From positions 15,612 through 79,611 of the forward strand of contig DBQS01000036.1 of NCBI GenBank assembly GCA_002305355.1: a DNA stretch of 64,000 nucleotides, written 5' to 3'. How positions within the stretch are numbered: position 1 is the first letter of the stretch; each line of letters begins with the position of its first letter. This document shows, piece after piece, positions 1 to 64,000 of the stretch. Below the pieces are notes generated by a model, which had not been told where the DNA came from, did no database searches, and saw only the letters and a list, made by a program, of their open reading frames with translations. The translations under genes and the position numbers were made by a program. This DNA comes from Patescibacteria group bacterium UBA1388 (GTDB lineage Bacteria; Patescibacteriota; Microgenomatia; UBA1400; PJMF01).

Positions 1-107
1 TCAAGCATTTCGTGATCAGATTTGTCATTTAAATTTTGATCTTGATCCATTTTGGTTTGGGTTTTTTTCATGTGGTCTTTTTTCTGACTAGTCTGTTTTT
101 TTGACAT
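1..107 (-). CDS. 5' part of a gene immediately downstream of secE (possibly nusG with a low-complexity N-terminal extension); truncated by the window edge
   Basis: Minus-strand ATG at 107, reading MSKKQTSQKKDHMKKTQTKMDQDQNLNDKSDHEML; it starts 11 nt after the secE stop. Synteny suggests nusG but the KOW/NGN motifs are not reached. Confidence 0.25.
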   Translation of the reverse strand, partial: MSKKQTSQKKDHMKKTQTKMDQDQNLNDKSDHEML

Positions 108-118
108 AATTATTACTT

Positions 119-307
119 TTATCTTAATAACAAAGCTTGTGCAATGAGTTTTTGAAAGATGTAGTCAAGTGCTCCAATGTAAGCACCAATGATCAAACTA
201 ACGCCAACCACCAAAATGGTCATTTCAATGGTTTGATTTTTTGAAGGCCAAGTAACTTTTTTGAGCTCTCGTCCCACTTCACGAAAATAAGATCCTGGGT
301 TAAACAT
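119..307 (-). CDS. secE: Preprotein translocase subunit SecE
   Basis: 62 aa with a single C-terminal TM helix; the REVGRELKKVTWPSKNQT motif matches the conserved SecE cytoplasmic motif. Confidence 0.8.
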   Translation of the reverse strand: MFNPGSYFREVGRELKKVTWPSKNQTIEMTILVVGVSLIIGAYIGALDYIFQKLIAQALLLR

Positions 308-505
308 AGAACCGATATTCTATCAAATACCTGAAATAATTGAAAGTTCCACATAATAACCGCCGCTTATTGGTGAAGTGTTGCGTCAACACTTTTAAGA
401 TCAAACATATAAAACTTAAAATAAAACCAAGCAAGACGCCTACGATGTTAAGCAATTACATCATGATAGAACGAGTATTGTTGGCAACACTCTCATGGAG
501 GAAAA

Positions 506-2677
506 CTAACTTTTGTTGTCTGGTTTTAACTCTTCAATTTCTGAAGGGTTGTTAATACCTCCCGTCACGCCATGATCACTAACAGAAGGTTTGAGCGGGG
601 GAGTTATCCCATGGCCGTGTGTTTGAGGAGGAGTTTGAGGAGGTTGCCAAGGAATGGTTGTTGAGCCGAATCTGTCTGGGTTCTCCCCTAGATCATCTAA
701 CCGATCATCGTGTGGGGAGAAAATACTAGCCAAAAATTTAAGTACAACCACAATCAGCATGATTACACCAATACCCACAATGATAAAAGGCAAGTAAGAC
801 ATAAAATCACGTTTTGGAAATTCTGGAGCAAAGCTAGTTGACTCAGCAGCATCGAAATCGATCTCTGGAGCAGACGTTTCAGGTGTTTGATCGCTACCGG
901 GGATTGCAGATCTGATGAAATCGGCAATATCTATAAAAAACCCTTGCACCGATCCTAAAATCATATCCAGCATGCTTTCCTCAATTTCTACTTCATCGTC
1001 TATTGATGGAGGGGTAGGCGTCATAGTTGGAATGGGGGTAGGAATTGGTTTAGATGAAGCGCTGGCAGATGGCGAAGGTGAAGCTGAAGGCTGCAAACTT
1101 GAACTGACCGTTGGTGTGGCAAGTGGAGCAGTTTGACGACTATTGGTTGTCGTTGTTGATGCAGTTAATCTACCGGCGGTGGCAGCAGTACATGTTGTGC
1201 TACTGGGATTAGTTGCAAGACGGCAGGCGCCGTTGTAGCAGCGCAAGTTGTTGGCGCAATCGGCGTTGGCAGCACAGCTAACATTACACCCTTCTCTGAT
1301 TTGGGTGGTTTGATTCTCACTTAAAGTAGGACAGGAGGGGTCCTCGACATTGTAAGGATCCCGACATCGATTGTACCAACAAGTCAAGTTGCCACTACAT
1401 TCATTGGTGTCAGCACAGTATTCATTGCACGTCCTATTTAATCCTTGATCTGGAGGATTGTGGCAGACCGAGCTATTGACGTTGGTTGCCAACCGGCAGC
1501 GCTTGCCATCAACACCTGTATCGTAGCAACGCTCATTAGTGGAGCAGTCGCTATTACTGTTACAACGTTCGTTGCAAGTGTCGCTGACTTCATCATTTTC
1601 ATCATCTTCGTCGTCTTCATCTTCATCTGCAAATCTGAGGGTAAAGCTATACTGGTTATCATTTTCGTTTGATTCATCAATAGCGTTTTGATGATCAAGA
1701 CTGACGGTGAATTTATTATCGCCATCTTTAACAACAAAAACTGTTTCTAAGTCTGTTTTGGTGGCGTTTTTGTCTCTGAGCAGCGTGCTATAGCTCAAGT
1801 TTGATTTACCAAGACCACTATCAGCAGCTTGCAACACAATTTCAATCGGAGTTGGGTCGGTGCTACGTTCGTCATAGATACTATTGTTAATTTCTGCCTG
1901 ATGTTTGACAATGTAAAAATTTCCTATCTTCAGATTATCGGCACTCACCAGTTCGTTGCTATCTTGGTTATAAAAGAGAAAACGATCAGCCAACGCACTG
2001 GTGTTGGCGTATAAGTTGTCCCTCTTATCAGCAGTGGTCGCTTTTCCTACTTGAACAGTAATCGGTGCCACATGAGTGAGCTCATCTTTTATCGGTTGAG
2101 AATCGTAAATGGGAGCTATTGAGCGCTCAGTGTCAAAATTGAAAGTAATTTCACCAGTCTTGGTGGGAGTGAATGTTACAACAGCAAAAGTGGTAGCAGC
2201 ACTTGTTGAAAAAGGTTTCTCAGGATTGGATGAAATTGCTTTTATTTCCGCAGTGAAACCATGTTGAACTCGATCAACCTCTGTAGATAAAACGAGTAAA
2301 CCATCTGCTTTTGCATCAATCTGTATTTGATCAGCCACTTCAGTCACCACATCAAATACTAGCTGCACACCGTTCACTCGTACTTGATTGGTATTGACCT
2401 TTAATTCAATTGCGACTTCTTTTCCTACCACAATCTCTTGTGGATAAGTTGCGCTCACCTTCACTTTCCCTTCAACCACTGAAGCTTCTTGGCGAATATC
2501 CTGCGATTCTTGGATTGATTTTTGCGAAACGACCATTGTCAACAACAACAAACCAGTCAATACCAGCACGCCAAGCATGGTGAGCATCGATGAAGTGCGC
2601 TGCAGCCAAGGAAGCTTGTTTTTTGATGGTGAGTTCAAGTGTTGAGACATAACTGCTTTATATTGCTTTAATAACAA
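506..2677 (-). CDS. Large cell-surface protein: signal/TM (real start probably M31/M34 at 2587/2578), beta-rich cohesin-like module, poly-acidic tract, three Cys-rich modules, Pro/Thr/Ser linker, C-terminal TM anchor
   Basis: Translation shows an N-terminal hydrophobic segment MLTMLGVLVLTGLLLLTMVVS, the tract DEDEDDEDDENDE, three ~30-aa CNxxC..DC..NLxCYxxxCR modules, a PT-rich linker (PIPTPIPTMTPTPP) and a TM segment FIIVGIGVIMLIVVVLKFLASIF. Confidence 0.75.
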   Translation of the reverse strand: MLLKQYKAVMSQHLNSPSKNKLPWLQRTSSMLTMLGVLVLTGLLLLTMVVSQKSIQESQDIRQEASVVEGKVKVSATYPQEIVVGKEVAIELKVNTNQVRVNGVQLVFDVVTEVADQIQIDAKADGLLVLSTEVDRVQHGFTAEIKAISSNPEKPFSTSAATTFAVVTFTPTKTGEITFNFDTERSIAPIYDSQPIKDELTHVAPITVQVGKATTADKRDNLYANTSALADRFLFYNQDSNELVSADNLKIGNFYIVKHQAEINNSIYDERSTDPTPIEIVLQAADSGLGKSNLSYSTLLRDKNATKTDLETVFVVKDGDNKFTVSLDHQNAIDESNENDNQYSFTLRFADEDEDDEDDENDEVSDTCNERCNSNSDCSTNERCYDTGVDGKRCRLATNVNSSVCHNPPDQGLNRTCNEYCADTNECSGNLTCWYNRCRDPYNVEDPSCPTLSENQTTQIREGCNVSCAANADCANNLRCYNGACRLATNPSSTTCTAATAGRLTASTTTTNSRQTAPLATPTVSSSLQPSASPSPSASASSKPIPTPIPTMTPTPPSIDDEVEIEESMLDMILGSVQGFFIDIADFIRSAIPGSDQTPETSAPEIDFDAAESTSFAPEFPKRDFMSYLPFIIVGIGVIMLIVVVLKFLASIFSPHDDRLDDLGENPDRFGSTTIPWQPPQTPPQTHGHGITPPLKPSVSDHGVTGGINNPSEIEELKPDNKS

Positions 2678-2679
2678 AA

Positions 2680-3687
2680 TTATTTAAATGCGTTCACAAA
2701 AAGATTAAAATCCATTATATCCACTTTTTCGTCCTGATTGATATCTCCCCGCAAGCGGTAATACGACCCAGTGGCTCCATAATTGACAACTAAAATGTGA
2801 TAGTCAAACAAATCTACTAAACCGTCTTGATTGAAATCAGCGGGTGGAAGATTTGTTGGTGGGCAAGGTCTAAAGATACAATTGTTTTGGGGATCCCTGC
2901 TGACACTCGATCCATCGGGGCAAATTTTAACATCTGCTGCACAGACTATGTCTGACTCGCTTTCTGAAGTAAACGCTTCCACTTTGATATTTTTGAAAAA
3001 AATCTTGCTTCGTTCATCTGCAGATGTTAAAATCATATCTCCTTGATGGGAATATGGCTGACCAAGATTGCCTTTAAAAAAAGGAACTTCGTCAGCAGCA
3101 AAAAAAATCCATTCAGGATTAAGATTGACCGAGTCGTAGGTGCGCAATTCGTTTGTCCACCAAGTGTTGCTATCCTTATAGAAGTAGGCATAGAATCTCA
3201 TTTCTTGATCATTTTCTGTCCACGCTACTTCCAAAGTAGTGTAGTTTTGATCACCACTGGTGGGAGGGTCAGAATGGATTAAAAATTTATCAGTGTTACC
3301 CACAAATACTTCACCCTCTGACTCAATCATGAAACTATCAGCTTGAAGATAGGTATGCTCTGTTTTCCAGACGATGGGATTGTCTGTTTGGTATTGCACC
3401 GAATCAGGTGGTAATGTTTCAATCGTGGCAAAAGAATTTGATTCTGCAGCTAACTGTGAATCAGACTGAAAAGCAAGTTGTGGGGTATCATTTACAGCTT
3501 GTGAATCAATGAAAAATTGATGCAATGCTGCTGTGACCAGCATTGGTAGAAAGGCGGCGAGTAAAGCCAAGGTAATAAGTTGTTTAGGAGGTAATTGCCT
3601 AATTTTTTCGACAGCAACAAGAAATTTTGATTTAGAATGATTTAGTTTGGGTGTTGTGTCCATCGCAAAATCTTTGCTGTGCTTCAA
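2680..3687 (-). CDS. Secreted/membrane-anchored protein with a C-terminal dockerin module
   Basis: N-terminal TM LITLALLAAFLPMLVTAAL. The C-terminus DFNQDGLVDLFDYHILVVNYG...GDINQDEKVDIMDFNLFVNAFK is a duplicated DxNxDGxVDxxD calcium-binding dockerin signature. It lies 2 nt upstream of the 506..2677 gene. Confidence 0.75.
   Translation of the reverse strand: MKHSKDFAMDTTPKLNHSKSKFLVAVEKIRQLPPKQLITLALLAAFLPMLVTAALHQFFIDSQAVNDTPQLAFQSDSQLAAESNSFATIETLPPDSVQYQTDNPIVWKTEHTYLQADSFMIESEGEVFVGNTDKFLIHSDPPTSGDQNYTTLEVAWTENDQEMRFYAYFYKDSNTWWTNELRTYDSVNLNPEWIFFAADEVPFFKGNLGQPYSHQGDMILTSADERSKIFFKNIKVEAFTSESESDIVCAADVKICPDGSSVSRDPQNNCIFRPCPPTNLPPADFNQDGLVDLFDYHILVVNYGATGSYYRLRGDINQDEKVDIMDFNLFVNAFK
2683..2847 (-). 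other. Dockerin type-I-like module (two Ca-binding repeats)
   Basis: DFNQDGLVDLFD and DINQDEKVDIMD, each followed by a hydrophobic helix. Confidence 0.7.
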
Positions 3688-3810
3688 TCGGTTTAAATTT
3701 TAGCTACAATGAATCTAACATTAAAAACGCACGAGTCATAGCTACGAACCTAGCATCTAGCTTAACTCTTGAATCGAGCGGCTGTCAACATGAAATGATA
3801 AAAAATTGTT

Positions 3811-5136
3811 TTGAATAATAAAATGATCAGGGTTTATAAGTTGACACAATTAGAGAAAATCATTGTAGCTTGGTTGGTTTTAGGTTGGTCGTGGTTGGCG
3901 ACAGTAGGTTGGGTAATTGGCCTAACTGGTTTTGATTTGATTCCAGAGTTAGTGCGCGTTACATCATTTTATATTTGGAGTGAGGGGTTGATGGTGCTGA
4001 CTTTGTTGGACTGGTTGGGGCGTGTTGGGAAAACCGTCAGCTTTCCACACTTGGACAGATCAGGCAAATTATTGGGCTTGGCATTGATGATGCACCTGGG
4101 GTGGATTGCCATCACTGCGGTGTTGGGTGAAAACCCGGCCCAGAGTTTTTGGGGAAATTATTATCGACAGGACGGTTTGTTGACGCTGGCTCATCTAGCA
4201 ATGTGGGTAGTGATGATTGGCTTGTGGTGGCGAGAAATTTGGGGCCAGTGGTTATGGTTGCTGATTGCTCTAAGTGGAATAGTTTTATCACTTGGTTTGG
4301 TGTTGATGCATGTTTGGCAATGGGCAATGGTGATGGGGGGTTGGCCAGAAAGGGTAATCCAAAGTTCATTGCTGATGACTGGCGGTTTTGGTCACCCGGC
4401 TTACTTGGCGGGCTTTTTGGTGTTAACTTTGCCTTTTATTTGGTTTTTGCCTAATTTGCTTGCTAGGTCTGGTGAGTTTGAAAAGGGTTATGAGGGGCGG
4501 CGGCGGGAGTGGCTCAGGGGGGTGGGGTTGGTCAGCGCCGCCGCCGCCATCATCTTGACTCAATCAACAGGTGCTACGCTGGCCTTGGTCATTTTTTTTG
4601 GAATGACATTATTTGCATCCTTTCGTCGTCGAGCCTTGAGAATAGAGATTATTGTTTTGATCGGCGTGGCAGTCTTCGTCACCTCAACCTGGATCTATGT
4701 TTCACAACTTAATTCTTATGAAGGTAGGCCAAGAATTTTCCATAACCTGTGGTCAGCCAGTCAGCAACGACCAATTATTGGTTGGGGCTGGGCAAATATT
4801 GACTCAGCTTTTAAAAATGTAGAGTGGCCATATCCAGTGCAATTTGATGTTTATTTGGATAAAGCCCATTCTCACATGTTGGAAATATTGGTAGCAACGG
4901 GTTGGCCAGGACTAATAATCTACTTGGCTTTTATAAGTATCTTGTTGCTCATAGCTTTCAGTAAATACAAGAAAATAACACTTAAAAAAAGATCAACAAA
5001 CCAATATTATTTGGCAATACTGATGTGTTTGGTACTGTATATCTTTCACTCCCAAACAAATGTCATCTCAATTATGGAAGAAATAATCTTCTGGTTTTGT
5101 GTGGGTCTGGTGATTGACTCAACAAAAGTTATTTGA
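3811..5136 (+). CDS. O-antigen ligase (Wzy_C)-like polytopic membrane protein
   Basis: About 10 TM helices. The KAHSHMLEILVATGWPGL motif matches the Wzy_C AHNxxLxxxxExGxxG signature. Confidence 0.65.
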   Translation: MNNKMIRVYKLTQLEKIIVAWLVLGWSWLATVGWVIGLTGFDLIPELVRVTSFYIWSEGLMVLTLLDWLGRVGKTVSFPHLDRSGKLLGLALMMHLGWIAITAVLGENPAQSFWGNYYRQDGLLTLAHLAMWVVMIGLWWREIWGQWLWLLIALSGIVLSLGLVLMHVWQWAMVMGGWPERVIQSSLLMTGGFGHPAYLAGFLVLTLPFIWFLPNLLARSGEFEKGYEGRRREWLRGVGLVSAAAAIILTQSTGATLALVIFFGMTLFASFRRRALRIEIIVLIGVAVFVTSTWIYVSQLNSYEGRPRIFHNLWSASQQRPIIGWGWANIDSAFKNVEWPYPVQFDVYLDKAHSHMLEILVATGWPGLIIYLAFISILLLIAFSKYKKITLKKRSTNQYYLAILMCLVLYIFHSQTNVISIMEEIIFWFCVGLVIDSTKVI

Positions 5137-5147
5137 ACTGTTCGTCA

Positions 5148-6983
5148 CTACGAGGCATTACGAAAGATAACTACCCAAGCATTAAAATCAAGGATATCAA
5201 TCCGACCATTGTTATCCATGTCTGAAGAGGTAAATCCCGGATTACCGGTTCTACCGTACTCGCTAACAAAAACATTAAAGTCCAGAAGATTGATGATGTT
5301 GTCTTGATTGAAGTCGCCTCTCAATGTGTTGCCGGTTGAGCAAGTTGCCGTTCGAATTGAACGGGTTGGGCTTGAGCTAAAGCCATTCCATAAATTAACA
5401 TAGTATTGAGTATTTTCAGATAAATTTAGGGCAGGTTGATTGGATTGGGGTAAAAAATTGGCTGGAGCAATTATTTGAAAATATTGACTTGAGTTGTTAG
5501 CGGTGACTAGATCAACTTTCTTAATGGTGCTGCTCCAAAATTTATCGAAAGTTGGGTTTTTGCTAATATTAGCGACAGACACAGCTTGTTGGTAATTTGC
5601 TGGCCACTGAATTCTAATAATCGGCTGTCGGCCATTTTGTGTGGTGATACAGCTTGAACTAAGAGTAGGGGCTGATGGGGTCAGAGGGGTTTGTAGAAAA
5701 TTGGCAAATTCCCGATTGATCTGATTAATACTGACTCGGTTAAAAGCATTTCCTCCGGGTTCAAAATAATGTCTCATAATTGAGTTTTCAGATGAGCGGT
5801 AAAGGTTGGGGTAATAACAACCAGCTAAGCAATCCGTTCCATCAATATTTTCCCATTTTGGACAGCTGGCTACATCGCAGTTGGCTCTTGATAGGACGAA
5901 TTGTGTGTTCGAAGAAGCATGATGATCTACTAAATATTCATCTGCCAACCTACCGAATGCATGACCAAGCTCATGAACAGCTATAGATAGATAGTCCACG
6001 TCAGTCGAGACTATAGCGATTCTGTCGTAAGCAGTGCCAGCTGGTTGATTGGAATCGTAAAGTACGATGACGTTATCAACCCAAACGTATTTAAGCAACT
6101 GTACTAAAGCAGTCCGATTACACTCGATAAGAGTTTGTCCAACATATGGAATATTACAGTTAATTGATTGGGTGAATATCTTCTTGATTTTAATATCATT
6201 TCTATGCTGATTGAATGGTTTGTAGGTTAACAAATGTTGCAAGATATGATTCACATGTTGATCAAATTTTGCTCTATCTGTGTAGTTGGAGCTAACGAAA
6301 ACGAAATCAATTTGCCCGTTATAAAATGAAATATTATTTGAGTAGTTATTTTGTGTAACACCCAATACTTGTTGATCGGGATCGTCTAGGGCAAAATCTG
6401 AAGAATTCAAATCTACTGACTCAATGATTAACTCATCTTCATTGATTATGGTTGTGGGTTCGGAGGGTGACGACAAGAGTTGAGCATTAATGAGCGGAAT
6501 GATTTCTCCTGTTTCAGTTTTCCTGATCTGCAGTTGAGCTTTCGGCCACACCTTAAAAGCAATCGTCAGACTATCCTTAAGTTGACCCCCAGACCTATCA
6601 CCATCATAGTAAATTGTAAAATTAAGAGGAATGGAGTCGACAATCTCTTCTCCAACTATCTGATCTAGAATAAGTTCTGGGTTAGGTTGAGTGATAAGTG
6701 GTAAATTCATTCCTTCAAATTTTTCTACGCTTTCCAAAATAATTTTGTCATCTTGATAGGTTAAGTTGGCTAGAACAAAAATTGGCTCCTGATTTGTCGT
6801 CGCTTGACTGCGAATATCTTGAGTGCCAGGTTCCTGATCTTGAGCATTAGGTTGTTGCTCTTGGATTAAACCCAACTGCGATACCATAGGTTTAGCAGTG
6901 TAAAATAAAACACCGATTAAACTCATAAAGAGGAGAATTGTTTTAATATTAGAATAGTGATGTTGTGTTTGATGAACCAACAT
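5148..6983 (-). CDS. Secreted zinc metalloprotease (HExxH...DEY, M64-like) with a C-terminal dockerin module
   Basis: N-terminal signal/TM ILLFMSLIGVLFYTA; VHELGHAFGRLADEY at nt 5934..5975; C-terminus DFNQDNIINLLDFNVFVSEYG...DMDNNGRIDILDFNAWVVIF. Confidence 0.75.
   Translation of the reverse strand: MLVHQTQHHYSNIKTILLFMSLIGVLFYTAKPMVSQLGLIQEQQPNAQDQEPGTQDIRSQATTNQEPIFVLANLTYQDDKIILESVEKFEGMNLPLITQPNPELILDQIVGEEIVDSIPLNFTIYYDGDRSGGQLKDSLTIAFKVWPKAQLQIRKTETGEIIPLINAQLLSSPSEPTTIINEDELIIESVDLNSSDFALDDPDQQVLGVTQNNYSNNISFYNGQIDFVFVSSNYTDRAKFDQHVNHILQHLLTYKPFNQHRNDIKIKKIFTQSINCNIPYVGQTLIECNRTALVQLLKYVWVDNVIVLYDSNQPAGTAYDRIAIVSTDVDYLSIAVHELGHAFGRLADEYLVDHHASSNTQFVLSRANCDVASCPKWENIDGTDCLAGCYYPNLYRSSENSIMRHYFEPGGNAFNRVSINQINREFANFLQTPLTPSAPTLSSSCITTQNGRQPIIRIQWPANYQQAVSVANISKNPTFDKFWSSTIKKVDLVTANNSSQYFQIIAPANFLPQSNQPALNLSENTQYYVNLWNGFSSSPTRSIRTATCSTGNTLRGDFNQDNIINLLDFNVFVSEYGRTGNPGFTSSDMDNNGRIDILDFNAWVVIFRNAS
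5151..5321 (-). other. Dockerin type-I-like module (two Ca-binding repeats)
   Basis: DFNQDNIINLLD and DMDNNGRIDILD repeats. Confidence 0.7.
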
Positions 6984-7105
6984 ATAGTAATTTGATTTAC
7001 CACAGCTGAGTTAAGTCAGTATAGATCAATTTTTGAATGCGGTATACTATTTCGGTACGTAGGATATAAAACTAAATACTATTCGTAATACACGATGGGA
7101 GGCAA

Positions 7106-7996
7106 ATGACAGAGAGTATTGTTCGTAAAGCTATCATTACCGACGCTGGGTTTGCCAGTAGGTACTTACCCATTACTAAGACTATTCCCAAAGCGATGTT
7201 GCCGCTTGGCAACAAACCAGTCATGCAGTTCATGGTGGAGGAGTGTACACAGGCTGGAATCCAGGAAATTATTATTGTGGCCACCCCAGAGGGTAAACCA
7301 ATTTATGAGGATTATTTCCATAATAGTGTAATTCGGATCAAGAAGCAGCTTGAGTCGCAAGGTAAATTGGATCGTTACGAGCCTGTACAGCGAGTATTAG
7401 ACTTCCCTAAAATTACCATCATCACTCAAGACCCAAGCTTGCCATATGGTAATGGTTCACCAGTCGCATCTGCTCAAAAATTTGTCGAGGGAGAAGAAGC
7501 ATTTTTGGTAATGTACAGTGATGATGTGGTTTATGGCGAACATGGTGATGCCAAGGCATTGGTTGACTTATTTGCTGCTCGAAAAGATGCCGATGCGATT
7601 ATTATGGCTCAAGAGGTGAGCTCGGAAGTTGTTGACAAGTATGGCATTATTTCTTTTAAAGATGGCACCGATAATCAACTTGATAACATTATTGAAAAAC
7701 CAGAAGTTGGTCAAGCTCCTTCCACGCTGGCTTCTTATGGCCGTTACCTGTTGAAACCCTCAATATTTGATCATCTGGTGCCGAAGTATACGGGCAAAGA
7801 CGGTGAGTTGTGGACAGTTGATGCGATCACTAAAATTGCTGAGTCAGGAACAGTGTTGGTAGAAAAAACTAAAGGCCAATGGCTTACAACCGGCGATCCG
7901 GAAAATTATTTTAGAGCTTATTTGGAATTTGTGATCAAGTTTGAAAAATATGGTCACAAAATACCGGCGTGGTTAGAAGAAATTGGTGGAGTTTGA
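7106..7996 (+). CDS. galU: UTP-glucose-1-phosphate uridylyltransferase
   Basis: ITDAGFASRYLPITKTIPKAMLPLGNKPVMQFMVEE is the nucleotidyltransferase G-loop typical of GalU. GGGAGG RBS 4 nt upstream. Confidence 0.75.
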   Translation: MTESIVRKAIITDAGFASRYLPITKTIPKAMLPLGNKPVMQFMVEECTQAGIQEIIIVATPEGKPIYEDYFHNSVIRIKKQLESQGKLDRYEPVQRVLDFPKITIITQDPSLPYGNGSPVASAQKFVEGEEAFLVMYSDDVVYGEHGDAKALVDLFAARKDADAIIMAQEVSSEVVDKYGIISFKDGTDNQLDNIIEKPEVGQAPSTLASYGRYLLKPSIFDHLVPKYTGKDGELWTVDAITKIAESGTVLVEKTKGQWLTTGDPENYFRAYLEFVIKFEKYGHKIPAWLEEIGGV

Positions 7997-8325
7997 CACT
8001 CCAGCAAGAACATAATCGTTCGCTTCAATTCTGAATTTAGGTCTAATTAAAGACTTATCGCCAATGATATAATGAGTTCAGCAGGGATCGTTAACAATCG
8101 GGTGTGGGAGATGCAGATGTTTTCCTGAACACCTCGTATACGGGCGATAGACTGTCTGAGTGCGTCGTGGCGCACGCAGCTTCTTACCCACTTTGTATTT
8201 GCGGGGAATTGCGTCTCTCACATTCGGCGGTTAGACAATCTGAAGAGTTCTTCAGAGTGGGGTTTGGTATGTAGTTTGGCGTGATTGTTACCACGTTTGA
8301 CATTGTGATGTTAGGAACATATTAA

Positions 8326-8401
8326 GCCTTCGTAGCTCAGGTGGCAGAGCGCTTTCTTGGTAAGAAAGAGGTCTCGGGTCCGACTCCCGACGAAGGCTCC
8401 A
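8326..8401 (+). tRNA. tRNA-Thr (anticodon GGT)
   Basis: Cloverleaf: acceptor GCCTTCG/CGAAGGC, D-stem GCTC/GAGC, anticodon loop TTGGTAA, T-loop, encoded CCA. Confidence 0.85.
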
Positions 8402-8852
8402 AAGAAGATGGTGGAGTTGATTGGAGTTTAGTTGCCGGCAAAATATTTCTTCACAAACTTGGAGGGTTGTGGATTTTACTTCCGACCAAATCTTCAGCTT
8501 CCATAATTTTTGTTTTTCTAACGGACAAAACTCATTTGAAAAGTGGAACGTTTTGCACATATTATTGAAAACATATTAGTTTTTAGACAACTCAGTATTA
8601 TTTAGACAAGTCAGTTTTTGGTCGATCTAATGTAGCAGATCTCCAAAATTATTCACTGGAAACAAACTTGTCACGCATGGCAAATAAAAGTGGTTAACAA
8701 AAACAATTAACCCGCGCAGTGGCAAAACTTGGATCATTGATCAATAAATTTATACTCAGCCATTATTTTCACAGACCATCCCCCCATGCGAAGAGGATAT
8801 CTAATGTAGTACAATATGACTTCGGCTGATATTTTATTACCAGTCCAAAGGT

Positions 8853-8935
8853 GCCAGGTTACCCAAGCGGTCAACGGGGGCAGACTGTAAATCTGCTGGC
8901 TTACGCCTTCAGAGGTTCGAATCCTTTACCTGGCA
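8853..8935 (+). tRNA. tRNA-Tyr (anticodon GTA), long variable arm
   Basis: Acceptor GCCAGGT/ACCTGGC, anticodon loop CTGTAAA, long variable arm, T-loop TTCGAAT; CCA not encoded. Confidence 0.85.
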
Positions 8936-8956
8936 CTTTTTTAGTGGACAAAAAAT

Positions 8957-9331
8957 ATGCATTTGAATTTTGAAGAATCACCATATTTATTTAACAGGTA
9001 TTCTTCTCAAACTCGCCCTAATACGGAGCTGACTGGCTCGACATTTCGGGAAGATTGGGAAACTGATTATCCCATGGCGGGTTGTGTCTTAAATCACACT
9101 GATCCTCTTACAATCATTTCAGCTGCTCAAAAAAACGGGATTGCTTTTAACTTTGAACAATTTTTACACGCGATGCAATGGGACCCAATGACTCCTTTTG
9201 TCGTTGATTTTAATGGTGGAAGAGTGAAATATTCCAATTTTCTAGAGGTGGTTGGGGTACTCAATCGGTTGCATGCATTAACACATCCCTTCCCGAAATT
9301 AAATCAAAAACAAAGCAGAATTAGCCAATAA
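8957..9331 (+). CDS. Hypothetical protein (124 aa) lying between tRNA genes
   Basis: Open frame only; no recognisable motifs. Confidence 0.35.
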   Translation: MHLNFEESPYLFNRYSSQTRPNTELTGSTFREDWETDYPMAGCVLNHTDPLTIISAAQKNGIAFNFEQFLHAMQWDPMTPFVVDFNGGRVKYSNFLEVVGVLNRLHALTHPFPKLNQKQSRISQ

Positions 9332-9343
9332 CTAGCCTTTAAA

Positions 9344-9352
9344 TGATACAAT
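9344..9352 (+). promoter_or_regulatory. Extended -10 element TGaTACAAT, 12 nt upstream of the tRNA-Thr(TGT) 5' end
   Basis: TGn+TACAAT motif; the same motif recurs upstream of tRNA-Trp, rpmB, purB and cysS. Confidence 0.35.
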
Positions 9353-9363
9353 ACATGGGTAGA

Positions 9364-9437
9364 GCCACCTTAGCTCAGTTGGTCAGAGCGACGGTTTTGT
9401 AAACCGTAGGTCTAGGGTTCGAGTCCCTAAGGTGGCT
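9364..9437 (+). tRNA. tRNA-Thr (anticodon TGT)
   Basis: Acceptor GCCACCT/AGGTGGC, D-stem GCTC/GAGC, anticodon stem ACGGT/ACCGT with loop TTTGTAA, T-loop TTCGAGT. Confidence 0.85.
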
Positions 9438-9795
9438 CAGATTGGTGAAATAGCATATGTTGGAACTAAATTTATGATTGAAATGAAGTGCTATGGTTCA
9501 AGACCAGAAGTATCACTCAGCTCTGATGAAAATTTGCACACTTTTCATAATGCATAAGAAGTAGTAATTTCCTTATTGAAAGGTTAAGTTTGAGGTATGG
9601 TAATAATGAACAAGATGGAACTCATGGTGTTCATAGGAGAAAAAGAGGACGACCACGCAAAGTGAGAGCAGAAATAAGAAAAGCGGAAGCAGAATTAGAA
9701 AATTAACGTCAAGTATGCTAGCTGGCTATAATCTGAGATTTGAGTTATACTACGCCTCTTGAAATAAAATTTTTAAGTGTTTTTGAAAGAAAAAT

Positions 9796-9999
9796 ATGGC
9801 AAAAGCAAAAAAAGGACCACGCCAAATTGTAGGGTTAAAATGCAAAGCATGTGGCAATTTTGGTTACTTAACGGAGTTTAACAAAAATAACGAACAGTTG
9901 AAAAAACAAACCACTGGTGAAACAACTTTCCCCCTGAAGAAGTATTGTGCTGTTTGTCGCAAGCACACCGTGCACGTTCAGGCGAAGAAGTTAAAATAA
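9796..9999 (+). CDS. rpmG: 50S ribosomal protein L33
   Basis: 67 aa, KCKACGN...CAVCRKHTVH C4 zinc ribbon, lysine-rich, L33-like. Confidence 0.8.
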   Translation: MAKAKKGPRQIVGLKCKACGNFGYLTEFNKNNEQLKKQTTGETTFPLKKYCAVCRKHTVHVQAKKLK

Positions 10000-10101
10000 C
10001 TTCCAAATTTTCCGCCTAACCCTAAAACTGTTTACAATTACTGGCCGGTTTATCTATAGGGGGGGTTATTGCTTGTCGAAAACTTTCCCGATCAAGTTCA
10101 T

Positions 10102-11445
10102 CTATTTGGTTTTTCTATTGACGCTGAGTTTGCTGATCTGTTTGTAAGCAGCCACGATATTTTTGGCGCCATTAAGATATAACCGATCAATTCGAAGGAC
10201 ATTGTGCATTGCTTTTTCAATCCAAGATTGGGCTTTTCCTTGGGCAGATTGTAGGACAGCAAGTTGAGTCAGAATTTGCTCGACATTGGCGCGGCGGCTG
10301 ATGTCTTGCTGCTCAAATATTTCCCTAATCCGGTGCTCCCATTCACCCCACTCGCGTAAGGTGAGCACAAAGCAGCCCGCTGCCACAGCATCATAAGTCA
10401 TATCACCTGAGGGCTTGGTAATAAAACCATGCGCCCATGGAAAGGCGTATTTGATTAATAGTTCATTGGCATCCACAATCTGGGGGTGGTAGAGCAGCCG
10501 TAACTTTGCGGAACGATCATTGTCTGCTCCCACAGCTACGCGGTGTTGTTTAGCCATTTCTCTAACCATGGTAGCAATATCGTGGTGAGTGCCAGCATAG
10601 ACAATTAATTTTAAAGCAGGTTTTTGTCTCCTTAATTCTGGCAGAAACTGAAGGAGCAATTGCTCAATCTCGGTTTTATTGGTGCCGAGCCCGCCAGTAG
10701 TTAACGCAAGTTTTAATACACCAGATCGCCATGGTGTTTTTTTCTCTCTACAAGCCACAATTCGGGGATCGACTGGTGAACCAGTCACAAAAATTCGAGA
10801 TGCATCCAATTTTTTGTCTTGAAGCGCAGCCTTTTCCAAAAGTTCCAATTTTGTGTTTTCATCAAAAACGCAGTAATAAAGGTTTGGTTGATCGGCGTAT
10901 GTGACGTAATCGTATCGCACATGAGGATCGGTAATAACCTGTAACACGGTCTTACCTTGACCCACCAAAATGTTTCCGGTGGCAACGTGCAAAGATAAAA
11001 TTGGCCGATTCACACTTTCTGTTAAGTAGAGTAAGGGTTCGGTGATACTGTTTAAGATAGGTAATTTTTGTCTCCCAAATCGGTCAATAAGATCTTTGAC
11101 GTTTTTTAAAATTGGATAACGGGCGATAGTTTTTCCTACTTTGTCCGTCAACTGGACAGAAAACCAATCATCAGCGGAGACATAATTAGTCGGGTCTGCC
11201 AGCCACGCTTTTTTAGGATCTTGTTTACCTCCCCAAACCTGACATGCGACACCAACCGCCATTGAATAATGGGCCCGAGAAAAAACTATATCCTGGGTAG
11301 TGTCAATGTCTGGTAAACCATGCATTTTTTTCAGATCTTCTTGATAAGTGCCAGAAACCGTCACAATTGGTAGCTGGGTTGACTGAAGATACTTTTTGTC
11401 TTTTCTTAGGGTTTTTTCAAGGACGGGGTCAAATAATTCTGGCAT
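10102..11445 (-). CDS. Glycosyltransferase, GT28/MGDG-synthase (UgtP/MurG-like) family
   Basis: LALTTGGLGTN resembles the N-terminal G-rich loop; ITKPSGDMTYDAVAAGCFVL resembles the C-terminal xTKPGGxTxxEAxA motif of MGDG synthases. Confidence 0.45.
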   Translation of the reverse strand: MPELFDPVLEKTLRKDKKYLQSTQLPIVTVSGTYQEDLKKMHGLPDIDTTQDIVFSRAHYSMAVGVACQVWGGKQDPKKAWLADPTNYVSADDWFSVQLTDKVGKTIARYPILKNVKDLIDRFGRQKLPILNSITEPLLYLTESVNRPILSLHVATGNILVGQGKTVLQVITDPHVRYDYVTYADQPNLYYCVFDENTKLELLEKAALQDKKLDASRIFVTGSPVDPRIVACREKKTPWRSGVLKLALTTGGLGTNKTEIEQLLLQFLPELRRQKPALKLIVYAGTHHDIATMVREMAKQHRVAVGADNDRSAKLRLLYHPQIVDANELLIKYAFPWAHGFITKPSGDMTYDAVAAGCFVLTLREWGEWEHRIREIFEQQDISRRANVEQILTQLAVLQSAQGKAQSWIEKAMHNVLRIDRLYLNGAKNIVAAYKQISKLSVNRKTK

Positions 11446-11593
11446 GAAATCTAGTTTATAAGTTTTCTGTCTGGTCGTCTAGAGGAAGACTGGGCAAAAC
11501 AAAGTGCCAATAAATGGATGAAAAACTTCTCCAGATCAAAATAAATTTAAATGAGGATTGGCTAACTTAACGTGTGATCGATTGAACAGATTA

Positions 11594-12223
11594 CTAAATA
11601 CCGATTTGTTGAATCGTCACTTGTTCACTCACAAAGATGCCGTAGTTACAAGGGCATTGACCGCCGGTATTAATGTTCTCACCTGAGGATGGGGTAGGGT
11701 TGGCAAATGCCATCACCTCAATCATCTGCACTTGATTATTCATAAGCCGCAAATAACCGGCTACTGAACCAAAAGGACTTTGTATATCCTGAGTGTTGAT
11801 CCGGTAACCATTGATTTCAAGTGATTTAGAAAAGCCCTGATTGGTGAGGTATTGGTCGGCAGCGGTCATGAACTGTTCTGGTGAGAGTGCAGGTTGACTA
11901 CTGGTCGATGCATTAACATCTTGATTAAGATCAACTGTAGTTTCCGCGACCCACAACTGCCCATTTGGAAAAAAAGATCTGTGGTCATTTGTAGAAGTTG
12001 ATTCAACTGTCAATAACGGTTGGTAACTTTGAAAAAAGATCGGTCGATTATCATTCGTTGTTTTGGTAAAACTCAATTCAGGGTAGAGGTTTGATATTTG
12101 TTCGGCTGAAACTAAGGTCAAAGTAGGTGGAAACAGTTGAGTTCGAAATTTGAACATTAAAAGCCCGGTTGCCAATATTGCCGTTAATAAAATTACAAAT
12201 AAATATAGTCTCTTTTTGCTCAT
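11594..12223 (-). CDS. Hypothetical secreted protein (N-terminal signal/TM)
   Basis: N-terminus MSKKRLYLFVILLTAILATGLLMF; nothing else recognisable. Confidence 0.45.
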   Translation of the reverse strand: MSKKRLYLFVILLTAILATGLLMFKFRTQLFPPTLTLVSAEQISNLYPELSFTKTTNDNRPIFFQSYQPLLTVESTSTNDHRSFFPNGQLWVAETTVDLNQDVNASTSSQPALSPEQFMTAADQYLTNQGFSKSLEINGYRINTQDIQSPFGSVAGYLRLMNNQVQMIEVMAFANPTPSSGENINTGGQCPCNYGIFVSEQVTIQQIGI

Positions 12224-12302
12224 GGGGAGTAGCTTATCATGAAATAATGAATGGAACTATTTTGTATAAGTAGGATGAAACTAAAATATTACCTGGTCTT
12301 TA

Positions 12303-12311
12303 TGTTACAAT
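12303..12311 (+). promoter_or_regulatory. Extended -10 element TGTTACAAT upstream of tRNA-Trp
   Basis: Motif lies 36 nt upstream of the tRNA 5' end. Confidence 0.35.
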
Positions 12312-12347
12312 TCTTGGCGAAGGTGCGCGAGTTGTTGTGCCTGAGTT

Positions 12348-12418
12348 AGGGGCGTCGGTTAACGGTAAACCACAGGTCTCCAAAACCTGAACTGAAGGTT
12401 CGATTCCTTCCGCCCCTG
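12348..12418 (+). tRNA. tRNA-Trp (anticodon CCA)
   Basis: Acceptor AGGGGCG/CGCCCCT, D-stem GGTT/AACC, anticodon stem CAGGT/ACCTG with loop CTCCAAA, T-stem GAAGG/CCTTC with TTCGATT; CCA not encoded. Confidence 0.8.
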
Positions 12419-12431
12419 CTTTAATAAATTT

Positions 12432-13109
12432 CTAACTTGTTGTACATGCTGTTTTCACCGCTTTAATCACAATTTGGTGCGCGTATGCGTTTGGGAAAAG
12501 CTTTAAAATTGGAGTTAGCCATTTGGCACCACCAGCCGGGTCGTAACCTTCAGCAATGGGTTTGAGTCCCGCATTAATTAGAGCTTGGCGTAAGCTGTCT
12601 AAGGTAAAAAATTTGGTGTGAGTGCGGTCAAAAATACCATAATCCTCGTATTCCCATTCACCTTGTAACAATCTCAATCGCGAGCGCCAAAATGCAATAT
12701 TGGGTACGGCGATCACAGCGTGACCTTGCGGTTTGAGCACCGATCGAATTTTTTCAAGTACCAGCCACGGATCAAGTAAGTGTTCAATTACGTTAGATGC
12801 CAGCACGACGTCATATGGGGCATGGCGCTTAATCTTGAGCCATGTTTTTTGCTCATCTAGATTCGCAATGATCAGGTGTTGTAGATGAGATTTAGCTTTA
12901 GCCGCAACAGCTTTTTCGGCATCAACACCAATCACTCTGCAATGCTTAACTTCTTGCAAGTATTGACTATGATAACCAGTGGCGCAACCTAACTCTAAAA
13001 CTTTCGAATAGGCTGGAATCATGTTAAGAGTTAGCCGGTCAATGTGATCTTTAGCCAAGCTGTCATAGTTAAAATGATTCCAATCATACTTACCGAATTC
13101 TCGTTGCAT
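12432..13109 (-). CDS. Class I SAM-dependent methyltransferase
   Basis: VLELGCATGYHSQYL is motif I (GxGxG); acidic residue after the beta2 strand (VIGVDAE). Confidence 0.75.
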   Translation of the reverse strand: MQREFGKYDWNHFNYDSLAKDHIDRLTLNMIPAYSKVLELGCATGYHSQYLQEVKHCRVIGVDAEKAVAAKAKSHLQHLIIANLDEQKTWLKIKRHAPYDVVLASNVIEHLLDPWLVLEKIRSVLKPQGHAVIAVPNIAFWRSRLRLLQGEWEYEDYGIFDRTHTKFFTLDSLRQALINAGLKPIAEGYDPAGGAKWLTPILKLFPNAYAHQIVIKAVKTACTTS

Positions 13110-13195
13110 ACAACTATTATAAGCGATTGTTAAAAATAGAGATGTGGTTGAAAAAATGGTGCTGTATAATCTTTTTCAAAGAAAGGGGGTGGTTT

Positions 13196-13498
13196 ATGAA
13201 AGGTTTTATTGACTTTATTCGTGAGCAAGGCGTTGTCAACTTAGCGATTGCTTTTGTTTTGGGAGCTGCGGTGACCAAGGTAGTGAATTCTTTTGTGAAT
13301 GACATTATCAATCCTGTGGTTGGCATCTTATTGGGATCAACTGCTGGTTTGGCGTCTGCCAAACTCACCTTAGGACCAATTTCAATTATGTGGGGCAGTT
13401 TTGTGAGTGTGTTAATTGATTTTGTGATCATCGCTGCGGTGATCTATTACGGTTTTAAGTGGTTGGGTTTGGAAAAAATTGACAAGAAAAAGAAGTAG
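13196..13498 (+). CDS. mscL: Large-conductance mechanosensitive channel MscL (start taken at the internal ATG with an AAAGGGGGTGG RBS)
   Basis: MKGFIDFIREQGVVNLAIAFVLGAAVTKVVNSFVNDIINP matches the MscL TM1/N-terminus; second TM helix and basic C-terminus present. Confidence 0.8.
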   Translation: MKGFIDFIREQGVVNLAIAFVLGAAVTKVVNSFVNDIINPVVGILLGSTAGLASAKLTLGPISIMWGSFVSVLIDFVIIAAVIYYGFKWLGLEKIDKKKK

Positions 13499-13616
13499 AG
13501 AAAATCAATTGAGAGTCTAATTTTTTGTTAGCTAATTTAAGTTTTTTTGGTTTTTAGGTGTGTTGTTGTTGGAGTTTGTTTAAGCTAACTCATTTCGCAG
13601 ATGCTAAGATAGTGAT

Positions 13617-14345
13617 GTGCATTTTTCTAGGAAAGGGTTATTGGTTGGAAGTTTATTTGTTTTGCCATTGGTGACACTGTGGTTAATTATTGCATCAACT
13701 ACCGATCGCTTCGCATTACCTTTTTTGATTGATCATGATTTTTTTCTTGGAGATGGATTGAAAACAAGGTTTATTGATTCAGAATTGACCTCACAAAAGT
13801 TGCACCAAACTTGGCTGAGTGAATCTCAAGGTGGTGTTTCAAGAAGCAGTGACACTCAAGTTGGAGTGCAAGCTGTAGGAACAAACCGGTTGGATCGCAG
13901 CCAACCAAATTGGTTAAGAAGATATTGTTTTGACTTAATTCAAGAAGTAGCTTTCATTCCTACACCATATGAACGCAGGAGAGGACCAAACTTTAATTTG
14001 CCTCCTATTTATCAACCAGAAAGGTATGTGGGGGCATCGCAAGTTTCAACTTGTAACTTAGATTACTATATTCATCCTGTCAACAAAGCTGCCTTTGCCG
14101 ACATTGGTATCGAGTACCAATATAGCCAATTAGTGTGGCAGGAATTTCAAAAGGCGGTCGCTGCTTCCATTTCTGCCCAACTGCAAAATCAGGACTGGCG
14201 GGTGGCAATTGGTGATCAATCGGAGGAAGAGCCAGCGTTGATGCTGACCCGCATTAATAGGTTGGAAAATTTGCGTGAGTATCTTGACGTTTTCTTTACT
14301 AACGATGAGGAAATTGTATTTGAGCTATTAGTGGTTGAACCATGA
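13617..14345 (+). CDS. Hypothetical membrane-anchored protein, translationally coupled (ATGA) to the downstream L,D-transpeptidase
   Basis: N-terminal TM LLVGSLFVLPLVTLWLIIAS; no known motif. Confidence 0.45.
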   Translation: MHFSRKGLLVGSLFVLPLVTLWLIIASTTDRFALPFLIDHDFFLGDGLKTRFIDSELTSQKLHQTWLSESQGGVSRSSDTQVGVQAVGTNRLDRSQPNWLRRYCFDLIQEVAFIPTPYERRRGPNFNLPPIYQPERYVGASQVSTCNLDYYIHPVNKAAFADIGIEYQYSQLVWQEFQKAVAASISAQLQNQDWRVAIGDQSEEEPALMLTRINRLENLREYLDVFFTNDEEIVFELLVVEP

Positions 14346-15082
14346 TCAAAGACTTATTGTGTCACAAATTACTTGTTCTTGCGGCAATGGTTATTACCAG
14401 CGGGTTATTTGCTCATTATTTACTTCATCAGGTTTTGCCTTATCACTTATCTGTTCAGGATGAATTTTCTGCAAACGATTTTAATGGTGAGTATGATTAT
14501 GACCAGCAGCAAGGCGAATTTATAGGGAAACAGGTTAGTTCGGTACCGGATGAAGCGGTTGGGACCAAGCAGGTATTGGGTTTAACCGATCACGCGCTTT
14601 CTCCTGCAGAGCTGGATGATAGTGGTAGTAGTTTGAACAAATTGATTGAAGTTGATTTAACGAACCAAAAGTTGTATGCATTGGAAAATGGTGAGCGGGT
14701 GGCAGAGTATGATGTTTCTACTGGCAAATGGGGTAGAACACCAACGGGCGAATTCACAATTTGGACTAAATATCGATTTACCAAAATGTCGGGTGGCAGC
14801 AAAGCTCTCGGCACCTACTATTATTTACCTAATGTGCCTTACACGATGTATTTTTATAATGCCGAAATACCCAAAAATCGCGGTTATGGCATTCATGGCG
14901 CTTACTGGCATAGCAACTTTGGAGAAGTGATGAGTCATGGTTGTATCAACATGCGTACCAGGGATGTGGAGAAGCTTTATTATTGGGCAGGACCAGACAC
15001 TGGTGGCAAGTCGTCTATTAACGCCACAGCCGATAATCCTGGCACCAAAATTGTAATTTATGGAGAGGCACCAATAGAATAA
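14342..15082 (+). CDS. L,D-transpeptidase (YkuD domain)
   Basis: N-terminal TM; catalytic motif GIHGAYWHSNFGEVMSHGCINM (HG...SHGC). Confidence 0.75.
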   Translation: MIKDLLCHKLLVLAAMVITSGLFAHYLLHQVLPYHLSVQDEFSANDFNGEYDYDQQQGEFIGKQVSSVPDEAVGTKQVLGLTDHALSPAELDDSGSSLNKLIEVDLTNQKLYALENGERVAEYDVSTGKWGRTPTGEFTIWTKYRFTKMSGGSKALGTYYYLPNVPYTMYFYNAEIPKNRGYGIHGAYWHSNFGEVMSHGCINMRTRDVEKLYYWAGPDTGGKSSINATADNPGTKIVIYGEAPIE

Positions 15083-15150
15083 TGTGGTAGAAAATTTTGG
15101 CTGATTTTCACAATTTCTTCTTGTTGTGAATTAGATATCACTTTGATACT

Positions 15151-16521
15151 ATGACGATAATTTTGAGGTGTTGTAGGATTGTTATAAGAAATAACATCAT
15201 GAGCAGGCACAGTGTGGAGCAAAAACTTGATATTGTAAAAAGAGAGGATAGCTCCAGAAAAAGAAGCAAACCAAATTCTGCCATCCATATTCCCCCTAGT
15301 TTTTGGGATTATTATCCGCCATTAGCCCAACAATTGAACGATGCTCATCCTTCAATTCGTTTTGATCTAAAAAGGTTTGGAAATGGCATGCCATTATTGT
15401 TGAGTGGTCGGGCAAAAAGAGTTGTAATGCCAATCATCATTGCTGGAGATAACTTTGAAGAAGCAAAAAATGATATCGATGCAGCTGGTGTATTTACTCA
15501 GCACAGGGAAAGAATTGGCAAGAATGTTGATGAGTTGAGATTGTTGTTAGTTCATGGTGATCTCAGACAAGATCAAGCAGCTTTAAAACCGATTCCAGGT
15601 AAAGAAAGACATGAGGTGGCAATTGTGGAGGCTCAGGAAAGCACGACTCTTAAATTGGCTCACTTAATGGCAGATATTGCTCACGTTAGCCATCTTTTGC
15701 TAATTGATGGACATAGTCAGTTGGCAGTGAGTCATTTTGAAAATGTTGGTATCCCAGTGATTAATGTTTCTGCCGCATTCTTGATGATTGATGTGCTTAG
15801 AGAGAGGGGTTTGCTTGAGGATAACATTGAAAATGTGATATGTGGGGTTGATTTTGGCAATCTTTCTCTAGTTGAGCAGATAATTAAGAGATACAAGAAA
15901 GAAGGCCTCGATCTTGATTTAGCAGTGATTCAAAAGTGGCGGGTAGCTGACGAAAGTGGTGTTAAAAGTCACACCGAGAGGGAATTAATATATGGCAATG
16001 TAAAAGGGAAGAGGGTAATTTTGATGGATGACATGATTAGCAGCGGCGAAACATTGGTGGGAACTGTTGAGTTATTATTGCAACAGGGTGCAGAAAGAGT
16101 AATTGTGTGTGGCACTCATCCAGTTTTTGCGCCTGGTTACTACGATCATATTAAGCAATTGTTGGCTGATGATCGTGTTGAAGTGGTGATGACCACTAAC
16201 ACGCTGCCGTTAGTAAGGCCATCGCAAAGTGGTAATAGAGACTTGCCTTATATTGCGGGTGGTATGAGAGGTTTAAATAGTCCGCGAAAAGAAATGGAAA
16301 TGATTGATATTCAACCATTCGTTGGGATGCTGGCTCAAGTGATGATGTTCAGTGAAACGGCTGCAGAAATGCGAGCTAAATTGGCGAAATGGATAGTTGA
16401 TTTACAACCTCCATATGAACTGGCAGCGAAATTGACAGGTATGAAAATTGAAAAACCAAATGTAACCATGATTTATACATCTGAGGGAGAATATATTCCC
16501 TTAATAGAGCAGGATGATTAG
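15151..16521 (+). CDS. prs: Ribose-phosphate pyrophosphokinase (PRPP synthetase) family protein with an N-terminal extension; true start may be M17 at 15199
   Basis: KRFGNGMPLL matches the Prs N-terminus KLFAGN; the PRPP-binding loop VILMDDMISSGETL and GTHPVF are present; the canonical RQDRR motif reads RQDQA. Confidence 0.55.
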   Translation: MTIILRCCRIVIRNNIMSRHSVEQKLDIVKREDSSRKRSKPNSAIHIPPSFWDYYPPLAQQLNDAHPSIRFDLKRFGNGMPLLLSGRAKRVVMPIIIAGDNFEEAKNDIDAAGVFTQHRERIGKNVDELRLLLVHGDLRQDQAALKPIPGKERHEVAIVEAQESTTLKLAHLMADIAHVSHLLLIDGHSQLAVSHFENVGIPVINVSAAFLMIDVLRERGLLEDNIENVICGVDFGNLSLVEQIIKRYKKEGLDLDLAVIQKWRVADESGVKSHTERELIYGNVKGKRVILMDDMISSGETLVGTVELLLQQGAERVIVCGTHPVFAPGYYDHIKQLLADDRVEVVMTTNTLPLVRPSQSGNRDLPYIAGGMRGLNSPRKEMEMIDIQPFVGMLAQVMMFSETAAEMRAKLAKWIVDLQPPYELAAKLTGMKIEKPNVTMIYTSEGEYIPLIEQDD

Positions 16522-16665
16522 AGAGATATTTTTCTCTGGTTGCATTCAACAAAATTATCTTTAAATCTTCTCTAGATCAGATTCACAACAGAAACGATAA
16601 TTGCAGTGTTAGTTGGCTACTAAATGGATGTCACCAATTAGTGAAGCTGTCAGCAACTAACTTGA

Positions 16666-17466
16666 TTATAAACACGGATCAATTCCTGGCTGAGAATCTA
16701 AAAAGAGGATCAAACCTTGAGCCAATCCTTCCCCGGGAATTTCTGGGTGATGAATTAAAAAGTGTTGATCACCTGAGTTACTGAGGAAACCAGTTTCTAA
16801 GAGGGTAGCGGGTGTTTTAGAGTCAATGGCGTGTTGGAATCTGTCTGGAGAAAAAGAGTAATAATGAGTCATGTTTTGGGTAATGTTATGGGCATCTTCG
16901 GGCATTTTAGTGACTTGAGCATATTTTTGTCTGATTGATTCAGTGAGTTGCTTTGAGCGGCCGCTCCAATCCCTCTCTGGTCCCGCAATTTTGAAGCCGT
17001 TAGCGCTTGGGTTGGTATCGCTTCCATCAGCATGAATTGAGACAAAAGCGGCCGCTTGGTATCTGATCGGGACTACAGCTTCCAATAAATCTACTTGAAT
17101 ACCATGTTTTTCTAAGATTTGTTTGGCTGCTACAGCAATTCGGTGGTTGGATTCCCACTCCATTAGACCTCCTCCGTAAGCGCCGGTGTTACCGACCAAC
17201 CATGACAATTCTGCAGGCGGATGTTGATTGTTCCAGTGACCAACTTGCAAACCAACTTTCAGATGATGACAAGTGTAATCTGCCACGTCAGGTCCCGAAT
17301 TCCTTCTCGTGAGCTCGTTAAAAGCAAAGGCAGTTAGCTTGGGAACCGATAATGCTTGGTCGCTACCCACCCGAATAAGGACGAGCGATGACACAAATAA
17401 GCAAAAACTAAAAGTGATAATAAGCTTGTAATATCTTGACAACATAATATTCCCATAAAATGGCAC
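16666..17466 (-). CDS. N-acetylmuramoyl-L-alanine amidase (Amidase_3 family), membrane-anchored
   Basis: N-terminal TM; AAFVSIHADGS matches the Amidase_3 SIHADA motif; HHLKVGLQVGHWNN looks like a zinc-ligand region. Confidence 0.65.
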   Translation of the reverse strand: MPFYGNIMLSRYYKLIITFSFCLFVSSLVLIRVGSDQALSVPKLTAFAFNELTRRNSGPDVADYTCHHLKVGLQVGHWNNQHPPAELSWLVGNTGAYGGGLMEWESNHRIAVAAKQILEKHGIQVDLLEAVVPIRYQAAAFVSIHADGSDTNPSANGFKIAGPERDWSGRSKQLTESIRQKYAQVTKMPEDAHNITQNMTHYYSFSPDRFQHAIDSKTPATLLETGFLSNSGDQHFLIHHPEIPGEGLAQGLILFLDSQPGIDPCL

Positions 17467-18020
17467 GAAACGGCAATGTTACTGGATGAGATAGTAATCA
17501 ACAATAGAAGCAATAACGTCTTTAGACATCAATCTAGACTAATTTAAAGAAATTTGAAAAAATTTGTGTGGATTTGTACCCACCATGAACAAAAATAGCG
17601 AAGAATCAATCCTCCGCTATTTGCATAAGCCCCGTGTTTTTTTGCGAGGACACATGTGTCATTGCTTCCGTACATTCTATCCGCCACTCAGTAGAAGTTG
17701 AAGCACAGTGACGAGTGACATTATCATGATTTTTGTTGAAAAAAAGATGAGCCTTTTGTAATAGAGTTGTAAGAGTTATGATCTTTTTTTGGGTTGAATG
17801 GGAGTAAAACTACGATAAGCATTTACCAATATAAGCATTCGCCAACCACCAAACCGAGCAAGTGCTCGGTTGTAGTGATCTGTCCAGCGATGTGTCGGTT
17901 ATTCGCTAAAAGGAACTATATCTTCCGCTTGTAAGACAGTAATTCCAAGTTTGTAATAGCTAAGTAAGAGAATGCTGATATTTTCTAGATTAATGAATAT
18001 ATTTGGTATACTGTTAAGAT

Positions 18021-18356
18021 ATGAAATTACTTTTACATTTGGGATTAGACGCCCTCGTCATTTATGTAGCAGGTTATTTGTTGGAAGGGGTAAACTTCAG
18101 CTCTTATTGGGTGGCGGTTGTGACAGCAATCGTGTTAGGAGTGTTGAATTTTCTTATTAAGCCAATTCTAATCATCTTAACCCTACCTATTAATATCCTA
18201 ACATTGGGTCTATTTTCAATTGTAATTAACACTGCGATGGTGTTACTCGCGGCATGGTTGGTACCTGGATTTGAAGTGTTAGGTTTCTTGTGGGCGTTAG
18301 CTTTCAGCGTGGTGGTGAGCATCATTTCTGCTGTGCTCAATATGATGGCGAAATAA
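18021..18356 (+). CDS. Phage-holin-family (PF04020-like) small membrane protein
   Basis: 111 aa, 3-4 TM helices; the NFLIKPILIILTLPINILTLGLFSIVINTAMVLLAAWLVPGF pattern is typical of this family. Confidence 0.6.
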   Translation: MKLLLHLGLDALVIYVAGYLLEGVNFSSYWVAVVTAIVLGVLNFLIKPILIILTLPINILTLGLFSIVINTAMVLLAAWLVPGFEVLGFLWALAFSVVVSIISAVLNMMAK

Positions 18357-18460
18357 TCCATTGAAATAAATCTTCTTCAACAACATCTTCAACAACATCA
18401 ATTTCTAATTGAGCGATTGTTTGGTCGATCGAGCACATCTGACTCACCAGTTGTCTTGAT

Positions 18461-19309
18461 TCATTGAAATTGAGTAAGTAGATTGACCAAGTTTTCTCGG
18501 TGGGGTTGGTTAATCAATGGTTGATTAAGCGCGGGAATTTGCTCGTGATAACTGGGCTTATCAACTTGGTAAATAATACCGATAGGAAATTTTTCTTCTT
18601 TTGGTTTGTTAGCGACCTCCAAGGCTTGTTGGTAATCGGCGGGATCATGTGAGGAGTCTAGTTGATATTGATGTTTCAAATAGTACTGAAAAGTGTTGAT
18701 TTTGTTGAAAGTTACGCACGGTTGAAGAATATTAATCATGGAAAATCCTGTATGTTTCATACCGGCAGTGATGAGCTTACTGAGTTCAGGTAAGTTGCCC
18801 GCAAAAGCTTGAGCGACAAAAGTGGCACCTTGAGTGATTGCCAGGGGAAGGGGATAAACTGGTGTTTCGATAATGCCAGTAGGTGTTGATTTCGACTTAT
18901 GTCCTTTTTGGGCTCTGGGAGAAACTTGGCCAGTAGTCAGACCGTAAACGCTATTATCGTGAACTAAAACAGTGATGTCATGATTGCCACGACAAGCGTG
19001 CAAGAAATGATTACCGCCCTCACCATAGATGGCGCCGTCTCCCGCCACGACCAAGACCGGTAGCTGATGATTGGCCAATTTGACTCCCACGGCGTTCGCA
19101 ATTGAACGGCCATGAAGAGTGTGCATGGCGTAAGCATTGACGAAGTCATTCATGTTACCAGAGCAGCCGATATCGAATAAAACAACCAAGCTAGAGGGAT
19201 CGAGTTTTTGCTCAACCAACGAATTGATGATGGCACGACCAATACTCCAATTTCCGCAGCCAGAACACCAAGTGGGTTGGTAGCCGGTTAAGTCTTGTGC
19301 TGTGACCAT
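18461..19309 (-). CDS. korB: 2-oxoacid:ferredoxin oxidoreductase beta subunit (TPP-binding)
   Basis: TWCSGCGNWS N-terminal motif; GDG...N TPP-binding motif (VVAGDGAIYGEGGNH). Confidence 0.8.
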   Translation of the reverse strand: MVTAQDLTGYQPTWCSGCGNWSIGRAIINSLVEQKLDPSSLVVLFDIGCSGNMNDFVNAYAMHTLHGRSIANAVGVKLANHQLPVLVVAGDGAIYGEGGNHFLHACRGNHDITVLVHDNSVYGLTTGQVSPRAQKGHKSKSTPTGIIETPVYPLPLAITQGATFVAQAFAGNLPELSKLITAGMKHTGFSMINILQPCVTFNKINTFQYYLKHQYQLDSSHDPADYQQALEVANKPKEEKFPIGIIYQVDKPSYHEQIPALNQPLINQPHRENLVNLLTQFQ

Positions 19310-19374
19310 GGTTGTCCTTACTCAATTTCGTTGTTGTTCATCAATTAAATAAAATCATTGATATGTTTATTTGA

Positions 19375-21144
19375 CTACTTTAAATGTTTGGTATTTTTTA
19401 CTATTGTTGTTACCGCCGCCGCTATTTCCTCTGGATAAAATGGCCGGCCGTCATATTTCAAAATTTTCTCTTCAATCGTGACCCCAGTCTGTTGTCTTAA
19501 CAATTGGCCAAACTGACCAGTGGCGTTGTTTTCAACTAGCAAATATTGTTTGTCAGCTTTAAATAAGGGGCGAATCTTTTGCTCATCCAGCGGAAAGACA
19601 TGGGTGAAATGAAGGAAAGCAGAATTAATTTTTTTGGCAGCGAGCAGATTGCGCGCCGCTTCAATTGGTCCTTTATTTCCTCCCCAGGACACAAAAACGA
19701 TTTTGGCTTGTTCAAGATCGCCAATCACTTGAGGGAGATGAAAATCTTTTTTCAAGTAGGTGGTCTGCTTCTTGGTACGCTTATCGACTTGCACTATGCG
19801 CGCAGCAGCGTCTTCAGTAGTATGACTATCTGCGAAATGCTCGTAGGAATTAGCTTGATAAAAAATGCCGGGTTGACCAGGAATCAATCTTGGCGAAATT
19901 CCGTCACTCGTGTTAGTGTAACGCAAATAAGGTTTTTGGTTAGTAGACGTAATTGTCTTGCCGCGATCAATTTTCATTTGAGAGGCTTTTTTAATCGTAA
20001 GATAATCTACGCTTCGATGCGACTCAGATAAAAATTTATCCGACATGACGATAACTGGTGTTTGGTATTGGTCAGCCAAGTCAAAGGCTTTGAGAGTTAG
20101 ATCAAGCATTTCTTTGTGGTCTCCTGGGGCAAGGACAATCTTGGGAAACTCGCCATGACCAGCGTGACAAGCAAACAGCAGGTCGCCTTGTTCAGTCCAG
20201 GTGGGCATCCCAGTTGCTGGTCCTGGTCGTTGGCTCAGGAAAACCACGATCGGTAGTTCGGCAATACCGGCGTAGGAAATTGATTCCACCATTAAGGCAA
20301 AACCTCCACCGGAAGTGGCCACTGCTGCGCGTGCTCCAGAAAACGAGGCGCCCAATGCCTCATTAATCACGCCGATTTCATCTTCAGCGTGTCTAACTAC
20401 CATGCCAGTTTGTGATTGCCACCCGGCTAAAGACCCGAGTATAGATGAGGCAGGTGTCATCGGGTAGGCGGCAAAAAACCGACAATCTGCTGCGGCTGCG
20501 CTGAAACTGAAAACTTCGTTACCGGTCATCACTGGAGAAGATAATGTAGGTACTGGTTTTTTGCCGCGTGACAAGACAGGTTTGACCAATTCTTGATATT
20601 GTTGCCACACATAGTCAAAGCCAGCTTGCGCGCACTCAATGTTTTTATTTGCTACTGCAGCGGACTTTTTACCAAATTGGTCAGTAATCATTTGGTGTAC
20701 CAGCTTGATCTCACCGTCAAGCAGCGCCACACTCGCCCCCAAAGCGATCATGTTGAGCATGATGCGGTCGGCTTTTAAGTCTACAAGGATTTCTTGGAGG
20801 GGTAGAGCAATTTTTGTGGATTTTGTTTTTGGTTCAAACTGTTTGGGATCAAACACTACTAAAGTATCTTTGTGGAATCGATGCTGGTGGTGCAGAAAAG
20901 TTTTTTCGTCTAAACACACAAGGCAGTCTATTAATTGTTTGCTAGCAGTTGGTTGATCAAGATTTATTAATACCTCCACAGTATTATGTCCACCTTGAAT
21001 CAGCGACGGATATTCTGAATAGTCAAAAATGTCTAGTCCTGACCGGGTTGCTATTTTACTCATTGCCAAGCTTGTTACCATCACTCCTTGGCCGGCTGGT
21101 GCGCCAATTTTCCATAAAAAGGGTAATGTGGCCTGGTTAGTCAT
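19375..21144 (-). CDS. korA: 2-oxoacid:ferredoxin oxidoreductase alpha subunit with fused N-terminal gamma domain
   Basis: N-terminus IGAPAGQGVMVTS is the gamma-subunit signature; central GNEVFSFSAAAADCRFFAAYPMTPAS is the alpha-subunit pyrimidine-binding region. Confidence 0.8.
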   Translation of the reverse strand: MTNQATLPFLWKIGAPAGQGVMVTSLAMSKIATRSGLDIFDYSEYPSLIQGGHNTVEVLINLDQPTASKQLIDCLVCLDEKTFLHHQHRFHKDTLVVFDPKQFEPKTKSTKIALPLQEILVDLKADRIMLNMIALGASVALLDGEIKLVHQMITDQFGKKSAAVANKNIECAQAGFDYVWQQYQELVKPVLSRGKKPVPTLSSPVMTGNEVFSFSAAAADCRFFAAYPMTPASSILGSLAGWQSQTGMVVRHAEDEIGVINEALGASFSGARAAVATSGGGFALMVESISYAGIAELPIVVFLSQRPGPATGMPTWTEQGDLLFACHAGHGEFPKIVLAPGDHKEMLDLTLKAFDLADQYQTPVIVMSDKFLSESHRSVDYLTIKKASQMKIDRGKTITSTNQKPYLRYTNTSDGISPRLIPGQPGIFYQANSYEHFADSHTTEDAAARIVQVDKRTKKQTTYLKKDFHLPQVIGDLEQAKIVFVSWGGNKGPIEAARNLLAAKKINSAFLHFTHVFPLDEQKIRPLFKADKQYLLVENNATGQFGQLLRQQTGVTIEEKILKYDGRPFYPEEIAAAVTTIVKNTKHLK

Positions 21145-21204
21145 AATACTAATCTTAATTTTCAGTCAATTTTATTTGACACGAGCGCACTGTAATTACT
21201 GTAA

Positions 21205-21648
21205 TTATAGCGTCTTTCCCCATCTTAGAATTTCTTCATTTGCTGTTTGTTCGTTCATAAAATATTGGTCAATTTTTAGCGGTTGACCAACTAATTTTCC
21301 ACCAATTTTTTCAATCCATTGAGTTAAATAATCAACTGCACCACAAAATTTATTGTAGTTGGAATCACCTAAACCAAGGATGGCGAAAGCCTGGTCATTA
21401 AACTTGGCCTCGCCAAATTTATCAATCATCATCATAAAATCATCATGTGGCATGCCTTCTTGGCCGCCATAATCCCAAGATGGACTTGCTAAAATGACCA
21501 ATTCAAATGATTCAAAATCGCTCGGTTGGGTTTCAAGAGCCATTTTAAGCTTTACTTCATGACCTGCTTGCTGTAATACTTGCTCCAAAGCTTGAGCAGC
21601 CATCATCGTGCTACCTGAATAAGTGGCGTATATGATCAATGTTTTCAT
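21205..21648 (-). CDS. Flavodoxin (long ORF trimmed to the internal ATG at 21648 to avoid overlap with the upstream gene)
   Basis: MKTLIIYATYSGSTMMAAQALE FMN-phosphate-binding loop (T/SxTGxT-like); ILGLGDSNY motif. Confidence 0.7.
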   Translation of the reverse strand: MKTLIIYATYSGSTMMAAQALEQVLQQAGHEVKLKMALETQPSDFESFELVILASPSWDYGGQEGMPHDDFMMMIDKFGEAKFNDQAFAILGLGDSNYNKFCGAVDYLTQWIEKIGGKLVGQPLKIDQYFMNEQTANEEILRWGKTL

Positions 21649-21712
21649 AGAGGTATGATACTTCGTCTTCTTACACAATGCTACTTGGATTGAGATTATC
21701 GGGCTAAGTATC

Positions 21713-22384
21713 CTATAAGTAAAATGGCTCACCATGGCCGGGATAAGTAAGAGCATTGGGAGCCAATTGACGTATTCGGTCAATTGATTTAAACAACTGA
21801 CCACGACGGCTGTATTGGAAATCTGTTCTACCAAATCCATCTTTAAAAATAACGTCACCAGCAAATAAAATTTGATTATTAGTGGTCAAATTAGCCTCAT
21901 TATGGTTTGGGTTAAAATCGGGCGAAAAAAGCAGAGTGCAACTGCCCGGCGTATGACCGGGTGAATGGATGACTTGAAACGAAATTTGTCCGAAACTAAT
22001 GATCTGACCGTCCACTAGCTGGCGATCAGCGGGCGGCACGGGATCGGCAGAGAGTTTAGTCCAATGCTCAGCCGAAGCTTGAGCTTTTTTGATTAAGAAA
22101 TTATCAGATGGGTGTAAATAAATTGGGATATCAAAGGCAAGTTTGACAGATAAACAACCAAGCACATGATCAAAATGTCCGTGAGTCAAGATAATTGCCA
22201 AAGGATGAAGCTGTCGAGTAAGCACTTCTTCTACAATTGTTTCTCCATCATCAGCGGGATCAATAATAATCGCATCGAGTGTTTTTACACAATTCACTAG
22301 ATAGCAGTTAGTTTGTAGCGCTCCCAGAGTAAGAGTGTTGATTTGCACTTTGTCAGTCAATTTGTCAGTCATTGCAATTGGCAA
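21713..22384 (-). CDS. MBL-fold metallo-hydrolase (glyoxalase II-like)
   Basis: ILTHGHFDHVLG is the HxHxDH motif; downstream His residues (HSPGHTPG). Confidence 0.75.
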   Translation of the reverse strand: MPIAMTDKLTDKVQINTLTLGALQTNCYLVNCVKTLDAIIIDPADDGETIVEEVLTRQLHPLAIILTHGHFDHVLGCLSVKLAFDIPIYLHPSDNFLIKKAQASAEHWTKLSADPVPPADRQLVDGQIISFGQISFQVIHSPGHTPGSCTLLFSPDFNPNHNEANLTTNNQILFAGDVIFKDGFGRTDFQYSRRGQLFKSIDRIRQLAPNALTYPGHGEPFYL

Positions 22385-22422
22385 AATGGGCGTGTCGATT
22401 TTCCCTATCTATCGATTAGTGT

Positions 22423-23151
22423 TTAAATTAGGCCAATCACAAACGTGGCCAACTGTAAGTACCAACTAGAAATGAAAGTAATAACTGGCGAGATAAGTGT
22501 AGAGACCGCACTAGTGCCGTTGACTAAGGGTAGAATGAGTGCAATTAAAACAAATGTGCCATAACGCCTCATAAAGTCGTCATATTCCAATGCTAATTCC
22601 GCTGGCAATAAGGCGACGGCAATTTTTCCACCGTCAAGAGGATGGATGGGAACTAGATTAAAAACCGCCAACATAATATTGTAGAAAATCGAGTAAAGCA
22701 GGATTGTACTTAGTACTGGCTCAGAAATTCCAAATCCAATACCCAGTGGTAGCATCACCGATAATACTAATGCCAACAATAAATTAGCAGCAGGCCCGGC
22801 GAAAGCAATCAACGCTGCCTCTTTAGTAGGATTTTTGAGATTGAAAGGATCAAACATAACTGGTTTTCCCCAACCGAAACCGATCATGAATATCATCAAA
22901 GTGCCAATAGGGTCAAGATGTGCTTTGGGATTGAGAGTGACTCTGCCCTGAGAGCGGGGAGTTGGGTCACCCAAATGATCAGCCATCCAGGCATGAGCAA
23001 ACTCATGGACAGTAATTGCGGCAATTAGGATCACCGCAATCAGGGCGAAAAGAAGTGGACTTGTGCTGAGGAGTGATATTAAACCCATAACGTTCCCCAT
23101 TATATCAGCCTTGAATTTTGTGCAAACTAGCAAGCACTTCCTTGAGGGCAA
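22423..23151 (-). CDS. Site-2 protease family (M50) membrane zinc metalloprotease; real start probably an internal Met near 23100
   Basis: HEFAHAWMA HExxH in a TM helix; conserved PLDGG motif (PIHPLDGGKIAV). Confidence 0.7.
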   Translation of the reverse strand: MPSRKCLLVCTKFKADIMGNVMGLISLLSTSPLLFALIAVILIAAITVHEFAHAWMADHLGDPTPRSQGRVTLNPKAHLDPIGTLMIFMIGFGWGKPVMFDPFNLKNPTKEAALIAFAGPAANLLLALVLSVMLPLGIGFGISEPVLSTILLYSIFYNIMLAVFNLVPIHPLDGGKIAVALLPAELALEYDDFMRRYGTFVLIALILPLVNGTSAVSTLISPVITFISSWYLQLATFVIGLI

Positions 23152-23181
23152 GACCTGAGTTTTGCGTTTCTTGAGGCAAAA

Positions 23182-23190
23182 TGTTACAAT
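23182..23190 (+). promoter_or_regulatory. Extended -10 element TGTTACAAT upstream of rpmB
   Basis: 32 nt upstream of the ATG; GAGGA RBS at 23213..23217. Confidence 0.4.
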
Positions 23191-23221
23191 TACGCTTCTT
23201 CTAAAAATTTATTGAGGACAT

Positions 23222-23440
23222 ATGGCATCATTTAGTTTTAAATTTCCGCGTACCGCCCACATTGGTCACAATGTGTCTCATGCTAAGAACAGAACCAAGC
23301 GCGCATTCAAGTATAATTTGCATACCGTGACAGTGATGATTGATGGTCAAAAGCAACGGATGAAAGTGCCAACTAAGATTTTGCGAATGTTAAAAAAATC
23401 TGGCAAAACTACTCATTTCACATCTGCTCAAGCCGAGTAG
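23222..23440 (+). CDS. rpmB: 50S ribosomal protein L28
   Basis: 72 aa, GHNVSHAKNRTKRAFKYNLH matches the L28 consensus (GNNxSHAxNxTKRxFxPNL). Confidence 0.8.
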   Translation: MASFSFKFPRTAHIGHNVSHAKNRTKRAFKYNLHTVTVMIDGQKQRMKVPTKILRMLKKSGKTTHFTSAQAE

Positions 23441-23605
23441 CTTCTCCAATTGGTTTTCAATTGAAAAACAATCTTCCGATAATTTTCCAGCTACTTTATG
23501 GGGATTGAACTTTAGGTCAAAGTTTAAAAATTAAGGTTGAGATCAATAATAATGAAATTAAAATTGAGATTAAAACCCTGAAAATTTTTAAGCGATTGTT
23601 GGCAG

Positions 23606-24619
23606 CTACTTTTGTACCACAATATTTTTACATTCAGCCCATCGAGCGGGATTTTTACCTTCAATTTGGACATCATCAAGTACCAGCTGTAAGGGAACAT
23701 CTTGATCAAGATGGCAACTTAAAATTTTCATTCTTAACTCCGCATGTGGAGTAGGTATTTTCGTCCACAAACCTGGCCATGGATAAAGGGCACGACAAGC
23801 ATGTTCAAGCATGGCGGCGCAACTACTGTGAGCGGCACGCGCCGTAACTAGTAACGAAGACATTTGCTCTGGTCCTAATTCCGCACATTTTACCCGCTGG
23901 CCATTAATGATTTGAGAAAGAACTTGCCAATTTACAAAACCGTCTGCACGATTTAATTGGCGGGCAGTCATGGTGGGTGATTGATCAGGTTGGGGAATTG
24001 GTGAGAGCTGACCTTGAGCAAGTAGGTCTAGAAGATCTGGCAATTTATTTTGGATCAGAGCAAAAGCAAAATCATAATAATCTCCCTGGTTCCAGGTTGG
24101 CAGTACTTCAAATGGTAACTTGGTGATCAAATCACCCTGATCTAATTTTTCATTCGGTACCATTAAGCTGATGGCAGAATTTTTTTCTCCATAAAGAATA
24201 GCAAACTGGGCTGGAGAACTTCCACGCCAACGAGGTAAATCTGAGGGATGAATATTTAACGGGTAGATACGGGTGTATTTTAATAACCACTTTGGAACAA
24301 GATATCCAAAGTCAACGATCAATAAAAAATCTGGCTTTGGTTGAGCAGTAATTTGGTTTTTAATGGAGTCATCGATTTTATTATTTACGAGTATTGAAGT
24401 AAGTTGTTGTTTTTCTGCAAACTGATGTAGGGGAGTGGGGGTCGGCACTTTTTGTTTGCCTCTGATTTTTGGTTGAGAAGTCATCAGCCATCCCAATTCA
24501 AAACGCTTGTCTTGAAGCAAGCTTTGAGCACACAACACAGTGCGACTAGTAGATCCAGCTACCGCTACCAGGTACGGCTGGTCCATTTGTTGACCATCTT
24601 TTTTCCGTTGATTAACCAT
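23606..24619 (-). CDS. fmt: Methionyl-tRNA formyltransferase (start possibly the internal M12 at 24586)
   Basis: NIHPSDLPRWRGSSPAQFAILYGEKNSAIS matches the Fmt catalytic region (HPSLLPxxRGxAPIQ); immediately downstream of def. Confidence 0.8.
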   Translation of the reverse strand: MVNQRKKDGQQMDQPYLVAVAGSTSRTVLCAQSLLQDKRFELGWLMTSQPKIRGKQKVPTPTPLHQFAEKQQLTSILVNNKIDDSIKNQITAQPKPDFLLIVDFGYLVPKWLLKYTRIYPLNIHPSDLPRWRGSSPAQFAILYGEKNSAISLMVPNEKLDQGDLITKLPFEVLPTWNQGDYYDFAFALIQNKLPDLLDLLAQGQLSPIPQPDQSPTMTARQLNRADGFVNWQVLSQIINGQRVKCAELGPEQMSSLLVTARAAHSSCAAMLEHACRALYPWPGLWTKIPTPHAELRMKILSCHLDQDVPLQLVLDDVQIEGKNPARWAECKNIVVQK

Positions 24620-24688
24620 TTATTTCTCTATCAATACTGCATGCTAGTTATTAATGAATGAGGCAAATGTTTGTCTGATAAATGTCAT

Positions 24689-25240
24689 TTATAAAATATC
24701 TACAATGCTTGGTTCAAGCTGATTTAACTTTTTGGTATTTTTATCTTCCTGATAGAGGGGGAGATCTAAGCGCTTGGTGTAATCAATGAATAAAACACCG
24801 TTCAGATGATCAAACTCGTGTTGTACCACCCTGGCAGCAAAGTCATCAAAGATTTCTATCTGTGAGACTAGATCGTTGCCAGAGATAGTTTGAAACTGAA
24901 GTTTGATTGTGCCATAGCGCGGTACCGGACCGTAAATTCCAGGAATAGATAAACAACCCTCTAGATAAGGATCGTCTTTTTTTGGTCCTAAAGTTGTTTT
25001 GTTGTCATGGTCAATAATCTCTGGGTTGATAAATGCTCGAAGTTGGTGGTCAAGAAGTGTGGCAAAAATTCGCCTTTTGGCGTTGACTTGAGTGGCAGCT
25101 AATCCCACTCCTTGAGGATTGGAGGCTTGCTGCAAGGTATTTTTTAAGTCTTGAATGAATTTACGAAGTTGTTTATCTACTGTGACAACTGGTTGGGCAA
25201 TAGTGCGGAGAGAAGGGTGGGGATGAGTAATAATTTTCAT
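24689..25240 (-). CDS. def: Peptide deformylase
   Basis: GxGxAAxQ (GVGLAATQ), EGCLSIPG and QHEFDHLNG motifs. Confidence 0.85.
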   Translation of the reverse strand: MKIITHPHPSLRTIAQPVVTVDKQLRKFIQDLKNTLQQASNPQGVGLAATQVNAKRRIFATLLDHQLRAFINPEIIDHDNKTTLGPKKDDPYLEGCLSIPGIYGPVPRYGTIKLQFQTISGNDLVSQIEIFDDFAARVVQHEFDHLNGVLFIDYTKRLDLPLYQEDKNTKKLNQLEPSIVDIL

Positions 25241-25261
25241 GATGTTGAGTAAATTTTCACG

Positions 25262-27493
25262 TTATGATGATAGTTGAAGTTGAGCAGAAATGGAGGCCAA
25301 AAGATCTAAAGCGAGCTGATTATCTGGAGAAATGTTTGCTAAGATGTATTTCAATTGCTCAGCAGCTTCTTCAAGTTGATTGTTTTCGTAGTATGCGACC
25401 GCTAATTGATAATGTGCTACTTCATAGTCTGGTTTAAGGTTTACAGCTTGTTGTAAATGATCCAGTCCCTGGTCTATTTGCTGCAAACTAATTTCGATTA
25501 GTCCCAAATTATACAATATTTTTGGATCAGTGGAGGATAACTTTTGAGCAATTTCCATTGCTTCAGCGGCTTTAACCAAATATTTGGGGTCTAGTTGGGA
25601 AAGGGTAATAAATGTTCTGGCGCGAGTTTTATAAAAATTAAGTTGATGGGGGTTGAGTTTCATAACTGCCTCACTGCTTTGTTCAGCAGCAGTTGCAAAT
25701 TGTTGCGCCTCTTCCGGTTTTTCACTCTGGGCGAGGTTAATCGCGGCCGTCGCGAAAACGGTGGCCAACTGATCATAGTAGGTTGCTTCATATTTATTAA
25801 GCTCAATAGCACGGTAGAGACTAGTGATGGCGGCTTCGGGCTGGCCGGCAGCGGCAGCAGATTTTCCTTGAGAGTAAGCCAGATCAGCCTGCCAGTAGCG
25901 TAGGGTGGCGCTGAGACTCAGTAAGCCGGCCAGCCCTGCCGCGCTCATTAATAATATTTGTGTCAGATTAAGTCCTCGGTGTGATGTTTTATCTTCAGGC
26001 CATTCATAAATAGGTTGGTTGATTAAAACCATCACTGCCATGAAAAGGTACATTAAAATGGTGACCATTACCGTAGAAAATCCAAAAAAATTTGAGAGAC
26101 TGAGGGCTGCCACGCCAGCGAGCACTCCCGCTGACAATAGCTGCATATGCTGATCGGAGGTTGGCACATGAGGTTGAAAAATTTTAATCAGACTAAAAAT
26201 CCCGAACCAACCGAGTAATAACAAGTAGCTCGCTAACCCAACTGCGCCACTAGTTGCTAAATAATTTAGAAATTCATTGTGCGCTTTATTGTATAAAAAA
26301 TCCCATTCTGAGACAAAATTGTGATCAACTGGTCGGTCGAGATAATAACTATAAGCGAAAGTTTCCAGACCCGAACCGAAAATTGGATAACGCTGCCAGA
26401 TTTTTATCGCTCCGCTCCACACAATTTTTCTAATCTCGCCGGAATCTGTCCCTCCGGTTTCCAACCGGTTGACAACCGGCATAGACTCGGTATCCGTCGC
26501 GACCTGATTAGTCTGACTGGTATTCCACTTGAGGGTTGGGGTATAAGGAGCATCAATCAGTACCGTCATCAATAAGCAAATACTGATTACCACTGAAAGG
26601 AGCTGCCACCGCTGTTTTATCAGAGAAATAAGCATCTTTTGGCGTTTTAAAATCCATAGCAATAACACAAAGAGAATGGTTAATCCCAACCCTAACCCTA
26701 AAATACCAGACCTAGATTTAGTAAATAATAGGGTGGCAAACATCAAAATAAGTGATCCAGCATAGAGCCATCGCAACCGTTGTTTTCGATTGATTAACGT
26801 GAACACCGCTCCAACCGGAATCAGCGTGATGAGATAAGCCGCGAGCCAATTTGGTTGACCGAAGCTGGCAAAAACGCGGTTTTGCACATCCTGAACCCAG
26901 CAATTGACTCCAAAAGAAGTGCCTTTAGTGGCGAGCCAGCAGCTAATGGAATGACCAAAGTGTTCAAGACTAGCATAAACAGAAGTCAAAACTGCAGCGA
27001 GAAAGGTGGTTAAAAACAAACTTGGAAGATGTTTTTTTTGAATATTGGTTACAAAAGCATAATAAAGTGCCACATAAGTGATAATAGATAGTAATCCACC
27101 GTGAAAACGCGAGTAGTACCCAAATAGAGAAGTATAAGGATGGAGTGAAAAAATAGTAGCCAGCAATTGAGACAGCAAAAAAACCACGATGGGAATATCC
27201 AGTGGCGTACGACGAAAGACAAACTGTTTAGCGGCAATCATTTTTACCACCCAGGCTAATATGATGATAATTGCTAAGGCATAAGTGAGCACCATCTTGT
27301 TAAACTCAAAGAGCTCACTGGTGTTAAACCAGAAAAATAAAGGTACCATCAAAAGAAGCGCATGAAAGCTTGTTACCAAAGTAGCTTGGGACCACTGCAA
27401 CAAACCGGACTCTTGATGATTGTGAAGAGCAGCGGCAGATTTAGTTTGAGTTGGTTGTTGACGCGCTAGTTTGCGGCGATGTTTTTTTGACAC
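25262..27493 (-). CDS. O-antigen ligase (Wzy_C) family polytopic membrane protein with C-terminal TPR repeats
   Basis: Multiple TM helices; NKAHNEFLNYLATSGAVGL Wzy_C motif; C-terminal 200 aa with TPR-like repeats (AYSQGKS..., YNLGLIEISLQQIDQGLDHLQQAVNLKPDYEVAHYQLAVAYY). Confidence 0.7.
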   Translation of the reverse strand: MSKKHRRKLARQQPTQTKSAAALHNHQESGLLQWSQATLVTSFHALLLMVPLFFWFNTSELFEFNKMVLTYALAIIIILAWVVKMIAAKQFVFRRTPLDIPIVVFLLSQLLATIFSLHPYTSLFGYYSRFHGGLLSIITYVALYYAFVTNIQKKHLPSLFLTTFLAAVLTSVYASLEHFGHSISCWLATKGTSFGVNCWVQDVQNRVFASFGQPNWLAAYLITLIPVGAVFTLINRKQRLRWLYAGSLILMFATLLFTKSRSGILGLGLGLTILFVLLLWILKRQKMLISLIKQRWQLLSVVISICLLMTVLIDAPYTPTLKWNTSQTNQVATDTESMPVVNRLETGGTDSGEIRKIVWSGAIKIWQRYPIFGSGLETFAYSYYLDRPVDHNFVSEWDFLYNKAHNEFLNYLATSGAVGLASYLLLLGWFGIFSLIKIFQPHVPTSDQHMQLLSAGVLAGVAALSLSNFFGFSTVMVTILMYLFMAVMVLINQPIYEWPEDKTSHRGLNLTQILLMSAAGLAGLLSLSATLRYWQADLAYSQGKSAAAAGQPEAAITSLYRAIELNKYEATYYDQLATVFATAAINLAQSEKPEEAQQFATAAEQSSEAVMKLNPHQLNFYKTRARTFITLSQLDPKYLVKAAEAMEIAQKLSSTDPKILYNLGLIEISLQQIDQGLDHLQQAVNLKPDYEVAHYQLAVAYYENNQLEEAAEQLKYILANISPDNQLALDLLASISAQLQLSS

Positions 27494-27741
27494 AATATCA
27501 TACTAACATTACTCGATACTTGATAAATTTTGCTTAAAAATTATCAGGCTTGGTTAAAAAACAAGCCAGATTTTGATAGCAGATTTGATAACAGCAGTAT
27601 AACATCTCACTAACGTATCCTACTTAATTTGCTAACCAAAAAGATACTCATTTTCTTACAATTGATGAATTCTCGAGTAGAAGCGAGTCTTGAGGTCTAA
27701 CCATCTTTTAGTGTACACTTAATTTGTAACCAACCTTAGTT

Positions 27742-28836
27742 ATGTTAGGTATTGTTATGAATGATGACTCCTCACTCAACCAAAAGTCACACTATGTGGA
27801 TGCATATCAGCCTCCAAACCAACCGTCTGGCTCACCCGTTAATAAAGCTGCAGGACAAACCTCAAGTCAGTCCACTGATCAGTTTTCAGGGCAGCACTCT
27901 ACTGGTCAGTCAACAACTGGTCGAGTAACTGATCAACCGGTGGTTTCGCCGTCTGCGCAACCTCTTGATGAGCCCTCTGATCAGTTCACTACCCAATCGT
28001 CTGATCAACCTGTTGACGAACTTACTGATCAATTGACAAGCCAACCATTTGATCAATCTCCTGACAAATTTAATGATCAGTCAGCTCAATCACCAATTCA
28101 AAAAACAAATCAATCAGAGGACCAATTACCTAATCAAACATCAGACCAACTTAGTAGAGAAGAGTTGTTGGATCAATTTTCCACGCAACCCGCTGATCAA
28201 TCTCCAACCCAGCAAGACAACGAGTTTTCTACTCAATCTCCCAATCAGGTATCGGAGAGTAAACCACTTCATCAATCTGTCGATCGATCTCCAGAAGACC
28301 AACCTTCTCTTCAATCAGCAGCAGATGACATAGTTTCAGATCCAAAATTGCCCTCCCTTGATGATGGAAAAGTGTCTTCTGCCACCGCAACATCCAATTC
28401 AGAAGCTCTTGAAGACCAAAATATTTTCTTTTTATTAGGGGTAAGTGATGGTTCAAACGAGCAGAAAGAATCTTTTTTAGACGAACTGCAGGAAGTGATT
28501 TGGGAGGATTTTTTGGAGTATGATGTCAAATTGTTAATCACCAACGATGAACAACAGCAATTACAGCAATTGTTGAGCTCAAATCAAGGTTCTGAAGAGC
28601 AACGTCAAGAAGCAGTTGTGCAATTTCTGGAGAAGTTGATTCCTGATCTTGAAGAGATCATGCTTGAAAAAGCGATGGAGTTAAAGGCAGAAATGGTGCG
28701 AGAACGGGCTTCCGGTTTGCGCACTTATTATGCAGACAACGCCCAAAAATTAAATCGCGTTGGAGATGCTGAAAAATTAATGGATGAAAATAAATGGTAT
28801 TCGGCAGCTCACTTAATGAATAGTTTGGCCGCTTAG
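27742..28836 (+). CDS. Asp/Gln/Ser-rich intrinsically disordered protein with a structured C-terminal domain
   Basis: About 230 aa of degenerate repeats (SDQ, TDQ, DQS) with no TM; C-terminal about 130 aa is not low-complexity. Confidence 0.55.
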   Translation: MLGIVMNDDSSLNQKSHYVDAYQPPNQPSGSPVNKAAGQTSSQSTDQFSGQHSTGQSTTGRVTDQPVVSPSAQPLDEPSDQFTTQSSDQPVDELTDQLTSQPFDQSPDKFNDQSAQSPIQKTNQSEDQLPNQTSDQLSREELLDQFSTQPADQSPTQQDNEFSTQSPNQVSESKPLHQSVDRSPEDQPSLQSAADDIVSDPKLPSLDDGKVSSATATSNSEALEDQNIFFLLGVSDGSNEQKESFLDELQEVIWEDFLEYDVKLLITNDEQQQLQQLLSSNQGSEEQRQEAVVQFLEKLIPDLEEIMLEKAMELKAEMVRERASGLRTYYADNAQKLNRVGDAEKLMDENKWYSAAHLMNSLAA

Positions 28837-28970
28837 GAATTTTTTGTTTGAAAAATCTTGAATGAGATACATTGTCGGTGTTTGTTTGTGTTGCCTAGAC
28901 AAATTGAGCAGGACGTTGATATGCAGGCTTCAATTTTTTATCGGCAGGCATTCTTGTGTTGGTCTGGTAG

Positions 28971-30038
28971 GTGTGTTATACATTAGCTGCGATGAAGCAA
29001 CGTCCCAAAATACTTCGCTCTATTCATCTTCAGTCATCAAACAAGGTGATATATTTGGAAATTGGCTCTTCACAAGTCAAGGTGATGGTCAATAGCAAAC
29101 TTGTTTTCAATCAACCAAGCTGTATTGCCATTAACCCCGCTCAGCAGAGCATACTTGCCTTTGGTGACAAAGCCTATCAGTTATTAGGTAAAAGAAGACA
29201 TGATTTGCAGGTGGTCTTTCCGATCAAGAATGGAGCAGTTGCAAACCGAGAGCATTTTCAACTCCTGACGGAAGCTATAAGTAATCACCTGCACCTCGAA
29301 GCCGATTGGTGGAAAATATTGTCTCCCCAACGTTGCATTATCGCGATGTCTGATGCATTGACTCCCGCCGAAAAAGAACAAACCATCCGCCAATTTTCAC
29401 ATTTGAAATTAGGCAAGCAAAGTTTTTTTTCCTCAGAGCTGGCTGTAGCCATGCAAGCTGACCGCTGTCACTTGGAATCATCTACCAATTATTGTTTGAT
29501 CAATATGGGAGGGATGATTACGACTGTTGCCATTGTCCAAAGAGGGGAACTTACTCACGCTGAAAGAATTTTTGTGGGTGGAGTGCATTTTACTGCTGCC
29601 GTACAACATCTTGTGCGATCTATTGAAAACTGCGCTATTAGCTGGCATGAGGCAGAAAGGGTTAAAAAGAATATTGGCTTTATTGAACATGCCAACACAC
29701 ATCTTACGGTAATCAATAAAAAATTATCAGTTACAGGAAAGGACATTGCTTCACAGTTAGGTAAAACAGTCATCATTTCAGCAAAACAGGCGAGTAGGGG
29801 ATTTGGAAGTCTAGTCGATGATTTGGTAGTGGGTTTGCAACATTTTTTTAATAAAGTACCACCAGAACAGGTGACGGATTGTTTGCAAAATGGTGTTTTT
29901 TTAACCGGAGGAGCAATGCAGCTGACTGGGATGAGGGAAATTTTCCAACACCATCTAAAAGCAGAAACGGTCATGTCTGACCAACCAGAGCTTGATGTAG
30001 TTATGGGTTTAGAAAAATTGGCTACCCGTGATCAGTGA
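28971..30038 (+). CDS. mreB: Rod-shape-determining protein MreB-like actin homolog (GTG start; divergent nucleotide-binding motifs)
   Basis: IYLEIGSSQVKVMV (phosphate-1), INMGGMITTVAIV (phosphate-2) and FLTGGAMQLTGM (adenosine motif); followed by mreC/mreD/PBP2. Confidence 0.65.
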   Translation: MCYTLAAMKQRPKILRSIHLQSSNKVIYLEIGSSQVKVMVNSKLVFNQPSCIAINPAQQSILAFGDKAYQLLGKRRHDLQVVFPIKNGAVANREHFQLLTEAISNHLHLEADWWKILSPQRCIIAMSDALTPAEKEQTIRQFSHLKLGKQSFFSSELAVAMQADRCHLESSTNYCLINMGGMITTVAIVQRGELTHAERIFVGGVHFTAAVQHLVRSIENCAISWHEAERVKKNIGFIEHANTHLTVINKKLSVTGKDIASQLGKTVIISAKQASRGFGSLVDDLVVGLQHFFNKVPPEQVTDCLQNGVFLTGGAMQLTGMREIFQHHLKAETVMSDQPELDVVMGLEKLATRDQ

Positions 30039-30838
30039 GGACAGTGATGATTAGACTTAATTCTTGGAGCAATTCTATCAACAGTTTTTCTTTTTATTAT
30101 GGAGTATTGATAATTTGTGGAATCGCTATCTTTTTGATTGAACAAGTGAGGTGGGATTTATTTTTAAGGACAAGACTGCAATGGATGACTGTGCCAGTGA
30201 GTCAAATGATCGCTCGGGGCGTGGAGTTGACAACCCATCCCGCTTATTCTTTGAGTGTTTATTTTTCGGATGCTACAGAACTTGATCGCTTGCGAACACA
30301 ACACGCTCAAGACTTAGTTACTATTGCAGAGCTTGAATATTTAAAAGAGGAAAATGAAATCCTCAAAAGGATGCTTCAAGGAGAAAGTAATACGCACCAG
30401 TCTAAGATGATTGCTGCTCCAATCACTTCCTATGCATACCCAGCAATTGGCATAGGATCGTCGGCAGGAGTAAGGGAAGGACAGGTTGTTGTTGCTCATC
30501 AGACTCTGCTTGGAAAAATCACTGAAGTTGAGTCTGATCAATCGAGAGTACAACTCTTGTTTAATCTTGATTCACAACCAATTTTGGCAGAAACCACCTC
30601 TGGTGTGCAAGGACTAATCAAAGGTACAGGAAAAAAAGTGATGTTGACAGAGGTATTACCAGATAGTCAACTGACGATTGGTGATAAAGTAATAACCTCA
30701 GGACAACCCGGCATTAAGCAGGGGTTACTTGTGGGGGTGATTGTCGCTGTTACTCCTCCATCATCAACCCCTACTCAAACGGCAGAGATTGATCAATTAG
30801 TCTCTTTTTATACCACGCCCTTAGTAGAAGTTAGGTGA
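30035..30838 (+). CDS. mreC: Rod-shape-determining protein MreC (GTGA overlap with mreB)
   Basis: N-terminal TM, coiled-coil segment (ELEYLKEENEILKRML), beta-rich C-terminal domain; position between mreB and mreD. Confidence 0.6.
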   Translation: MRTVMIRLNSWSNSINSFSFYYGVLIICGIAIFLIEQVRWDLFLRTRLQWMTVPVSQMIARGVELTTHPAYSLSVYFSDATELDRLRTQHAQDLVTIAELEYLKEENEILKRMLQGESNTHQSKMIAAPITSYAYPAIGIGSSAGVREGQVVVAHQTLLGKITEVESDQSRVQLLFNLDSQPILAETTSGVQGLIKGTGKKVMLTEVLPDSQLTIGDKVITSGQPGIKQGLLVGVIVAVTPPSSTPTQTAEIDQLVSFYTTPLVEVR

Positions 30839-30844
30839 CCTAAT

Positions 30845-31291
30845 ATGCTTTGGGAAATAATAAAATATGTAATTCAGTTTTTGGTTATTAGTCTGGTGCT
30901 GTTGATTGAACAGGTGCTATCTTTGCCCTTCATTTTTTTTACGCTCTTGATTTTATGGACTAATTTCCAGACTAAACCAATGCTGATTTTGACAACTGTA
31001 CTCATGTCTTTGTTTTGTGCAGTTGTTTTTAGTGAAAGTTGGCTACTGATGTTTGGTTTTATTATTGTGACAGTGAATGTTATGAAATTATGGCAGACTA
31101 AGTATGGGAAAACATGGTGGCTTAGCAATTTACACATATTGTTCACAGTCGCTTTTTTTTCAATGTTTGTGCCACCACAGCCAACCGCTCAGTTTTTAGT
31201 TTTTTCTGGTCTAAGTTATGTAATTAGCTTGATAATATTATGGAGCAATTATCGTTGGGTGAACAAAAACAAATTTTATCGCTCATTTTAG
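30845..31291 (+). CDS. mreD: Rod-shape-determining protein MreD (polytopic membrane)
   Basis: 148 aa with 4-5 TM helices; assigned by operon position only. Confidence 0.45.
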   Translation: MLWEIIKYVIQFLVISLVLLIEQVLSLPFIFFTLLILWTNFQTKPMLILTTVLMSLFCAVVFSESWLLMFGFIIVTVNVMKLWQTKYGKTWWLSNLHILFTVAFFSMFVPPQPTAQFLVFSGLSYVISLIILWSNYRWVNKNKFYRSF

Positions 31292-31322
31292 TACGGAGTT
31301 TGGATTAAACAATAAAAAAATT

Positions 31323-33311
31323 GTGACAAAAACAGACCACCAAATTCGTCATTTTTGGCTTGTAATGATTTTAATCTTATTAAGTGGGACGCTAACTTTT
31401 GTGAGATTAATTGATGTGCAAGTGATTAGGGGAGAGCATTTTCTGGAATTAGCAGAAGCGAATCGGTTATTTAAAATTACTTTACCCAGAATGAGAGGCT
31501 TAATTGTGGATCGTTATGGCAAGCCATTGGTTAAGAATTATCCCATTTACTATCAAATATCTGATCCCCATCAAGTGTATGCAGCTAAACAAATTATTGC
31601 CGCAGATTTAGCTTTGTCACTAATGGCTACCCAAAGCGGTAGTGTGGAAACAACCGTAAGAAGAGTTTACCCACTAGGTGAAGTATTGGCGCCGGTAATT
31701 GGTTACACGGGTGTGGTTTCTGCAGAAGACTTACAAAAGGATAAAAATTTGCAACCAACCGACCTAGTTGGTAAGCAAGGACTAGAACGTAGTTTTGATT
31801 TAAATTTGCGCGGTGAACTGGGAGAGGAATTATATGAAATTGATGCCATGGGACGAAAAAATAAATTAATTACTTCAAAATTAGGTGAGCCGGGACAAAA
31901 TGTAAAGACTTCAATTGACCCCTATTTGAGTCTAATTGCCTATGAAGCCATGGGAGATCACACCGGGGTAGTACTGATCACAGACGGCTCAACAGGTGAT
32001 GTTTTAAGTTTAGTGAGTGTACCGAGTTATGATGCCAACCTCATTACCGCTCGTTATGCAGATGAAAAATTAGAAAGATTTCGGCAGCAGACCGTGGCGG
32101 AGATGTTTACTGATGAAAGGCAGTTGTTTTTTAATCGGGCAGTAAGTGGTGTTTATCCACCCGGATCGGTGTTTAAATTGGTTACAGCAGCAGCAGGTTT
32201 GAGTACTGCCGCCATTGATGCACAAACGAGTGTCTTAGATGAGGGGGTATTGAAAGTAGGAGATTATTCTTATGCCAACTGGTATTACTCGCAGTATGGA
32301 GGTACGGAGGGAGAAATATCTTTGAGACGGGCCATTGCGAGAAGTAATGATATTTATTTTTACAAAGCGGCTGAATGGATCGGTCCCAATCGGCTTGCAG
32401 AAGCGGCCCGAGAATTTGGATATGGTCAACCAACTGGTATTGAACTAGCTGGTGAACAATCTGGACTTGTGCCGGACGTTGATTGGAAAGAGCAAGTGCT
32501 GGGAGAACGGTGGTTTTTGGGAAACACTTATCATTTTGGGATTGGTCAAGGCAACTTATTGGTTACTCCGCTTCAAGTGAATCAAATGACGCAAGTGTTG
32601 ATCAATCATGGATCAAGGTGCAGTCCGCGCCTGCTTCCATCATTGGAAACAGACTGTCATGGTGTGGCGCTGGCAGACGAACATCTGGATTTAATTTTGG
32701 CTGGTATGTTGGATGCTTGTAGTAGTGGGGGTACTGCCTATCCTTTTTTTTCATGGAACGAACGCCATCGTGAACAAGAGCTATCTGCATACGAGCAGAT
32801 AAAAAGAGGAGCAGTGGCGTGCAAAACAGGTACGGCAGAATTCGGAGGAAGCGACGAAAGAGGCTTCAAAAAAACTCACGGTTTGTTTGTAATGGCACTA
32901 GGTGTAGATGAATTATTAAAGCCCTTCTTGGAAGAGGTGACAACTGATGATTCTGCTCTAGCAAGTTCATCGGTAGTAAATATGAACGATCAAAACCTCG
33001 ATCAACAACCCAATGTTCAAAATATGACTCAGACAGAAGAAACTGAAGTTTCGCAGACAGCTGATAGAGTGCAGTTAAATTTGGAGAAATATCGTGATTA
33101 TCAGGCTTGGTTGGCAGAAATTAGGCAACATGATTTCCCGGAAAAAGTAGTCATCACAGTTTTGGTGGAAAGCGATGAGAAACAACCTTTTATGGAGGGC
33201 AGTCGTGATGCTGCGCCGGTGGCATTAGAGATTTTAGAATGGATGGTTCAAGGTTCGCCAGTGGAAGCTGCCCCATCTGTGGAAGCGCCGGCAGGAGTGG
33301 TAGGTGAGTAA
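31323..33311 (+). CDS. mrdA: Penicillin-binding protein 2 (transpeptidase) with an acidic C-terminal extension
   Basis: N-terminal TM; SxxK (GSVFK), SxN (RSND) and KTG (CKTGTA) motifs. Confidence 0.8.
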   Translation: MTKTDHQIRHFWLVMILILLSGTLTFVRLIDVQVIRGEHFLELAEANRLFKITLPRMRGLIVDRYGKPLVKNYPIYYQISDPHQVYAAKQIIAADLALSLMATQSGSVETTVRRVYPLGEVLAPVIGYTGVVSAEDLQKDKNLQPTDLVGKQGLERSFDLNLRGELGEELYEIDAMGRKNKLITSKLGEPGQNVKTSIDPYLSLIAYEAMGDHTGVVLITDGSTGDVLSLVSVPSYDANLITARYADEKLERFRQQTVAEMFTDERQLFFNRAVSGVYPPGSVFKLVTAAAGLSTAAIDAQTSVLDEGVLKVGDYSYANWYYSQYGGTEGEISLRRAIARSNDIYFYKAAEWIGPNRLAEAAREFGYGQPTGIELAGEQSGLVPDVDWKEQVLGERWFLGNTYHFGIGQGNLLVTPLQVNQMTQVLINHGSRCSPRLLPSLETDCHGVALADEHLDLILAGMLDACSSGGTAYPFFSWNERHREQELSAYEQIKRGAVACKTGTAEFGGSDERGFKKTHGLFVMALGVDELLKPFLEEVTTDDSALASSSVVNMNDQNLDQQPNVQNMTQTEETEVSQTADRVQLNLEKYRDYQAWLAEIRQHDFPEKVVITVLVESDEKQPFMEGSRDAAPVALEILEWMVQGSPVEAAPSVEAPAGVVGE

Positions 33312-33675
33312 ATATCAGGATTTATTTTTTCAAATATTTGAAAGATATCACGATATTGAAGATAAGCATTTTAAAGGTATTTAGTATACTGATTAAATGA
33401 ACTGACTCTCCGCCATCTGTGCCGAATTTCTTGTTAAAGTTTGGTGCAGATCCACAAACTTTAAACTATTCCAACTTTTTTGCGTCTGGTTTATCAAATT
33501 TAAATCTAGACGTGACAAATCCGGCTGTTAGAGAAGCTCTGAAAAATGGTTTTTGGTTTTTTGAGTTTGATGCTTTTTATTACCCACTGGGTTTATTTTT
33601 TAAATTAACTGTGAGACGTTAGTCAGATTTGGGGATTGTTATCCAGCAAATTAAAAATTATTACACTTCAGTTAT

Positions 33676-35013
33676 TTAAATCAGCATCCGGCGCTGTTTG
33701 TCCCAATATGGACCTCGTCGACAGAGTAGTTGTTCAGCTTGCTCAGGATGAGCCATCAATTGCTGAACAGCAATTTCTAGAAGAAGAGTGTTTTGTGATC
33801 CTTTGATAAGCAAAACATCATTGGGCAGGAGTTGGTCTTTGAGTACATCTGCTGCTTGTCGGGCAGAATCATGGCAAGTGACTTTGATTTTGGCTTTTTG
33901 AAGGATTGGCAAAGCGTGTTCTGCCATGAGCGGTCCTACTAAATGCACTTGATCACAAACTTGCGCTGCTTTTTTTGCAACTCGAACATGAGCCGACATT
34001 GCAGAATCTCCGAGCTCACGCATATCTCCTAATAAAGCGAGCTTTCGCTTACCCTGAATTTTTGACAGTAATTCCAACATATCAATCATTGTTTGTGGGG
34101 AGGCGTTATAACTACTGTCAATCATTTGTGAATGATTGACGCCTTCAATAATACTCGAGCGGCCGGGTTCGAGTGAAAAATCTTGTTCAATGTGGCGAAT
34201 TGCTTGATTAATCGAAATACCCTGAGTAAAACCACAGCAAATTGCGGCGGCAAACGAGTGTCCAAAATGAACAGGCAAAATCATATTTTTTAGGTTTAGT
34301 TGATAGGTTTTTGCTTGATACTTAATTAAAAATCTGGTTTTATCTCTGCCATACTCAACGCCGGTAACTTTAACAATGGGGTGACCCATGGAGCCAAACG
34401 TCAATATCGTGGCTTGACTTTTTTGAATGATCTCTGCGCTTTGTTCATCATCGGTGTTGATAATACCTGTGGCTGATTTAGGAAGAGTAGTGATGATTTT
34501 GCCTTTTTCAAGAGCAATCAGTTTTGTGAGGTGTTTTTCCCGTTCACTAGCAGAAAGATTCTTGTTTTTGACAAGTGAGTCAAAGTTTTGGGTGTGTGAA
34601 AGGGCAGCATTCAAGAAAATGCCGACGTCAGGCGGAATAATCGAGAGTAAATAAGTCATGTTTTTAGGTGGCAATGGGCTATCAATACCCATTTCTACAA
34701 GATAAATTTCTGGTTGATCTTGATTAGTGATCAATTTTATTGGAGCAAGTAATGCGAGTCGCAGCCAATCAATGATCGAATAATTTGTTGGATGTAGGCC
34801 TAAGATATCCAAAGGAATTCCAGATTCAGAGTTGGCTTTATATGAAATTTTAACTTTGTATTTGGGTTTAAGTACAACTGCACAAGCTGCCATGGCACTA
34901 GTTTTGCCAGCACTGCCAGTAATTCCGATAATTATTGGGCGATGTTTTTTGAGCTGCAGACGAGCGATTGTACGCAAGTAGTTTAAAAACAAGGGGGTAA
35001 GGAAAACTTTCAT
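33676..35013 (-). CDS. murF: UDP-N-acetylmuramoyl-tripeptide--D-alanyl-D-alanine ligase (Mur ligase family)
   Basis: IIIGITGSAGKTS P-loop; IDSSYNASPQTM matches the MurF DDSYNANP motif. Confidence 0.7.
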   Translation of the reverse strand: MKVFLTPLFLNYLRTIARLQLKKHRPIIIGITGSAGKTSAMAACAVVLKPKYKVKISYKANSESGIPLDILGLHPTNYSIIDWLRLALLAPIKLITNQDQPEIYLVEMGIDSPLPPKNMTYLLSIIPPDVGIFLNAALSHTQNFDSLVKNKNLSASEREKHLTKLIALEKGKIITTLPKSATGIINTDDEQSAEIIQKSQATILTFGSMGHPIVKVTGVEYGRDKTRFLIKYQAKTYQLNLKNMILPVHFGHSFAAAICCGFTQGISINQAIRHIEQDFSLEPGRSSIIEGVNHSQMIDSSYNASPQTMIDMLELLSKIQGKRKLALLGDMRELGDSAMSAHVRVAKKAAQVCDQVHLVGPLMAEHALPILQKAKIKVTCHDSARQAADVLKDQLLPNDVLLIKGSQNTLLLEIAVQQLMAHPEQAEQLLCRRGPYWDKQRRMLI

Positions 35014-35340
35014 CTTATTAATTGTACATCATGTTTAATTATCATTTCCGCTCGAGTGAAAAGATATTTTCAAAGTGTGGCAGATTTGTGTTTTATCAGT
35101 TTTTATTAGAGATATGCCACCCAAAGCTCACTAATTTTCAAAGGCTCATTAACTTTCAGACTTGATTCATTATTGTGAGGATGAAAGCAGAGCAAGGCTA
35201 CAGATTGTGCAAGCTTAATTCATATACTAAGGGTAATTAACTCGCCTGCGGCGATTTAAAAAAAGAGATCACGATTAAGTATTTAATAAGTCACTTCTTT
35301 TATTTAAAACTATTAAAACTAATGTAACCAAGTAGCACCG

Positions 35341-36744
35341 ATGAATCAATTGATATCTCAAACATCCTCAACTCTGCGATTGAAAAAAGACTCAAAAAAC
35401 CTATTGGATTCTGAATTAAAGAACGAAGACGGGAAACACGAGTTACAGCTAAGTTTGGCGGCTCTAAGTACGATGAAGGGCATCGGGCCGGTGACCCAAA
35501 AAATGATTATTGCAGGACTGAATAAATACCGAATCAGCTGGCAGGAGTTTTGGGAAGGAAATGAGCTGCTATTTAAAAAAATTAAACTTAATGAAAAACA
35601 GATCAATAGCATTAAAAAGTTTATAAAAGAACAAACAATATACGCATATAAAGAAAAACTGGCGATTCGGGAGATCAGGATTATTACTTATATGGATGAA
35701 GAGTACCCACCACTGCTTACAGAATTGGAGCGGGCGCCTTTGGTTTTATTTGGGATGGGAAAAGTGATTAAGAATCCCGACCGACTATCTTTGGCGGTGG
35801 TGGGCGCCCGCGGGATGACTGCCTACGGAGCAAGTGTGACCGAGCAGTTGGTGATGGAACTTGTTGAGCAGGGTATTGCGATCAATTCCGGATTTATGTA
35901 CGGTGTTGATACAGCTGCTCATCAAGCAGCACTGCGCTATGGTGGCCATACGATAGGCATACTAGGATTTGGGTTTGGTCAGATGTATCCAGATAGCCAG
36001 CAACCGATATTTGAGCAGTGCTTGGCGGATGGAATGACTTTCTATTCTCCATTTGCACCTGATTTTCCGGCTAAAAAAGGTAATTTTCCTGCTCGTAATC
36101 AAATTGTGGCGGGTATGAGCCAAGGCGTTTTAGTAACTGAGGCTGCCGCGCACAGCGGCAGCCTCATCACCGCTGGGGCGGCGGCAGATTTGGGCAGAGA
36201 AGTCTTTGCCGTGCCTGGTCCAATTGATAGCCCATACAGTGAGGGCACGATGCACTTAGTTAACCAAGGAGCGACATTAATTAATTCTGGCTACGAAGTT
36301 GGGGAATACTTGCGCTGGCCCACTGGCAATCTGCCTTCATTAAGGTCGAAGATGCGACTAGTTGATGAAACATATCAATCATTTTCTTCAGCAATGTCTA
36401 AAGATCAACCGTCTTCAGACGTTTTATCATTCAACTCTCAATTTATACAGGATTGTCATCAACTAAAACAGCCCGATAATAAATTCTGTTTTACGCCCAC
36501 AACATCGATGAATTTATCTGGCAGGTTATTTCAGCTGAGTCAGCCATCTCCCCAATCCTTACTTGGATTTCTCAACAGTTTTGATTTTCAATTGCTATCT
36601 AAACTCGCTTCACGAGGACATTCTTTTGATCAGCTCTGCGAATTGCTAGTTTGTCCTGCACCTCAGCTCAGTCAAGCGCTTGGGAAGTTGGAAGTTGCAG
36701 GTCTGGTGATGAATTTGGGAGATAATTGGCAGATTGTGAAATGA
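35341..36744 (+). CDS. dprA: DNA processing protein DprA (Smf) with a C-terminal extension
   Basis: Rossmann-like core LAVVGARGMTAYG...GVDTAAHQAALRYGGHTIGILGFG...LVTEAAAHSGSLITAGAAADLGREVFAVPG. Confidence 0.8.
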   Translation: MNQLISQTSSTLRLKKDSKNLLDSELKNEDGKHELQLSLAALSTMKGIGPVTQKMIIAGLNKYRISWQEFWEGNELLFKKIKLNEKQINSIKKFIKEQTIYAYKEKLAIREIRIITYMDEEYPPLLTELERAPLVLFGMGKVIKNPDRLSLAVVGARGMTAYGASVTEQLVMELVEQGIAINSGFMYGVDTAAHQAALRYGGHTIGILGFGFGQMYPDSQQPIFEQCLADGMTFYSPFAPDFPAKKGNFPARNQIVAGMSQGVLVTEAAAHSGSLITAGAAADLGREVFAVPGPIDSPYSEGTMHLVNQGATLINSGYEVGEYLRWPTGNLPSLRSKMRLVDETYQSFSSAMSKDQPSSDVLSFNSQFIQDCHQLKQPDNKFCFTPTTSMNLSGRLFQLSQPSPQSLLGFLNSFDFQLLSKLASRGHSFDQLCELLVCPAPQLSQALGKLEVAGLVMNLGDNWQIVK

Positions 36745-36887
36745 TGTCAACTTGATTGGTCAAATCTCGCGAAACGCTGTGTAACTTGCAAGCTGCGTTA
36801 AAATACAATCCGATTGACAGCACCTTGAATTCAGTTCGAAATCAAAATTGGTAACATTGCCAAACAAGCAGCTGTCAGTTATAGTTT

Positions 36888-39023
36888 GTGCTTATGAATC
36901 TTGTCATTGTGGAATCACCAACGAAAGCGAGAAAACTGAGATCATACTTGGGAAATGATTTTCAAGTTGAAGCATCAGTAGGTCACATTCGTGATTTGCC
37001 AAAGAAAAAAATGGGAGTTGATATTGATCATAATTTCCAACCCACCTATGAAGTTAATCCAGATAAAAAAGACGTAATTAGCACGCTTAGAAAAGAAGCT
37101 AAATCAGCCAAAATTATTTATTTGGCAACTGATCCTGATCGGGAAGGAGAAGCTATTGCATGGCATATTACTCATGTGTTGAATGGTAATAAGCCAAACT
37201 TTAAACGAGCCACATTTCATGAAATTACCAAATCAGCGGTGCAAGCAGCCATTGAAAATCCGGGCGAACTAAATATGGATTTAGTCAACGCGCAGCAAGC
37301 ACGCCGAATTGTTGATCGGTTGGTAGGGTATGAAGTCTCACCGGTGTTGTGGAAAAAGGTGAGGCGGGGTTTGTCTGCTGGTCGCGTGCAGTCAGTAGCA
37401 CTCCGACTAATTGTGGAACGTGAGCGGGAAATTGAAGCTTTTGTCCCAGATGAATATTGGGAAGTTGATGTTGCTTTATCAGTAGAAAGCAATCCACCTT
37501 CACAAATTTTTGAAAAAGGCAAAGCATCTGAGTCATTACCAGCTGGTAGTTTGATTGCACGATTGATTAAAATAAATAATCACAAGTTTGAACCCAAGAA
37601 AAAACAAGATTTAGGTGATCTTGATCAAATCTTACCGCAGGCAAAATATGTTGTATCGCAAGTTGACCGTAAAGAAAGACGCCGCAAAAGTTTACCACCT
37701 TTTACTACTTCCACGTTACAACAAGCGGCTGCTAATAAACTTGGAATGAGCAGTAAACAGAGTATGAAGCTTGCTCAGGATTTGTATGAAGAGGGTTTAA
37801 TTACTTATCATCGTACAGATTCAGTTAATCTTTCAGCCGGAGCGATTCAAGATGCGCGTAAATTTATTGGTGATCAGTTTGGAGATAAGTATCTACCTGT
37901 TCAAACTAGGATTTTTAGCAATAAGAGCAAGAATGCACAAGAAGCTCACGAAGCGATTCGAGTGACTGATCTACACATTTCTGATGAGAGAGTGATTGAT
38001 CAGGCAAAAAGACTAACTCATCGCCATGCGCAACTTTATGACTTGATTTGGCGCAGGTTTTTAGCAAGCCAAATGAATGAGGCGATTTATGATCAGACAA
38101 ATTTATTGATTGATGCGGAAGTGATGTCATCGCAAGCTGGATTTAAGTCTGCCCAATTCAAGTCAACGGGATCAGTTCTCAAGTTTGATGGCTGGATGAA
38201 GTTATTCCCCAATAATGGTGATTCTATTTTGCCAGATGTTAAAACGAATCACATCCTCAACTATGTAGACCACTTGCTGGCTCAGAAATTTACTCAGCCA
38301 CCAGCCCGCTACAACGACGCCTCACTTGTGAAGGAACTGGAAAAACGTGGTATTGGTCGACCGAGTACTTATGCCAGCATCATCTCTGTGATTGAAGAAC
38401 GTGGCTATGTGATGAGAGATGATCGGAAATTTAAAGCTACGCCAGTGGGGATGACGGTTAGTAATTTTCTGCTCAAACACTTTCCTGTGTTTATGGAATA
38501 TGAGTTTACTGCTGAAATGGAAGAAGACTTGGATAGGATTTCGAGAGGGGAAAAAGCATGGGCAAAAGTGGTAAAGGCTTTTTACACTCCCTTTCACCAA
38601 AAGGTAGTAGATGCAGAGGCTGCCGAGCGGACTCAAGTGCCAGTTGAAAAAACTGGTGAGCCTTGTCCGTTATGTGGAAAGACTGAAAAAGGAGAGATTG
38701 TAATTCGCAGCGGAAGATTCGGTAAATTCAAGAGTTGCAGCCGATTTCCTGAGTGTGAGTTTACTGAAAATATTGTAGACACAATTCCTGGAGTAAAATG
38801 CCCGCTGTGTGGTAAGGGTGAAGTAATTTCAAGAAATACGAGATGGGGAAAGAAGTTTTTTGGTTGTTCAACTTATCCGGAGTGTGATTGGGCAAGTTGG
38901 AAGCAACCACAGCCGGGAGATAAGATTTCCAAAACTGAGTGGAGAAAGCAGCAAAAAGCTCGCGCCGAACGCAAAAAAAAGCGAGAAAAAAGTCGGAAAA
39001 AGAAAACAAAAGTCAAATCTTAA
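36888..39023 (+). CDS. topA: DNA topoisomerase I
   Basis: N-terminal Toprim (VIVESPTKARKL..GHIRDLP); two C-terminal CPLCGK zinc ribbons; lysine-rich tail. Confidence 0.9.
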   Translation: MLMNLVIVESPTKARKLRSYLGNDFQVEASVGHIRDLPKKKMGVDIDHNFQPTYEVNPDKKDVISTLRKEAKSAKIIYLATDPDREGEAIAWHITHVLNGNKPNFKRATFHEITKSAVQAAIENPGELNMDLVNAQQARRIVDRLVGYEVSPVLWKKVRRGLSAGRVQSVALRLIVEREREIEAFVPDEYWEVDVALSVESNPPSQIFEKGKASESLPAGSLIARLIKINNHKFEPKKKQDLGDLDQILPQAKYVVSQVDRKERRRKSLPPFTTSTLQQAAANKLGMSSKQSMKLAQDLYEEGLITYHRTDSVNLSAGAIQDARKFIGDQFGDKYLPVQTRIFSNKSKNAQEAHEAIRVTDLHISDERVIDQAKRLTHRHAQLYDLIWRRFLASQMNEAIYDQTNLLIDAEVMSSQAGFKSAQFKSTGSVLKFDGWMKLFPNNGDSILPDVKTNHILNYVDHLLAQKFTQPPARYNDASLVKELEKRGIGRPSTYASIISVIEERGYVMRDDRKFKATPVGMTVSNFLLKHFPVFMEYEFTAEMEEDLDRISRGEKAWAKVVKAFYTPFHQKVVDAEAAERTQVPVEKTGEPCPLCGKTEKGEIVIRSGRFGKFKSCSRFPECEFTENIVDTIPGVKCPLCGKGEVISRNTRWGKKFFGCSTYPECDWASWKQPQPGDKISKTEWRKQQKARAERKKKREKSRKKKTKVKS

Positions 39024-39039
39024 TCATCTAAGTCTTAAT

Positions 39040-40644
39040 TTATCCTCTGTCCAGAAATTGGGTGCGCGAAGTAGGATCAACATGGGGGATATTCGCATTC
39101 ATCCCACCCCAAAAATGGTTGAGAGTGATCAGTTTTTTGAGCCACGCGTGAGTTAATGAACGATAAGCAATGTGACCACCCGGCCTTGTGCGCAAATGAA
39201 TGAGATATTGTAGATCATCGATGGAACCATAAAAACGGTAAGTAGTAGCATGGGCATGAGGAAGTAAATACTTGGTATATTCGTCAACGAGAGGCTGATC
39301 ATCGAATTCGTGAGAAGCTTGGTACCGCCACTTTTTGAGAAGTTGATAGGTGTTTGTTAATCGTTGCTGATATGCTCGTTTAAGTGGTTTAAGTTCAGGA
39401 ATTGCCAGATAATCACATAAGAAGTAACAAGCTTGATCATCTCGATTCAACTCGGCTTCCAAATTAATTTCGTCTTGCCAAACAGGCACAAATCTCTCCA
39501 AACTTCGATGTCGATTTAAATCTTTTAAAATTCCAAAATCTGCCATCCCCTCAATCGTAATTGCTCCACTTTGAGCAGCTGGACCGATTTGGAAATGATG
39601 GTTGTGTTGGCTGAAAACTAATGCGCCGATTTTTTGCAATTGATTTCTACTGAGGATAAATTTATTTTCTCTACTTAATGGAAATTCAAGTAACTGTAGA
39701 TGACGAAGATAAGCCTGGAAAGCATTAGTGTTGTAAGCAACTCTGAGGGTTGTGTTTGGCGATCGACCGATTGTTCTGTTGGCAGATGATTTCTTGAACA
39801 AACTCCGTAATTGTTTAATGAGTGCACGATTGGTATTGATTTGTCTGGTGTTGGCCGTTGTGTGCCTGATTAAACCATCTGCTTCGGGGATGTATCCGGT
39901 TTTAGAATGTTGTTTGCCTCCCACTAGTAAGTCAAAAAGCAAATTTCCCAAGTGCTGGTCGATACCCATCGCGCTTCCTTTCAAGAGCGCAATTAATTCT
40001 GCCCAGTTACGGGCAGACATAATCATTCCGAGGCTGGTTTGTAAGCCCATGGGTAATAAATAACGAGCCGTGTCAAAAGTCCTAGCTTGCAGAGCGGCAG
40101 CTTGCCGTTTGTCGTTAGTGTCAATTTTAAAATAATCTGCGAGGGCGGTTTGGGTGAGTGGCAATAGTTCCCGATAATCTGCCATTTGTTTGAGTATTAT
40201 TTTTTCATAATTTGTTTTGGCAGCAGAATTTTTAGTTATTGGTAGCTTCACAAATTTTGGATCGGCAAAGTTTTGAAATCTGGTTGATCTTTCTTGACCA
40301 GCCACTACTGGATTGCGGTAAAACAACCTCATCGCAGTGATCATGGGAACATTTTCAATGCATACAAATACATCTGCCATATCTCCCACTGATTTGTGGC
40401 CATAATTTTGAAATATTGCTTCCAGACGACTGGCTGCGTCAGTGTCTTTCGCAAGCACTTCTTTGGCAATCTCAACCACTGAATCTGCCGATCGGCTGTA
40501 ACGCGCTCCCAAATAAGCGTTAATTGAAGGTTGTTTACGTAGGGGATCTTGGAGTAAGGTATGAACCGCTAAGTGATGCCAGCTAGTTTGACTGGATAAA
40601 CTGGCGATATGAAGTTGGGGGTAGAATTTAAATTTTTGAGACAT
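39040..40644 (-). CDS. thyX: Tandem-duplicated ThyX-like (flavin-dependent thymidylate synthase family) protein
   Basis: N-half RLFYRNPVVAGQERSTRF aligns with the ThyX RQWFRHRIASYNELSGRY region; C-half contains RHR (NRHRSLERF) and the ThyX C-terminal LPxxxxTxxxxxxxxRxLxxxxxLRT motif (TTYRFYGSIDDLQYLIHLRTRP). Confidence 0.5.
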   Translation of the reverse strand: MSQKFKFYPQLHIASLSSQTSWHHLAVHTLLQDPLRKQPSINAYLGARYSRSADSVVEIAKEVLAKDTDAASRLEAIFQNYGHKSVGDMADVFVCIENVPMITAMRLFYRNPVVAGQERSTRFQNFADPKFVKLPITKNSAAKTNYEKIILKQMADYRELLPLTQTALADYFKIDTNDKRQAAALQARTFDTARYLLPMGLQTSLGMIMSARNWAELIALLKGSAMGIDQHLGNLLFDLLVGGKQHSKTGYIPEADGLIRHTTANTRQINTNRALIKQLRSLFKKSSANRTIGRSPNTTLRVAYNTNAFQAYLRHLQLLEFPLSRENKFILSRNQLQKIGALVFSQHNHHFQIGPAAQSGAITIEGMADFGILKDLNRHRSLERFVPVWQDEINLEAELNRDDQACYFLCDYLAIPELKPLKRAYQQRLTNTYQLLKKWRYQASHEFDDQPLVDEYTKYLLPHAHATTYRFYGSIDDLQYLIHLRTRPGGHIAYRSLTHAWLKKLITLNHFWGGMNANIPHVDPTSRTQFLDRG

Positions 40645-40738
40645 ATGTTGATGTGATGATATTACACAAAATGGGTTTGTTAAGTTTTTTCATAATTGAA
40701 ATTGGCAAAACCACTCAAATTGAAGTGCCGGCTAGGTG

Positions 40739-41557
40739 TCATCGTTTTAGTTGACCTGATTTTGCCAAATACTTATTAAATATCTTACTGAGTTTTGGCA
40801 GGCCTTTATCATCGGTGTAATCGATTTTGCAGGCAGAAATTGAAATAAAACCCTCATTTAAAGCAACTGTGTCGGTGTTTGGCGGCAAGCCGTCGTACTT
40901 TGAATCGATATAAGAAAAATCATCATCAGTCATCACGATGTCATTTTTCCAGTAAGCTTGCTGGGCGGTTTTTACTACCCGCACTTGATTGGTTGCTTCT
41001 TCAGGAAAGTTAATGTTCCAAAAAGTGTATGGTTCAAATTGAGTACTTAACGCTTTTTTAATGATTATTTCCAGCATTTGACCAGGGTAGGCGAGGTATT
41101 TTTCATTAAAACTACCGTCATGCTCATGGAACCACCTGCCATCAGTGACGATAGAAGTAGCCAGCGCCGGGACTAAAAAACTTTGGACAGCGGTAATCAC
41201 TGCTGCCACGGTGCCTGACCGATGAATATTGGCGGTGGTGTTGCGCCCAATATTCACTCCGGAAATAACTAAATCTGGTTTTTTATTAAGTTTATTGAAC
41301 CCAAAATAAACTGCGTCTGAAGGTGTGCCATCAACCCAGTAAGCAGTAGTGCCATCCACTATCTCCGTACCCCAAACAATAGGTAGGCCAAAGGTGATTT
41401 TGCCTCCCACTGCTGATTGCTGTGACTTTGTGGCTACAACAGCATAATCCGCAAATTTTTCTACAATGCGTTTTACCAAAATCAAGCCTTCAGCGCGCAC
41501 CGAATCATCGCCAGTGAGCATAATGAATGGTTTTGATTTTTTTGTGCGACGCGCCAC
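40739..41557 (-). CDS. surE: 5'/3'-nucleotidase SurE
   Basis: IMLTGDDSVRAEGL (N-terminal DDG-like metal site), VISGVNIGRNTTANIHRSGTVAA. Confidence 0.7.
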   Translation of the reverse strand: MARRTKKSKPFIMLTGDDSVRAEGLILVKRIVEKFADYAVVATKSQQSAVGGKITFGLPIVWGTEIVDGTTAYWVDGTPSDAVYFGFNKLNKKPDLVISGVNIGRNTTANIHRSGTVAAVITAVQSFLVPALATSIVTDGRWFHEHDGSFNEKYLAYPGQMLEIIIKKALSTQFEPYTFWNINFPEEATNQVRVVKTAQQAYWKNDIVMTDDDFSYIDSKYDGLPPNTDTVALNEGFISISACKIDYTDDKGLPKLSKIFNKYLAKSGQLKR

Positions 41558-41578
41558 AGTTTGCCTTTTTTGGTTTTT

Positions 41579-42154
41579 TTAGGATTTCTCAATAAAATTT
41601 CGCGACATTTTGCTGGCTTCCACAGTGGTATTTTTGTAGTACTTACTATTTAAATCGGCATGACCATAAGGTTTTTGAGCGGGTGTCTTGAGGCTGCAAA
41701 ATGCAATTTGTGCGATTTTCATTTTAGGATAAAGCTTAATCGGCATGCTGTTGGTATTATAAAGTTCAAGTGTGGCGTTGAGCTCGTTGCCGGGATCAAC
41801 AAAACCAGCCGTAGTATGAATGATCAATCCCAATCTTGCCAGGCTACTTTTGCCCATAATATTGCAGCAATAACTAGGGCCAACTCCGAAGTAGTCATCA
41901 GTGACTGCTAGTGCAAATTCATTGGGATGGAGAATAAAAAAATCCTTTTCAGATTTGAGATGAATTTTTGCCATATAGTCTCCGGCGGGATGCTTGGGGT
42001 CAATCACCGACATTTCATGTCTTTTAAAAACCATGAAGTCAAAACCTAGCAAGATGTCATAACTAGCAGGTTGCAACCGCCTTTCATCAAAATCCTTGAT
42101 AATGATTTCTCCCGCTTGTAAGGCTTGTTTGATATCAATGTCTGAAAGATACAT
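41579..42154 (-). CDS. dcd: dCTP deaminase
   Basis: MYLSDIDIKQAL...LQPASYDILLG N-terminus; dUTPase-fold motifs. Confidence 0.8.
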   Translation of the reverse strand: MYLSDIDIKQALQAGEIIIKDFDERRLQPASYDILLGFDFMVFKRHEMSVIDPKHPAGDYMAKIHLKSEKDFFILHPNEFALAVTDDYFGVGPSYCCNIMGKSSLARLGLIIHTTAGFVDPGNELNATLELYNTNSMPIKLYPKMKIAQIAFCSLKTPAQKPYGHADLNSKYYKNTTVEASKMSRNFIEKS

Positions 42155-42380
42155 ACTAAATCTGGTGGATGACCAATGAATTAACTACTAAATATATCCT
42201 CGGGCAGGAGAATCAATTCAGTTTAACGGATTTTAAAAAGTTTGCAATGGATGAATGTTGAAGCACACAAAACCTCAGAATGTGGGGGACCTATACAAAA
42301 GGATTCAGACACCTGAATAATATGGTAGACTGAAAGAAGAATGAATTAGAGCTGGGACGTTATTCGCAAGGAATTAGTTT

Positions 42381-42758
42381 ATGACTGCAGAACTTAGGTC
42401 AGATCAATTGACTGCCAGCACGATAGTAGTCAAAGGTACTAATCAGACATCGAATAAGCAAAAAGACACTTCAGCAGTCACCACGAAAAGAGTAGATTTT
42501 AGTGATCCAGACATTGTTGACCGGAAAACGGGTAAAACTCTTTATGAAGTAGGAGTTTGGGAAATTGTGTGGCGAAATTTTTTGGCGGGCATGAGCAGAG
42601 GGTTGGGTAACTTAATTTTGTTGATCATTTTTTCACTTGTGATTGGAAATTTATTTATGACTTATATCTGGCCGCACTTGTCTCCATTGGTCGATAATTT
42701 TTATTCGTCAAGCCAGTTATTTAATTTTGTTGAACAAAATTTTCCAACCGGTAGATAA
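42381..42758 (+). CDS. Hypothetical small membrane protein (one C-terminal TM)
   Basis: Open frame only; TM LGNLILLIIFSLVIGNLFMTYIW. Confidence 0.35.
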   Translation: MTAELRSDQLTASTIVVKGTNQTSNKQKDTSAVTTKRVDFSDPDIVDRKTGKTLYEVGVWEIVWRNFLAGMSRGLGNLILLIIFSLVIGNLFMTYIWPHLSPLVDNFYSSSQLFNFVEQNFPTGR

Positions 42759-42963
42759 ATTTAATTTTCCAACTTGAACGTTTAAATAGTCTTGATCGAT
42801 TGATTTAGACGTTAATATGACAGGTGATCATTATGCACAATCATAATCGGTAAGAAATGATACGGAATAATTATGTTTTAAGTTGTGATAGATTGTTGTT
42901 TGGATGATGACTAACTTTTTCAAGTAGTTTTTTGTAACTTGTTTGTAAGTAGAAAGGAAAGTA

Positions 42964-43395
42964 ATGAAGGTTCTCATTAAACGTTTTGATAAAACATTAC
43001 CGATACCGGAATATAAAACACCTGGGGCAGCTGCATTTGATTTGGCTGCGCGTCAAGATACGCAGATACCCCCAGGGGGTATAGGATACGTGCCGTTGAA
43101 CATTGCCCTGCAGCTGCCCAAAGACCACTGGGCATTGCTCGCCGCTCGGAGCAGCTTACACAAGCTAGGGTTGATGCTTGCCAACGGAATTGGGGTCGGG
43201 GATTATGACTATCGTGGAGACGGTGATGAATATTTGGCGGCGGTGTACAACTTCACTCAGCAGCCCGTTTTAGTGGAGAGGGGCGAGCGGATTGTGCAGA
43301 TGATCATTATGTCGCGCGAGGCAGTAGAGTTGATCGAAAAAGATCATTTCAATACTAAGGATCGCGGGGGTTACGGCAGCACTGGGCGGAAGTAG
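42964..43395 (+). CDS. dut: dUTP diphosphatase (trimeric dUTPase)
   Basis: GAAAFDL, RSSL, GVGDYDYRGD and GGYGSTG motifs (dUTPase motifs I-V). Confidence 0.8.
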   Translation: MKVLIKRFDKTLPIPEYKTPGAAAFDLAARQDTQIPPGGIGYVPLNIALQLPKDHWALLAARSSLHKLGLMLANGIGVGDYDYRGDGDEYLAAVYNFTQQPVLVERGERIVQMIIMSREAVELIEKDHFNTKDRGGYGSTGRK

Positions 43396-43562
43396 AGTTT
43401 CCAACAATTGAGGAAGCAGCAAATATCTTAAGCCAATTGTTTAAAGAAGTATGAGTGCCAATCTAATAGAGTCGACAAAAGTGACTGCGAAAATAAAGAC
43501 TCATCATTGAAAAAATAAGCATTTTTGCTTGATTTATTGGGCTGGAACAAACTAGATTTAGT

Positions 43563-44294
43563 TTGTCAAGTCTTGCATTAATACCAAATATTGTGGTTGA
43601 GTGTGTAGCTGTGCCACATTTATTAGAACAAGCCAATCAGAGTGTCGTTAAGTTGAGAAAAAGTCATCGCTTATTTGAGGAAAAAGATCGGTTGTCACCA
43701 TCATTGTTGTTACCGTTGGCGGTAGAAGAATTAGATGAATTGGCTGAGGCTTACGATCAAGATGATGCTCAGGCGGCTTTAGGTGAATTGATGGATGTAA
43801 TCAATTATTGTTTATCCAATTTACAAGTTACGAATCGGCAACCAGCGTCTTTTTCTGACTTGATGCAGGGGGTTAATGGTTACGGTAAAAATTCGTGGGC
43901 AATTGAGCGCACCTGTGAAGTGATTCTTGATTCAGAAGATGATTACCGCGCGATTGCTGAGTATTTAAGACGCTTGTTTTCTATTGGTCAGTATTTGCCG
44001 ATTCCATTTGTGAGTATTAATCAATTTAATGAGATGATATTGAAAGTGGCGGCCAACAGACCGGTTCATTTTTATAGCGGACTTGATCCTTTAACTGGTC
44101 GAGCACTGTCTGGGGAAGACGCAGTCTTAGCTTTTCATCACTTTGAAAAGTGTTTCAGAGCAATTCGCGATCAGGTGCAAAGGACGCTCCAGCCGCAAGA
44201 CTGGCAACCGCACCAAAACGAGATAGCAGATTGGCGCCACTCGACAGAAAATTTGGCCAAGCTGCGACAACGGCTAAAAGTAGAGCCAGCTTGA
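43563..44294 (+). CDS. Protein with an N-terminal MazG-like all-alpha NTP-pyrophosphohydrolase motif; C-terminal part unknown
   Basis: VEELDELAEAYDQDDAQAALGELMDVINYCL resembles the MazG/HisE EExxE...ExxD metal-binding helices. Confidence 0.35.
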   Translation: MSSLALIPNIVVECVAVPHLLEQANQSVVKLRKSHRLFEEKDRLSPSLLLPLAVEELDELAEAYDQDDAQAALGELMDVINYCLSNLQVTNRQPASFSDLMQGVNGYGKNSWAIERTCEVILDSEDDYRAIAEYLRRLFSIGQYLPIPFVSINQFNEMILKVAANRPVHFYSGLDPLTGRALSGEDAVLAFHHFEKCFRAIRDQVQRTLQPQDWQPHQNEIADWRHSTENLAKLRQRLKVEPA

Positions 44295-44689
44295 TGATCA
44301 ATCAATAATTGGTGAGCGATAGCTTATCACACCTTAGCCAAATAACGCCGTTCGTGGGATCGGGGATATAAGCCAAGAAAAGCCACTACGGGATTCTACC
44401 AAAAAAAGCCAAAACCCTGATCATAAGGTTGCGGGGAAGGCTTCGTATTTGAAGCGAAAATTGACCAAGCAATTATCAGTGTTAATCAAAGTTAATGAGG
44501 CAACGTGTTATTTTTTTGCAAGAAACGACCGCTCACTCAGTTGTTTGGTTGTTCATCTATCCTGCGATCTTAATTCAGTAATGAACTACTAGCGAAAATG
44601 GTACTCCCCAGCCAAGCTGAAATGTTTTATAAAGTATTTGAAGAGGATAAAATGTTTACGATTAGTTAGTATTTAATTGGAAAGATGCT

Positions 44690-45319
44690 ATGGCTGACAA
44701 AGGATTATTGATTACATTTGAAGGCGGCGAGGGCGGTGGTAAAACCACTCAAATTGTGAGGTTGCGTGACAAACTCACCAAGGCAGGTCATGATGTAGTA
44801 GTTCTGCGTGAGCCCGGCGGAACTGTCATCAGCGAGCAAATTAGAGAAGTGGTGCTGTCTGCCAAAAATGCTGGCATCGCCTACACGACGGAAGTCTTGT
44901 TGTTTCAGGCCGCTCGCGCGCAAATTTACCGAGAAATTGTATTACCTAGTTTGAAGGCTGGCAAGATAGTCTTGATTGATCGATCACGGGATAGCTCGGT
45001 GGTGTATCAGGGTATGGTAAGAGGTTTCGGGAAAGATTTGATTGAGCAACTCAATGAAATTTCTACAAAAAATACTTACCCAGATTTAACAATACTACTT
45101 GATATATCAGTAGAAGAAGGATTACAAAGAAGGGCAGATTCCGGCACTTCAAACCGCTTGGATATGGAAGATACTGATTTTCACCAAAAAGTTCGTGATG
45201 CATACTTGCAGCTAGCCAAAGAAGATTCTGCTCATCGATGGGTAGTAATTGATGCCAACAAATCTATTGATGAAGTTGATGAAGAAATTTGGACAAAAGT
45301 TTCCGTAAAATTAAACTGA
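44690..45319 (+). CDS. tmk: Thymidylate kinase
   Basis: ITFEGGEGGGKTTQ P-loop; DRSRDSSVVYQG (DRx motif); LID region. Confidence 0.85.
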   Translation: MADKGLLITFEGGEGGGKTTQIVRLRDKLTKAGHDVVVLREPGGTVISEQIREVVLSAKNAGIAYTTEVLLFQAARAQIYREIVLPSLKAGKIVLIDRSRDSSVVYQGMVRGFGKDLIEQLNEISTKNTYPDLTILLDISVEEGLQRRADSGTSNRLDMEDTDFHQKVRDAYLQLAKEDSAHRWVVIDANKSIDEVDEEIWTKVSVKLN

Positions 45320-45353
45320 TGGAATATCTCCCAGCAGAGAAAGGAAGACACAA

Positions 45354-45659
45354 TTGCAACAAAAGGAAATACAAGTTCCCATATTAAATGGGTTTCAATC
45401 TGGCGAAGAGATAAGTAGCGAGGGTAATCGTCAACCAAAAATATCGGTGTTAGATGATAAAAACTCTCTTGTTAGTGATGAGGAAATCGAAAAAAAACTT
45501 TTTGAGATTCGGGAAAAATATGTGGGTTTTATGGATTCTGCCGCCCAATACCGAAAGTGGGCCCAAAATCACGGTAATAGCTCTAGATATGGTCGCTTTT
45601 ATCTCAATTGTGCTCGCAAACTAGAACGTGAGGCAGCAGAACTACTTTCGAAAATATGA
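45354..45659 (+). CDS. Hypothetical protein (101 aa)
   Basis: Open frame only. Confidence 0.3.
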   Translation: MQQKEIQVPILNGFQSGEEISSEGNRQPKISVLDDKNSLVSDEEIEKKLFEIREKYVGFMDSAAQYRKWAQNHGNSSRYGRFYLNCARKLEREAAELLSKI

Positions 45660-45683
45660 AAATAATGAGTTTTAATTGATAGT

Positions 45684-45911
45684 TTACTCTCTATATCCAC
45701 CAAATGAATGAGAACAGCCAGGTTGGTTAATACATCCTGGTGGGATGTTTTTTATAAGAGTATGAATCTCTATTAGCGTCATCAATCGTTCAAGAGGACA
45801 TTGTTCACCCACATTTGCGGCTTGATCGCCATCAAACGCAGGTGCTGTTTGAGATTCATCTTGGTAATGATGACCAGTTGGCGGGATATCACTCGACTCG
45901 ATATGATTCAT
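45684..45911 (-). CDS. Hypothetical protein (75 aa)
   Basis: Open frame only; convergent with the preceding ORF. Confidence 0.25.
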   Translation of the reverse strand: MNHIESSDIPPTGHHYQDESQTAPAFDGDQAANVGEQCPLERLMTLIEIHTLIKNIPPGCINQPGCSHSFGGYRE

Positions 45912-46025
45912 AGTCTGTCCTTGCTTATTACTAAAAACTCATCAAATTATATCACCGCTCCAGAGTTTGCATCTACATAGAAGTTGCCCCTTGTGCATCG
46001 AAATTTGAAACTTTATACTGTGCTT

Positions 46026-46052
46026 CCTAGTGCTAGTACTAGGTTTTTTTTT
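46026..46052 (+). terminator. Rho-independent terminator-like hairpin plus T-tract
   Basis: CCTAGTgctagtACTAGG (6-bp perfect stem) followed by TTTTTTTTT. Confidence 0.5.
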
Positions 46053-46257
46053 GGCAATTTTCTGTTATTTAAAGGTTCGTCAAGAATTGACAAACCAACA
46101 GGTGTTATTCCCTTCAAAGAACAAGGAAATTTTTTTCAAAAACTTTGGGTGCAAATCCTGTCAAAATTCAAGCGGTTAGTTGCATGAGATTAGTTAAATT
46201 TTAAATATCAATTTTATAAGGAAGTATTTAGCAGTAAACACAAAAGAAAGGAACATT

Positions 46258-47880
46258 ATGTCTAGTTATCAAAAAGTTTCAAGTTATGAGGGTAGGCAAG
46301 GTGAGGTGAAGAGAGTAGTGCTCTTATACTCTGGTGGGTTGGATACTTCGGTGATGTTGAAGTGGATCCAAGACAAATATGAGGCAGAAGTTGTTGCGCT
46401 CACGATTGATATTGGTCAGCAAGCTGACGATCTAGAAAAAATCCGCAAGAAAGCGCTTAAACTAGGAGCGATTAAAGCCATAATTGTTGACGCCAAGAAT
46501 GAGTTTGCTTATCACTACATTGCCAAAGGTATTAAGGCAAATGCGCATTATCAAGGTCGATATTACTTGAGTACGCCACTGGGTCGACCATTGCTAGCAA
46601 AATTGGCGGTTGATGCTGCTCGCGAACACGGTGCTGATACGATTGCGCACGGTTCAACTGGAAAAGGCAATGACCAAGTACGGTTGGAAGGGGCGGTTTT
46701 AACCCTCGCGCCAGAGATGAAGATCATTGCACCGGTGCGAGAGTGGAGTATGGGCAGAGACGAAGAATTGGCCTATGCTAAGAAACATAAAATTCCGGTT
46801 AAGCAAACTGTTAGCAGCCCGTATTCATACGACGATAATATGTGGGGTGTAACTGGCGAAAGTGGCGAGATTGAGAATCCAAGCATAATTCCGCCACTTG
46901 AGAAAATCTTACAGGTTTCCACTTTACCAGAAAAAGCCCCCAACAAACCACAATATGTTGAGCTCCAGTTTGTCAAAGGTTTGCCGGTGGCACTCGACGG
47001 TAAACAACTGGGGTTAGTAGACTTAATTGGTCAGCTAAATAAAATTGGAGCCAAGCATGGGGTGGGGATTGCTCATCATATCGAAGACAGGTTGGTCGGT
47101 CTTAAAGTACGGGGTTTATATGAAGCTCCCGCTGCAGAAATCATCATTAATGCCCACTTCAATTTGGAGAAGTATGTCTGCACCAGGATGGAAAATGAAT
47201 TTAAATCACTAGTAGATTCCAAGTGGGCATATCTTTGTTATGGGGCAATGTGGCATGAACCATTAATGAATGATCTAAACGCTTACATTAACAAAGTTAA
47301 CGAAAAAGTGACAGGTTCAGCAACGGTGAAGCTCTTTAAAGGTATGGCGGAAGTGGTGGCAGTAGACACCCATAACACCATTTATGATGAGAAGCTGGCG
47401 ACTTTCATGAAAGATGCGAGTTTTAATCAAAATGCTTCGCCTGGGTTTATTGAAATCTATACACTCCAGATGAGATTAGCTCAAGAAACCGATAAATTTG
47501 CATTGTTGACGATTGGGGAAGAGCACAATAAACGCAAGTTTTTACCACTCGTTGAAAGACTGAAAAAATTGGGCTTTTTCTTCTATGCCACTGAAAACAC
47601 CCATCAGTTTCTCAAGAAAAAAAAGATAGAGTCGATATTACTTCATAAAATGTATAGCGGAAAAAACCCAAATTTGGAAGATATTCTCAAGCAAAATTTG
47701 TTTGACTTAATTATTGATATTCCGTACAGCAAACAAACGGCGGGCAGTGAGAAAGATGAAGAAGTGATTCGAGAGTGGGCTATCAAAAATGATATTCCGT
47801 TGTATACCGATTTTAGGACAACTGAAAATTTAATCAAGAAATTGGAAAAAAGAATGGTCGTGCAGAAGAAAGGACGATGA
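46258..47880 (+). CDS. argG: Argininosuccinate synthase fused to a C-terminal MGS-like (CarB/PurH-type) domain
   Basis: LLYSGGLDTS PP-loop, HGSTGKGNDQVR and full ArgG core to about aa 412; C-terminal about 125 aa (FLPLVERLKKLGFFFYATENTHQFLKK...LFDLIIDIPYS...VIREWAIKNDIPLYTDF) matches the MGS-like fold pattern. AAAGGA RBS. Confidence 0.8.
   Translation: MSSYQKVSSYEGRQGEVKRVVLLYSGGLDTSVMLKWIQDKYEAEVVALTIDIGQQADDLEKIRKKALKLGAIKAIIVDAKNEFAYHYIAKGIKANAHYQGRYYLSTPLGRPLLAKLAVDAAREHGADTIAHGSTGKGNDQVRLEGAVLTLAPEMKIIAPVREWSMGRDEELAYAKKHKIPVKQTVSSPYSYDDNMWGVTGESGEIENPSIIPPLEKILQVSTLPEKAPNKPQYVELQFVKGLPVALDGKQLGLVDLIGQLNKIGAKHGVGIAHHIEDRLVGLKVRGLYEAPAAEIIINAHFNLEKYVCTRMENEFKSLVDSKWAYLCYGAMWHEPLMNDLNAYINKVNEKVTGSATVKLFKGMAEVVAVDTHNTIYDEKLATFMKDASFNQNASPGFIEIYTLQMRLAQETDKFALLTIGEEHNKRKFLPLVERLKKLGFFFYATENTHQFLKKKKIESILLHKMYSGKNPNLEDILKQNLFDLIIDIPYSKQTAGSEKDEEVIREWAIKNDIPLYTDFRTTENLIKKLEKRMVVQKKGR
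47503..47877 (+). other. MGS-like domain appended to ArgG
   Basis: Pattern GFxxxATxxTxxxLxxxxI...VxxxxxGxxPxxxDxIKxxxxxLIIxxP..S resembles the CarB C-terminal allosteric domain. Confidence 0.5.
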
Positions 47881-48857
47881 TGACCAAATATTGGGATTTG
47901 AAAGCAACGTTGCTTGAAAAAATTAAGGCGCGTGGCGGTTGGACCAACTGCCACGCGCACCTTGATCGCGCATATACCATCACCAAAAAAAACTTTGCGC
48001 TCAGCAACAAATTGAGAGGTGAAAAATGGCAACTCAATCGTGAGTTGAGACAGCGCTCAACAGTGAATCAAATTTATGACCGGATGGCAATGGCGATAGA
48101 GGTGCTGCTTGCTCAGGGCGTGACTGCTATCGGTTCTTTTATTGATGTTGATGATGACGTCAAAGACAAGGCTATTCAGGCCGCTATCAAAATTCGAGAC
48201 AAATATCAGGCTGATGTGACTATCAAGTACCTCAACCAATCTAGCTATGGTTTGTTTAATCAGGATAAAAAGGCCAGGGAGTGGTTTGATGTTGGCGCCG
48301 AATTTGTGGATATCATTGGTGGTTTGCTCAAAGCCGATGCGGGTAGAGAAGAGGAACATTTGGACATTTTATTGGCAACCGCCAAACGGATGGGTAAAAT
48401 GGTGCACGTCCATGTAGATGAAATTAATTTGCCCGAAGAACATGAGACTGAAATGCTGGCGAAGAAAACAATTGAACATGGCATGGAGGGAAGAGTGGCG
48501 GGGATTCATGGCATTTCGATTAACGCTCGGCCGCAGGCCGAGCGGGAGAAGATCTACAAACTGATCAACAAGGCGCAAATAATGTTTATTTCTTGTCCCG
48601 TTTCTTGGTTAAATTCCAGTCGCAGTGAAAAACTGTCACCCATCCACAACCCACTCACGCCAGTTGACGAAATGTTGGCGCACGATATTACGGTTGGGAT
48701 CGGGGTAGATAACATTGCCGATATTTTTATGCCTTTCAATAATGCCGATTTATGGCTTGATTTACGGGTTTTATTGGAGGCTGCACGTCTTCACGATCTT
48801 GATGTGCTCGCAAAAATTGCTTCTACCAACGGTAGGAAAATTTTAGGGATTAAATAA
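47877..48857 (+). CDS. Cytosine-deaminase-like amidohydrolase (CodA family), ATGA-coupled to argG
   Basis: TNCHAHLDRA (HxH metal site), IGSFIDVDDD, VHVHVDEINLPEEHE, GIGVDNIADIFMPF align with the CodA metal-binding and catalytic segments. Confidence 0.65.
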   Translation: MMTKYWDLKATLLEKIKARGGWTNCHAHLDRAYTITKKNFALSNKLRGEKWQLNRELRQRSTVNQIYDRMAMAIEVLLAQGVTAIGSFIDVDDDVKDKAIQAAIKIRDKYQADVTIKYLNQSSYGLFNQDKKAREWFDVGAEFVDIIGGLLKADAGREEEHLDILLATAKRMGKMVHVHVDEINLPEEHETEMLAKKTIEHGMEGRVAGIHGISINARPQAEREKIYKLINKAQIMFISCPVSWLNSSRSEKLSPIHNPLTPVDEMLAHDITVGIGVDNIADIFMPFNNADLWLDLRVLLEAARLHDLDVLAKIASTNGRKILGIK

Positions 48858-48961
48858 TTTTAGGGACAAAATAATGGATTGTTTAACATTGGCCGCACTG
48901 GATGATTGATAGAGAATTTGCTGATTAGATTTGACTTGCTGCTGACATCTACGACAAATAC

Positions 48962-49588
48962 TTGTACCATAAGCGCATGCTAAAATTGCCGAGAGCCGTT
49001 CGTGAACTCACAGAATCATTTGAAAAATTACCGGGCATCGGGCCAAAATCAGCCCAGCGCTTGTCTTTTTATCTGCTTCATTATCCTGAGCACCGGCTAG
49101 AGGAATTTGCGGCTCGATTGGTGGCCCTCAAAAAGAAAACTGTACTGTGTCAGCAGTGTCACAATGTGAGTGAGCACGACCCCTGCAGCATTTGCAGTGA
49201 TCAGACACGAGATAAAACTAAACTTTGTGTGGTTGAGCAGCCATTGGATGTGATTGCGCTTGAAAATTCAAACTCTTATGACGGCTTGTATCACGTTTTG
49301 CACGGTTCTATCGCGCCTTTAAATAACATTGGCCCCGAACAATTATTTTTGCATGATATTTCTCAACGGCTAGAGGGCGTGGAGGAACTCATTTTGGCTA
49401 CCAACCCGACGATGGAAGGTGAAGCTACTTCACTTTACATTGTTGAGTATCTGAAGGATGCCGGGATAGATTTGGAAAAACTTGCCATTACCCGCATTGG
49501 TCATGGTTTACCGATCGGGGCGGACATCGAGTACGCCGATGGAGTAACTTTACGCCGGGCTCTTGAGGGTCGCAAGCAAGTTACTTAA
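48962..49588 (+). CDS. recR: Recombination protein RecR
   Basis: LPGIGPKSAQRLSF HhH, C4 zinc finger (CQQC...CSIC), Toprim domain. Confidence 0.85.
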   Translation: MYHKRMLKLPRAVRELTESFEKLPGIGPKSAQRLSFYLLHYPEHRLEEFAARLVALKKKTVLCQQCHNVSEHDPCSICSDQTRDKTKLCVVEQPLDVIALENSNSYDGLYHVLHGSIAPLNNIGPEQLFLHDISQRLEGVEELILATNPTMEGEATSLYIVEYLKDAGIDLEKLAITRIGHGLPIGADIEYADGVTLRRALEGRKQVT

Positions 49589-49726
49589 GAATAAGTCTCA
49601 AATCTAGACAAACTTATCTTCAAGTGTAGACTAATGAGTAACAACTATTCTGTTGTACTAATTAATAAGTTGATTATCTATCTCAAGCGATAGTTAGACT
49701 ATTTAGAAGCTTTAAACCCCTGAATT

Positions 49727-50389
49727 ATGTCAATATATGGTAATACTTTCAAAAGACTCACTCCTTTATTAGTTTTCTTGATTGTGGTTATCAGTATAGT
49801 TGTTAGTTACAGATATACTTCACCAGGTTTGTTGGAATTTTCTCCTAAACAAAAAAGCAGCAACACTAGTCGTTTGATTGAAGGGAACTATGAGGACATC
49901 ATTTTTTCAGATTATGCCGATGCTGAGTTTGGCATTTCATTTGAATACCCATCTTCCTGGTCAATTCGCAAAAATATCTATCATGAAGAGAGTCTACGTG
50001 AGCTTGAGATAGCGTCTAAACAAGGCTATATAACAATTGAAAAGTTAACCCAAACGGAGGAGTTAACTCCAAGCCAGTGGTTTGAAAATAATCGTGAAAA
50101 CTACTCTGACTTGATGGCTGAAGTTGGAGAAGTAAAGATTGGAGGAAAGCCAACATTGCTGATTGCGCAAGCTGGAACATGTCGAACAGCTCCGCTGCTG
50201 GCAGCAATTATTAGCTTTGATAATCGGATCCTACTCATCTCTCACTACGAGCTAGCCTCAAGACCCTCCGCACCTGAGTTTGGTCATCTGTTGGAAACCC
50301 TTTCATTTAGAGCACCTCCCGGCAACACATCACTTCCAACTGTTTATTTTGAGTTTCCTCAACCACCCTCTGACTTAGTTTGCCCATAG
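49727..50389 (+). CDS. Hypothetical membrane-anchored/secreted protein
   Basis: N-terminal TM LTPLLVFLIVVISIVVSY; no known motif. Confidence 0.45.
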   Translation: MSIYGNTFKRLTPLLVFLIVVISIVVSYRYTSPGLLEFSPKQKSSNTSRLIEGNYEDIIFSDYADAEFGISFEYPSSWSIRKNIYHEESLRELEIASKQGYITIEKLTQTEELTPSQWFENNRENYSDLMAEVGEVKIGGKPTLLIAQAGTCRTAPLLAAIISFDNRILLISHYELASRPSAPEFGHLLETLSFRAPPGNTSLPTVYFEFPQPPSDLVCP

Positions 50390-50672
50390 ATTCTTATAGA
50401 ATTAGTAACCACGATTATCGAAGAAGCTAATATACATTTATATCCGTAAAGCACCATTTTTTATCGCTAGTCAATCCACAGCTTGTTTGTTAGGATGCTT
50501 CAAAATGAAGGTTGTGATAAATAAACAACAATTTTGACCACCAAGGGTAGGGTGGTTTTTTTGTATTGGAGCTGAAGCGGTAAAAATAGAAACAAATTAT
50601 TTGATGAAAGGAGGGGATTTTTAATAAATCTTCATTCAAACGATAGTATTATCTCGTGAGAGAGGAGCCATT

Positions 50673-51014
50673 GTGACAGTTTTAGTTGAAGCAAAAAATA
50701 TTGAAGTAACCAGTGCCTTGAGAATGCATGTGGAAAGACAAGCTGAAAAATTGAAAAAAATTGGCAACAGGATTACAGATATCAGAGTGTTTTTAGAAAC
50801 AGTCCCCAAAAAAAATAATGATCCTCATTCAAATAAAGTCACTTTTAAAGTGAGTGTTCCAGGTAGAGACGTGGTCGTAATCAAGCAAGGCGTGGATATG
50901 TATGAAGCAATTGTGGAGGCAGCACGGGGCGCTTTCCGCAAAGTGCGTAAAACCACAGAAAAAAGAACTACTAAGGCCCGGAAAGTAGATCGGGATGAGG
51001 TGATGATGGTATAG
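50673..51014 (+). CDS. hpf: Ribosome hibernation promoting factor (HPF/RaiA family), GTG start with AGAGGAG RBS
   Basis: VEAKNIEVTSALRMHVERQAEKLKKIGNRI matches the HPF N-terminus (NIxITxALRxYVExKLxKLxR); 113 aa. Confidence 0.75.
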   Translation: MTVLVEAKNIEVTSALRMHVERQAEKLKKIGNRITDIRVFLETVPKKNNDPHSNKVTFKVSVPGRDVVVIKQGVDMYEAIVEAARGAFRKVRKTTEKRTTKARKVDRDEVMMV

Positions 51015-51088
51015 CCTTTAACCAGAAAGTAATTGGATTTTAGTTTGCAAGCTTGAGATTTTTGTGGTGAGTCCCGAGTAAGAAATAG

Positions 51089-51541
51089 CTATCCTTGAGT
51101 CAAGCGAAGAGCGGGAACCCAATCCCAAGATGAGCCTTCTGGAAGCTGAGGATAGTGGATGAGACCGGTTGGGCTGACTTGAGTGAGACTAGCCGCATGG
51201 AGCAGAAAATCCGGGTGTTCACGATATGTCGACAAATAGAGGCCAAGTAGACGGAGCTCAGTTTCACGGTCGGTGGTTTTCTTGTGCTGGATGATGGCAA
51301 GAGTCCCACAAATCTCTCGGGCTACTCGAATAAGCAGTTCTGCATAAACGTTCGGCGGCATGTTCCTCACATCAACAGTGGGGGGAGAAGACCAGCGATG
51401 ATAGCTTTTACCATCTTCGCCCAACATCCAAACGGATCCATCAAACTGGACGTACTGCAGCGCCTCATGAAGAAGGTCAATCGCCGCGCCGCTTTCTGGC
51501 GAATTTTCTTTGGGATACTGAGATTGTTCGGGGTTGGACAT
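51089..51541 (-). CDS. Hypothetical protein (150 aa)
   Basis: Open frame only. Confidence 0.35.
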   Translation of the reverse strand: MSNPEQSQYPKENSPESGAAIDLLHEALQYVQFDGSVWMLGEDGKSYHRWSSPPTVDVRNMPPNVYAELLIRVAREICGTLAIIQHKKTTDRETELRLLGLYLSTYREHPDFLLHAASLTQVSPTGLIHYPQLPEGSSWDWVPALRLTQG

Positions 51542-51685
51542 CGCTGACTCCTTTTTGGACTTGTCCTGATCATACCAGGTCGATCAACTAAAGGGAAAGT
51601 GAGTTTTTGTGAAAAAGATAGGAAGTGTGGAGAAAAAATGTGTAAGCATTGATTTTAAGAGTTATTCCAAGTAGGCTTAGGGGAT

Positions 51686-52447
51686 ATGACAGATCAACCT
51701 CGAAATGTTCAAACTGCTTCCATAGATCCTAATGCGGACACCCCAGCACCAGCAGGCAGCGTAGATCAGGTGATGAATCAGCCATTAACTCAGGTGAGTG
51801 ATGATGCTACTGATCAATCAGCTGATCCTTCACTAAGTCAGGCAAATGATATTGTGCTTGGGCAAACAATGACAAATGCGCAAGACGAAAATCCTCAATT
51901 GGCAGAAAACCCTGCCGAAGGACAAACTGGGGAAAGTAGTCTGGTAAAAGATCAATCTGTGGAAAATCGACCGAGTAATGACCAATTGGGTGATAACCAA
52001 CCGAGTGATGACCAACGGGCAGACGCTCAACCGGCAAATTCTCAACCAGCAGACGATCAACCAGATGACGATCCGCTTGCTAGGCTGGATGAGTTATTAG
52101 CGAAGGCAAAAGCCAAAAGAAGCAGCGCTCCAAGTGGCAATCGTCAAATTAACGCAGTTGAGGATGACAAACAATCTTCTACAGAAGAGGCTGCACATGA
52201 ATTGGCACAAAAAGCCTTGAAGGAAGAAGAGGCGAAGCAGGCGGAAATCATGGCGCAACAAGCTGAACAACAAAGACAAGCTCAACTTGCAGCTCAACAA
52301 GCAAAAATGGCCGAGTTGGAGGAAACTGATCAATTTAAAGCGAGAGTGCAGCAGGGAGAGGGTAAGAAAGCGGCAGAAACGCAATTGGCTCAAGAACACG
52401 CTGGTCACGATATTTTGCAGGTGACGGAAATGAAAGTGACTAAGTAA
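51686..52447 (+). CDS. Asp/Gln-rich disordered protein with a C-terminal coiled-coil (EAKQAEIMAQQAEQQRQAQLAAQQAKMAELEE)
   Basis: Compositionally similar to the 27742..28836 protein (SDQ/NDQ/DDQ repeats). Confidence 0.5.
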   Translation: MTDQPRNVQTASIDPNADTPAPAGSVDQVMNQPLTQVSDDATDQSADPSLSQANDIVLGQTMTNAQDENPQLAENPAEGQTGESSLVKDQSVENRPSNDQLGDNQPSDDQRADAQPANSQPADDQPDDDPLARLDELLAKAKAKRSSAPSGNRQINAVEDDKQSSTEEAAHELAQKALKEEEAKQAEIMAQQAEQQRQAQLAAQQAKMAELEETDQFKARVQQGEGKKAAETQLAQEHAGHDILQVTEMKVTK

Positions 52448-52602
52448 GTTAGCGAATATGTAATGCTTGAGAATTGGGGGGATAGAGATCAAATGTTGGC
52501 GTATTTGGTGGTCGTGTGTTGATCATGACGAGAAAAAGCGCAACGAGCTAAAAAAAGTTGCAAGAATGTCAATTTATTTGATAATCAAAGAGGGGGAAAG
52601 CG

Positions 52603-53250
52603 ATGATGGGAGGTAAATCGGGTTCTAGCGTCAGGACACGACCAAGTGGTGGTATGAATCAAGGTATGGGTCAGTTTGGAGAGCATCTGGACGAAGCGGC
52701 AATGGAGCAAGCAATTGCTCAAAAAGCAGCTGGGCAGGCAGGCGCCAGCGCGAAACCTGGTTCAGCTGCTAATTCTAAGTTGCCGCCGAGTAGTGTCTCT
52801 CACCAACAACAATCACCATTAGATGCGCTGGCGCCCTCAGAGCTTAAAAAATCCTTTGTAAAATCCGCCGAAGAATTATCCAAAGGTTTTATCGATCAAT
52901 TCTTGCTCGCATCTGGCTTAGATTTTCTAGGAATCGATTCTGGCAGCGAGATTGATCAGGAAGAAGCACAGCGTCTACAAATCATTGCTCGTAATTACCA
53001 GCAGCTCAATGAGGAGCAGCAGGCAGTAGTGCGGGCAAATTTTGAAAAAGAATTAGCACGTAAGCAAGCTGCTGAAGAAGAAGCTGAACGGCAGAAACAG
53101 AAAAAAATAGAAGCTCAAGCTGCCGAAGTGGCTATTCCTACATCTCCCAACAAAGGGCCAATCGGTCCGGCAGGCAATCGCAAACAGCAAGCTGCGGCGA
53201 AACTACAGTTAGGTCGCCAAACCCTAGGCTCGCCCCAAAGCGCCAACTAA
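52603..53250 (+). CDS. Low-complexity Gly/Ala/Gln-rich protein with a coiled-coil segment
   Basis: Open frame; ARKQAAEEEAERQKQKKIEAQAAE coiled-coil; no TM. Confidence 0.45.
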   Translation: MMGGKSGSSVRTRPSGGMNQGMGQFGEHLDEAAMEQAIAQKAAGQAGASAKPGSAANSKLPPSSVSHQQQSPLDALAPSELKKSFVKSAEELSKGFIDQFLLASGLDFLGIDSGSEIDQEEAQRLQIIARNYQQLNEEQQAVVRANFEKELARKQAAEEEAERQKQKKIEAQAAEVAIPTSPNKGPIGPAGNRKQQAAAKLQLGRQTLGSPQSAN

Positions 53251-53342
53251 TTATATTCGATGGTTAAAAATGCTTGGTCAACCAGGGCATACTAGCGTTG
53301 ATATTGGTAATGTTGTACAGATTTTGAGTTTAGTTCACAAGA

Positions 53343-53543
53343 TCATGAATTTTCGTCAACACTTGAGTCAACGCTTTTTGGTTTGAAAAAAACAGCCATA
53401 TTGCTTAGTCTTGCTGCCAAATCCTGTGCTGTTTTTGGTAAATTTGGATTCCAACCAGCAATTGGAGTATTTTGTTGATGTTCTTCAACTGTTTTTAAGA
53501 AATCATTCATGGTAATGAACAGCTCGTTTGCCTTTTGTATCAT
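53343..53543 (-). CDS. Hypothetical small protein (66 aa from the internal ATG), downstream member of the coupled pair
   Basis: MIQKANELFITMNDFLKTVEEHQQ...; start overlaps the stop of the upstream ORF. Confidence 0.3.
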   Translation of the reverse strand: MIQKANELFITMNDFLKTVEEHQQNTPIAGWNPNLPKTAQDLAARLSNMAVFFKPKSVDSSVDENS

Positions 53544-53842
53544 CGATCGGTTTGGCCAAAGCACTTCCAGGTTTTGGTTTTGACGCGGTAGCTGCTCGTT
53601 GTCTTTATTGGCGGTATGAGTGAAATCTTGAGGTGAAGTTGTGGCGATGAAAGGGGTGGTTTTTCAACCATGAGGAGCGATAAAGCAACACTAATTGAAC
53701 CATCAACAAATTCTAATTCAAATAACGCTTCTTTACTAAGTTTTTCTTGTGATTCCTGTGGCTCACGCTTCAATTCTGAAATAAGCAAACTACGATTGTC
53801 AGCTTGCTCACTGTTTAATGACATAGACTCAAATTGTATCAA
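53540..53842 (-). CDS. Hypothetical small protein (100 aa), upstream member of an ATGA-coupled pair
   Basis: Its stop TGA (53542..53540) overlaps the ATG (53543..53541) of the next ORF. Confidence 0.3.
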   Translation of the reverse strand: MIQFESMSLNSEQADNRSLLISELKREPQESQEKLSKEALFELEFVDGSISVALSLLMVEKPPLSSPQLHLKISLIPPIKTTSSYRVKTKTWKCFGQTDR

Positions 53843-53925
53843 AAAGATTTAATTTACAATACTAGCGGTCGGATGTATGGTAGGAGGCAATTATTTATGA
53901 ATGAGTTTCAAGAAAGAAGAACACC

Positions 53926-54648
53926 ATGAGAACTAGCACATTTTGGATAGGTAGCCTAATCTTGGTTGCTATTATTTCTTTAGCCTCCAACCTGGTGCGT
54001 TGGGGAACTTTAACTATTCAGCCAAACGCCACAATCAGCGTCACCGGCAGCGCAGAAAAACAAGAATCAAATCAGGTCGCCCAATTTTATGCTGGTATGA
54101 GTGCAGTCAATGATGACAAGCAAACCGCAATTGATGAAGTCAACCAACAAATGGAAGTCGCTATTGAGCGAGTCAAGGAATTTGGAATTCCTGCAGAGGA
54201 TATTAAAACCCAAAACTTGAGTGTTTATCAGGATCAGGAATCGGTAACGATTGATGGCAGGCAACGCACTCAACCCGGTCAATGGCGGGCCAATAACTCG
54301 ATCCAGATTAAACTTCGCAATGTTGATCAGACTTCTGATTTGATGGCGGTGCTCACCGAAAGTGGATTGACCGATATTTCTGGTCCTAATTTTACTCTGG
54401 ATGACAGCAAGGAGTCTGAAGCAGAACTCATTAATTTAGCAGTTGATAATGCTCAAGATAAGGCGGCACAAGTGGCTGCAGCGCAAGGAAAAACACTTGG
54501 TGAGGTGTTAAGTATTTCAGAGGGTGGAGTGGCTAGCTCTCCGATGTATGCCTCAAGAATGTTTGAAGGTTATGGTGGTGGTGCTCCAGTTGAACCTGGC
54601 ACCAGTACTGTGCGCGCATCAGTCAATGTTATTTTTGAATTGAAATAA
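53926..54648 (+). CDS. SIMPL-domain (DUF541) periplasmic/secreted protein
   Basis: N-terminal TM, then ISVTGSAEK...FYAGMSAVNDDKQTAIDEVNQQMEVAIERVKEFGIPAEDIKTQNLSVYQ, typical of SIMPL proteins. Confidence 0.7.
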   Translation: MRTSTFWIGSLILVAIISLASNLVRWGTLTIQPNATISVTGSAEKQESNQVAQFYAGMSAVNDDKQTAIDEVNQQMEVAIERVKEFGIPAEDIKTQNLSVYQDQESVTIDGRQRTQPGQWRANNSIQIKLRNVDQTSDLMAVLTESGLTDISGPNFTLDDSKESEAELINLAVDNAQDKAAQVAAAQGKTLGEVLSISEGGVASSPMYASRMFEGYGGGAPVEPGTSTVRASVNVIFELK

Positions 54649-54740
54649 GGAATGGTCGGCATATTCATCGACTATTTGTTGACAAGATATCGACCGATTA
54701 TTGACTAATTTTCGATGGAAAGATTCCCAGATTATTGGAG

Positions 54741-55085
54741 TTAAGAACTACTATGATCCTGCCCAAAAACTAAGACCAATTCTTCAATCGTATCAGCTGC
54801 TGAAAAGGGATTATGGCGAATGTCCCACTCAATTTCAGACCCTGATAAGAGAGTTGAGAATAATGATGATTCAGGCGGCAGTTTAAGGTAGGACAGCTCA
54901 CAAAGAGCAGACAGATCATCTACCGATACTCTTCCTTCAATATAGTCTGAAATGATGAGATGAAAAAGTTGATGAGTCTCTGTATTTGACCAAGTTTTTT
55001 GATCAGGATTAATGCCAACCTCGTCACAATACTTGGTCAGCAATTTCTTCAATCTGGCAATTTCTGGGTTAATCTCGTTGGTCAT
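54741..55085 (-). CDS. Hypothetical protein (114 aa)
   Basis: Open frame only. Confidence 0.35.
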   Translation of the reverse strand: MTNEINPEIARLKKLLTKYCDEVGINPDQKTWSNTETHQLFHLIISDYIEGRVSVDDLSALCELSYLKLPPESSLFSTLLSGSEIEWDIRHNPFSAADTIEELVLVFGQDHSSS

Positions 55086-55195
55086 GTAAAAATGAATTTA
55101 GCTAGAATTATTAATGTTACGCAGTATGAAGCTGCTGATCTGATTATTCAAGAATGTGGACGTGAACAAAGTCGGCTGATTTCAAGTGTCTGATG

Positions 55196-55201
55196 TACAA
55201 T
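55196..55201 (+). promoter_or_regulatory. -10 element TACAAT 10 nt upstream of the cysS ATG (near-leaderless transcript predicted)
   Basis: GATGTACAAT; no Shine-Dalgarno between it and the ATG at 55212. Confidence 0.3.
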
Positions 55202-55211
55202 AAGTGATAAG

Positions 55212-56681
55212 ATGCGTTTATACAATACACTTTCCAGGCAAATTGAAGAATTTCAACCGCTCAGTCAAAATGAAGTCGGATTATATGCGTGTGGTTTTAC
55301 TGTTTATGACTACACTCACTTAGGCCATTTGCGCCGATACACAATGGATGATGTCTTGATTAAAACACTACGTCATGCCGGTTACAAAGTGAAATTTGTG
55401 CAAAATGTGACTGATGTGGGACATCTTTCATCAGACGCCGATACTGGAGAAGACAAGCTTGAAAAGGGTGCTAAAAAGTACCATCAATCGGTTTGGGAAA
55501 TAGCAAAAAAATTTGAAGACTATTATTGGCGAAGCATGGACTTGATGGGTAATTTTAAGCCAGACATCAGTTGCAAAGCTACTGAGCACATTGAAGCTCA
55601 AATCGATTTGGTAAGTGAGCTAGAAAAAAATGGCATGACATATGTGATTGAGGGAGATGGAGTTTATTTTGATACCAGCAAAATTGATGATTACGGTAAG
55701 TTAGCACAGTTGCAACTTGCTGGCCAACAAGTTGGTGCGCGATTAGAAGTAGTGCCTGGTAAAAAGAACCCGAGCGATTTTGCACTTTGGAAGTTTGAAA
55801 GACCAGGAGAAAATCGGCAAATGGTGTGGTCGAGTCCCTGGGCAGAGCGAGGATTTCCAGGTTGGCATGTAGAATGTAGTGCTATGGCAAGACAATACTT
55901 AGGAGACCAATTTGATATTCATACCGGTGGTATTGATCATATTCCGGTACATCACACCAATGAAATAGCGCAGTCTGAAGCGGTGACTGGTAAAAAACCA
56001 GTTGTGAAATATTGGGTACATCACAATTTCGTGCTCGTGAATGGTCAGAAGATGAGTAAATCTTTAGGAAATTTTTTTACGATTGATGATGTAATTAAAA
56101 AAGGATTCCATCCTCGCGCCTTGCGCTTGTTATTTTTAACCGCACATTACCGTTCGGAAATGAATTTTACTTGGCAGAATTTGGCTGGTGCGCAAAAAAC
56201 TTTTCACAAGCTGCTTGGATTAACAGTGCTGTATCGTAAGGAACAAGACAGATTGGCTTTGAGCGAAGAAAAAATGCAAAAAGTGGATAATTACCGAGCG
56301 CGCTTTTTTGCCGCGCTGGAGAATGATTTATCTACTCCTGAGGCAATGTCGGTCATGTGGGAAATGTTAAAGTCAAATATTCCCAGCAGCGACAAGTATG
56401 ATTTATTGATAGATTTTGATGAAGTTTTGGGCTTGGGTTTAAGACAAGCAGAACAGTTTTTAAGTGAAATTGCAGCGGCGGGTGAGGGGGGCGCTGTCAG
56501 TGGCTCAGATCGTGATTTATCACCAACAGTCAACAAATTACTTGAGGTACGGAAAGCTGCACGGGCAAGTCAGAATTGGCAGCTGGCCGATCAATTGAGA
56601 GGAGAACTTTCAGACCTAGGATTTGAGGTAGAAGATCAACCAGACGGATCACAGTTCTTGCGTCGAAAAAGTAGAACTTAA
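55212..56681 (+). CDS. cysS: Cysteinyl-tRNA synthetase
   Basis: HIGH motif (HLGHLRRY), zinc-binding Cys, KMSKS (KMSKSLGN). Confidence 0.9.
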   Translation: MRLYNTLSRQIEEFQPLSQNEVGLYACGFTVYDYTHLGHLRRYTMDDVLIKTLRHAGYKVKFVQNVTDVGHLSSDADTGEDKLEKGAKKYHQSVWEIAKKFEDYYWRSMDLMGNFKPDISCKATEHIEAQIDLVSELEKNGMTYVIEGDGVYFDTSKIDDYGKLAQLQLAGQQVGARLEVVPGKKNPSDFALWKFERPGENRQMVWSSPWAERGFPGWHVECSAMARQYLGDQFDIHTGGIDHIPVHHTNEIAQSEAVTGKKPVVKYWVHHNFVLVNGQKMSKSLGNFFTIDDVIKKGFHPRALRLLFLTAHYRSEMNFTWQNLAGAQKTFHKLLGLTVLYRKEQDRLALSEEKMQKVDNYRARFFAALENDLSTPEAMSVMWEMLKSNIPSSDKYDLLIDFDEVLGLGLRQAEQFLSEIAAAGEGGAVSGSDRDLSPTVNKLLEVRKAARASQNWQLADQLRGELSDLGFEVEDQPDGSQFLRRKSRT

Positions 56682-56782
56682 AAGTTGACGAAAAATTAAT
56701 TAATCGAATATTTTGACCTAAATTTTAGTAGCATCTCGTTTTGGGTTATGTATAATAGGTGACGTATAAATTTCTAATTTTT

Positions 56783-56986
56783 ATGTCTAAAGATACTCCC
56801 AAACGAAAATTAATTATTCCTAAAGAAGGAAAAAAAATTGGTGGAGTAGCGATTGCTTTTGCCAATTACTTCAACATTGATGTGACCATTGTCCGCATCA
56901 TTTGGGTACTATTACTAATTCCTGGAGGATTGCCTGGTATTATTCCTTATTTGATTTGTTGGTTGATTATTCCTGAAGAAGAATAA
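56783..56986 (+). CDS. PspC-domain small membrane protein (alternative GTG start at 56759)
   Basis: KIGGVAIAFANYFNIDVTIVRIIWVLLLIPGGLPGIIPYLICWLIIP matches the PspC domain consensus. Confidence 0.6.
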   Translation: MSKDTPKRKLIIPKEGKKIGGVAIAFANYFNIDVTIVRIIWVLLLIPGGLPGIIPYLICWLIIPEEE

Positions 56987-57120
56987 GATTATTCAGGACA
57001 TGTTCAAACACTGTATCACAGTATAAGCTTCATGTTGGTGATTGGTGAGAAGAATTTTTTCAAGTTAATTATTTGTAACTTTTTGGATTTTTTCACCATT
57101 GACCATTGATTATTTAGCGA

Positions 57121-57147
57121 TTGTAAACGCGAAAATTCTGTTACAAT
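57121..57147 (+). promoter_or_regulatory. Candidate purB promoter: -35 TTGTAA, 15-nt spacer, extended -10 TGTTACAAT
   Basis: Motifs seen directly; ATG at 57179, no RBS. Confidence 0.4.
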
Positions 57148-57178
57148 GTAACCGTTTTTGGCTCTAAAAAAGACAATT

Positions 57179-58567
57179 ATGAGCCCTAGTCATGGGTTAA
57201 ATTCAATCTCTCCTTTAGATGGCAGGTACGCCCCACGTGTCAAAAATTTGGCTATCATTTTTTCTGAATCAGGTTTGATAAAGTTTCGGGTGAAAGCTGA
57301 AGTGGAATATCTGCTGGCTTTTTTGTCCGAGACAAAGTTAGTGAGCGTGACAACAAAAAAAACTGCCGCAATCCGTCAGATTGTTGAGCGATTTGATGAA
57401 AAGCAAGCCCGTCAAGTTAAACAATATGAAGCTACATGTAGACATGATGTGAAAGCGGTGGAGTATTTTTTGCGAGCGGAGTTGAAACGCTTGGGGATGG
57501 ATGAACTTATTCCGTATATTCATTTTGGACTAACTAGCGAAGATACAAACTCCGTTGCCTATGGATTAATGCTACAAACTTCGTTGCATCAGGAAATATT
57601 GCCCCAAATTAAAAAAGTGATTGTGGGCTTGGTTCAGCTAGCTGAACCAAATATATCGGCTGTGATGATGGGTAGAACTCATGGTCAACCGGCGGTGCCG
57701 ACCACAATGGGTAAAGAACTACTGGTTTTTGTGAAGCGGTTAGTTGCTGAATACCAATCTTTAGCTGTTTTATCCATAGAGGCCAAGTGCAATGGTGCAG
57801 TGGGTAACTGGCACGTTCATGACTTATTTTTTCCAAACAATAATTGGCCAAAATTTAGTGAGCGGTTGATTAAAAATTTAGGTTTGCAACCGAACGATGT
57901 TACTACTCAAATTGTGCCCGCTGAATCGATGGTGAAGTATTTTCAATCTTTAATCAGAGTTAATCAAATTATAATTGATTGTGCCAGAGATTGTTGGCAG
58001 TACATCAGTGCTGATTATTTGCATCAAATACCACGGGAGAAAGAAGTGGGTTCTTCAACGATGCCCCAAAAAGTGAACCCGATTGATTTTGAAAATGCAG
58101 AGGGCAATGCGGGTTTGGCAACGGCGTTATTAGCTCATTTCACAGAAAAGTTACCAATTTCTAGGTTACAGCGAGATTTATCTGATAGCACGGTCAAGAG
58201 GTCGATTGGGGTAGCGCTTGGTCACTCCTTACTCGCGATGCAATCTTTAGTAAAGGGGTTGAGTCGAGTTGAGGCGAATCGGCAGTTAATGTTGACAGAA
58301 GTCCGCCATCATCCAGAGATGATGGCGGAGGCAATTCAATCGGCTTTACGGTTGGATGGTAGAGCTAATGCTTATGAGTTAGTCAAAAGGCAGAGTAGAG
58401 GAAAGGAGTTTTCAGAACAAACCATCCATATGATATCCCAACAAATTAAAGATCCAGTTTATCGGCAAATACTTATTAATCTCAAGATAGAAGATTACAC
58501 CGGCCTCGCTGTAAAGCTCACCAAATCTGAAATTAAAAAAATAAAAAAATATTTAGCAAAAAACTAA
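57179..58567 (+). CDS. purB: Adenylosuccinate lyase
   Basis: MSPSHGLNSISPLDGRY N-terminus; fumarase/lyase signature GSSTMPQKVNP. Confidence 0.85.
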   Translation: MSPSHGLNSISPLDGRYAPRVKNLAIIFSESGLIKFRVKAEVEYLLAFLSETKLVSVTTKKTAAIRQIVERFDEKQARQVKQYEATCRHDVKAVEYFLRAELKRLGMDELIPYIHFGLTSEDTNSVAYGLMLQTSLHQEILPQIKKVIVGLVQLAEPNISAVMMGRTHGQPAVPTTMGKELLVFVKRLVAEYQSLAVLSIEAKCNGAVGNWHVHDLFFPNNNWPKFSERLIKNLGLQPNDVTTQIVPAESMVKYFQSLIRVNQIIIDCARDCWQYISADYLHQIPREKEVGSSTMPQKVNPIDFENAEGNAGLATALLAHFTEKLPISRLQRDLSDSTVKRSIGVALGHSLLAMQSLVKGLSRVEANRQLMLTEVRHHPEMMAEAIQSALRLDGRANAYELVKRQSRGKEFSEQTIHMISQQIKDPVYRQILINLKIEDYTGLAVKLTKSEIKKIKKYLAKN

Positions 58568-58627
58568 ATTTATGCAGATTCTACTATTTTACTTATTATT
58601 AATAGAATTATTAGGAGAAAGGCAACG

Positions 58628-59971
58628 ATGAGAAAGAACACGGCGGCATTTTGCGGCGGAGCATATGGCGATGAAGGAAAGGGTAGAATTGTGGATTGGT
58701 ACGTCAACAAGTTTGCTCGCAAAGGTCCGGTGGTGGTTTTTCGTGACAATGGTGGCGCCAATGCCGGACACACCGTGGAAGTAGGGGATACAAGGATTGC
58801 GTTACATCAACTGCCAAGTGGAGTGATGATTGAAGGCGTGAAGTTGCTTTTGGGCAAGGGCATGGTTATTCATCCGGGCGATTTAATTCAAGAAATTGAG
58901 TCAGTGGAAAAAGCGACCGGAAAATCTTTAAGCAAGCGCATCAAAATAGACGAACTGGCGGTGTTAACACTTGATACTCACCGGGCTTTTGAGACCGTTC
59001 TAAAAAATTGGCAAAAAGGTGGATCAGGTTCAACGGGACGAGGAATTTCTCCGGCCTATGCAGATGTGCTGCTTCGCCATCCCGTCAGAGTGCGAGATAT
59101 TGTGCCGTTTCATACCAATTCAATTGCGGCGCATTACCAACTTTATCAGTCATTAATTTCAGGTCTTGGTCAAGATTTATCTTCAACACGCGTTGTAACA
59201 GCTGCTGGGGAAATGATGCCAGTTGGTTCTGAAAAGGAGTTTATTCAAAGATTACGAACACAAGCTAAGAAATTGAATATATTCGTGACTAATTTAGTTC
59301 CACTACTGATTAAATATTGGCAAGATGAACAATTAGGCATTGTTTGTGAAAAAGCTCAAGCCATTGGGTTGGATGCAAGGTGGGGAGTATATCCGGATGT
59401 AACAGCGTCAGATACCACTTTCGCGGGTATTCAAGCTGCTACGGAAGGTGCTTTTAACATTGATGAGATTACCCTGCGAGCCGCAGTCATTAAGGCGACA
59501 TACATGTCAAGCGTCGGGGCCAGGCAATTACCAACACATATGACAGGAGCCTTAGCCAATCAAATCAGGCGGGATGCTGATGAGTATGGTGCAACTACCA
59601 AAAGACCACGCGACATTGCCTATCTTGATTTGCCAGCAATTCGGTTTTTTATTAAGGTGGGTGGAGTGAAACAGTTGATTTTAACGCATATGGACATCAT
59701 TTATGATCAGCCGCTCAAAATTTGTGTTGATTACAAGCTAAACGGCAAGTCAGTCTCTTATCGTCCTGATCAGGTATATTTGAATAAAGTCACACCAGTC
59801 TTTCAGAACTTAAAACCCTGGAAGCGGGCAGAAATTCAGGCAGCTCAATCTAAAAAGGACTTACCTTTCGCTGCCAAGCACTACGTAGAATTTTTGGAAA
59901 AAGAACTCCACATCAAGATTCCGATGATTACGACAGGACCGAAAAGAGAGCAAACGATATTGCTTTCATAA
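58628..59971 (+). CDS. purA: Adenylosuccinate synthetase
   Basis: GDEGKGRIVDW P-loop, FRDNGGANAGHTV, GTTKRPRD-like (TTKRPRDIAYLD) motifs. Confidence 0.85.
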   Translation: MRKNTAAFCGGAYGDEGKGRIVDWYVNKFARKGPVVVFRDNGGANAGHTVEVGDTRIALHQLPSGVMIEGVKLLLGKGMVIHPGDLIQEIESVEKATGKSLSKRIKIDELAVLTLDTHRAFETVLKNWQKGGSGSTGRGISPAYADVLLRHPVRVRDIVPFHTNSIAAHYQLYQSLISGLGQDLSSTRVVTAAGEMMPVGSEKEFIQRLRTQAKKLNIFVTNLVPLLIKYWQDEQLGIVCEKAQAIGLDARWGVYPDVTASDTTFAGIQAATEGAFNIDEITLRAAVIKATYMSSVGARQLPTHMTGALANQIRRDADEYGATTKRPRDIAYLDLPAIRFFIKVGGVKQLILTHMDIIYDQPLKICVDYKLNGKSVSYRPDQVYLNKVTPVFQNLKPWKRAEIQAAQSKKDLPFAAKHYVEFLEKELHIKIPMITTGPKREQTILLS

Positions 59972-60203
59972 ACCAGGGTGGGAGTACTAAAAAAATTATG
60001 TAGTGATCATAGTAATTGCTTGTTTCAACATTGAAGGCCATGTACAGAGGTGATGAAACAAATTACCAGCGAGTGCTTAACTGCGTTAATTAAGAAATTA
60101 GTTGGAAAAGAGTGCTAAAAAATTTTTTGGTAGAAGACGATGTAGTGAAAATTATTGAAGCTAGAGTTAATGGTAAAGAAACTGGTATAAAGGATAATTT
60201 CAG

Positions 60204-61268
60204 ATGAATAATTTTGAAGCTGATTTACACGAGGCTCACCGACAAATTAGTCCAGTCGTGATGCAATGTTTGGAGGAATATTTTGCAGCTAACCACAACT
60301 TTAATCTAAATAAAGAATTTATTGCTTATGCCAGCAAACTTGCATGTAGCGGCAAAATGATGAGGGCGGCGCTCTTATTGGCAGTGACTAACTTTTCTGG
60401 AAATAAGCAATATCGCTCGCAAGCGAGGCTGACTGCTGCTGCAATTGAAATGTTTGGTACAGGTATTTTAATTCATGACGATATTATTGATCAATCATCT
60501 ACCAGGAGAAGTTTGCCCAGTGCTCATTATTATTTTGCATCGTTAGCTAAAAAACGTGGTTATCAAGATCCTGACCAGTTTGGGATAAGTGCGGCAATTT
60601 GTCTAGCAGACTTATTATTTTTCATTGCCGAGAAAATTTTAGCCAAATTAAAATTGCCATCAAATATTGGTCGCACTTTAATACTGGATAGCAATCGGGA
60701 GCTCTCTCAACTGGTATTAGCAGAGATGGAAGATGTGAGGTTGGCCGCGCACCAAAAACCTGTTTCAATGTTTGAAATTATTGAAATGTATCTTGGTAAA
60801 ACTGGGCGATACACTGGGCGTTGGCCATTGACGATGGGCGGTGTGTTGGCAGGATTAAAAGAACAGCAACTTAACGAACTGGCTGATATTGGTGACCAGT
60901 TAGGATTGGTTTACCAATTAAGTGATGACAAGCTTGGGATTTATGGTGAAGAAGCAGCAACTGGAAAATCGAGTTCGAGTGATGTTTTAAGTGGTAAAAA
61001 GACGCTTTATTATTTCTATTTAACAAAATTTGAAGGAAAACAAAAATTGCAATTGTTGCAGATTTATGGCAATCCTCGGGCTAGCGCAAAACAGATACGT
61101 TGGTTTAAGCATCAACTGCTTGAATTGGGGATTAGTGACCGCGTGAATCAACAAATTAATTCAGAAGCTGACAAATTGGTGCAGTTAATAAAGCAAGCGA
61201 GTATTGCATCTGAACTGAAAAACTGGCTGATAAACGCGACTGCCTTCATTATCAAGCGCCAGCGCTGA
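60204..61268 (+). CDS. Polyprenyl (isoprenyl) diphosphate synthase family
   Basis: First Asp-rich motif LIHDDIIDQSSTRR; second motif QLSDDKLGIYG. Confidence 0.7.
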   Translation: MNNFEADLHEAHRQISPVVMQCLEEYFAANHNFNLNKEFIAYASKLACSGKMMRAALLLAVTNFSGNKQYRSQARLTAAAIEMFGTGILIHDDIIDQSSTRRSLPSAHYYFASLAKKRGYQDPDQFGISAAICLADLLFFIAEKILAKLKLPSNIGRTLILDSNRELSQLVLAEMEDVRLAAHQKPVSMFEIIEMYLGKTGRYTGRWPLTMGGVLAGLKEQQLNELADIGDQLGLVYQLSDDKLGIYGEEAATGKSSSSDVLSGKKTLYYFYLTKFEGKQKLQLLQIYGNPRASAKQIRWFKHQLLELGISDRVNQQINSEADKLVQLIKQASIASELKNWLINATAFIIKRQR

Positions 61269-61314
61269 GCGCACCAGCCGGCAAGGTTTTTTTATCTTTT
61301 TATTGATTGCCTGC

Positions 61315-61401
61315 TTATTGGAGGCCGCTCATGACAAACAAGCCAACCGCCGCTGCCAGAGCGAACAACATTTCCAGACCGGTGATAGTACTTGCTTTCA
61401 T
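61315..61401 (-). CDS. Candidate 28-aa hydrophobic micro-protein MKASTITGLEMLFALAAAVGLFVMSGLQ
   Basis: Not in the ORF track (<60 aa); single TM; locally GC-rich codons in an AT-rich spacer; weak RBS. Confidence 0.2.
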   Translation of the reverse strand: MKASTITGLEMLFALAAAVGLFVMSGLQ

Positions 61402-61655
61402 GAACCCAATACTAAGGGTGGAATGTAAGGATTACATAATAAATTTGGGGTGAGTGCGTAAGAGTAAATAAATTATTCAAATATGATATTGAGAGGATCG
61501 ACACATCTAATGAATACCCAAATTTTTTTAACAGTTGAGTAAATTTCCATATTTTTCTTGACTTGATAATTGTGCTGTGATTGATTATATTGCAAGTATT
61601 CTCACTGGTGTGGTTGGTAATATTGATAAGTTTTTTACGGACATGACTCCGGATT

Positions 61656-62282
61656 TTGATGTATAGAAAAACGTTATTTATTGTTGGAGGAGGGGTTTTT
61701 TTAGGGTTTATTTTTTTATTGATCGTTGTGAGTAAGAATCGAGCAGAATTAAGTAATGCCACCATAATTGAGGAAAATAATCACTTCTTAGCTTATGACC
61801 ATCCCGCTCAAAATCAGGCCAAACTCACTTCCACCAATATTGATGCCCTGAACACAACTTATATTATTCATGGCGATACTGTTCATTTTGTGGCAGGAGA
61901 TTCAGCCCAATTTAATGATCGTAAGCAATTGGAGATGGGAAAATTTACCATTATCAGCGCCCCTGTTTCAGGAGATGTGGATGGTGATCATGATAGTGAT
62001 GCGGTTGTAATTTTGGCAGAAGAAACGAGCGGAGAAGAAGTAATTTATTACGTTGGGGCGGCGATTAAAAATGAAATAGAGTTTAAAGGTACCAATCTAG
62101 TCAGCCTAGATCAAGATCTTGTTCCTCAAAATATTCATATTGAGTCAAATGGTTTGATTGTCGTCAAATATATACGAGGAATTAGTGCTGGCAAGAGGGC
62201 AGTGAATCCAGAAAAATATTTAAGCCAATATTACCAAGTTAAGGATGGCGTATTGGAAAAGCTAAAGATGCCTAATTTATAA
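61656..62282 (+). CDS. Hypothetical secreted protein (N-terminal TM/signal)
   Basis: N-terminus LFIVGGGVFLGFIFLLIVVS; no known motif. Confidence 0.45.
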   Translation: MMYRKTLFIVGGGVFLGFIFLLIVVSKNRAELSNATIIEENNHFLAYDHPAQNQAKLTSTNIDALNTTYIIHGDTVHFVAGDSAQFNDRKQLEMGKFTIISAPVSGDVDGDHDSDAVVILAEETSGEEVIYYVGAAIKNEIEFKGTNLVSLDQDLVPQNIHIESNGLIVVKYIRGISAGKRAVNPEKYLSQYYQVKDGVLEKLKMPNL

Positions 62283-62326
62283 TCCAATTAGTAAAAATTT
62301 TATTATTAAGGATTTGATTAAGTTAT

Positions 62327-62824
62327 ATGAAAGCTGATTATCATCCGGTGGTTTATCAAATTCTTGAGTTAATAAAATCCAAAGGCTGTTGGTTTGAGTC
62401 TTTTGAACATCAATCAGTTCGAACGAGTGAGGAGGCGGCTCGGGTACGCACTGGCTACACCCTAAACCAAGGAGCAAAAGCGTTGATTATCCGTGTTAAA
62501 CGCAATCAAGAAAAGCAGTTTGTGATGTTGGTAGTACCGGGTGATCAAAAATTTGATAAGTTTAAGGTGAGAGAGATTTTAGAAAGTAGTGATCTACGCT
62601 TTGCAACAGAGAAAGAAGTTTCCGCAATTACTCAGGGAGTGCAGTTGGGAGGCATACCACCATTTGGCAATTTGTTTGGTTTAAAAGTTATTGCTGACCA
62701 AGCACTTTTCAATCAAAAAGTGATTATCTTCAATGCCGGAGACAAAAGATTTTCAGTGGCAATCAAGTCAGAAGACTTTAAAAAGTTGGTGCAACCGGTT
62801 GTGCAAGATATTTGTGTGCGTTGA
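62327..62824 (+). CDS. ybaK: YbaK/ProX-type aminoacyl-tRNA deacylase
   Basis: 165 aa; GAKALIIRVKR and GGIPPFGN motifs match the YbaK/ProRS-associated editing domain. Confidence 0.7.
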   Translation: MKADYHPVVYQILELIKSKGCWFESFEHQSVRTSEEAARVRTGYTLNQGAKALIIRVKRNQEKQFVMLVVPGDQKFDKFKVREILESSDLRFATEKEVSAITQGVQLGGIPPFGNLFGLKVIADQALFNQKVIIFNAGDKRFSVAIKSEDFKKLVQPVVQDICVR

Positions 62825-62892
62825 TCACTTAATTCTGATTAGTGATATTCGTCAGATTAGATTCGATTTGATTTTAATTAAAACTCAGCAAG

Positions 62893-63315
62893 ATGGTGAT
62901 AATATTTTGGAATGGGATATTATGGAAAATTGAGATCATAAGATACAATTACCCTCATATGAAATATTTAATTTGGTTTGTCAAAATCAGTTCGTTACTG
63001 GTTATTCTGTTGGGATTACCTTTCTATTTTGGTTATGGTAATCCATTGCCATTCATTAATCCAAATTATTCGTTTCTAGATAATTTGTGGTTAGCGATTT
63101 TTCCACTCATGTTTTTTGGATTAGCTCTTGGGTGGAAGATGCCTCAGGTGGCAGGATACTGGTTGGTCGTTCTATTAGGATTGGGGTTGATTGCATCATT
63201 TGTGGTGGAAGGAAATTGGGACGGTTTTCCGGTCATCATGTTATTGCCTTTTGTATTAGGTGTGTTGTATCTAGTGGTGGGATACAAGTCAAAAAAATCT
63301 TTGAAAGCTAAATGA
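62893..63315 (+). CDS. Hypothetical polytopic membrane protein
   Basis: Four hydrophobic helices; ATGA overlap with ychF. Confidence 0.4.
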   Translation: MVIIFWNGILWKIEIIRYNYPHMKYLIWFVKISSLLVILLGLPFYFGYGNPLPFINPNYSFLDNLWLAIFPLMFFGLALGWKMPQVAGYWLVVLLGLGLIASFVVEGNWDGFPVIMLLPFVLGVLYLVVGYKSKKSLKAK

Positions 63316-64000
63316 TGAGTCTATCAATTGGGATTGTTGGTCTACCCAACGTTGGAAAATCAACTCTTTTCAATGCGCTGTTAAAAGAGCAACAGGCTTT
63401 GGCGGCTAATTATCCTTTTGCGACGATTGAACCCAATGTGGGGGTTGTGCCGGTGCCGGATGAGCGACTGGAAGTGTTGGCAAAAATTGTCGGCACAAAC
63501 ACGATTAAACCAGCGATGGTGGAGTTCGTAGATATTGCCGGCTTGGTGGCAGGTGCTCATAAAGGGGAGGGGTTAGGTAACAAATTTTTAGCACACATCA
63601 GGGAAACAGCGGCGATTTGCCACGTTTTGCGCCGGTTTGAAGATGAAAATGTGGTGAGGGAAGGTGCAATTGATCCCCGGACTGATCTTGATGTAGTCAG
63701 GTTGGAACTGCAGTTTGCCGACCTTGCAACTTTAGAAAAACAGCCCGAGCCAAAAGGATCGGTAGAACGCGGTGACAAAGAACGATGGGCGATTATCAAG
63801 CACTTTTTGGGAGAAATTCAAGCTGGTCACACCGTGAGGCAAGCCATTGAGAATCAGAAGTTAGGTGTTGATAGCGCGACTTGTGAAGAAGTTGCCAAGG
63901 AATTGTCGCTTTTGAGCGCCAAGCAAGAGTTGTTTGTGATCAATGTGAGTGAACAGCAATTGACGGAATCTGAAGTGGAACGGATGACGGATAAATATGC
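63312..64000 (+). CDS. ychF: Ribosome-binding ATPase YchF (Obg family), 3' end truncated by the window
   Basis: GIVGLPNVGKSTLFNAL P-loop, DIAGLVAGA switch II, TGS-preceding helical domain begins. Confidence 0.85.
   Translation, partial: MMSLSIGIVGLPNVGKSTLFNALLKEQQALAANYPFATIEPNVGVVPVPDERLEVLAKIVGTNTIKPAMVEFVDIAGLVAGAHKGEGLGNKFLAHIRETAAICHVLRRFEDENVVREGAIDPRTDLDVVRLELQFADLATLEKQPEPKGSVERGDKERWAIIKHFLGEIQAGHTVRQAIENQKLGVDSATCEEVAKELSLLSAKQELFVINVSEQQLTESEVERMTDKY

Follow-up and report, generated by a model that had tools for sequence, protein, structure and literature searches.

An Argininosuccinate Synthase with a CarB-Type Allosteric Domain and a Coupled Orphan-Family Amidohydrolase Suggest an Undescribed Route to the Pyrimidine Ring in Patescibacteria

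De novo pyrimidine synthesis is among the most conserved pathways known, and the Patescibacteria (candidate phyla radiation), with their tiny genomes, are usually described as unable to make nucleotides. The short "type I" argininosuccinate synthases, represented by ArgG of T. thermophilus (1J1Z) and human ASS1 (2NZ2), have a two-domain core and an ATP-PPase motif, which they share with the ArgG described here from a 64-kb stretch of DNA (the window). Unlike them, the window protein adds an MGS-like domain of ∼125 residues after the C-terminal oligomerisation helix, and proteins of this type mostly sit in a pyrimidine cluster, almost never beside argH. The added domain belongs to the same Pfam family as the C-terminal allosteric domain of CarB (E. 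coli residues 937-1073) and the N-acetylglutamate-binding domain of CPS1 (2YVQ), but it is carried by ArgG (or by a hydrolase, PyrD, or an AsnRS-like ligase) and not by a CPSase. In CAD and in Aquifex, the CPSase allosteric domain and dihydroorotase (DHOase) are neighbours, and the order MGS-hydrolase resembles the junction between these two parts of CAD.

The protein encoded downstream is predicted to be a mononuclear-metal TIM barrel like AtzC (N-isopropylammelide isopropylaminohydrolase) and CodA (cytosine/creatinine deaminase), both of the amidohydrolase subgroup cog0402, with the HxH, H, H, and D ligands, the HxDE acid, and a DN motif as in AtzC. It differs from AtzC and CodA in lacking the β-sandwich (326 aa versus 403-427) and in its context, which is de novo pyrimidine synthesis. 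The substrate of AtzC is a six-membered N-heterocycle, from whose amidine carbon it strips an alkylamine; creatinine, which is a cyclic guanidine, is among the compounds that CodA deaminates. PyrC (types I-III) is likewise of the amidohydrolase superfamily, and the hydrolase is found both in the pyrC position (locus L078) and upstream of pyrD; however, it comes from a different subgroup, and the binuclear carboxylated-lysine centre of PyrC is not expected in it. Finally, OTC, ArgG, and a DDAH/arginine-dihydrolase-like enzyme co-occur in two related loci, L088 and L086, which recalls both the urea/ornithine cycle and the ornithine-ammonia cycle of cyanobacteria (OTC, ArgG, ArgH, ArgZ). The features of the window are as follows.

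39040..45319, no strand assigned: nucleotide-metabolism genes upstream (ThyX-like, SurE, dCTP deaminase, dUTPase, thymidylate kinase; Pfam, NCBIfam)
46258..47880, + strand: argG-MGS gene, 540 aa (ORF, Pfam, NCBIfam, at least 120 homologous clusters of the same architecture)
46312..47478, + strand: ArgG catalytic core, residues 19-407, containing the ATP-PPase motif YSGGLDTS
47494..47862, + strand: MGS-like domain of the CarB allosteric-domain type, about residues 413-535 (PF02142)
47877..47880, + strand: ATGA stop/start overlap (sequence)
47877..48857, + strand: PRK06886-family amidohydrolase, 326 aa, or 325 aa from the second ATG (NF005365)
48858..48961, no strand assigned: spacer from the hydrolase to recR (gene-order maps)

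Both open reading frames lie exactly where the preliminary description placed them, and the translational coupling that it proposed is borne out. At the junction, CGATGATGACC, the argG-MGS stop TGA (47878-80) overlaps the first ATG of the hydrolase by 4 nt (ATGA); with the second ATG, at which the database gene calls begin the 325-residue protein, the overlap is 1 nt. The spacing from ArgG-MGS to the next gene is ≤30 nt in 62 of 66 related loci and exactly -4 in 13 of them. The nearest relative (L004), with a 212-nt spacer, is an exception.

The ArgG core, held to be complete in the preliminary description, proves to be so: it contains both Pfam domains (Arginosuc_synth, residues 19-180, E = 3e-65; Arginosuc_syn_C, residues 189-407, E = 5e-66) and passes the NCBIfam equivalog NF001770 with 501 bits (cut-off 334). 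It scores 454 bits against TIGR00032 (cut-off 268), and 1J1Z matches it with 336 bits and ∼50% identity over residues 19-407. No ligand of citrulline or aspartate is missing from the core. Taking the substrate-ligand residues of human ASS from the literature (PMC13289927), we find no substitution among 120 ArgG-MGS homologues at the equivalents of Y87, T119, N123, D124, S180, E191, E270, and Y282; that of R127 is kept in 119 and aligned to a gap in one, and that of S189 is Thr in all 120. The dN/dS of the core against L004, the closest relative, is ∼0.006. Because the protein passes the equivalog model and its substrate ligands are invariant across the homologues, the sequence supports the ArgG part as a normal, presumably catalytically intact argininosuccinate synthase.

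The preliminary description knew of no ArgG with an MGS domain, yet the form is not rare: it is the norm across a large part of the Patescibacteria (Pacebacteria, Woesebacteria, and genomes of the Daviesbacteria type) and goes there under the plain annotation "argininosuccinate synthase". The search for the same fusion in related genomes, suggested in the preliminary description, returned at least 120 protein clusters (71-100% identity, all ∼540 aa with the MGS domain), and of 21 Patescibacteria loci taken from GTDB species genomes 18 carry the fusion, as do 80 metagenome loci. Around 100 Patescibacteria loci with the fusion were fetched. An artefact of sequencing, assembly, or frameshift has next to no probability, being refuted by identical architecture in hundreds of independent assemblies (NCBI, JGI, ENA, Logan), by the conserved ArgG/MGS linker (YTLQMRLAQ-x4-FALLTIGE), and by strong purifying selection. 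We found nothing in the searchable literature that matches the ArgG-MGS/hydrolase system.

The assignment of the extra ∼125 residues to a CarB-type MGS-like domain holds. PF02142 matches residues 428-517 (E = 5.8e-14; 52.4 bits, where the gathering score is 24.1), and residues 415-533 align with CarB positions 937-1050 (NCBIfam). The closest solved sequence is the C-terminal domain of human CPS1 (2YVQ, E = 1.6e-8). Within an otherwise poor full-length model of ArgG-MGS, the domain has a pLDDT of 77-91. Equivalents (K, T, T, K) of K954, T974, T977, and K993, which we take to be the IMP/UMP phosphate ligands of E. coli CarB in the sequence and numbering assumed here, are kept in 21 of 21 MGS domains from six architectures; because they are conserved, nucleotide control through the domain is plausible. 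The ornithine site of CarB lies at an interdomain interface, and such an interface does not exist in ArgG-MGS. Outside the Patescibacteria, the MGS domain stands at the N-terminus of the PRK06886 hydrolase itself (Proteobacteria, Verrucomicrobia, Planctomycetes), and other fusions join it to PyrD, to AsnRS-like+PyrD+PRTase, to an AsnRS-like ligase, and to CarB. Since it is elsewhere fused to the hydrolase, PyrD, or the AsnRS-like ligase, the domain is more aptly described as a module of the pyrimidine system. The AsnRS-like+MGS ligase co-occurs with ArgG-MGS in L152 and L156, and the pathway that we propose below leaves its role unaccounted for.

The hydrolase belongs to NF005365/PRK06886, "hypothetical protein" (417 bits, cut-off 340, covering residues 7-326 of 326); fused members of this family score 567 bits (Hirschia) and 431 bits (Verrucomicrobia). 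Its sequence and alignment reveal HxH (H26, H28), HVDE (H179-E182), H211, and GVDN (D278-N279) motifs. None of H26, H28, D30, H179, D181, H211, D278, and N279 varies among 74 members of the family, which come from several phyla. Equivalents of the CodA set H61, H63, H214, E217, H246, and D313 are present as H26, H28, H179, E182, H211, and D278, and the equivalent of D314 is N279, as in AtzC, which confirms the change from DD to DN that had been noticed in the sequence. The E217 equivalent is Gln in all 51 members from outside the Patescibacteria and in one ArgG-MGS-linked lineage (L002). A profile search finds AtzC (E = 1e-29), the nearest solved relative by sequence, and CodA (E = 1e-22). The AF2 model (pLDDT 91) matches CodA and 5-methylcytosine deaminase in Foldseek with a TM score of 0.85 and AtzC with 0.79; there is no dihydroorotase among the top 50 matches, and no DHOase HMM matches the protein. 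A loop specific to the family is conserved at residues 244-259, and the dN/dS against L004 is ∼0.08. The alignment spans CodA residues 57-341 only, so flanking domains are absent, and the model points to a TIM barrel like those of CodA and AtzC, but bare, and to a mononuclear metal site. The preliminary label of a CodA-like protein was right as to the cytosine-deaminase branch. CodA orthology is rejected: the protein, a full-length PRK06886 member, reaches 98, 92, and 74 bits against CodA models with cut-offs of 403, 438, and 483 and lacks the flanking β-sandwich.

The surroundings of the pair were surveyed in a census of the 80 metagenome loci, picked through ArgG-MGS alone. The PRK06886 hydrolase is found in 62 of the 68 loci with enough flank (directly downstream in 54) and pyrD, pyrE, or pyrF in 32 of the 39 with at least 6 kb downstream. 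ArgH occurs in none of the 80 (0/80), and ATCase only in L162 and L163, from which the hydrolase is missing; 10 loci have a DDAH-like gene and one has OTC. The typical order in relatives is ArgG-MGS, hydrolase, pyrD, pyrE, pyrF; pyrD comes after the hydrolase in most of the Patescibacteria loci and adjoins the pair in 16 of the 21 from GTDB. No ATCase turned up in ∼90 Patescibacteria loci that contain the hydrolase, each covered over up to 20 kb. The link is to de novo pyrimidine synthesis (pyrD, pyrE, and pyrF; carAB and pyrB in other phyla) and not to the salvage first suggested for these genes. Plain ArgG (∼420 aa, without MGS) adjoins argH in four of four loci (L169-L172), two of which (L169, L170) have no pyr genes nearby.

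Two clusters would hold a complete alternative pathway. L088 combines ArgG-MGS, a DDAH-like gene, and OTC with the hydrolase and with PyrD, PyrF, and PyrE, and L086 combines CarAB and the hydrolase with OTC, ArgH, and ArgG-MGS. OTC is above the equivalog cut-offs in both, and neither has ATCase or PyrC. In three divergent ArgG-MGS loci without PRK06886 (L093, L131, L143), another amidohydrolase lies directly downstream, followed by PRT/UPRT genes; its nearest family is 8-oxoguanine deaminase and not dihydroorotase. These loci appear to represent an independent second pairing of ArgG-MGS with a predicted amidine-hydrolysing amidohydrolase.

We propose, with a probability of roughly 45%, that the pair converts citrulline and aspartate via argininosuccinate to dihydroorotate (or carbamoyl-aspartate) and ornithine, with nucleotides exerting control by way of the MGS domain. 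The two genes would be the conserved core of a non-canonical entry to pyrimidine-ring synthesis in Microgenomates-type Patescibacteria, standing in for aspartate carbamoyltransferase and dihydroorotase. Citrulline may come from arginine by a DDAH/arginine-dihydrolase-like enzyme, from ornithine and carbamoyl phosphate by OTC, or from scavenging. ArgG would join it to aspartate with ATP, the step supported by sequence. Argininosuccinate anhydrides are known species and form spontaneously. Their measurement by mass spectrometry is routine (PMC11016166). The hydrolase may take either argininosuccinate itself, in place of the lyase, or its six-membered cyclic anhydride, a 2-(ornithino)imino analogue of dihydroorotate, and cut the guanidino C-N bond on the ornithine side to release ornithine and dihydroorotate or carbamoyl-aspartate. 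The product would pass to PyrD, PyrE, and PyrF, as the context in relatives shows. As in the ornithine cycles, ornithine would be recycled as a carrier, but the exit from argininosuccinate would be hydrolytic, towards dihydroorotate, rather than a lyase cleavage to arginine. The MGS domain, which retains the residues that bind phosphate in the IMP/UMP site of CarB, may be a nucleotide-sensing (feedback) module, a docking module, or both; with the canonical first enzyme CarB missing, ArgG would carry it. In the window's own lineage, the core pair alone remains at the locus.

Somewhat more tentative is the generalisation that many Patescibacteria build the pyrimidine ring by such a urea-cycle-like shunt, bypassing ATCase and dihydroorotase, with nucleotide feedback through the CarB-derived MGS domain. 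In the shunt, the carbamoyl unit would be carried by ornithine (or by scavenged or arginine-derived citrulline) and joined to aspartate by ArgG-MGS, and ornithine would be freed from argininosuccinate or its cyclic anhydride, yielding dihydroorotate, by an AtzC/CodA-like hydrolase, whose place would be taken in some lineages by an enzyme resembling 8-oxoguanine deaminase. ATCase, canonical PyrC, and ArgH may nevertheless be encoded elsewhere in these genomes, outside the surveyed loci. Counting against the pathway at the locus itself, pyrD, pyrE, and pyrF are absent by tblastn from the 64-kb window and from the next 10 kb of the contig: where syntenic L005 and L007 have pyrD-pyrE-pyrF, the window has the hydrolase/recR spacer, and L004 lacks these genes too. 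Whether the linked partner is ArgG-MGS, CarAB, or the AsnRS-like ligase, the hydrolases show 60-68% identity and have their invariant residues in common, which argues for one substrate shared by all and likewise counts against the proposed pathway.

The main alternative, less likely than the proposed pathway, makes PRK06886 a non-orthologous dihydroorotase that needs an MGS partner and ArgG-MGS an ordinary arginine enzyme, with ATCase and ArgH elsewhere in the genome; the locus would then be two ordinary pathways in one "carbamoyl-phosphate/aspartate" supercluster. In an actinobacterial MAG (L078: pyrB, truncated pyrC, MGS-hydrolase, carA, carB, pyrF), the hydrolase family occupies the pyrC slot of the pyr operon, replacing the truncated canonical gene in situ between pyrB and carAB-pyrF, and the retention of pyrB beside the MGS-hydrolase in this non-Patescibacteria cluster fits a plain dihydroorotase role better than the pathway. 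The MGS-hydrolase also adjoins pyrF in Verrucomicrobia and pyrD and pyrF-pyrE in L025. Among three syntenic Daviesbacteria variants, the hydrolase is present only with an extra MGS carrier (ArgG-MGS in L086, AsnRS-like-MGS in L172) and absent from L171, which has ATCase and plain ArgG. Because ArgH is encoded in the same L086 operon, together with argG-MGS and argF, ArgG-MGS there would also serve arginine synthesis, which counts against the pathway. Moreover, L163 joins ArgG-MGS to canonical PyrC, PyrB, and CarAB without the PRK06886 hydrolase, so ArgG-MGS can occur in a fully canonical pyr cluster; canonical PyrC was seen only there, where the hydrolase is absent. Against the dihydroorotase, however, stand the lack of ATCase from the ∼90 hydrolase loci, even though OTC, DDAH-like, and pyrDEF genes cluster there, and the position of ArgH, which adjoins plain ArgG and almost never ArgG-MGS. 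A DDAH/deiminase-like gene turning arginine into citrulline would be futile beside an arginine-making ArgG. Characterised close relatives of the hydrolase are all amidine/guanidine hydrolases, none a cyclic amidase of the dihydroorotase type, and where L093, L131, and L143 have another partner, it too is a deaminase-type enzyme and not a dihydroorotase.

It is improbable that the hydrolase is a salvage base or nucleoside deaminase (cytosine, isocytosine, or guanine type) whose adjacency reflects shared regulation with nucleotide genes. Its fold and catalytic residues do match CodA and 5-methylcytosine deaminase, the window neighbours dut, dcd, tmk, thyX, surE, purA, and purB are nucleotide-interconversion genes, udk or upp lies nearby in some loci, and pyrDEF are missing from the window. 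Yet the protein falls far below all cytosine-deaminase cut-offs and belongs to a distinct, deeply conserved clade with invariant residues and a loop (244-259) of its own; the genes to which it is specifically linked (pyrD/E/F, pyrB, carAB) are those of de novo synthesis, it is also tied to the position of pyrC, and a salvage role leaves the obligatory MGS partner without explanation. That partner might itself be catalytic, as a PurH-like ring-closing cyclohydrolase or a methylglyoxal synthase, instead of regulatory or docking. The MGS fold is catalytic in PurH (IMP cyclohydrolase domain) and MgsA, and the domain always accompanies hydrolase-containing systems, whichever protein bears it. We give this very little weight: the sequence likeness is to the CarB/CPS1 allosteric domain, MgsA and PurH models have no match to the window protein at E ≤ 1, and the conserved residues are equivalents of the CarB nucleotide-phosphate ligands.

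Taken as a whole, the locus suggests an undescribed route to the pyrimidine ring. Even a non-orthologous replacement of dihydroorotase would, if true, fill a gap in the pathway map, and ArgG with an amidine hydrolase in place of ATCase and dihydroorotase would be a larger change still. Automated annotation scores these genomes as "pathway incomplete", which contributes to the picture of bacteria that rely on their hosts for nucleotides; on the proposed route, these episymbionts may instead draw arginine or citrulline from their hosts to make pyrimidines, rather than nucleobases. It would also give a role to the orphan family PRK06886/COG0402+COG0458 "MGS domain protein", found in Hyphomonadaceae, Verrucomicrobia, and Planctomycetes as well, as a new and widespread class of dihydroorotate-forming enzyme in several phyla, and would make the CarB allosteric domain a mobile regulatory or docking module. 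The pathway hypothesis is directly testable with two recombinant proteins.

The 64-kb window contains no argininosuccinate lyase ArgH; the Lyase_1 gene at 57158 is PurB (526 bits, cut-off 446). Upstream of the pair, the order tmk ... argG-MGS is kept in L001, L004, L005, L007, L008, and L018.

The gene pair comprises an argininosuccinate synthase that runs on into a CarB-type MGS-like domain (ArgG-MGS) and a CodA/AtzC-like amidohydrolase, referred to here as the hydrolase.

46258..47880, + strand: ArgG-MGS reading frame, 540 aa
47877..48857, + strand: hydrolase reading frame, 326 aa (325 aa in public gene calls, from the second ATG)

The junction reads CGATGATGACC, so the TGA of ArgG-MGS overlaps the first ATG of the hydrolase by 4 nt and the second by 1 nt, and the ATGA overlap of the preliminary description is confirmed. 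That description also had the ArgG core complete in the first frame, which holds: both Pfam ArgG domains are present (residues 19-180 and 189-407), and the NCBIfam equivalog model scores 501 bits against a cut-off of 334. The extra C-terminal stretch is indeed the CarB-type MGS-like domain it was taken for, with a Pfam match at residues 428-517 (E 5.8e-14, 52 bits vs a gathering score of 24) and an NCBIfam alignment that pairs residues 415-533 with the final ~115 residues of CarB. When the citrulline- and aspartate-binding residues listed for human ASS (PMC13289927) are followed through 120 homologues, they are invariant in all 120, bar one gapped at R127, with S189T as the sole substitution. 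The ArgG sequence is thus intact, and a catalytically complete core should produce argininosuccinate. The structure model of full-length ArgG-MGS is poor (pLDDT 61, pTM 0.48) and was left out of the fold search; because of this low confidence, the docking of its domains cannot be judged. Two terminator-like hairpins with T-runs (45732-45748 and 46026-46043, + strand) in the 600-nt gap 5' of argG-MGS suggest that the pair is a separate transcription unit. Rfam, promoter and terminator scans around the pair gave nothing notable beyond these hairpins, and the terminator scan found no such site between the hydrolase gene and recR.

The same fusion, sought in related genomes, is widespread. Among 5.8 billion proteins searched, at least 120 clusters match at 71-100% identity; each is ~540 aa long and includes the MGS domain, and together they stem from NCBI, JGI, ENA and Logan assemblies. 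Those with a name are annotated as 'argininosuccinate synthase' from Pacebacteria, Woesebacteria or the 'Patescibacteria group', so an architecture at first thought unfamiliar is in fact common under that name. A frameshift or assembly artefact is ruled out by these fused homologues from independent assemblies and by the dN/dS values against L004, the closest fetched relative (~0.006 for the ArgG core, 0.08 for the hydrolase). The window is itself a section of the 140-kb Logan contig SRR5321221_3. Between window 46258-48857 and L004 8166-10978, third positions agree at 53-58% across argG-MGS but at 78% across the hydrolase gene, a sharp difference in synonymous divergence for two neighbours, and L004 has a 212-nt spacer in place of the ATGA overlap; recombination inside the pair is a possible reading of these sequences.

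Over its full length the hydrolase belongs to NCBIfam PRK06886, a family named 'hypothetical protein', at 417 bits against a cut-off of 340. Its HxH, HxDE, H and DN motifs are those of the CodA/AtzC amidohydrolase branch, and to that extent the initial CodA-like assignment stands; CodA orthology does not, being ruled out by scores far under every NCBIfam cytosine-deaminase cut-off. By sequence profile the nearest solved protein is AtzC (E 1e-29), followed by CodA (E 1e-22). The AF2 model is confident (pLDDT 91), with TM 0.85 to CodA and 5-methylcytosine deaminase and 0.79 to AtzC, and its top 50 structural matches include no dihydroorotase. The protein differs from these relatives in being a bare barrel without the beta-sandwich, and a family-specific loop with invariant residues (W244 ... 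H257-N258-P259) is disordered in the model. Relatives outside Patescibacteria (Hyphomonadaceae, Verrucomicrobia, Planctomycetes and Campylobacterales; 36-43% identity) always carry an N-terminal MGS-like domain in a single 460-540-aa protein, named 'amidohydrolase family protein', 'MGS domain protein' or 'cytosine deaminase' in databases. Seven residues are specific to the Patescibacteria members: R31, R47, K152, H177, E182, R223 and W244, against K, M, S, D/E, Q, Q and A elsewhere. They could mean that the ligand is different or larger; in L002, however, position 182 is Q. This Q also weakens E182, the equivalent of CodA E217, as a marker splitting an amine-releasing Patescibacteria form from a plain dihydroorotase form.

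The hydrolase homologues form a set parallel to that of ArgG-MGS, many of them on longest contigs equal in size to those of the ArgG-MGS matches. Scanning GTDB species genomes with a hydrolase profile gave 21 Patescibacteria-type loci, 18 with ArgG-MGS and 16 with pyrD, in collinear or rearranged order. In metagenomes, a scan whose sole seed was the ArgG C-terminus with MGS gave 80 loci, where the hydrolase is present in 62 of the 68 with enough flank and lies immediately 3' of ArgG-MGS in 54. Stop-to-start spacing is at most 30 nt in 62/66 loci. Among metagenome loci with at least 6 kb downstream, 32/39 have pyrD, pyrE or pyrF; pyrE and pyrF of relatives' clusters score above NCBIfam cut-offs. 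The full order ArgG-MGS, hydrolase, PyrD, PyrE, PyrF is seen in L001 (a 1.04-Mb contig) and is visible up to PyrD in L002 and L003. Taxonomy labels in GTDB/ENA MAG records were taken as unreliable (L008-L020, L031), several having titles such as 'uncultured Gammaproteobacteria/Pseudomonadales bacterium' or 'Akkermansia muciniphila isolate MiE-14oct19-53' at odds with Patescibacteria-like or generic Verrucomicrobia-like gene content.

The exception to pyr linkage is the window's own lineage. The window and L004 are syntenic with L005 and L007 (dut, tmk ... argG-MGS, hydrolase, [pyrD pyrE pyrF], recR, hpf) and lack pyrD, pyrE and pyrF at the locus. With Patescibacteria queries, tblastn found no pyrD/E/F, OTCace, carA/B or DDAH-like gene in the 64-kb window, and none in the 10 kb of contig that follow it downstream. 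Nucleotide genes do flank the pair: thyX-like, surE, dcd, dut and tmk upstream, purB and purA downstream. The ThyX-like ORF (39040-40644, - strand) has 534 aa, about twice the usual size, and matches the thyX model only weakly over residues 39-220 (35 bits vs cut-off 88). At 57158-59971, 8 kb downstream, purB clears its cut-off with 526 bits and a purA-like gene, at 288 bits, falls short of its own; they are the window's sole Lyase_1 and aspartate-ligating purine genes. This purB is an ArgH paralogue, yet its ArgH score is only 39 bits.

Pyrimidine genes accompany the hydrolase in other phyla as well. The pyr operon of L078, a high-GC MAG, runs in the order pyrB, a canonical type-I pyrC reduced to its N-terminal 175 residues, MGS-hydrolase, carA, carB, pyrF.

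L078, 7822-10957: pyrR fragment fused to pyrB; pyrC cut at ~175 residues; MGS-hydrolase immediately after

From this arrangement pyrC looks to have been displaced in situ by MGS-hydrolase; to judge from its isolate name the MAG is probably long-read derived, and sequencing indels are a less likely cause of the cut pyrC. In Verrucomicrobia pyrF immediately follows the MGS-hydrolase fusion, in L025 pyrD and a pyrF-pyrE fusion face the hydrolase, and in Patescibacteria pyrD comes after it. Neighbourhoods in Hyphomonadaceae (ccmF, enoyl-CoA hydratase, redoxin) were uninformative. Canonical PyrC was seen solely in the hydrolase-less L163 lineage. These placements point to dihydroorotate as the product of the family. 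A role in de novo pyrimidine synthesis is probable for PRK06886, annotated 'hypothetical' or 'cytosine deaminase', under either model considered below.

Searched for across the library, the window's MGS domain also occurs fused to PyrD, to an AsnRS-core-like ligase, in a single 1134-aa chain of AsnRS-like ligase, MGS, PyrD and PRTase, at an amidohydrolase C-terminus, and in CarB. One motif pattern is common to all, including equivalents of the E. coli CarB IMP/UMP phosphate ligands K954, T974, T977 and K993. The AsnRS-catalytic-core-like part, found with MGS in P0270 (1134 aa), P0367 (807 aa), P0267 (502 aa), L021:852-2271 and L172:8179-9666, resembles archaeal asparagine synthetase A. We rejected this ligase as an either/or alternative to ArgG-MGS because L152 and L156 have both. 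P0287 (476 aa), a divergent ArgG-like protein with MGS, no longer has the ligands for citrulline and aspartate (Y87G, T119V, N123F and R127Y equivalents) and is probably a different enzyme. In three syntenic Daviesbacteria genomes the hydrolase occurs only alongside an extra MGS carrier. Gene content at three loci, where plain ArgG is the ~420-aa form without MGS, is as follows.

L086: ArgG-MGS, ArgH, OTC | hydrolase | CarAB
L172: plain ArgG, AsnRS-like-MGS, ArgH, PyrE-like, hydrolase
L171: ArgH, plain ArgG, OTC, ATCase, CarAB; without hydrolase

An OTCace-family protein without the STRTR carbamoyl-phosphate motif (L172:15334-16296; 79 bits vs ATCase) clusters with the hydrolase, AsnRS-like-MGS ligase, asd and PyrE-like PRT.

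ArgH lies near ArgG-MGS in 1 of ~105 loci (0 of the 80 metagenome loci), and plain 420-aa ArgG adjoins ArgH in 4/4 loci examined. The carbamoyltransferase of hydrolase-containing clusters is OTC (L086, L088, L138; 1 of 80 metagenome loci), never ATCase, which is found only where the hydrolase is missing (L163, L171; among the 80, only L162/L163). The rarity of ArgH and this OTC-not-ATCase pattern argue that argininosuccinate is not chiefly for arginine. A search for ArgH homologues was saturated by Daviesbacteria and Levybacteria and was uninformative on the window's lineage. A DDAH/arginine-dihydrolase-like gene, present at 10 of the 80 metagenome loci and operonic with ArgG-MGS in ~14 loci overall, encodes a plausible citrulline source. 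Three divergent ArgG-MGS loci without PRK06886 have another deaminase-type amidohydrolase in the same position.

L093:4442-5803, L131:6366-7694, L143:2546-3970: second-type amidohydrolases, 443-475 aa

These are 43-46% identical among themselves. Their nearest family is 8-oxoguanine deaminase, although at 353-427 bits they fall short of its cut-off of 532; PRT/UPRTase genes follow, with a radical-SAM or unknown protein between. AtzC frees alkylamine from triazine, CodA acts as a creatinine deaminase, 8-oxoguanine and isocytosine deaminases act at C2 of 2-amino-4-oxopyrimidines, and HutF hydrolyses an N-formimino amino acid. ArgG-MGS is thus repeatedly paired with relatives of hydrolases of exocyclic or N-linked amidine/guanidine carbons.

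Argininosuccinate is an N-amidino-aspartate whose spontaneous cyclisation yields a six-membered anhydride. Such anhydrides are measured routinely (PMC11016166). The six-membered form is dihydroorotate bearing an ornithino-imino group at C2, and hydrolysis there gives dihydroorotate and ornithine. We therefore favour, at a probability of about 45%, a shunt in which ArgG-MGS would convert citrulline, aspartate and ATP to argininosuccinate, the hydrolase would turn this into dihydroorotate or carbamoyl-aspartate plus ornithine, PyrD, PyrE and PyrF would take over, and the MGS domain would serve as nucleotide sensor and/or docking module. Only the integrity of the ArgG sequence and the genomic linkage are directly observed; the hydrolase substrate and the MGS effector are inferred. 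A limit of the model is that its ArgH, ATCase and PyrC counts cover locus neighbourhoods. The main rival, the less likely of the two, sees in PRK06886 simply a novel dihydroorotase type dependent on an MGS partner, and in ArgG an ordinary enzyme. Several loci speak against the shunt: ArgH sits inside the L086 ArgG-MGS operon, the pyr cluster that holds ArgG-MGS in L163 is canonical throughout, and pyrB is kept next to MGS-hydrolase in L078. Hydrolases from different contexts moreover share 60-68% identity and one set of invariant residues, pointing to a single substrate.

We found no account in the full-text literature of the ArgG-MGS fusion, PRK06886, a CodA-like or non-orthologous dihydroorotase, or argG/argininosuccinate in Patescibacteria; what was found on this group merely repeats its incomplete nucleotide and amino-acid pathways. 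The component families are known, the architecture and the proposed pathway are undescribed in that literature, and there is a substantial chance, if short of even, that the system constitutes a new pathway.

Two observations stand apart. In L163 a TfrA/NadB-like flavoprotein (4170-5810; 579 bits with the model for the fumarate reductase TfrA, short of its cut-off) lies between ArgG-MGS and canonical PyrC, with pyrB-carB-carA opposite. In the window, GC skew is positive in every 2-kb bin of 1-64000 except 26001-28000 (-0.028), and the cumulative skew climbs almost unbroken over 64 kb, a pattern resembling the one-directional replication skew that has been described in some Microgenomates (PMC7143001).
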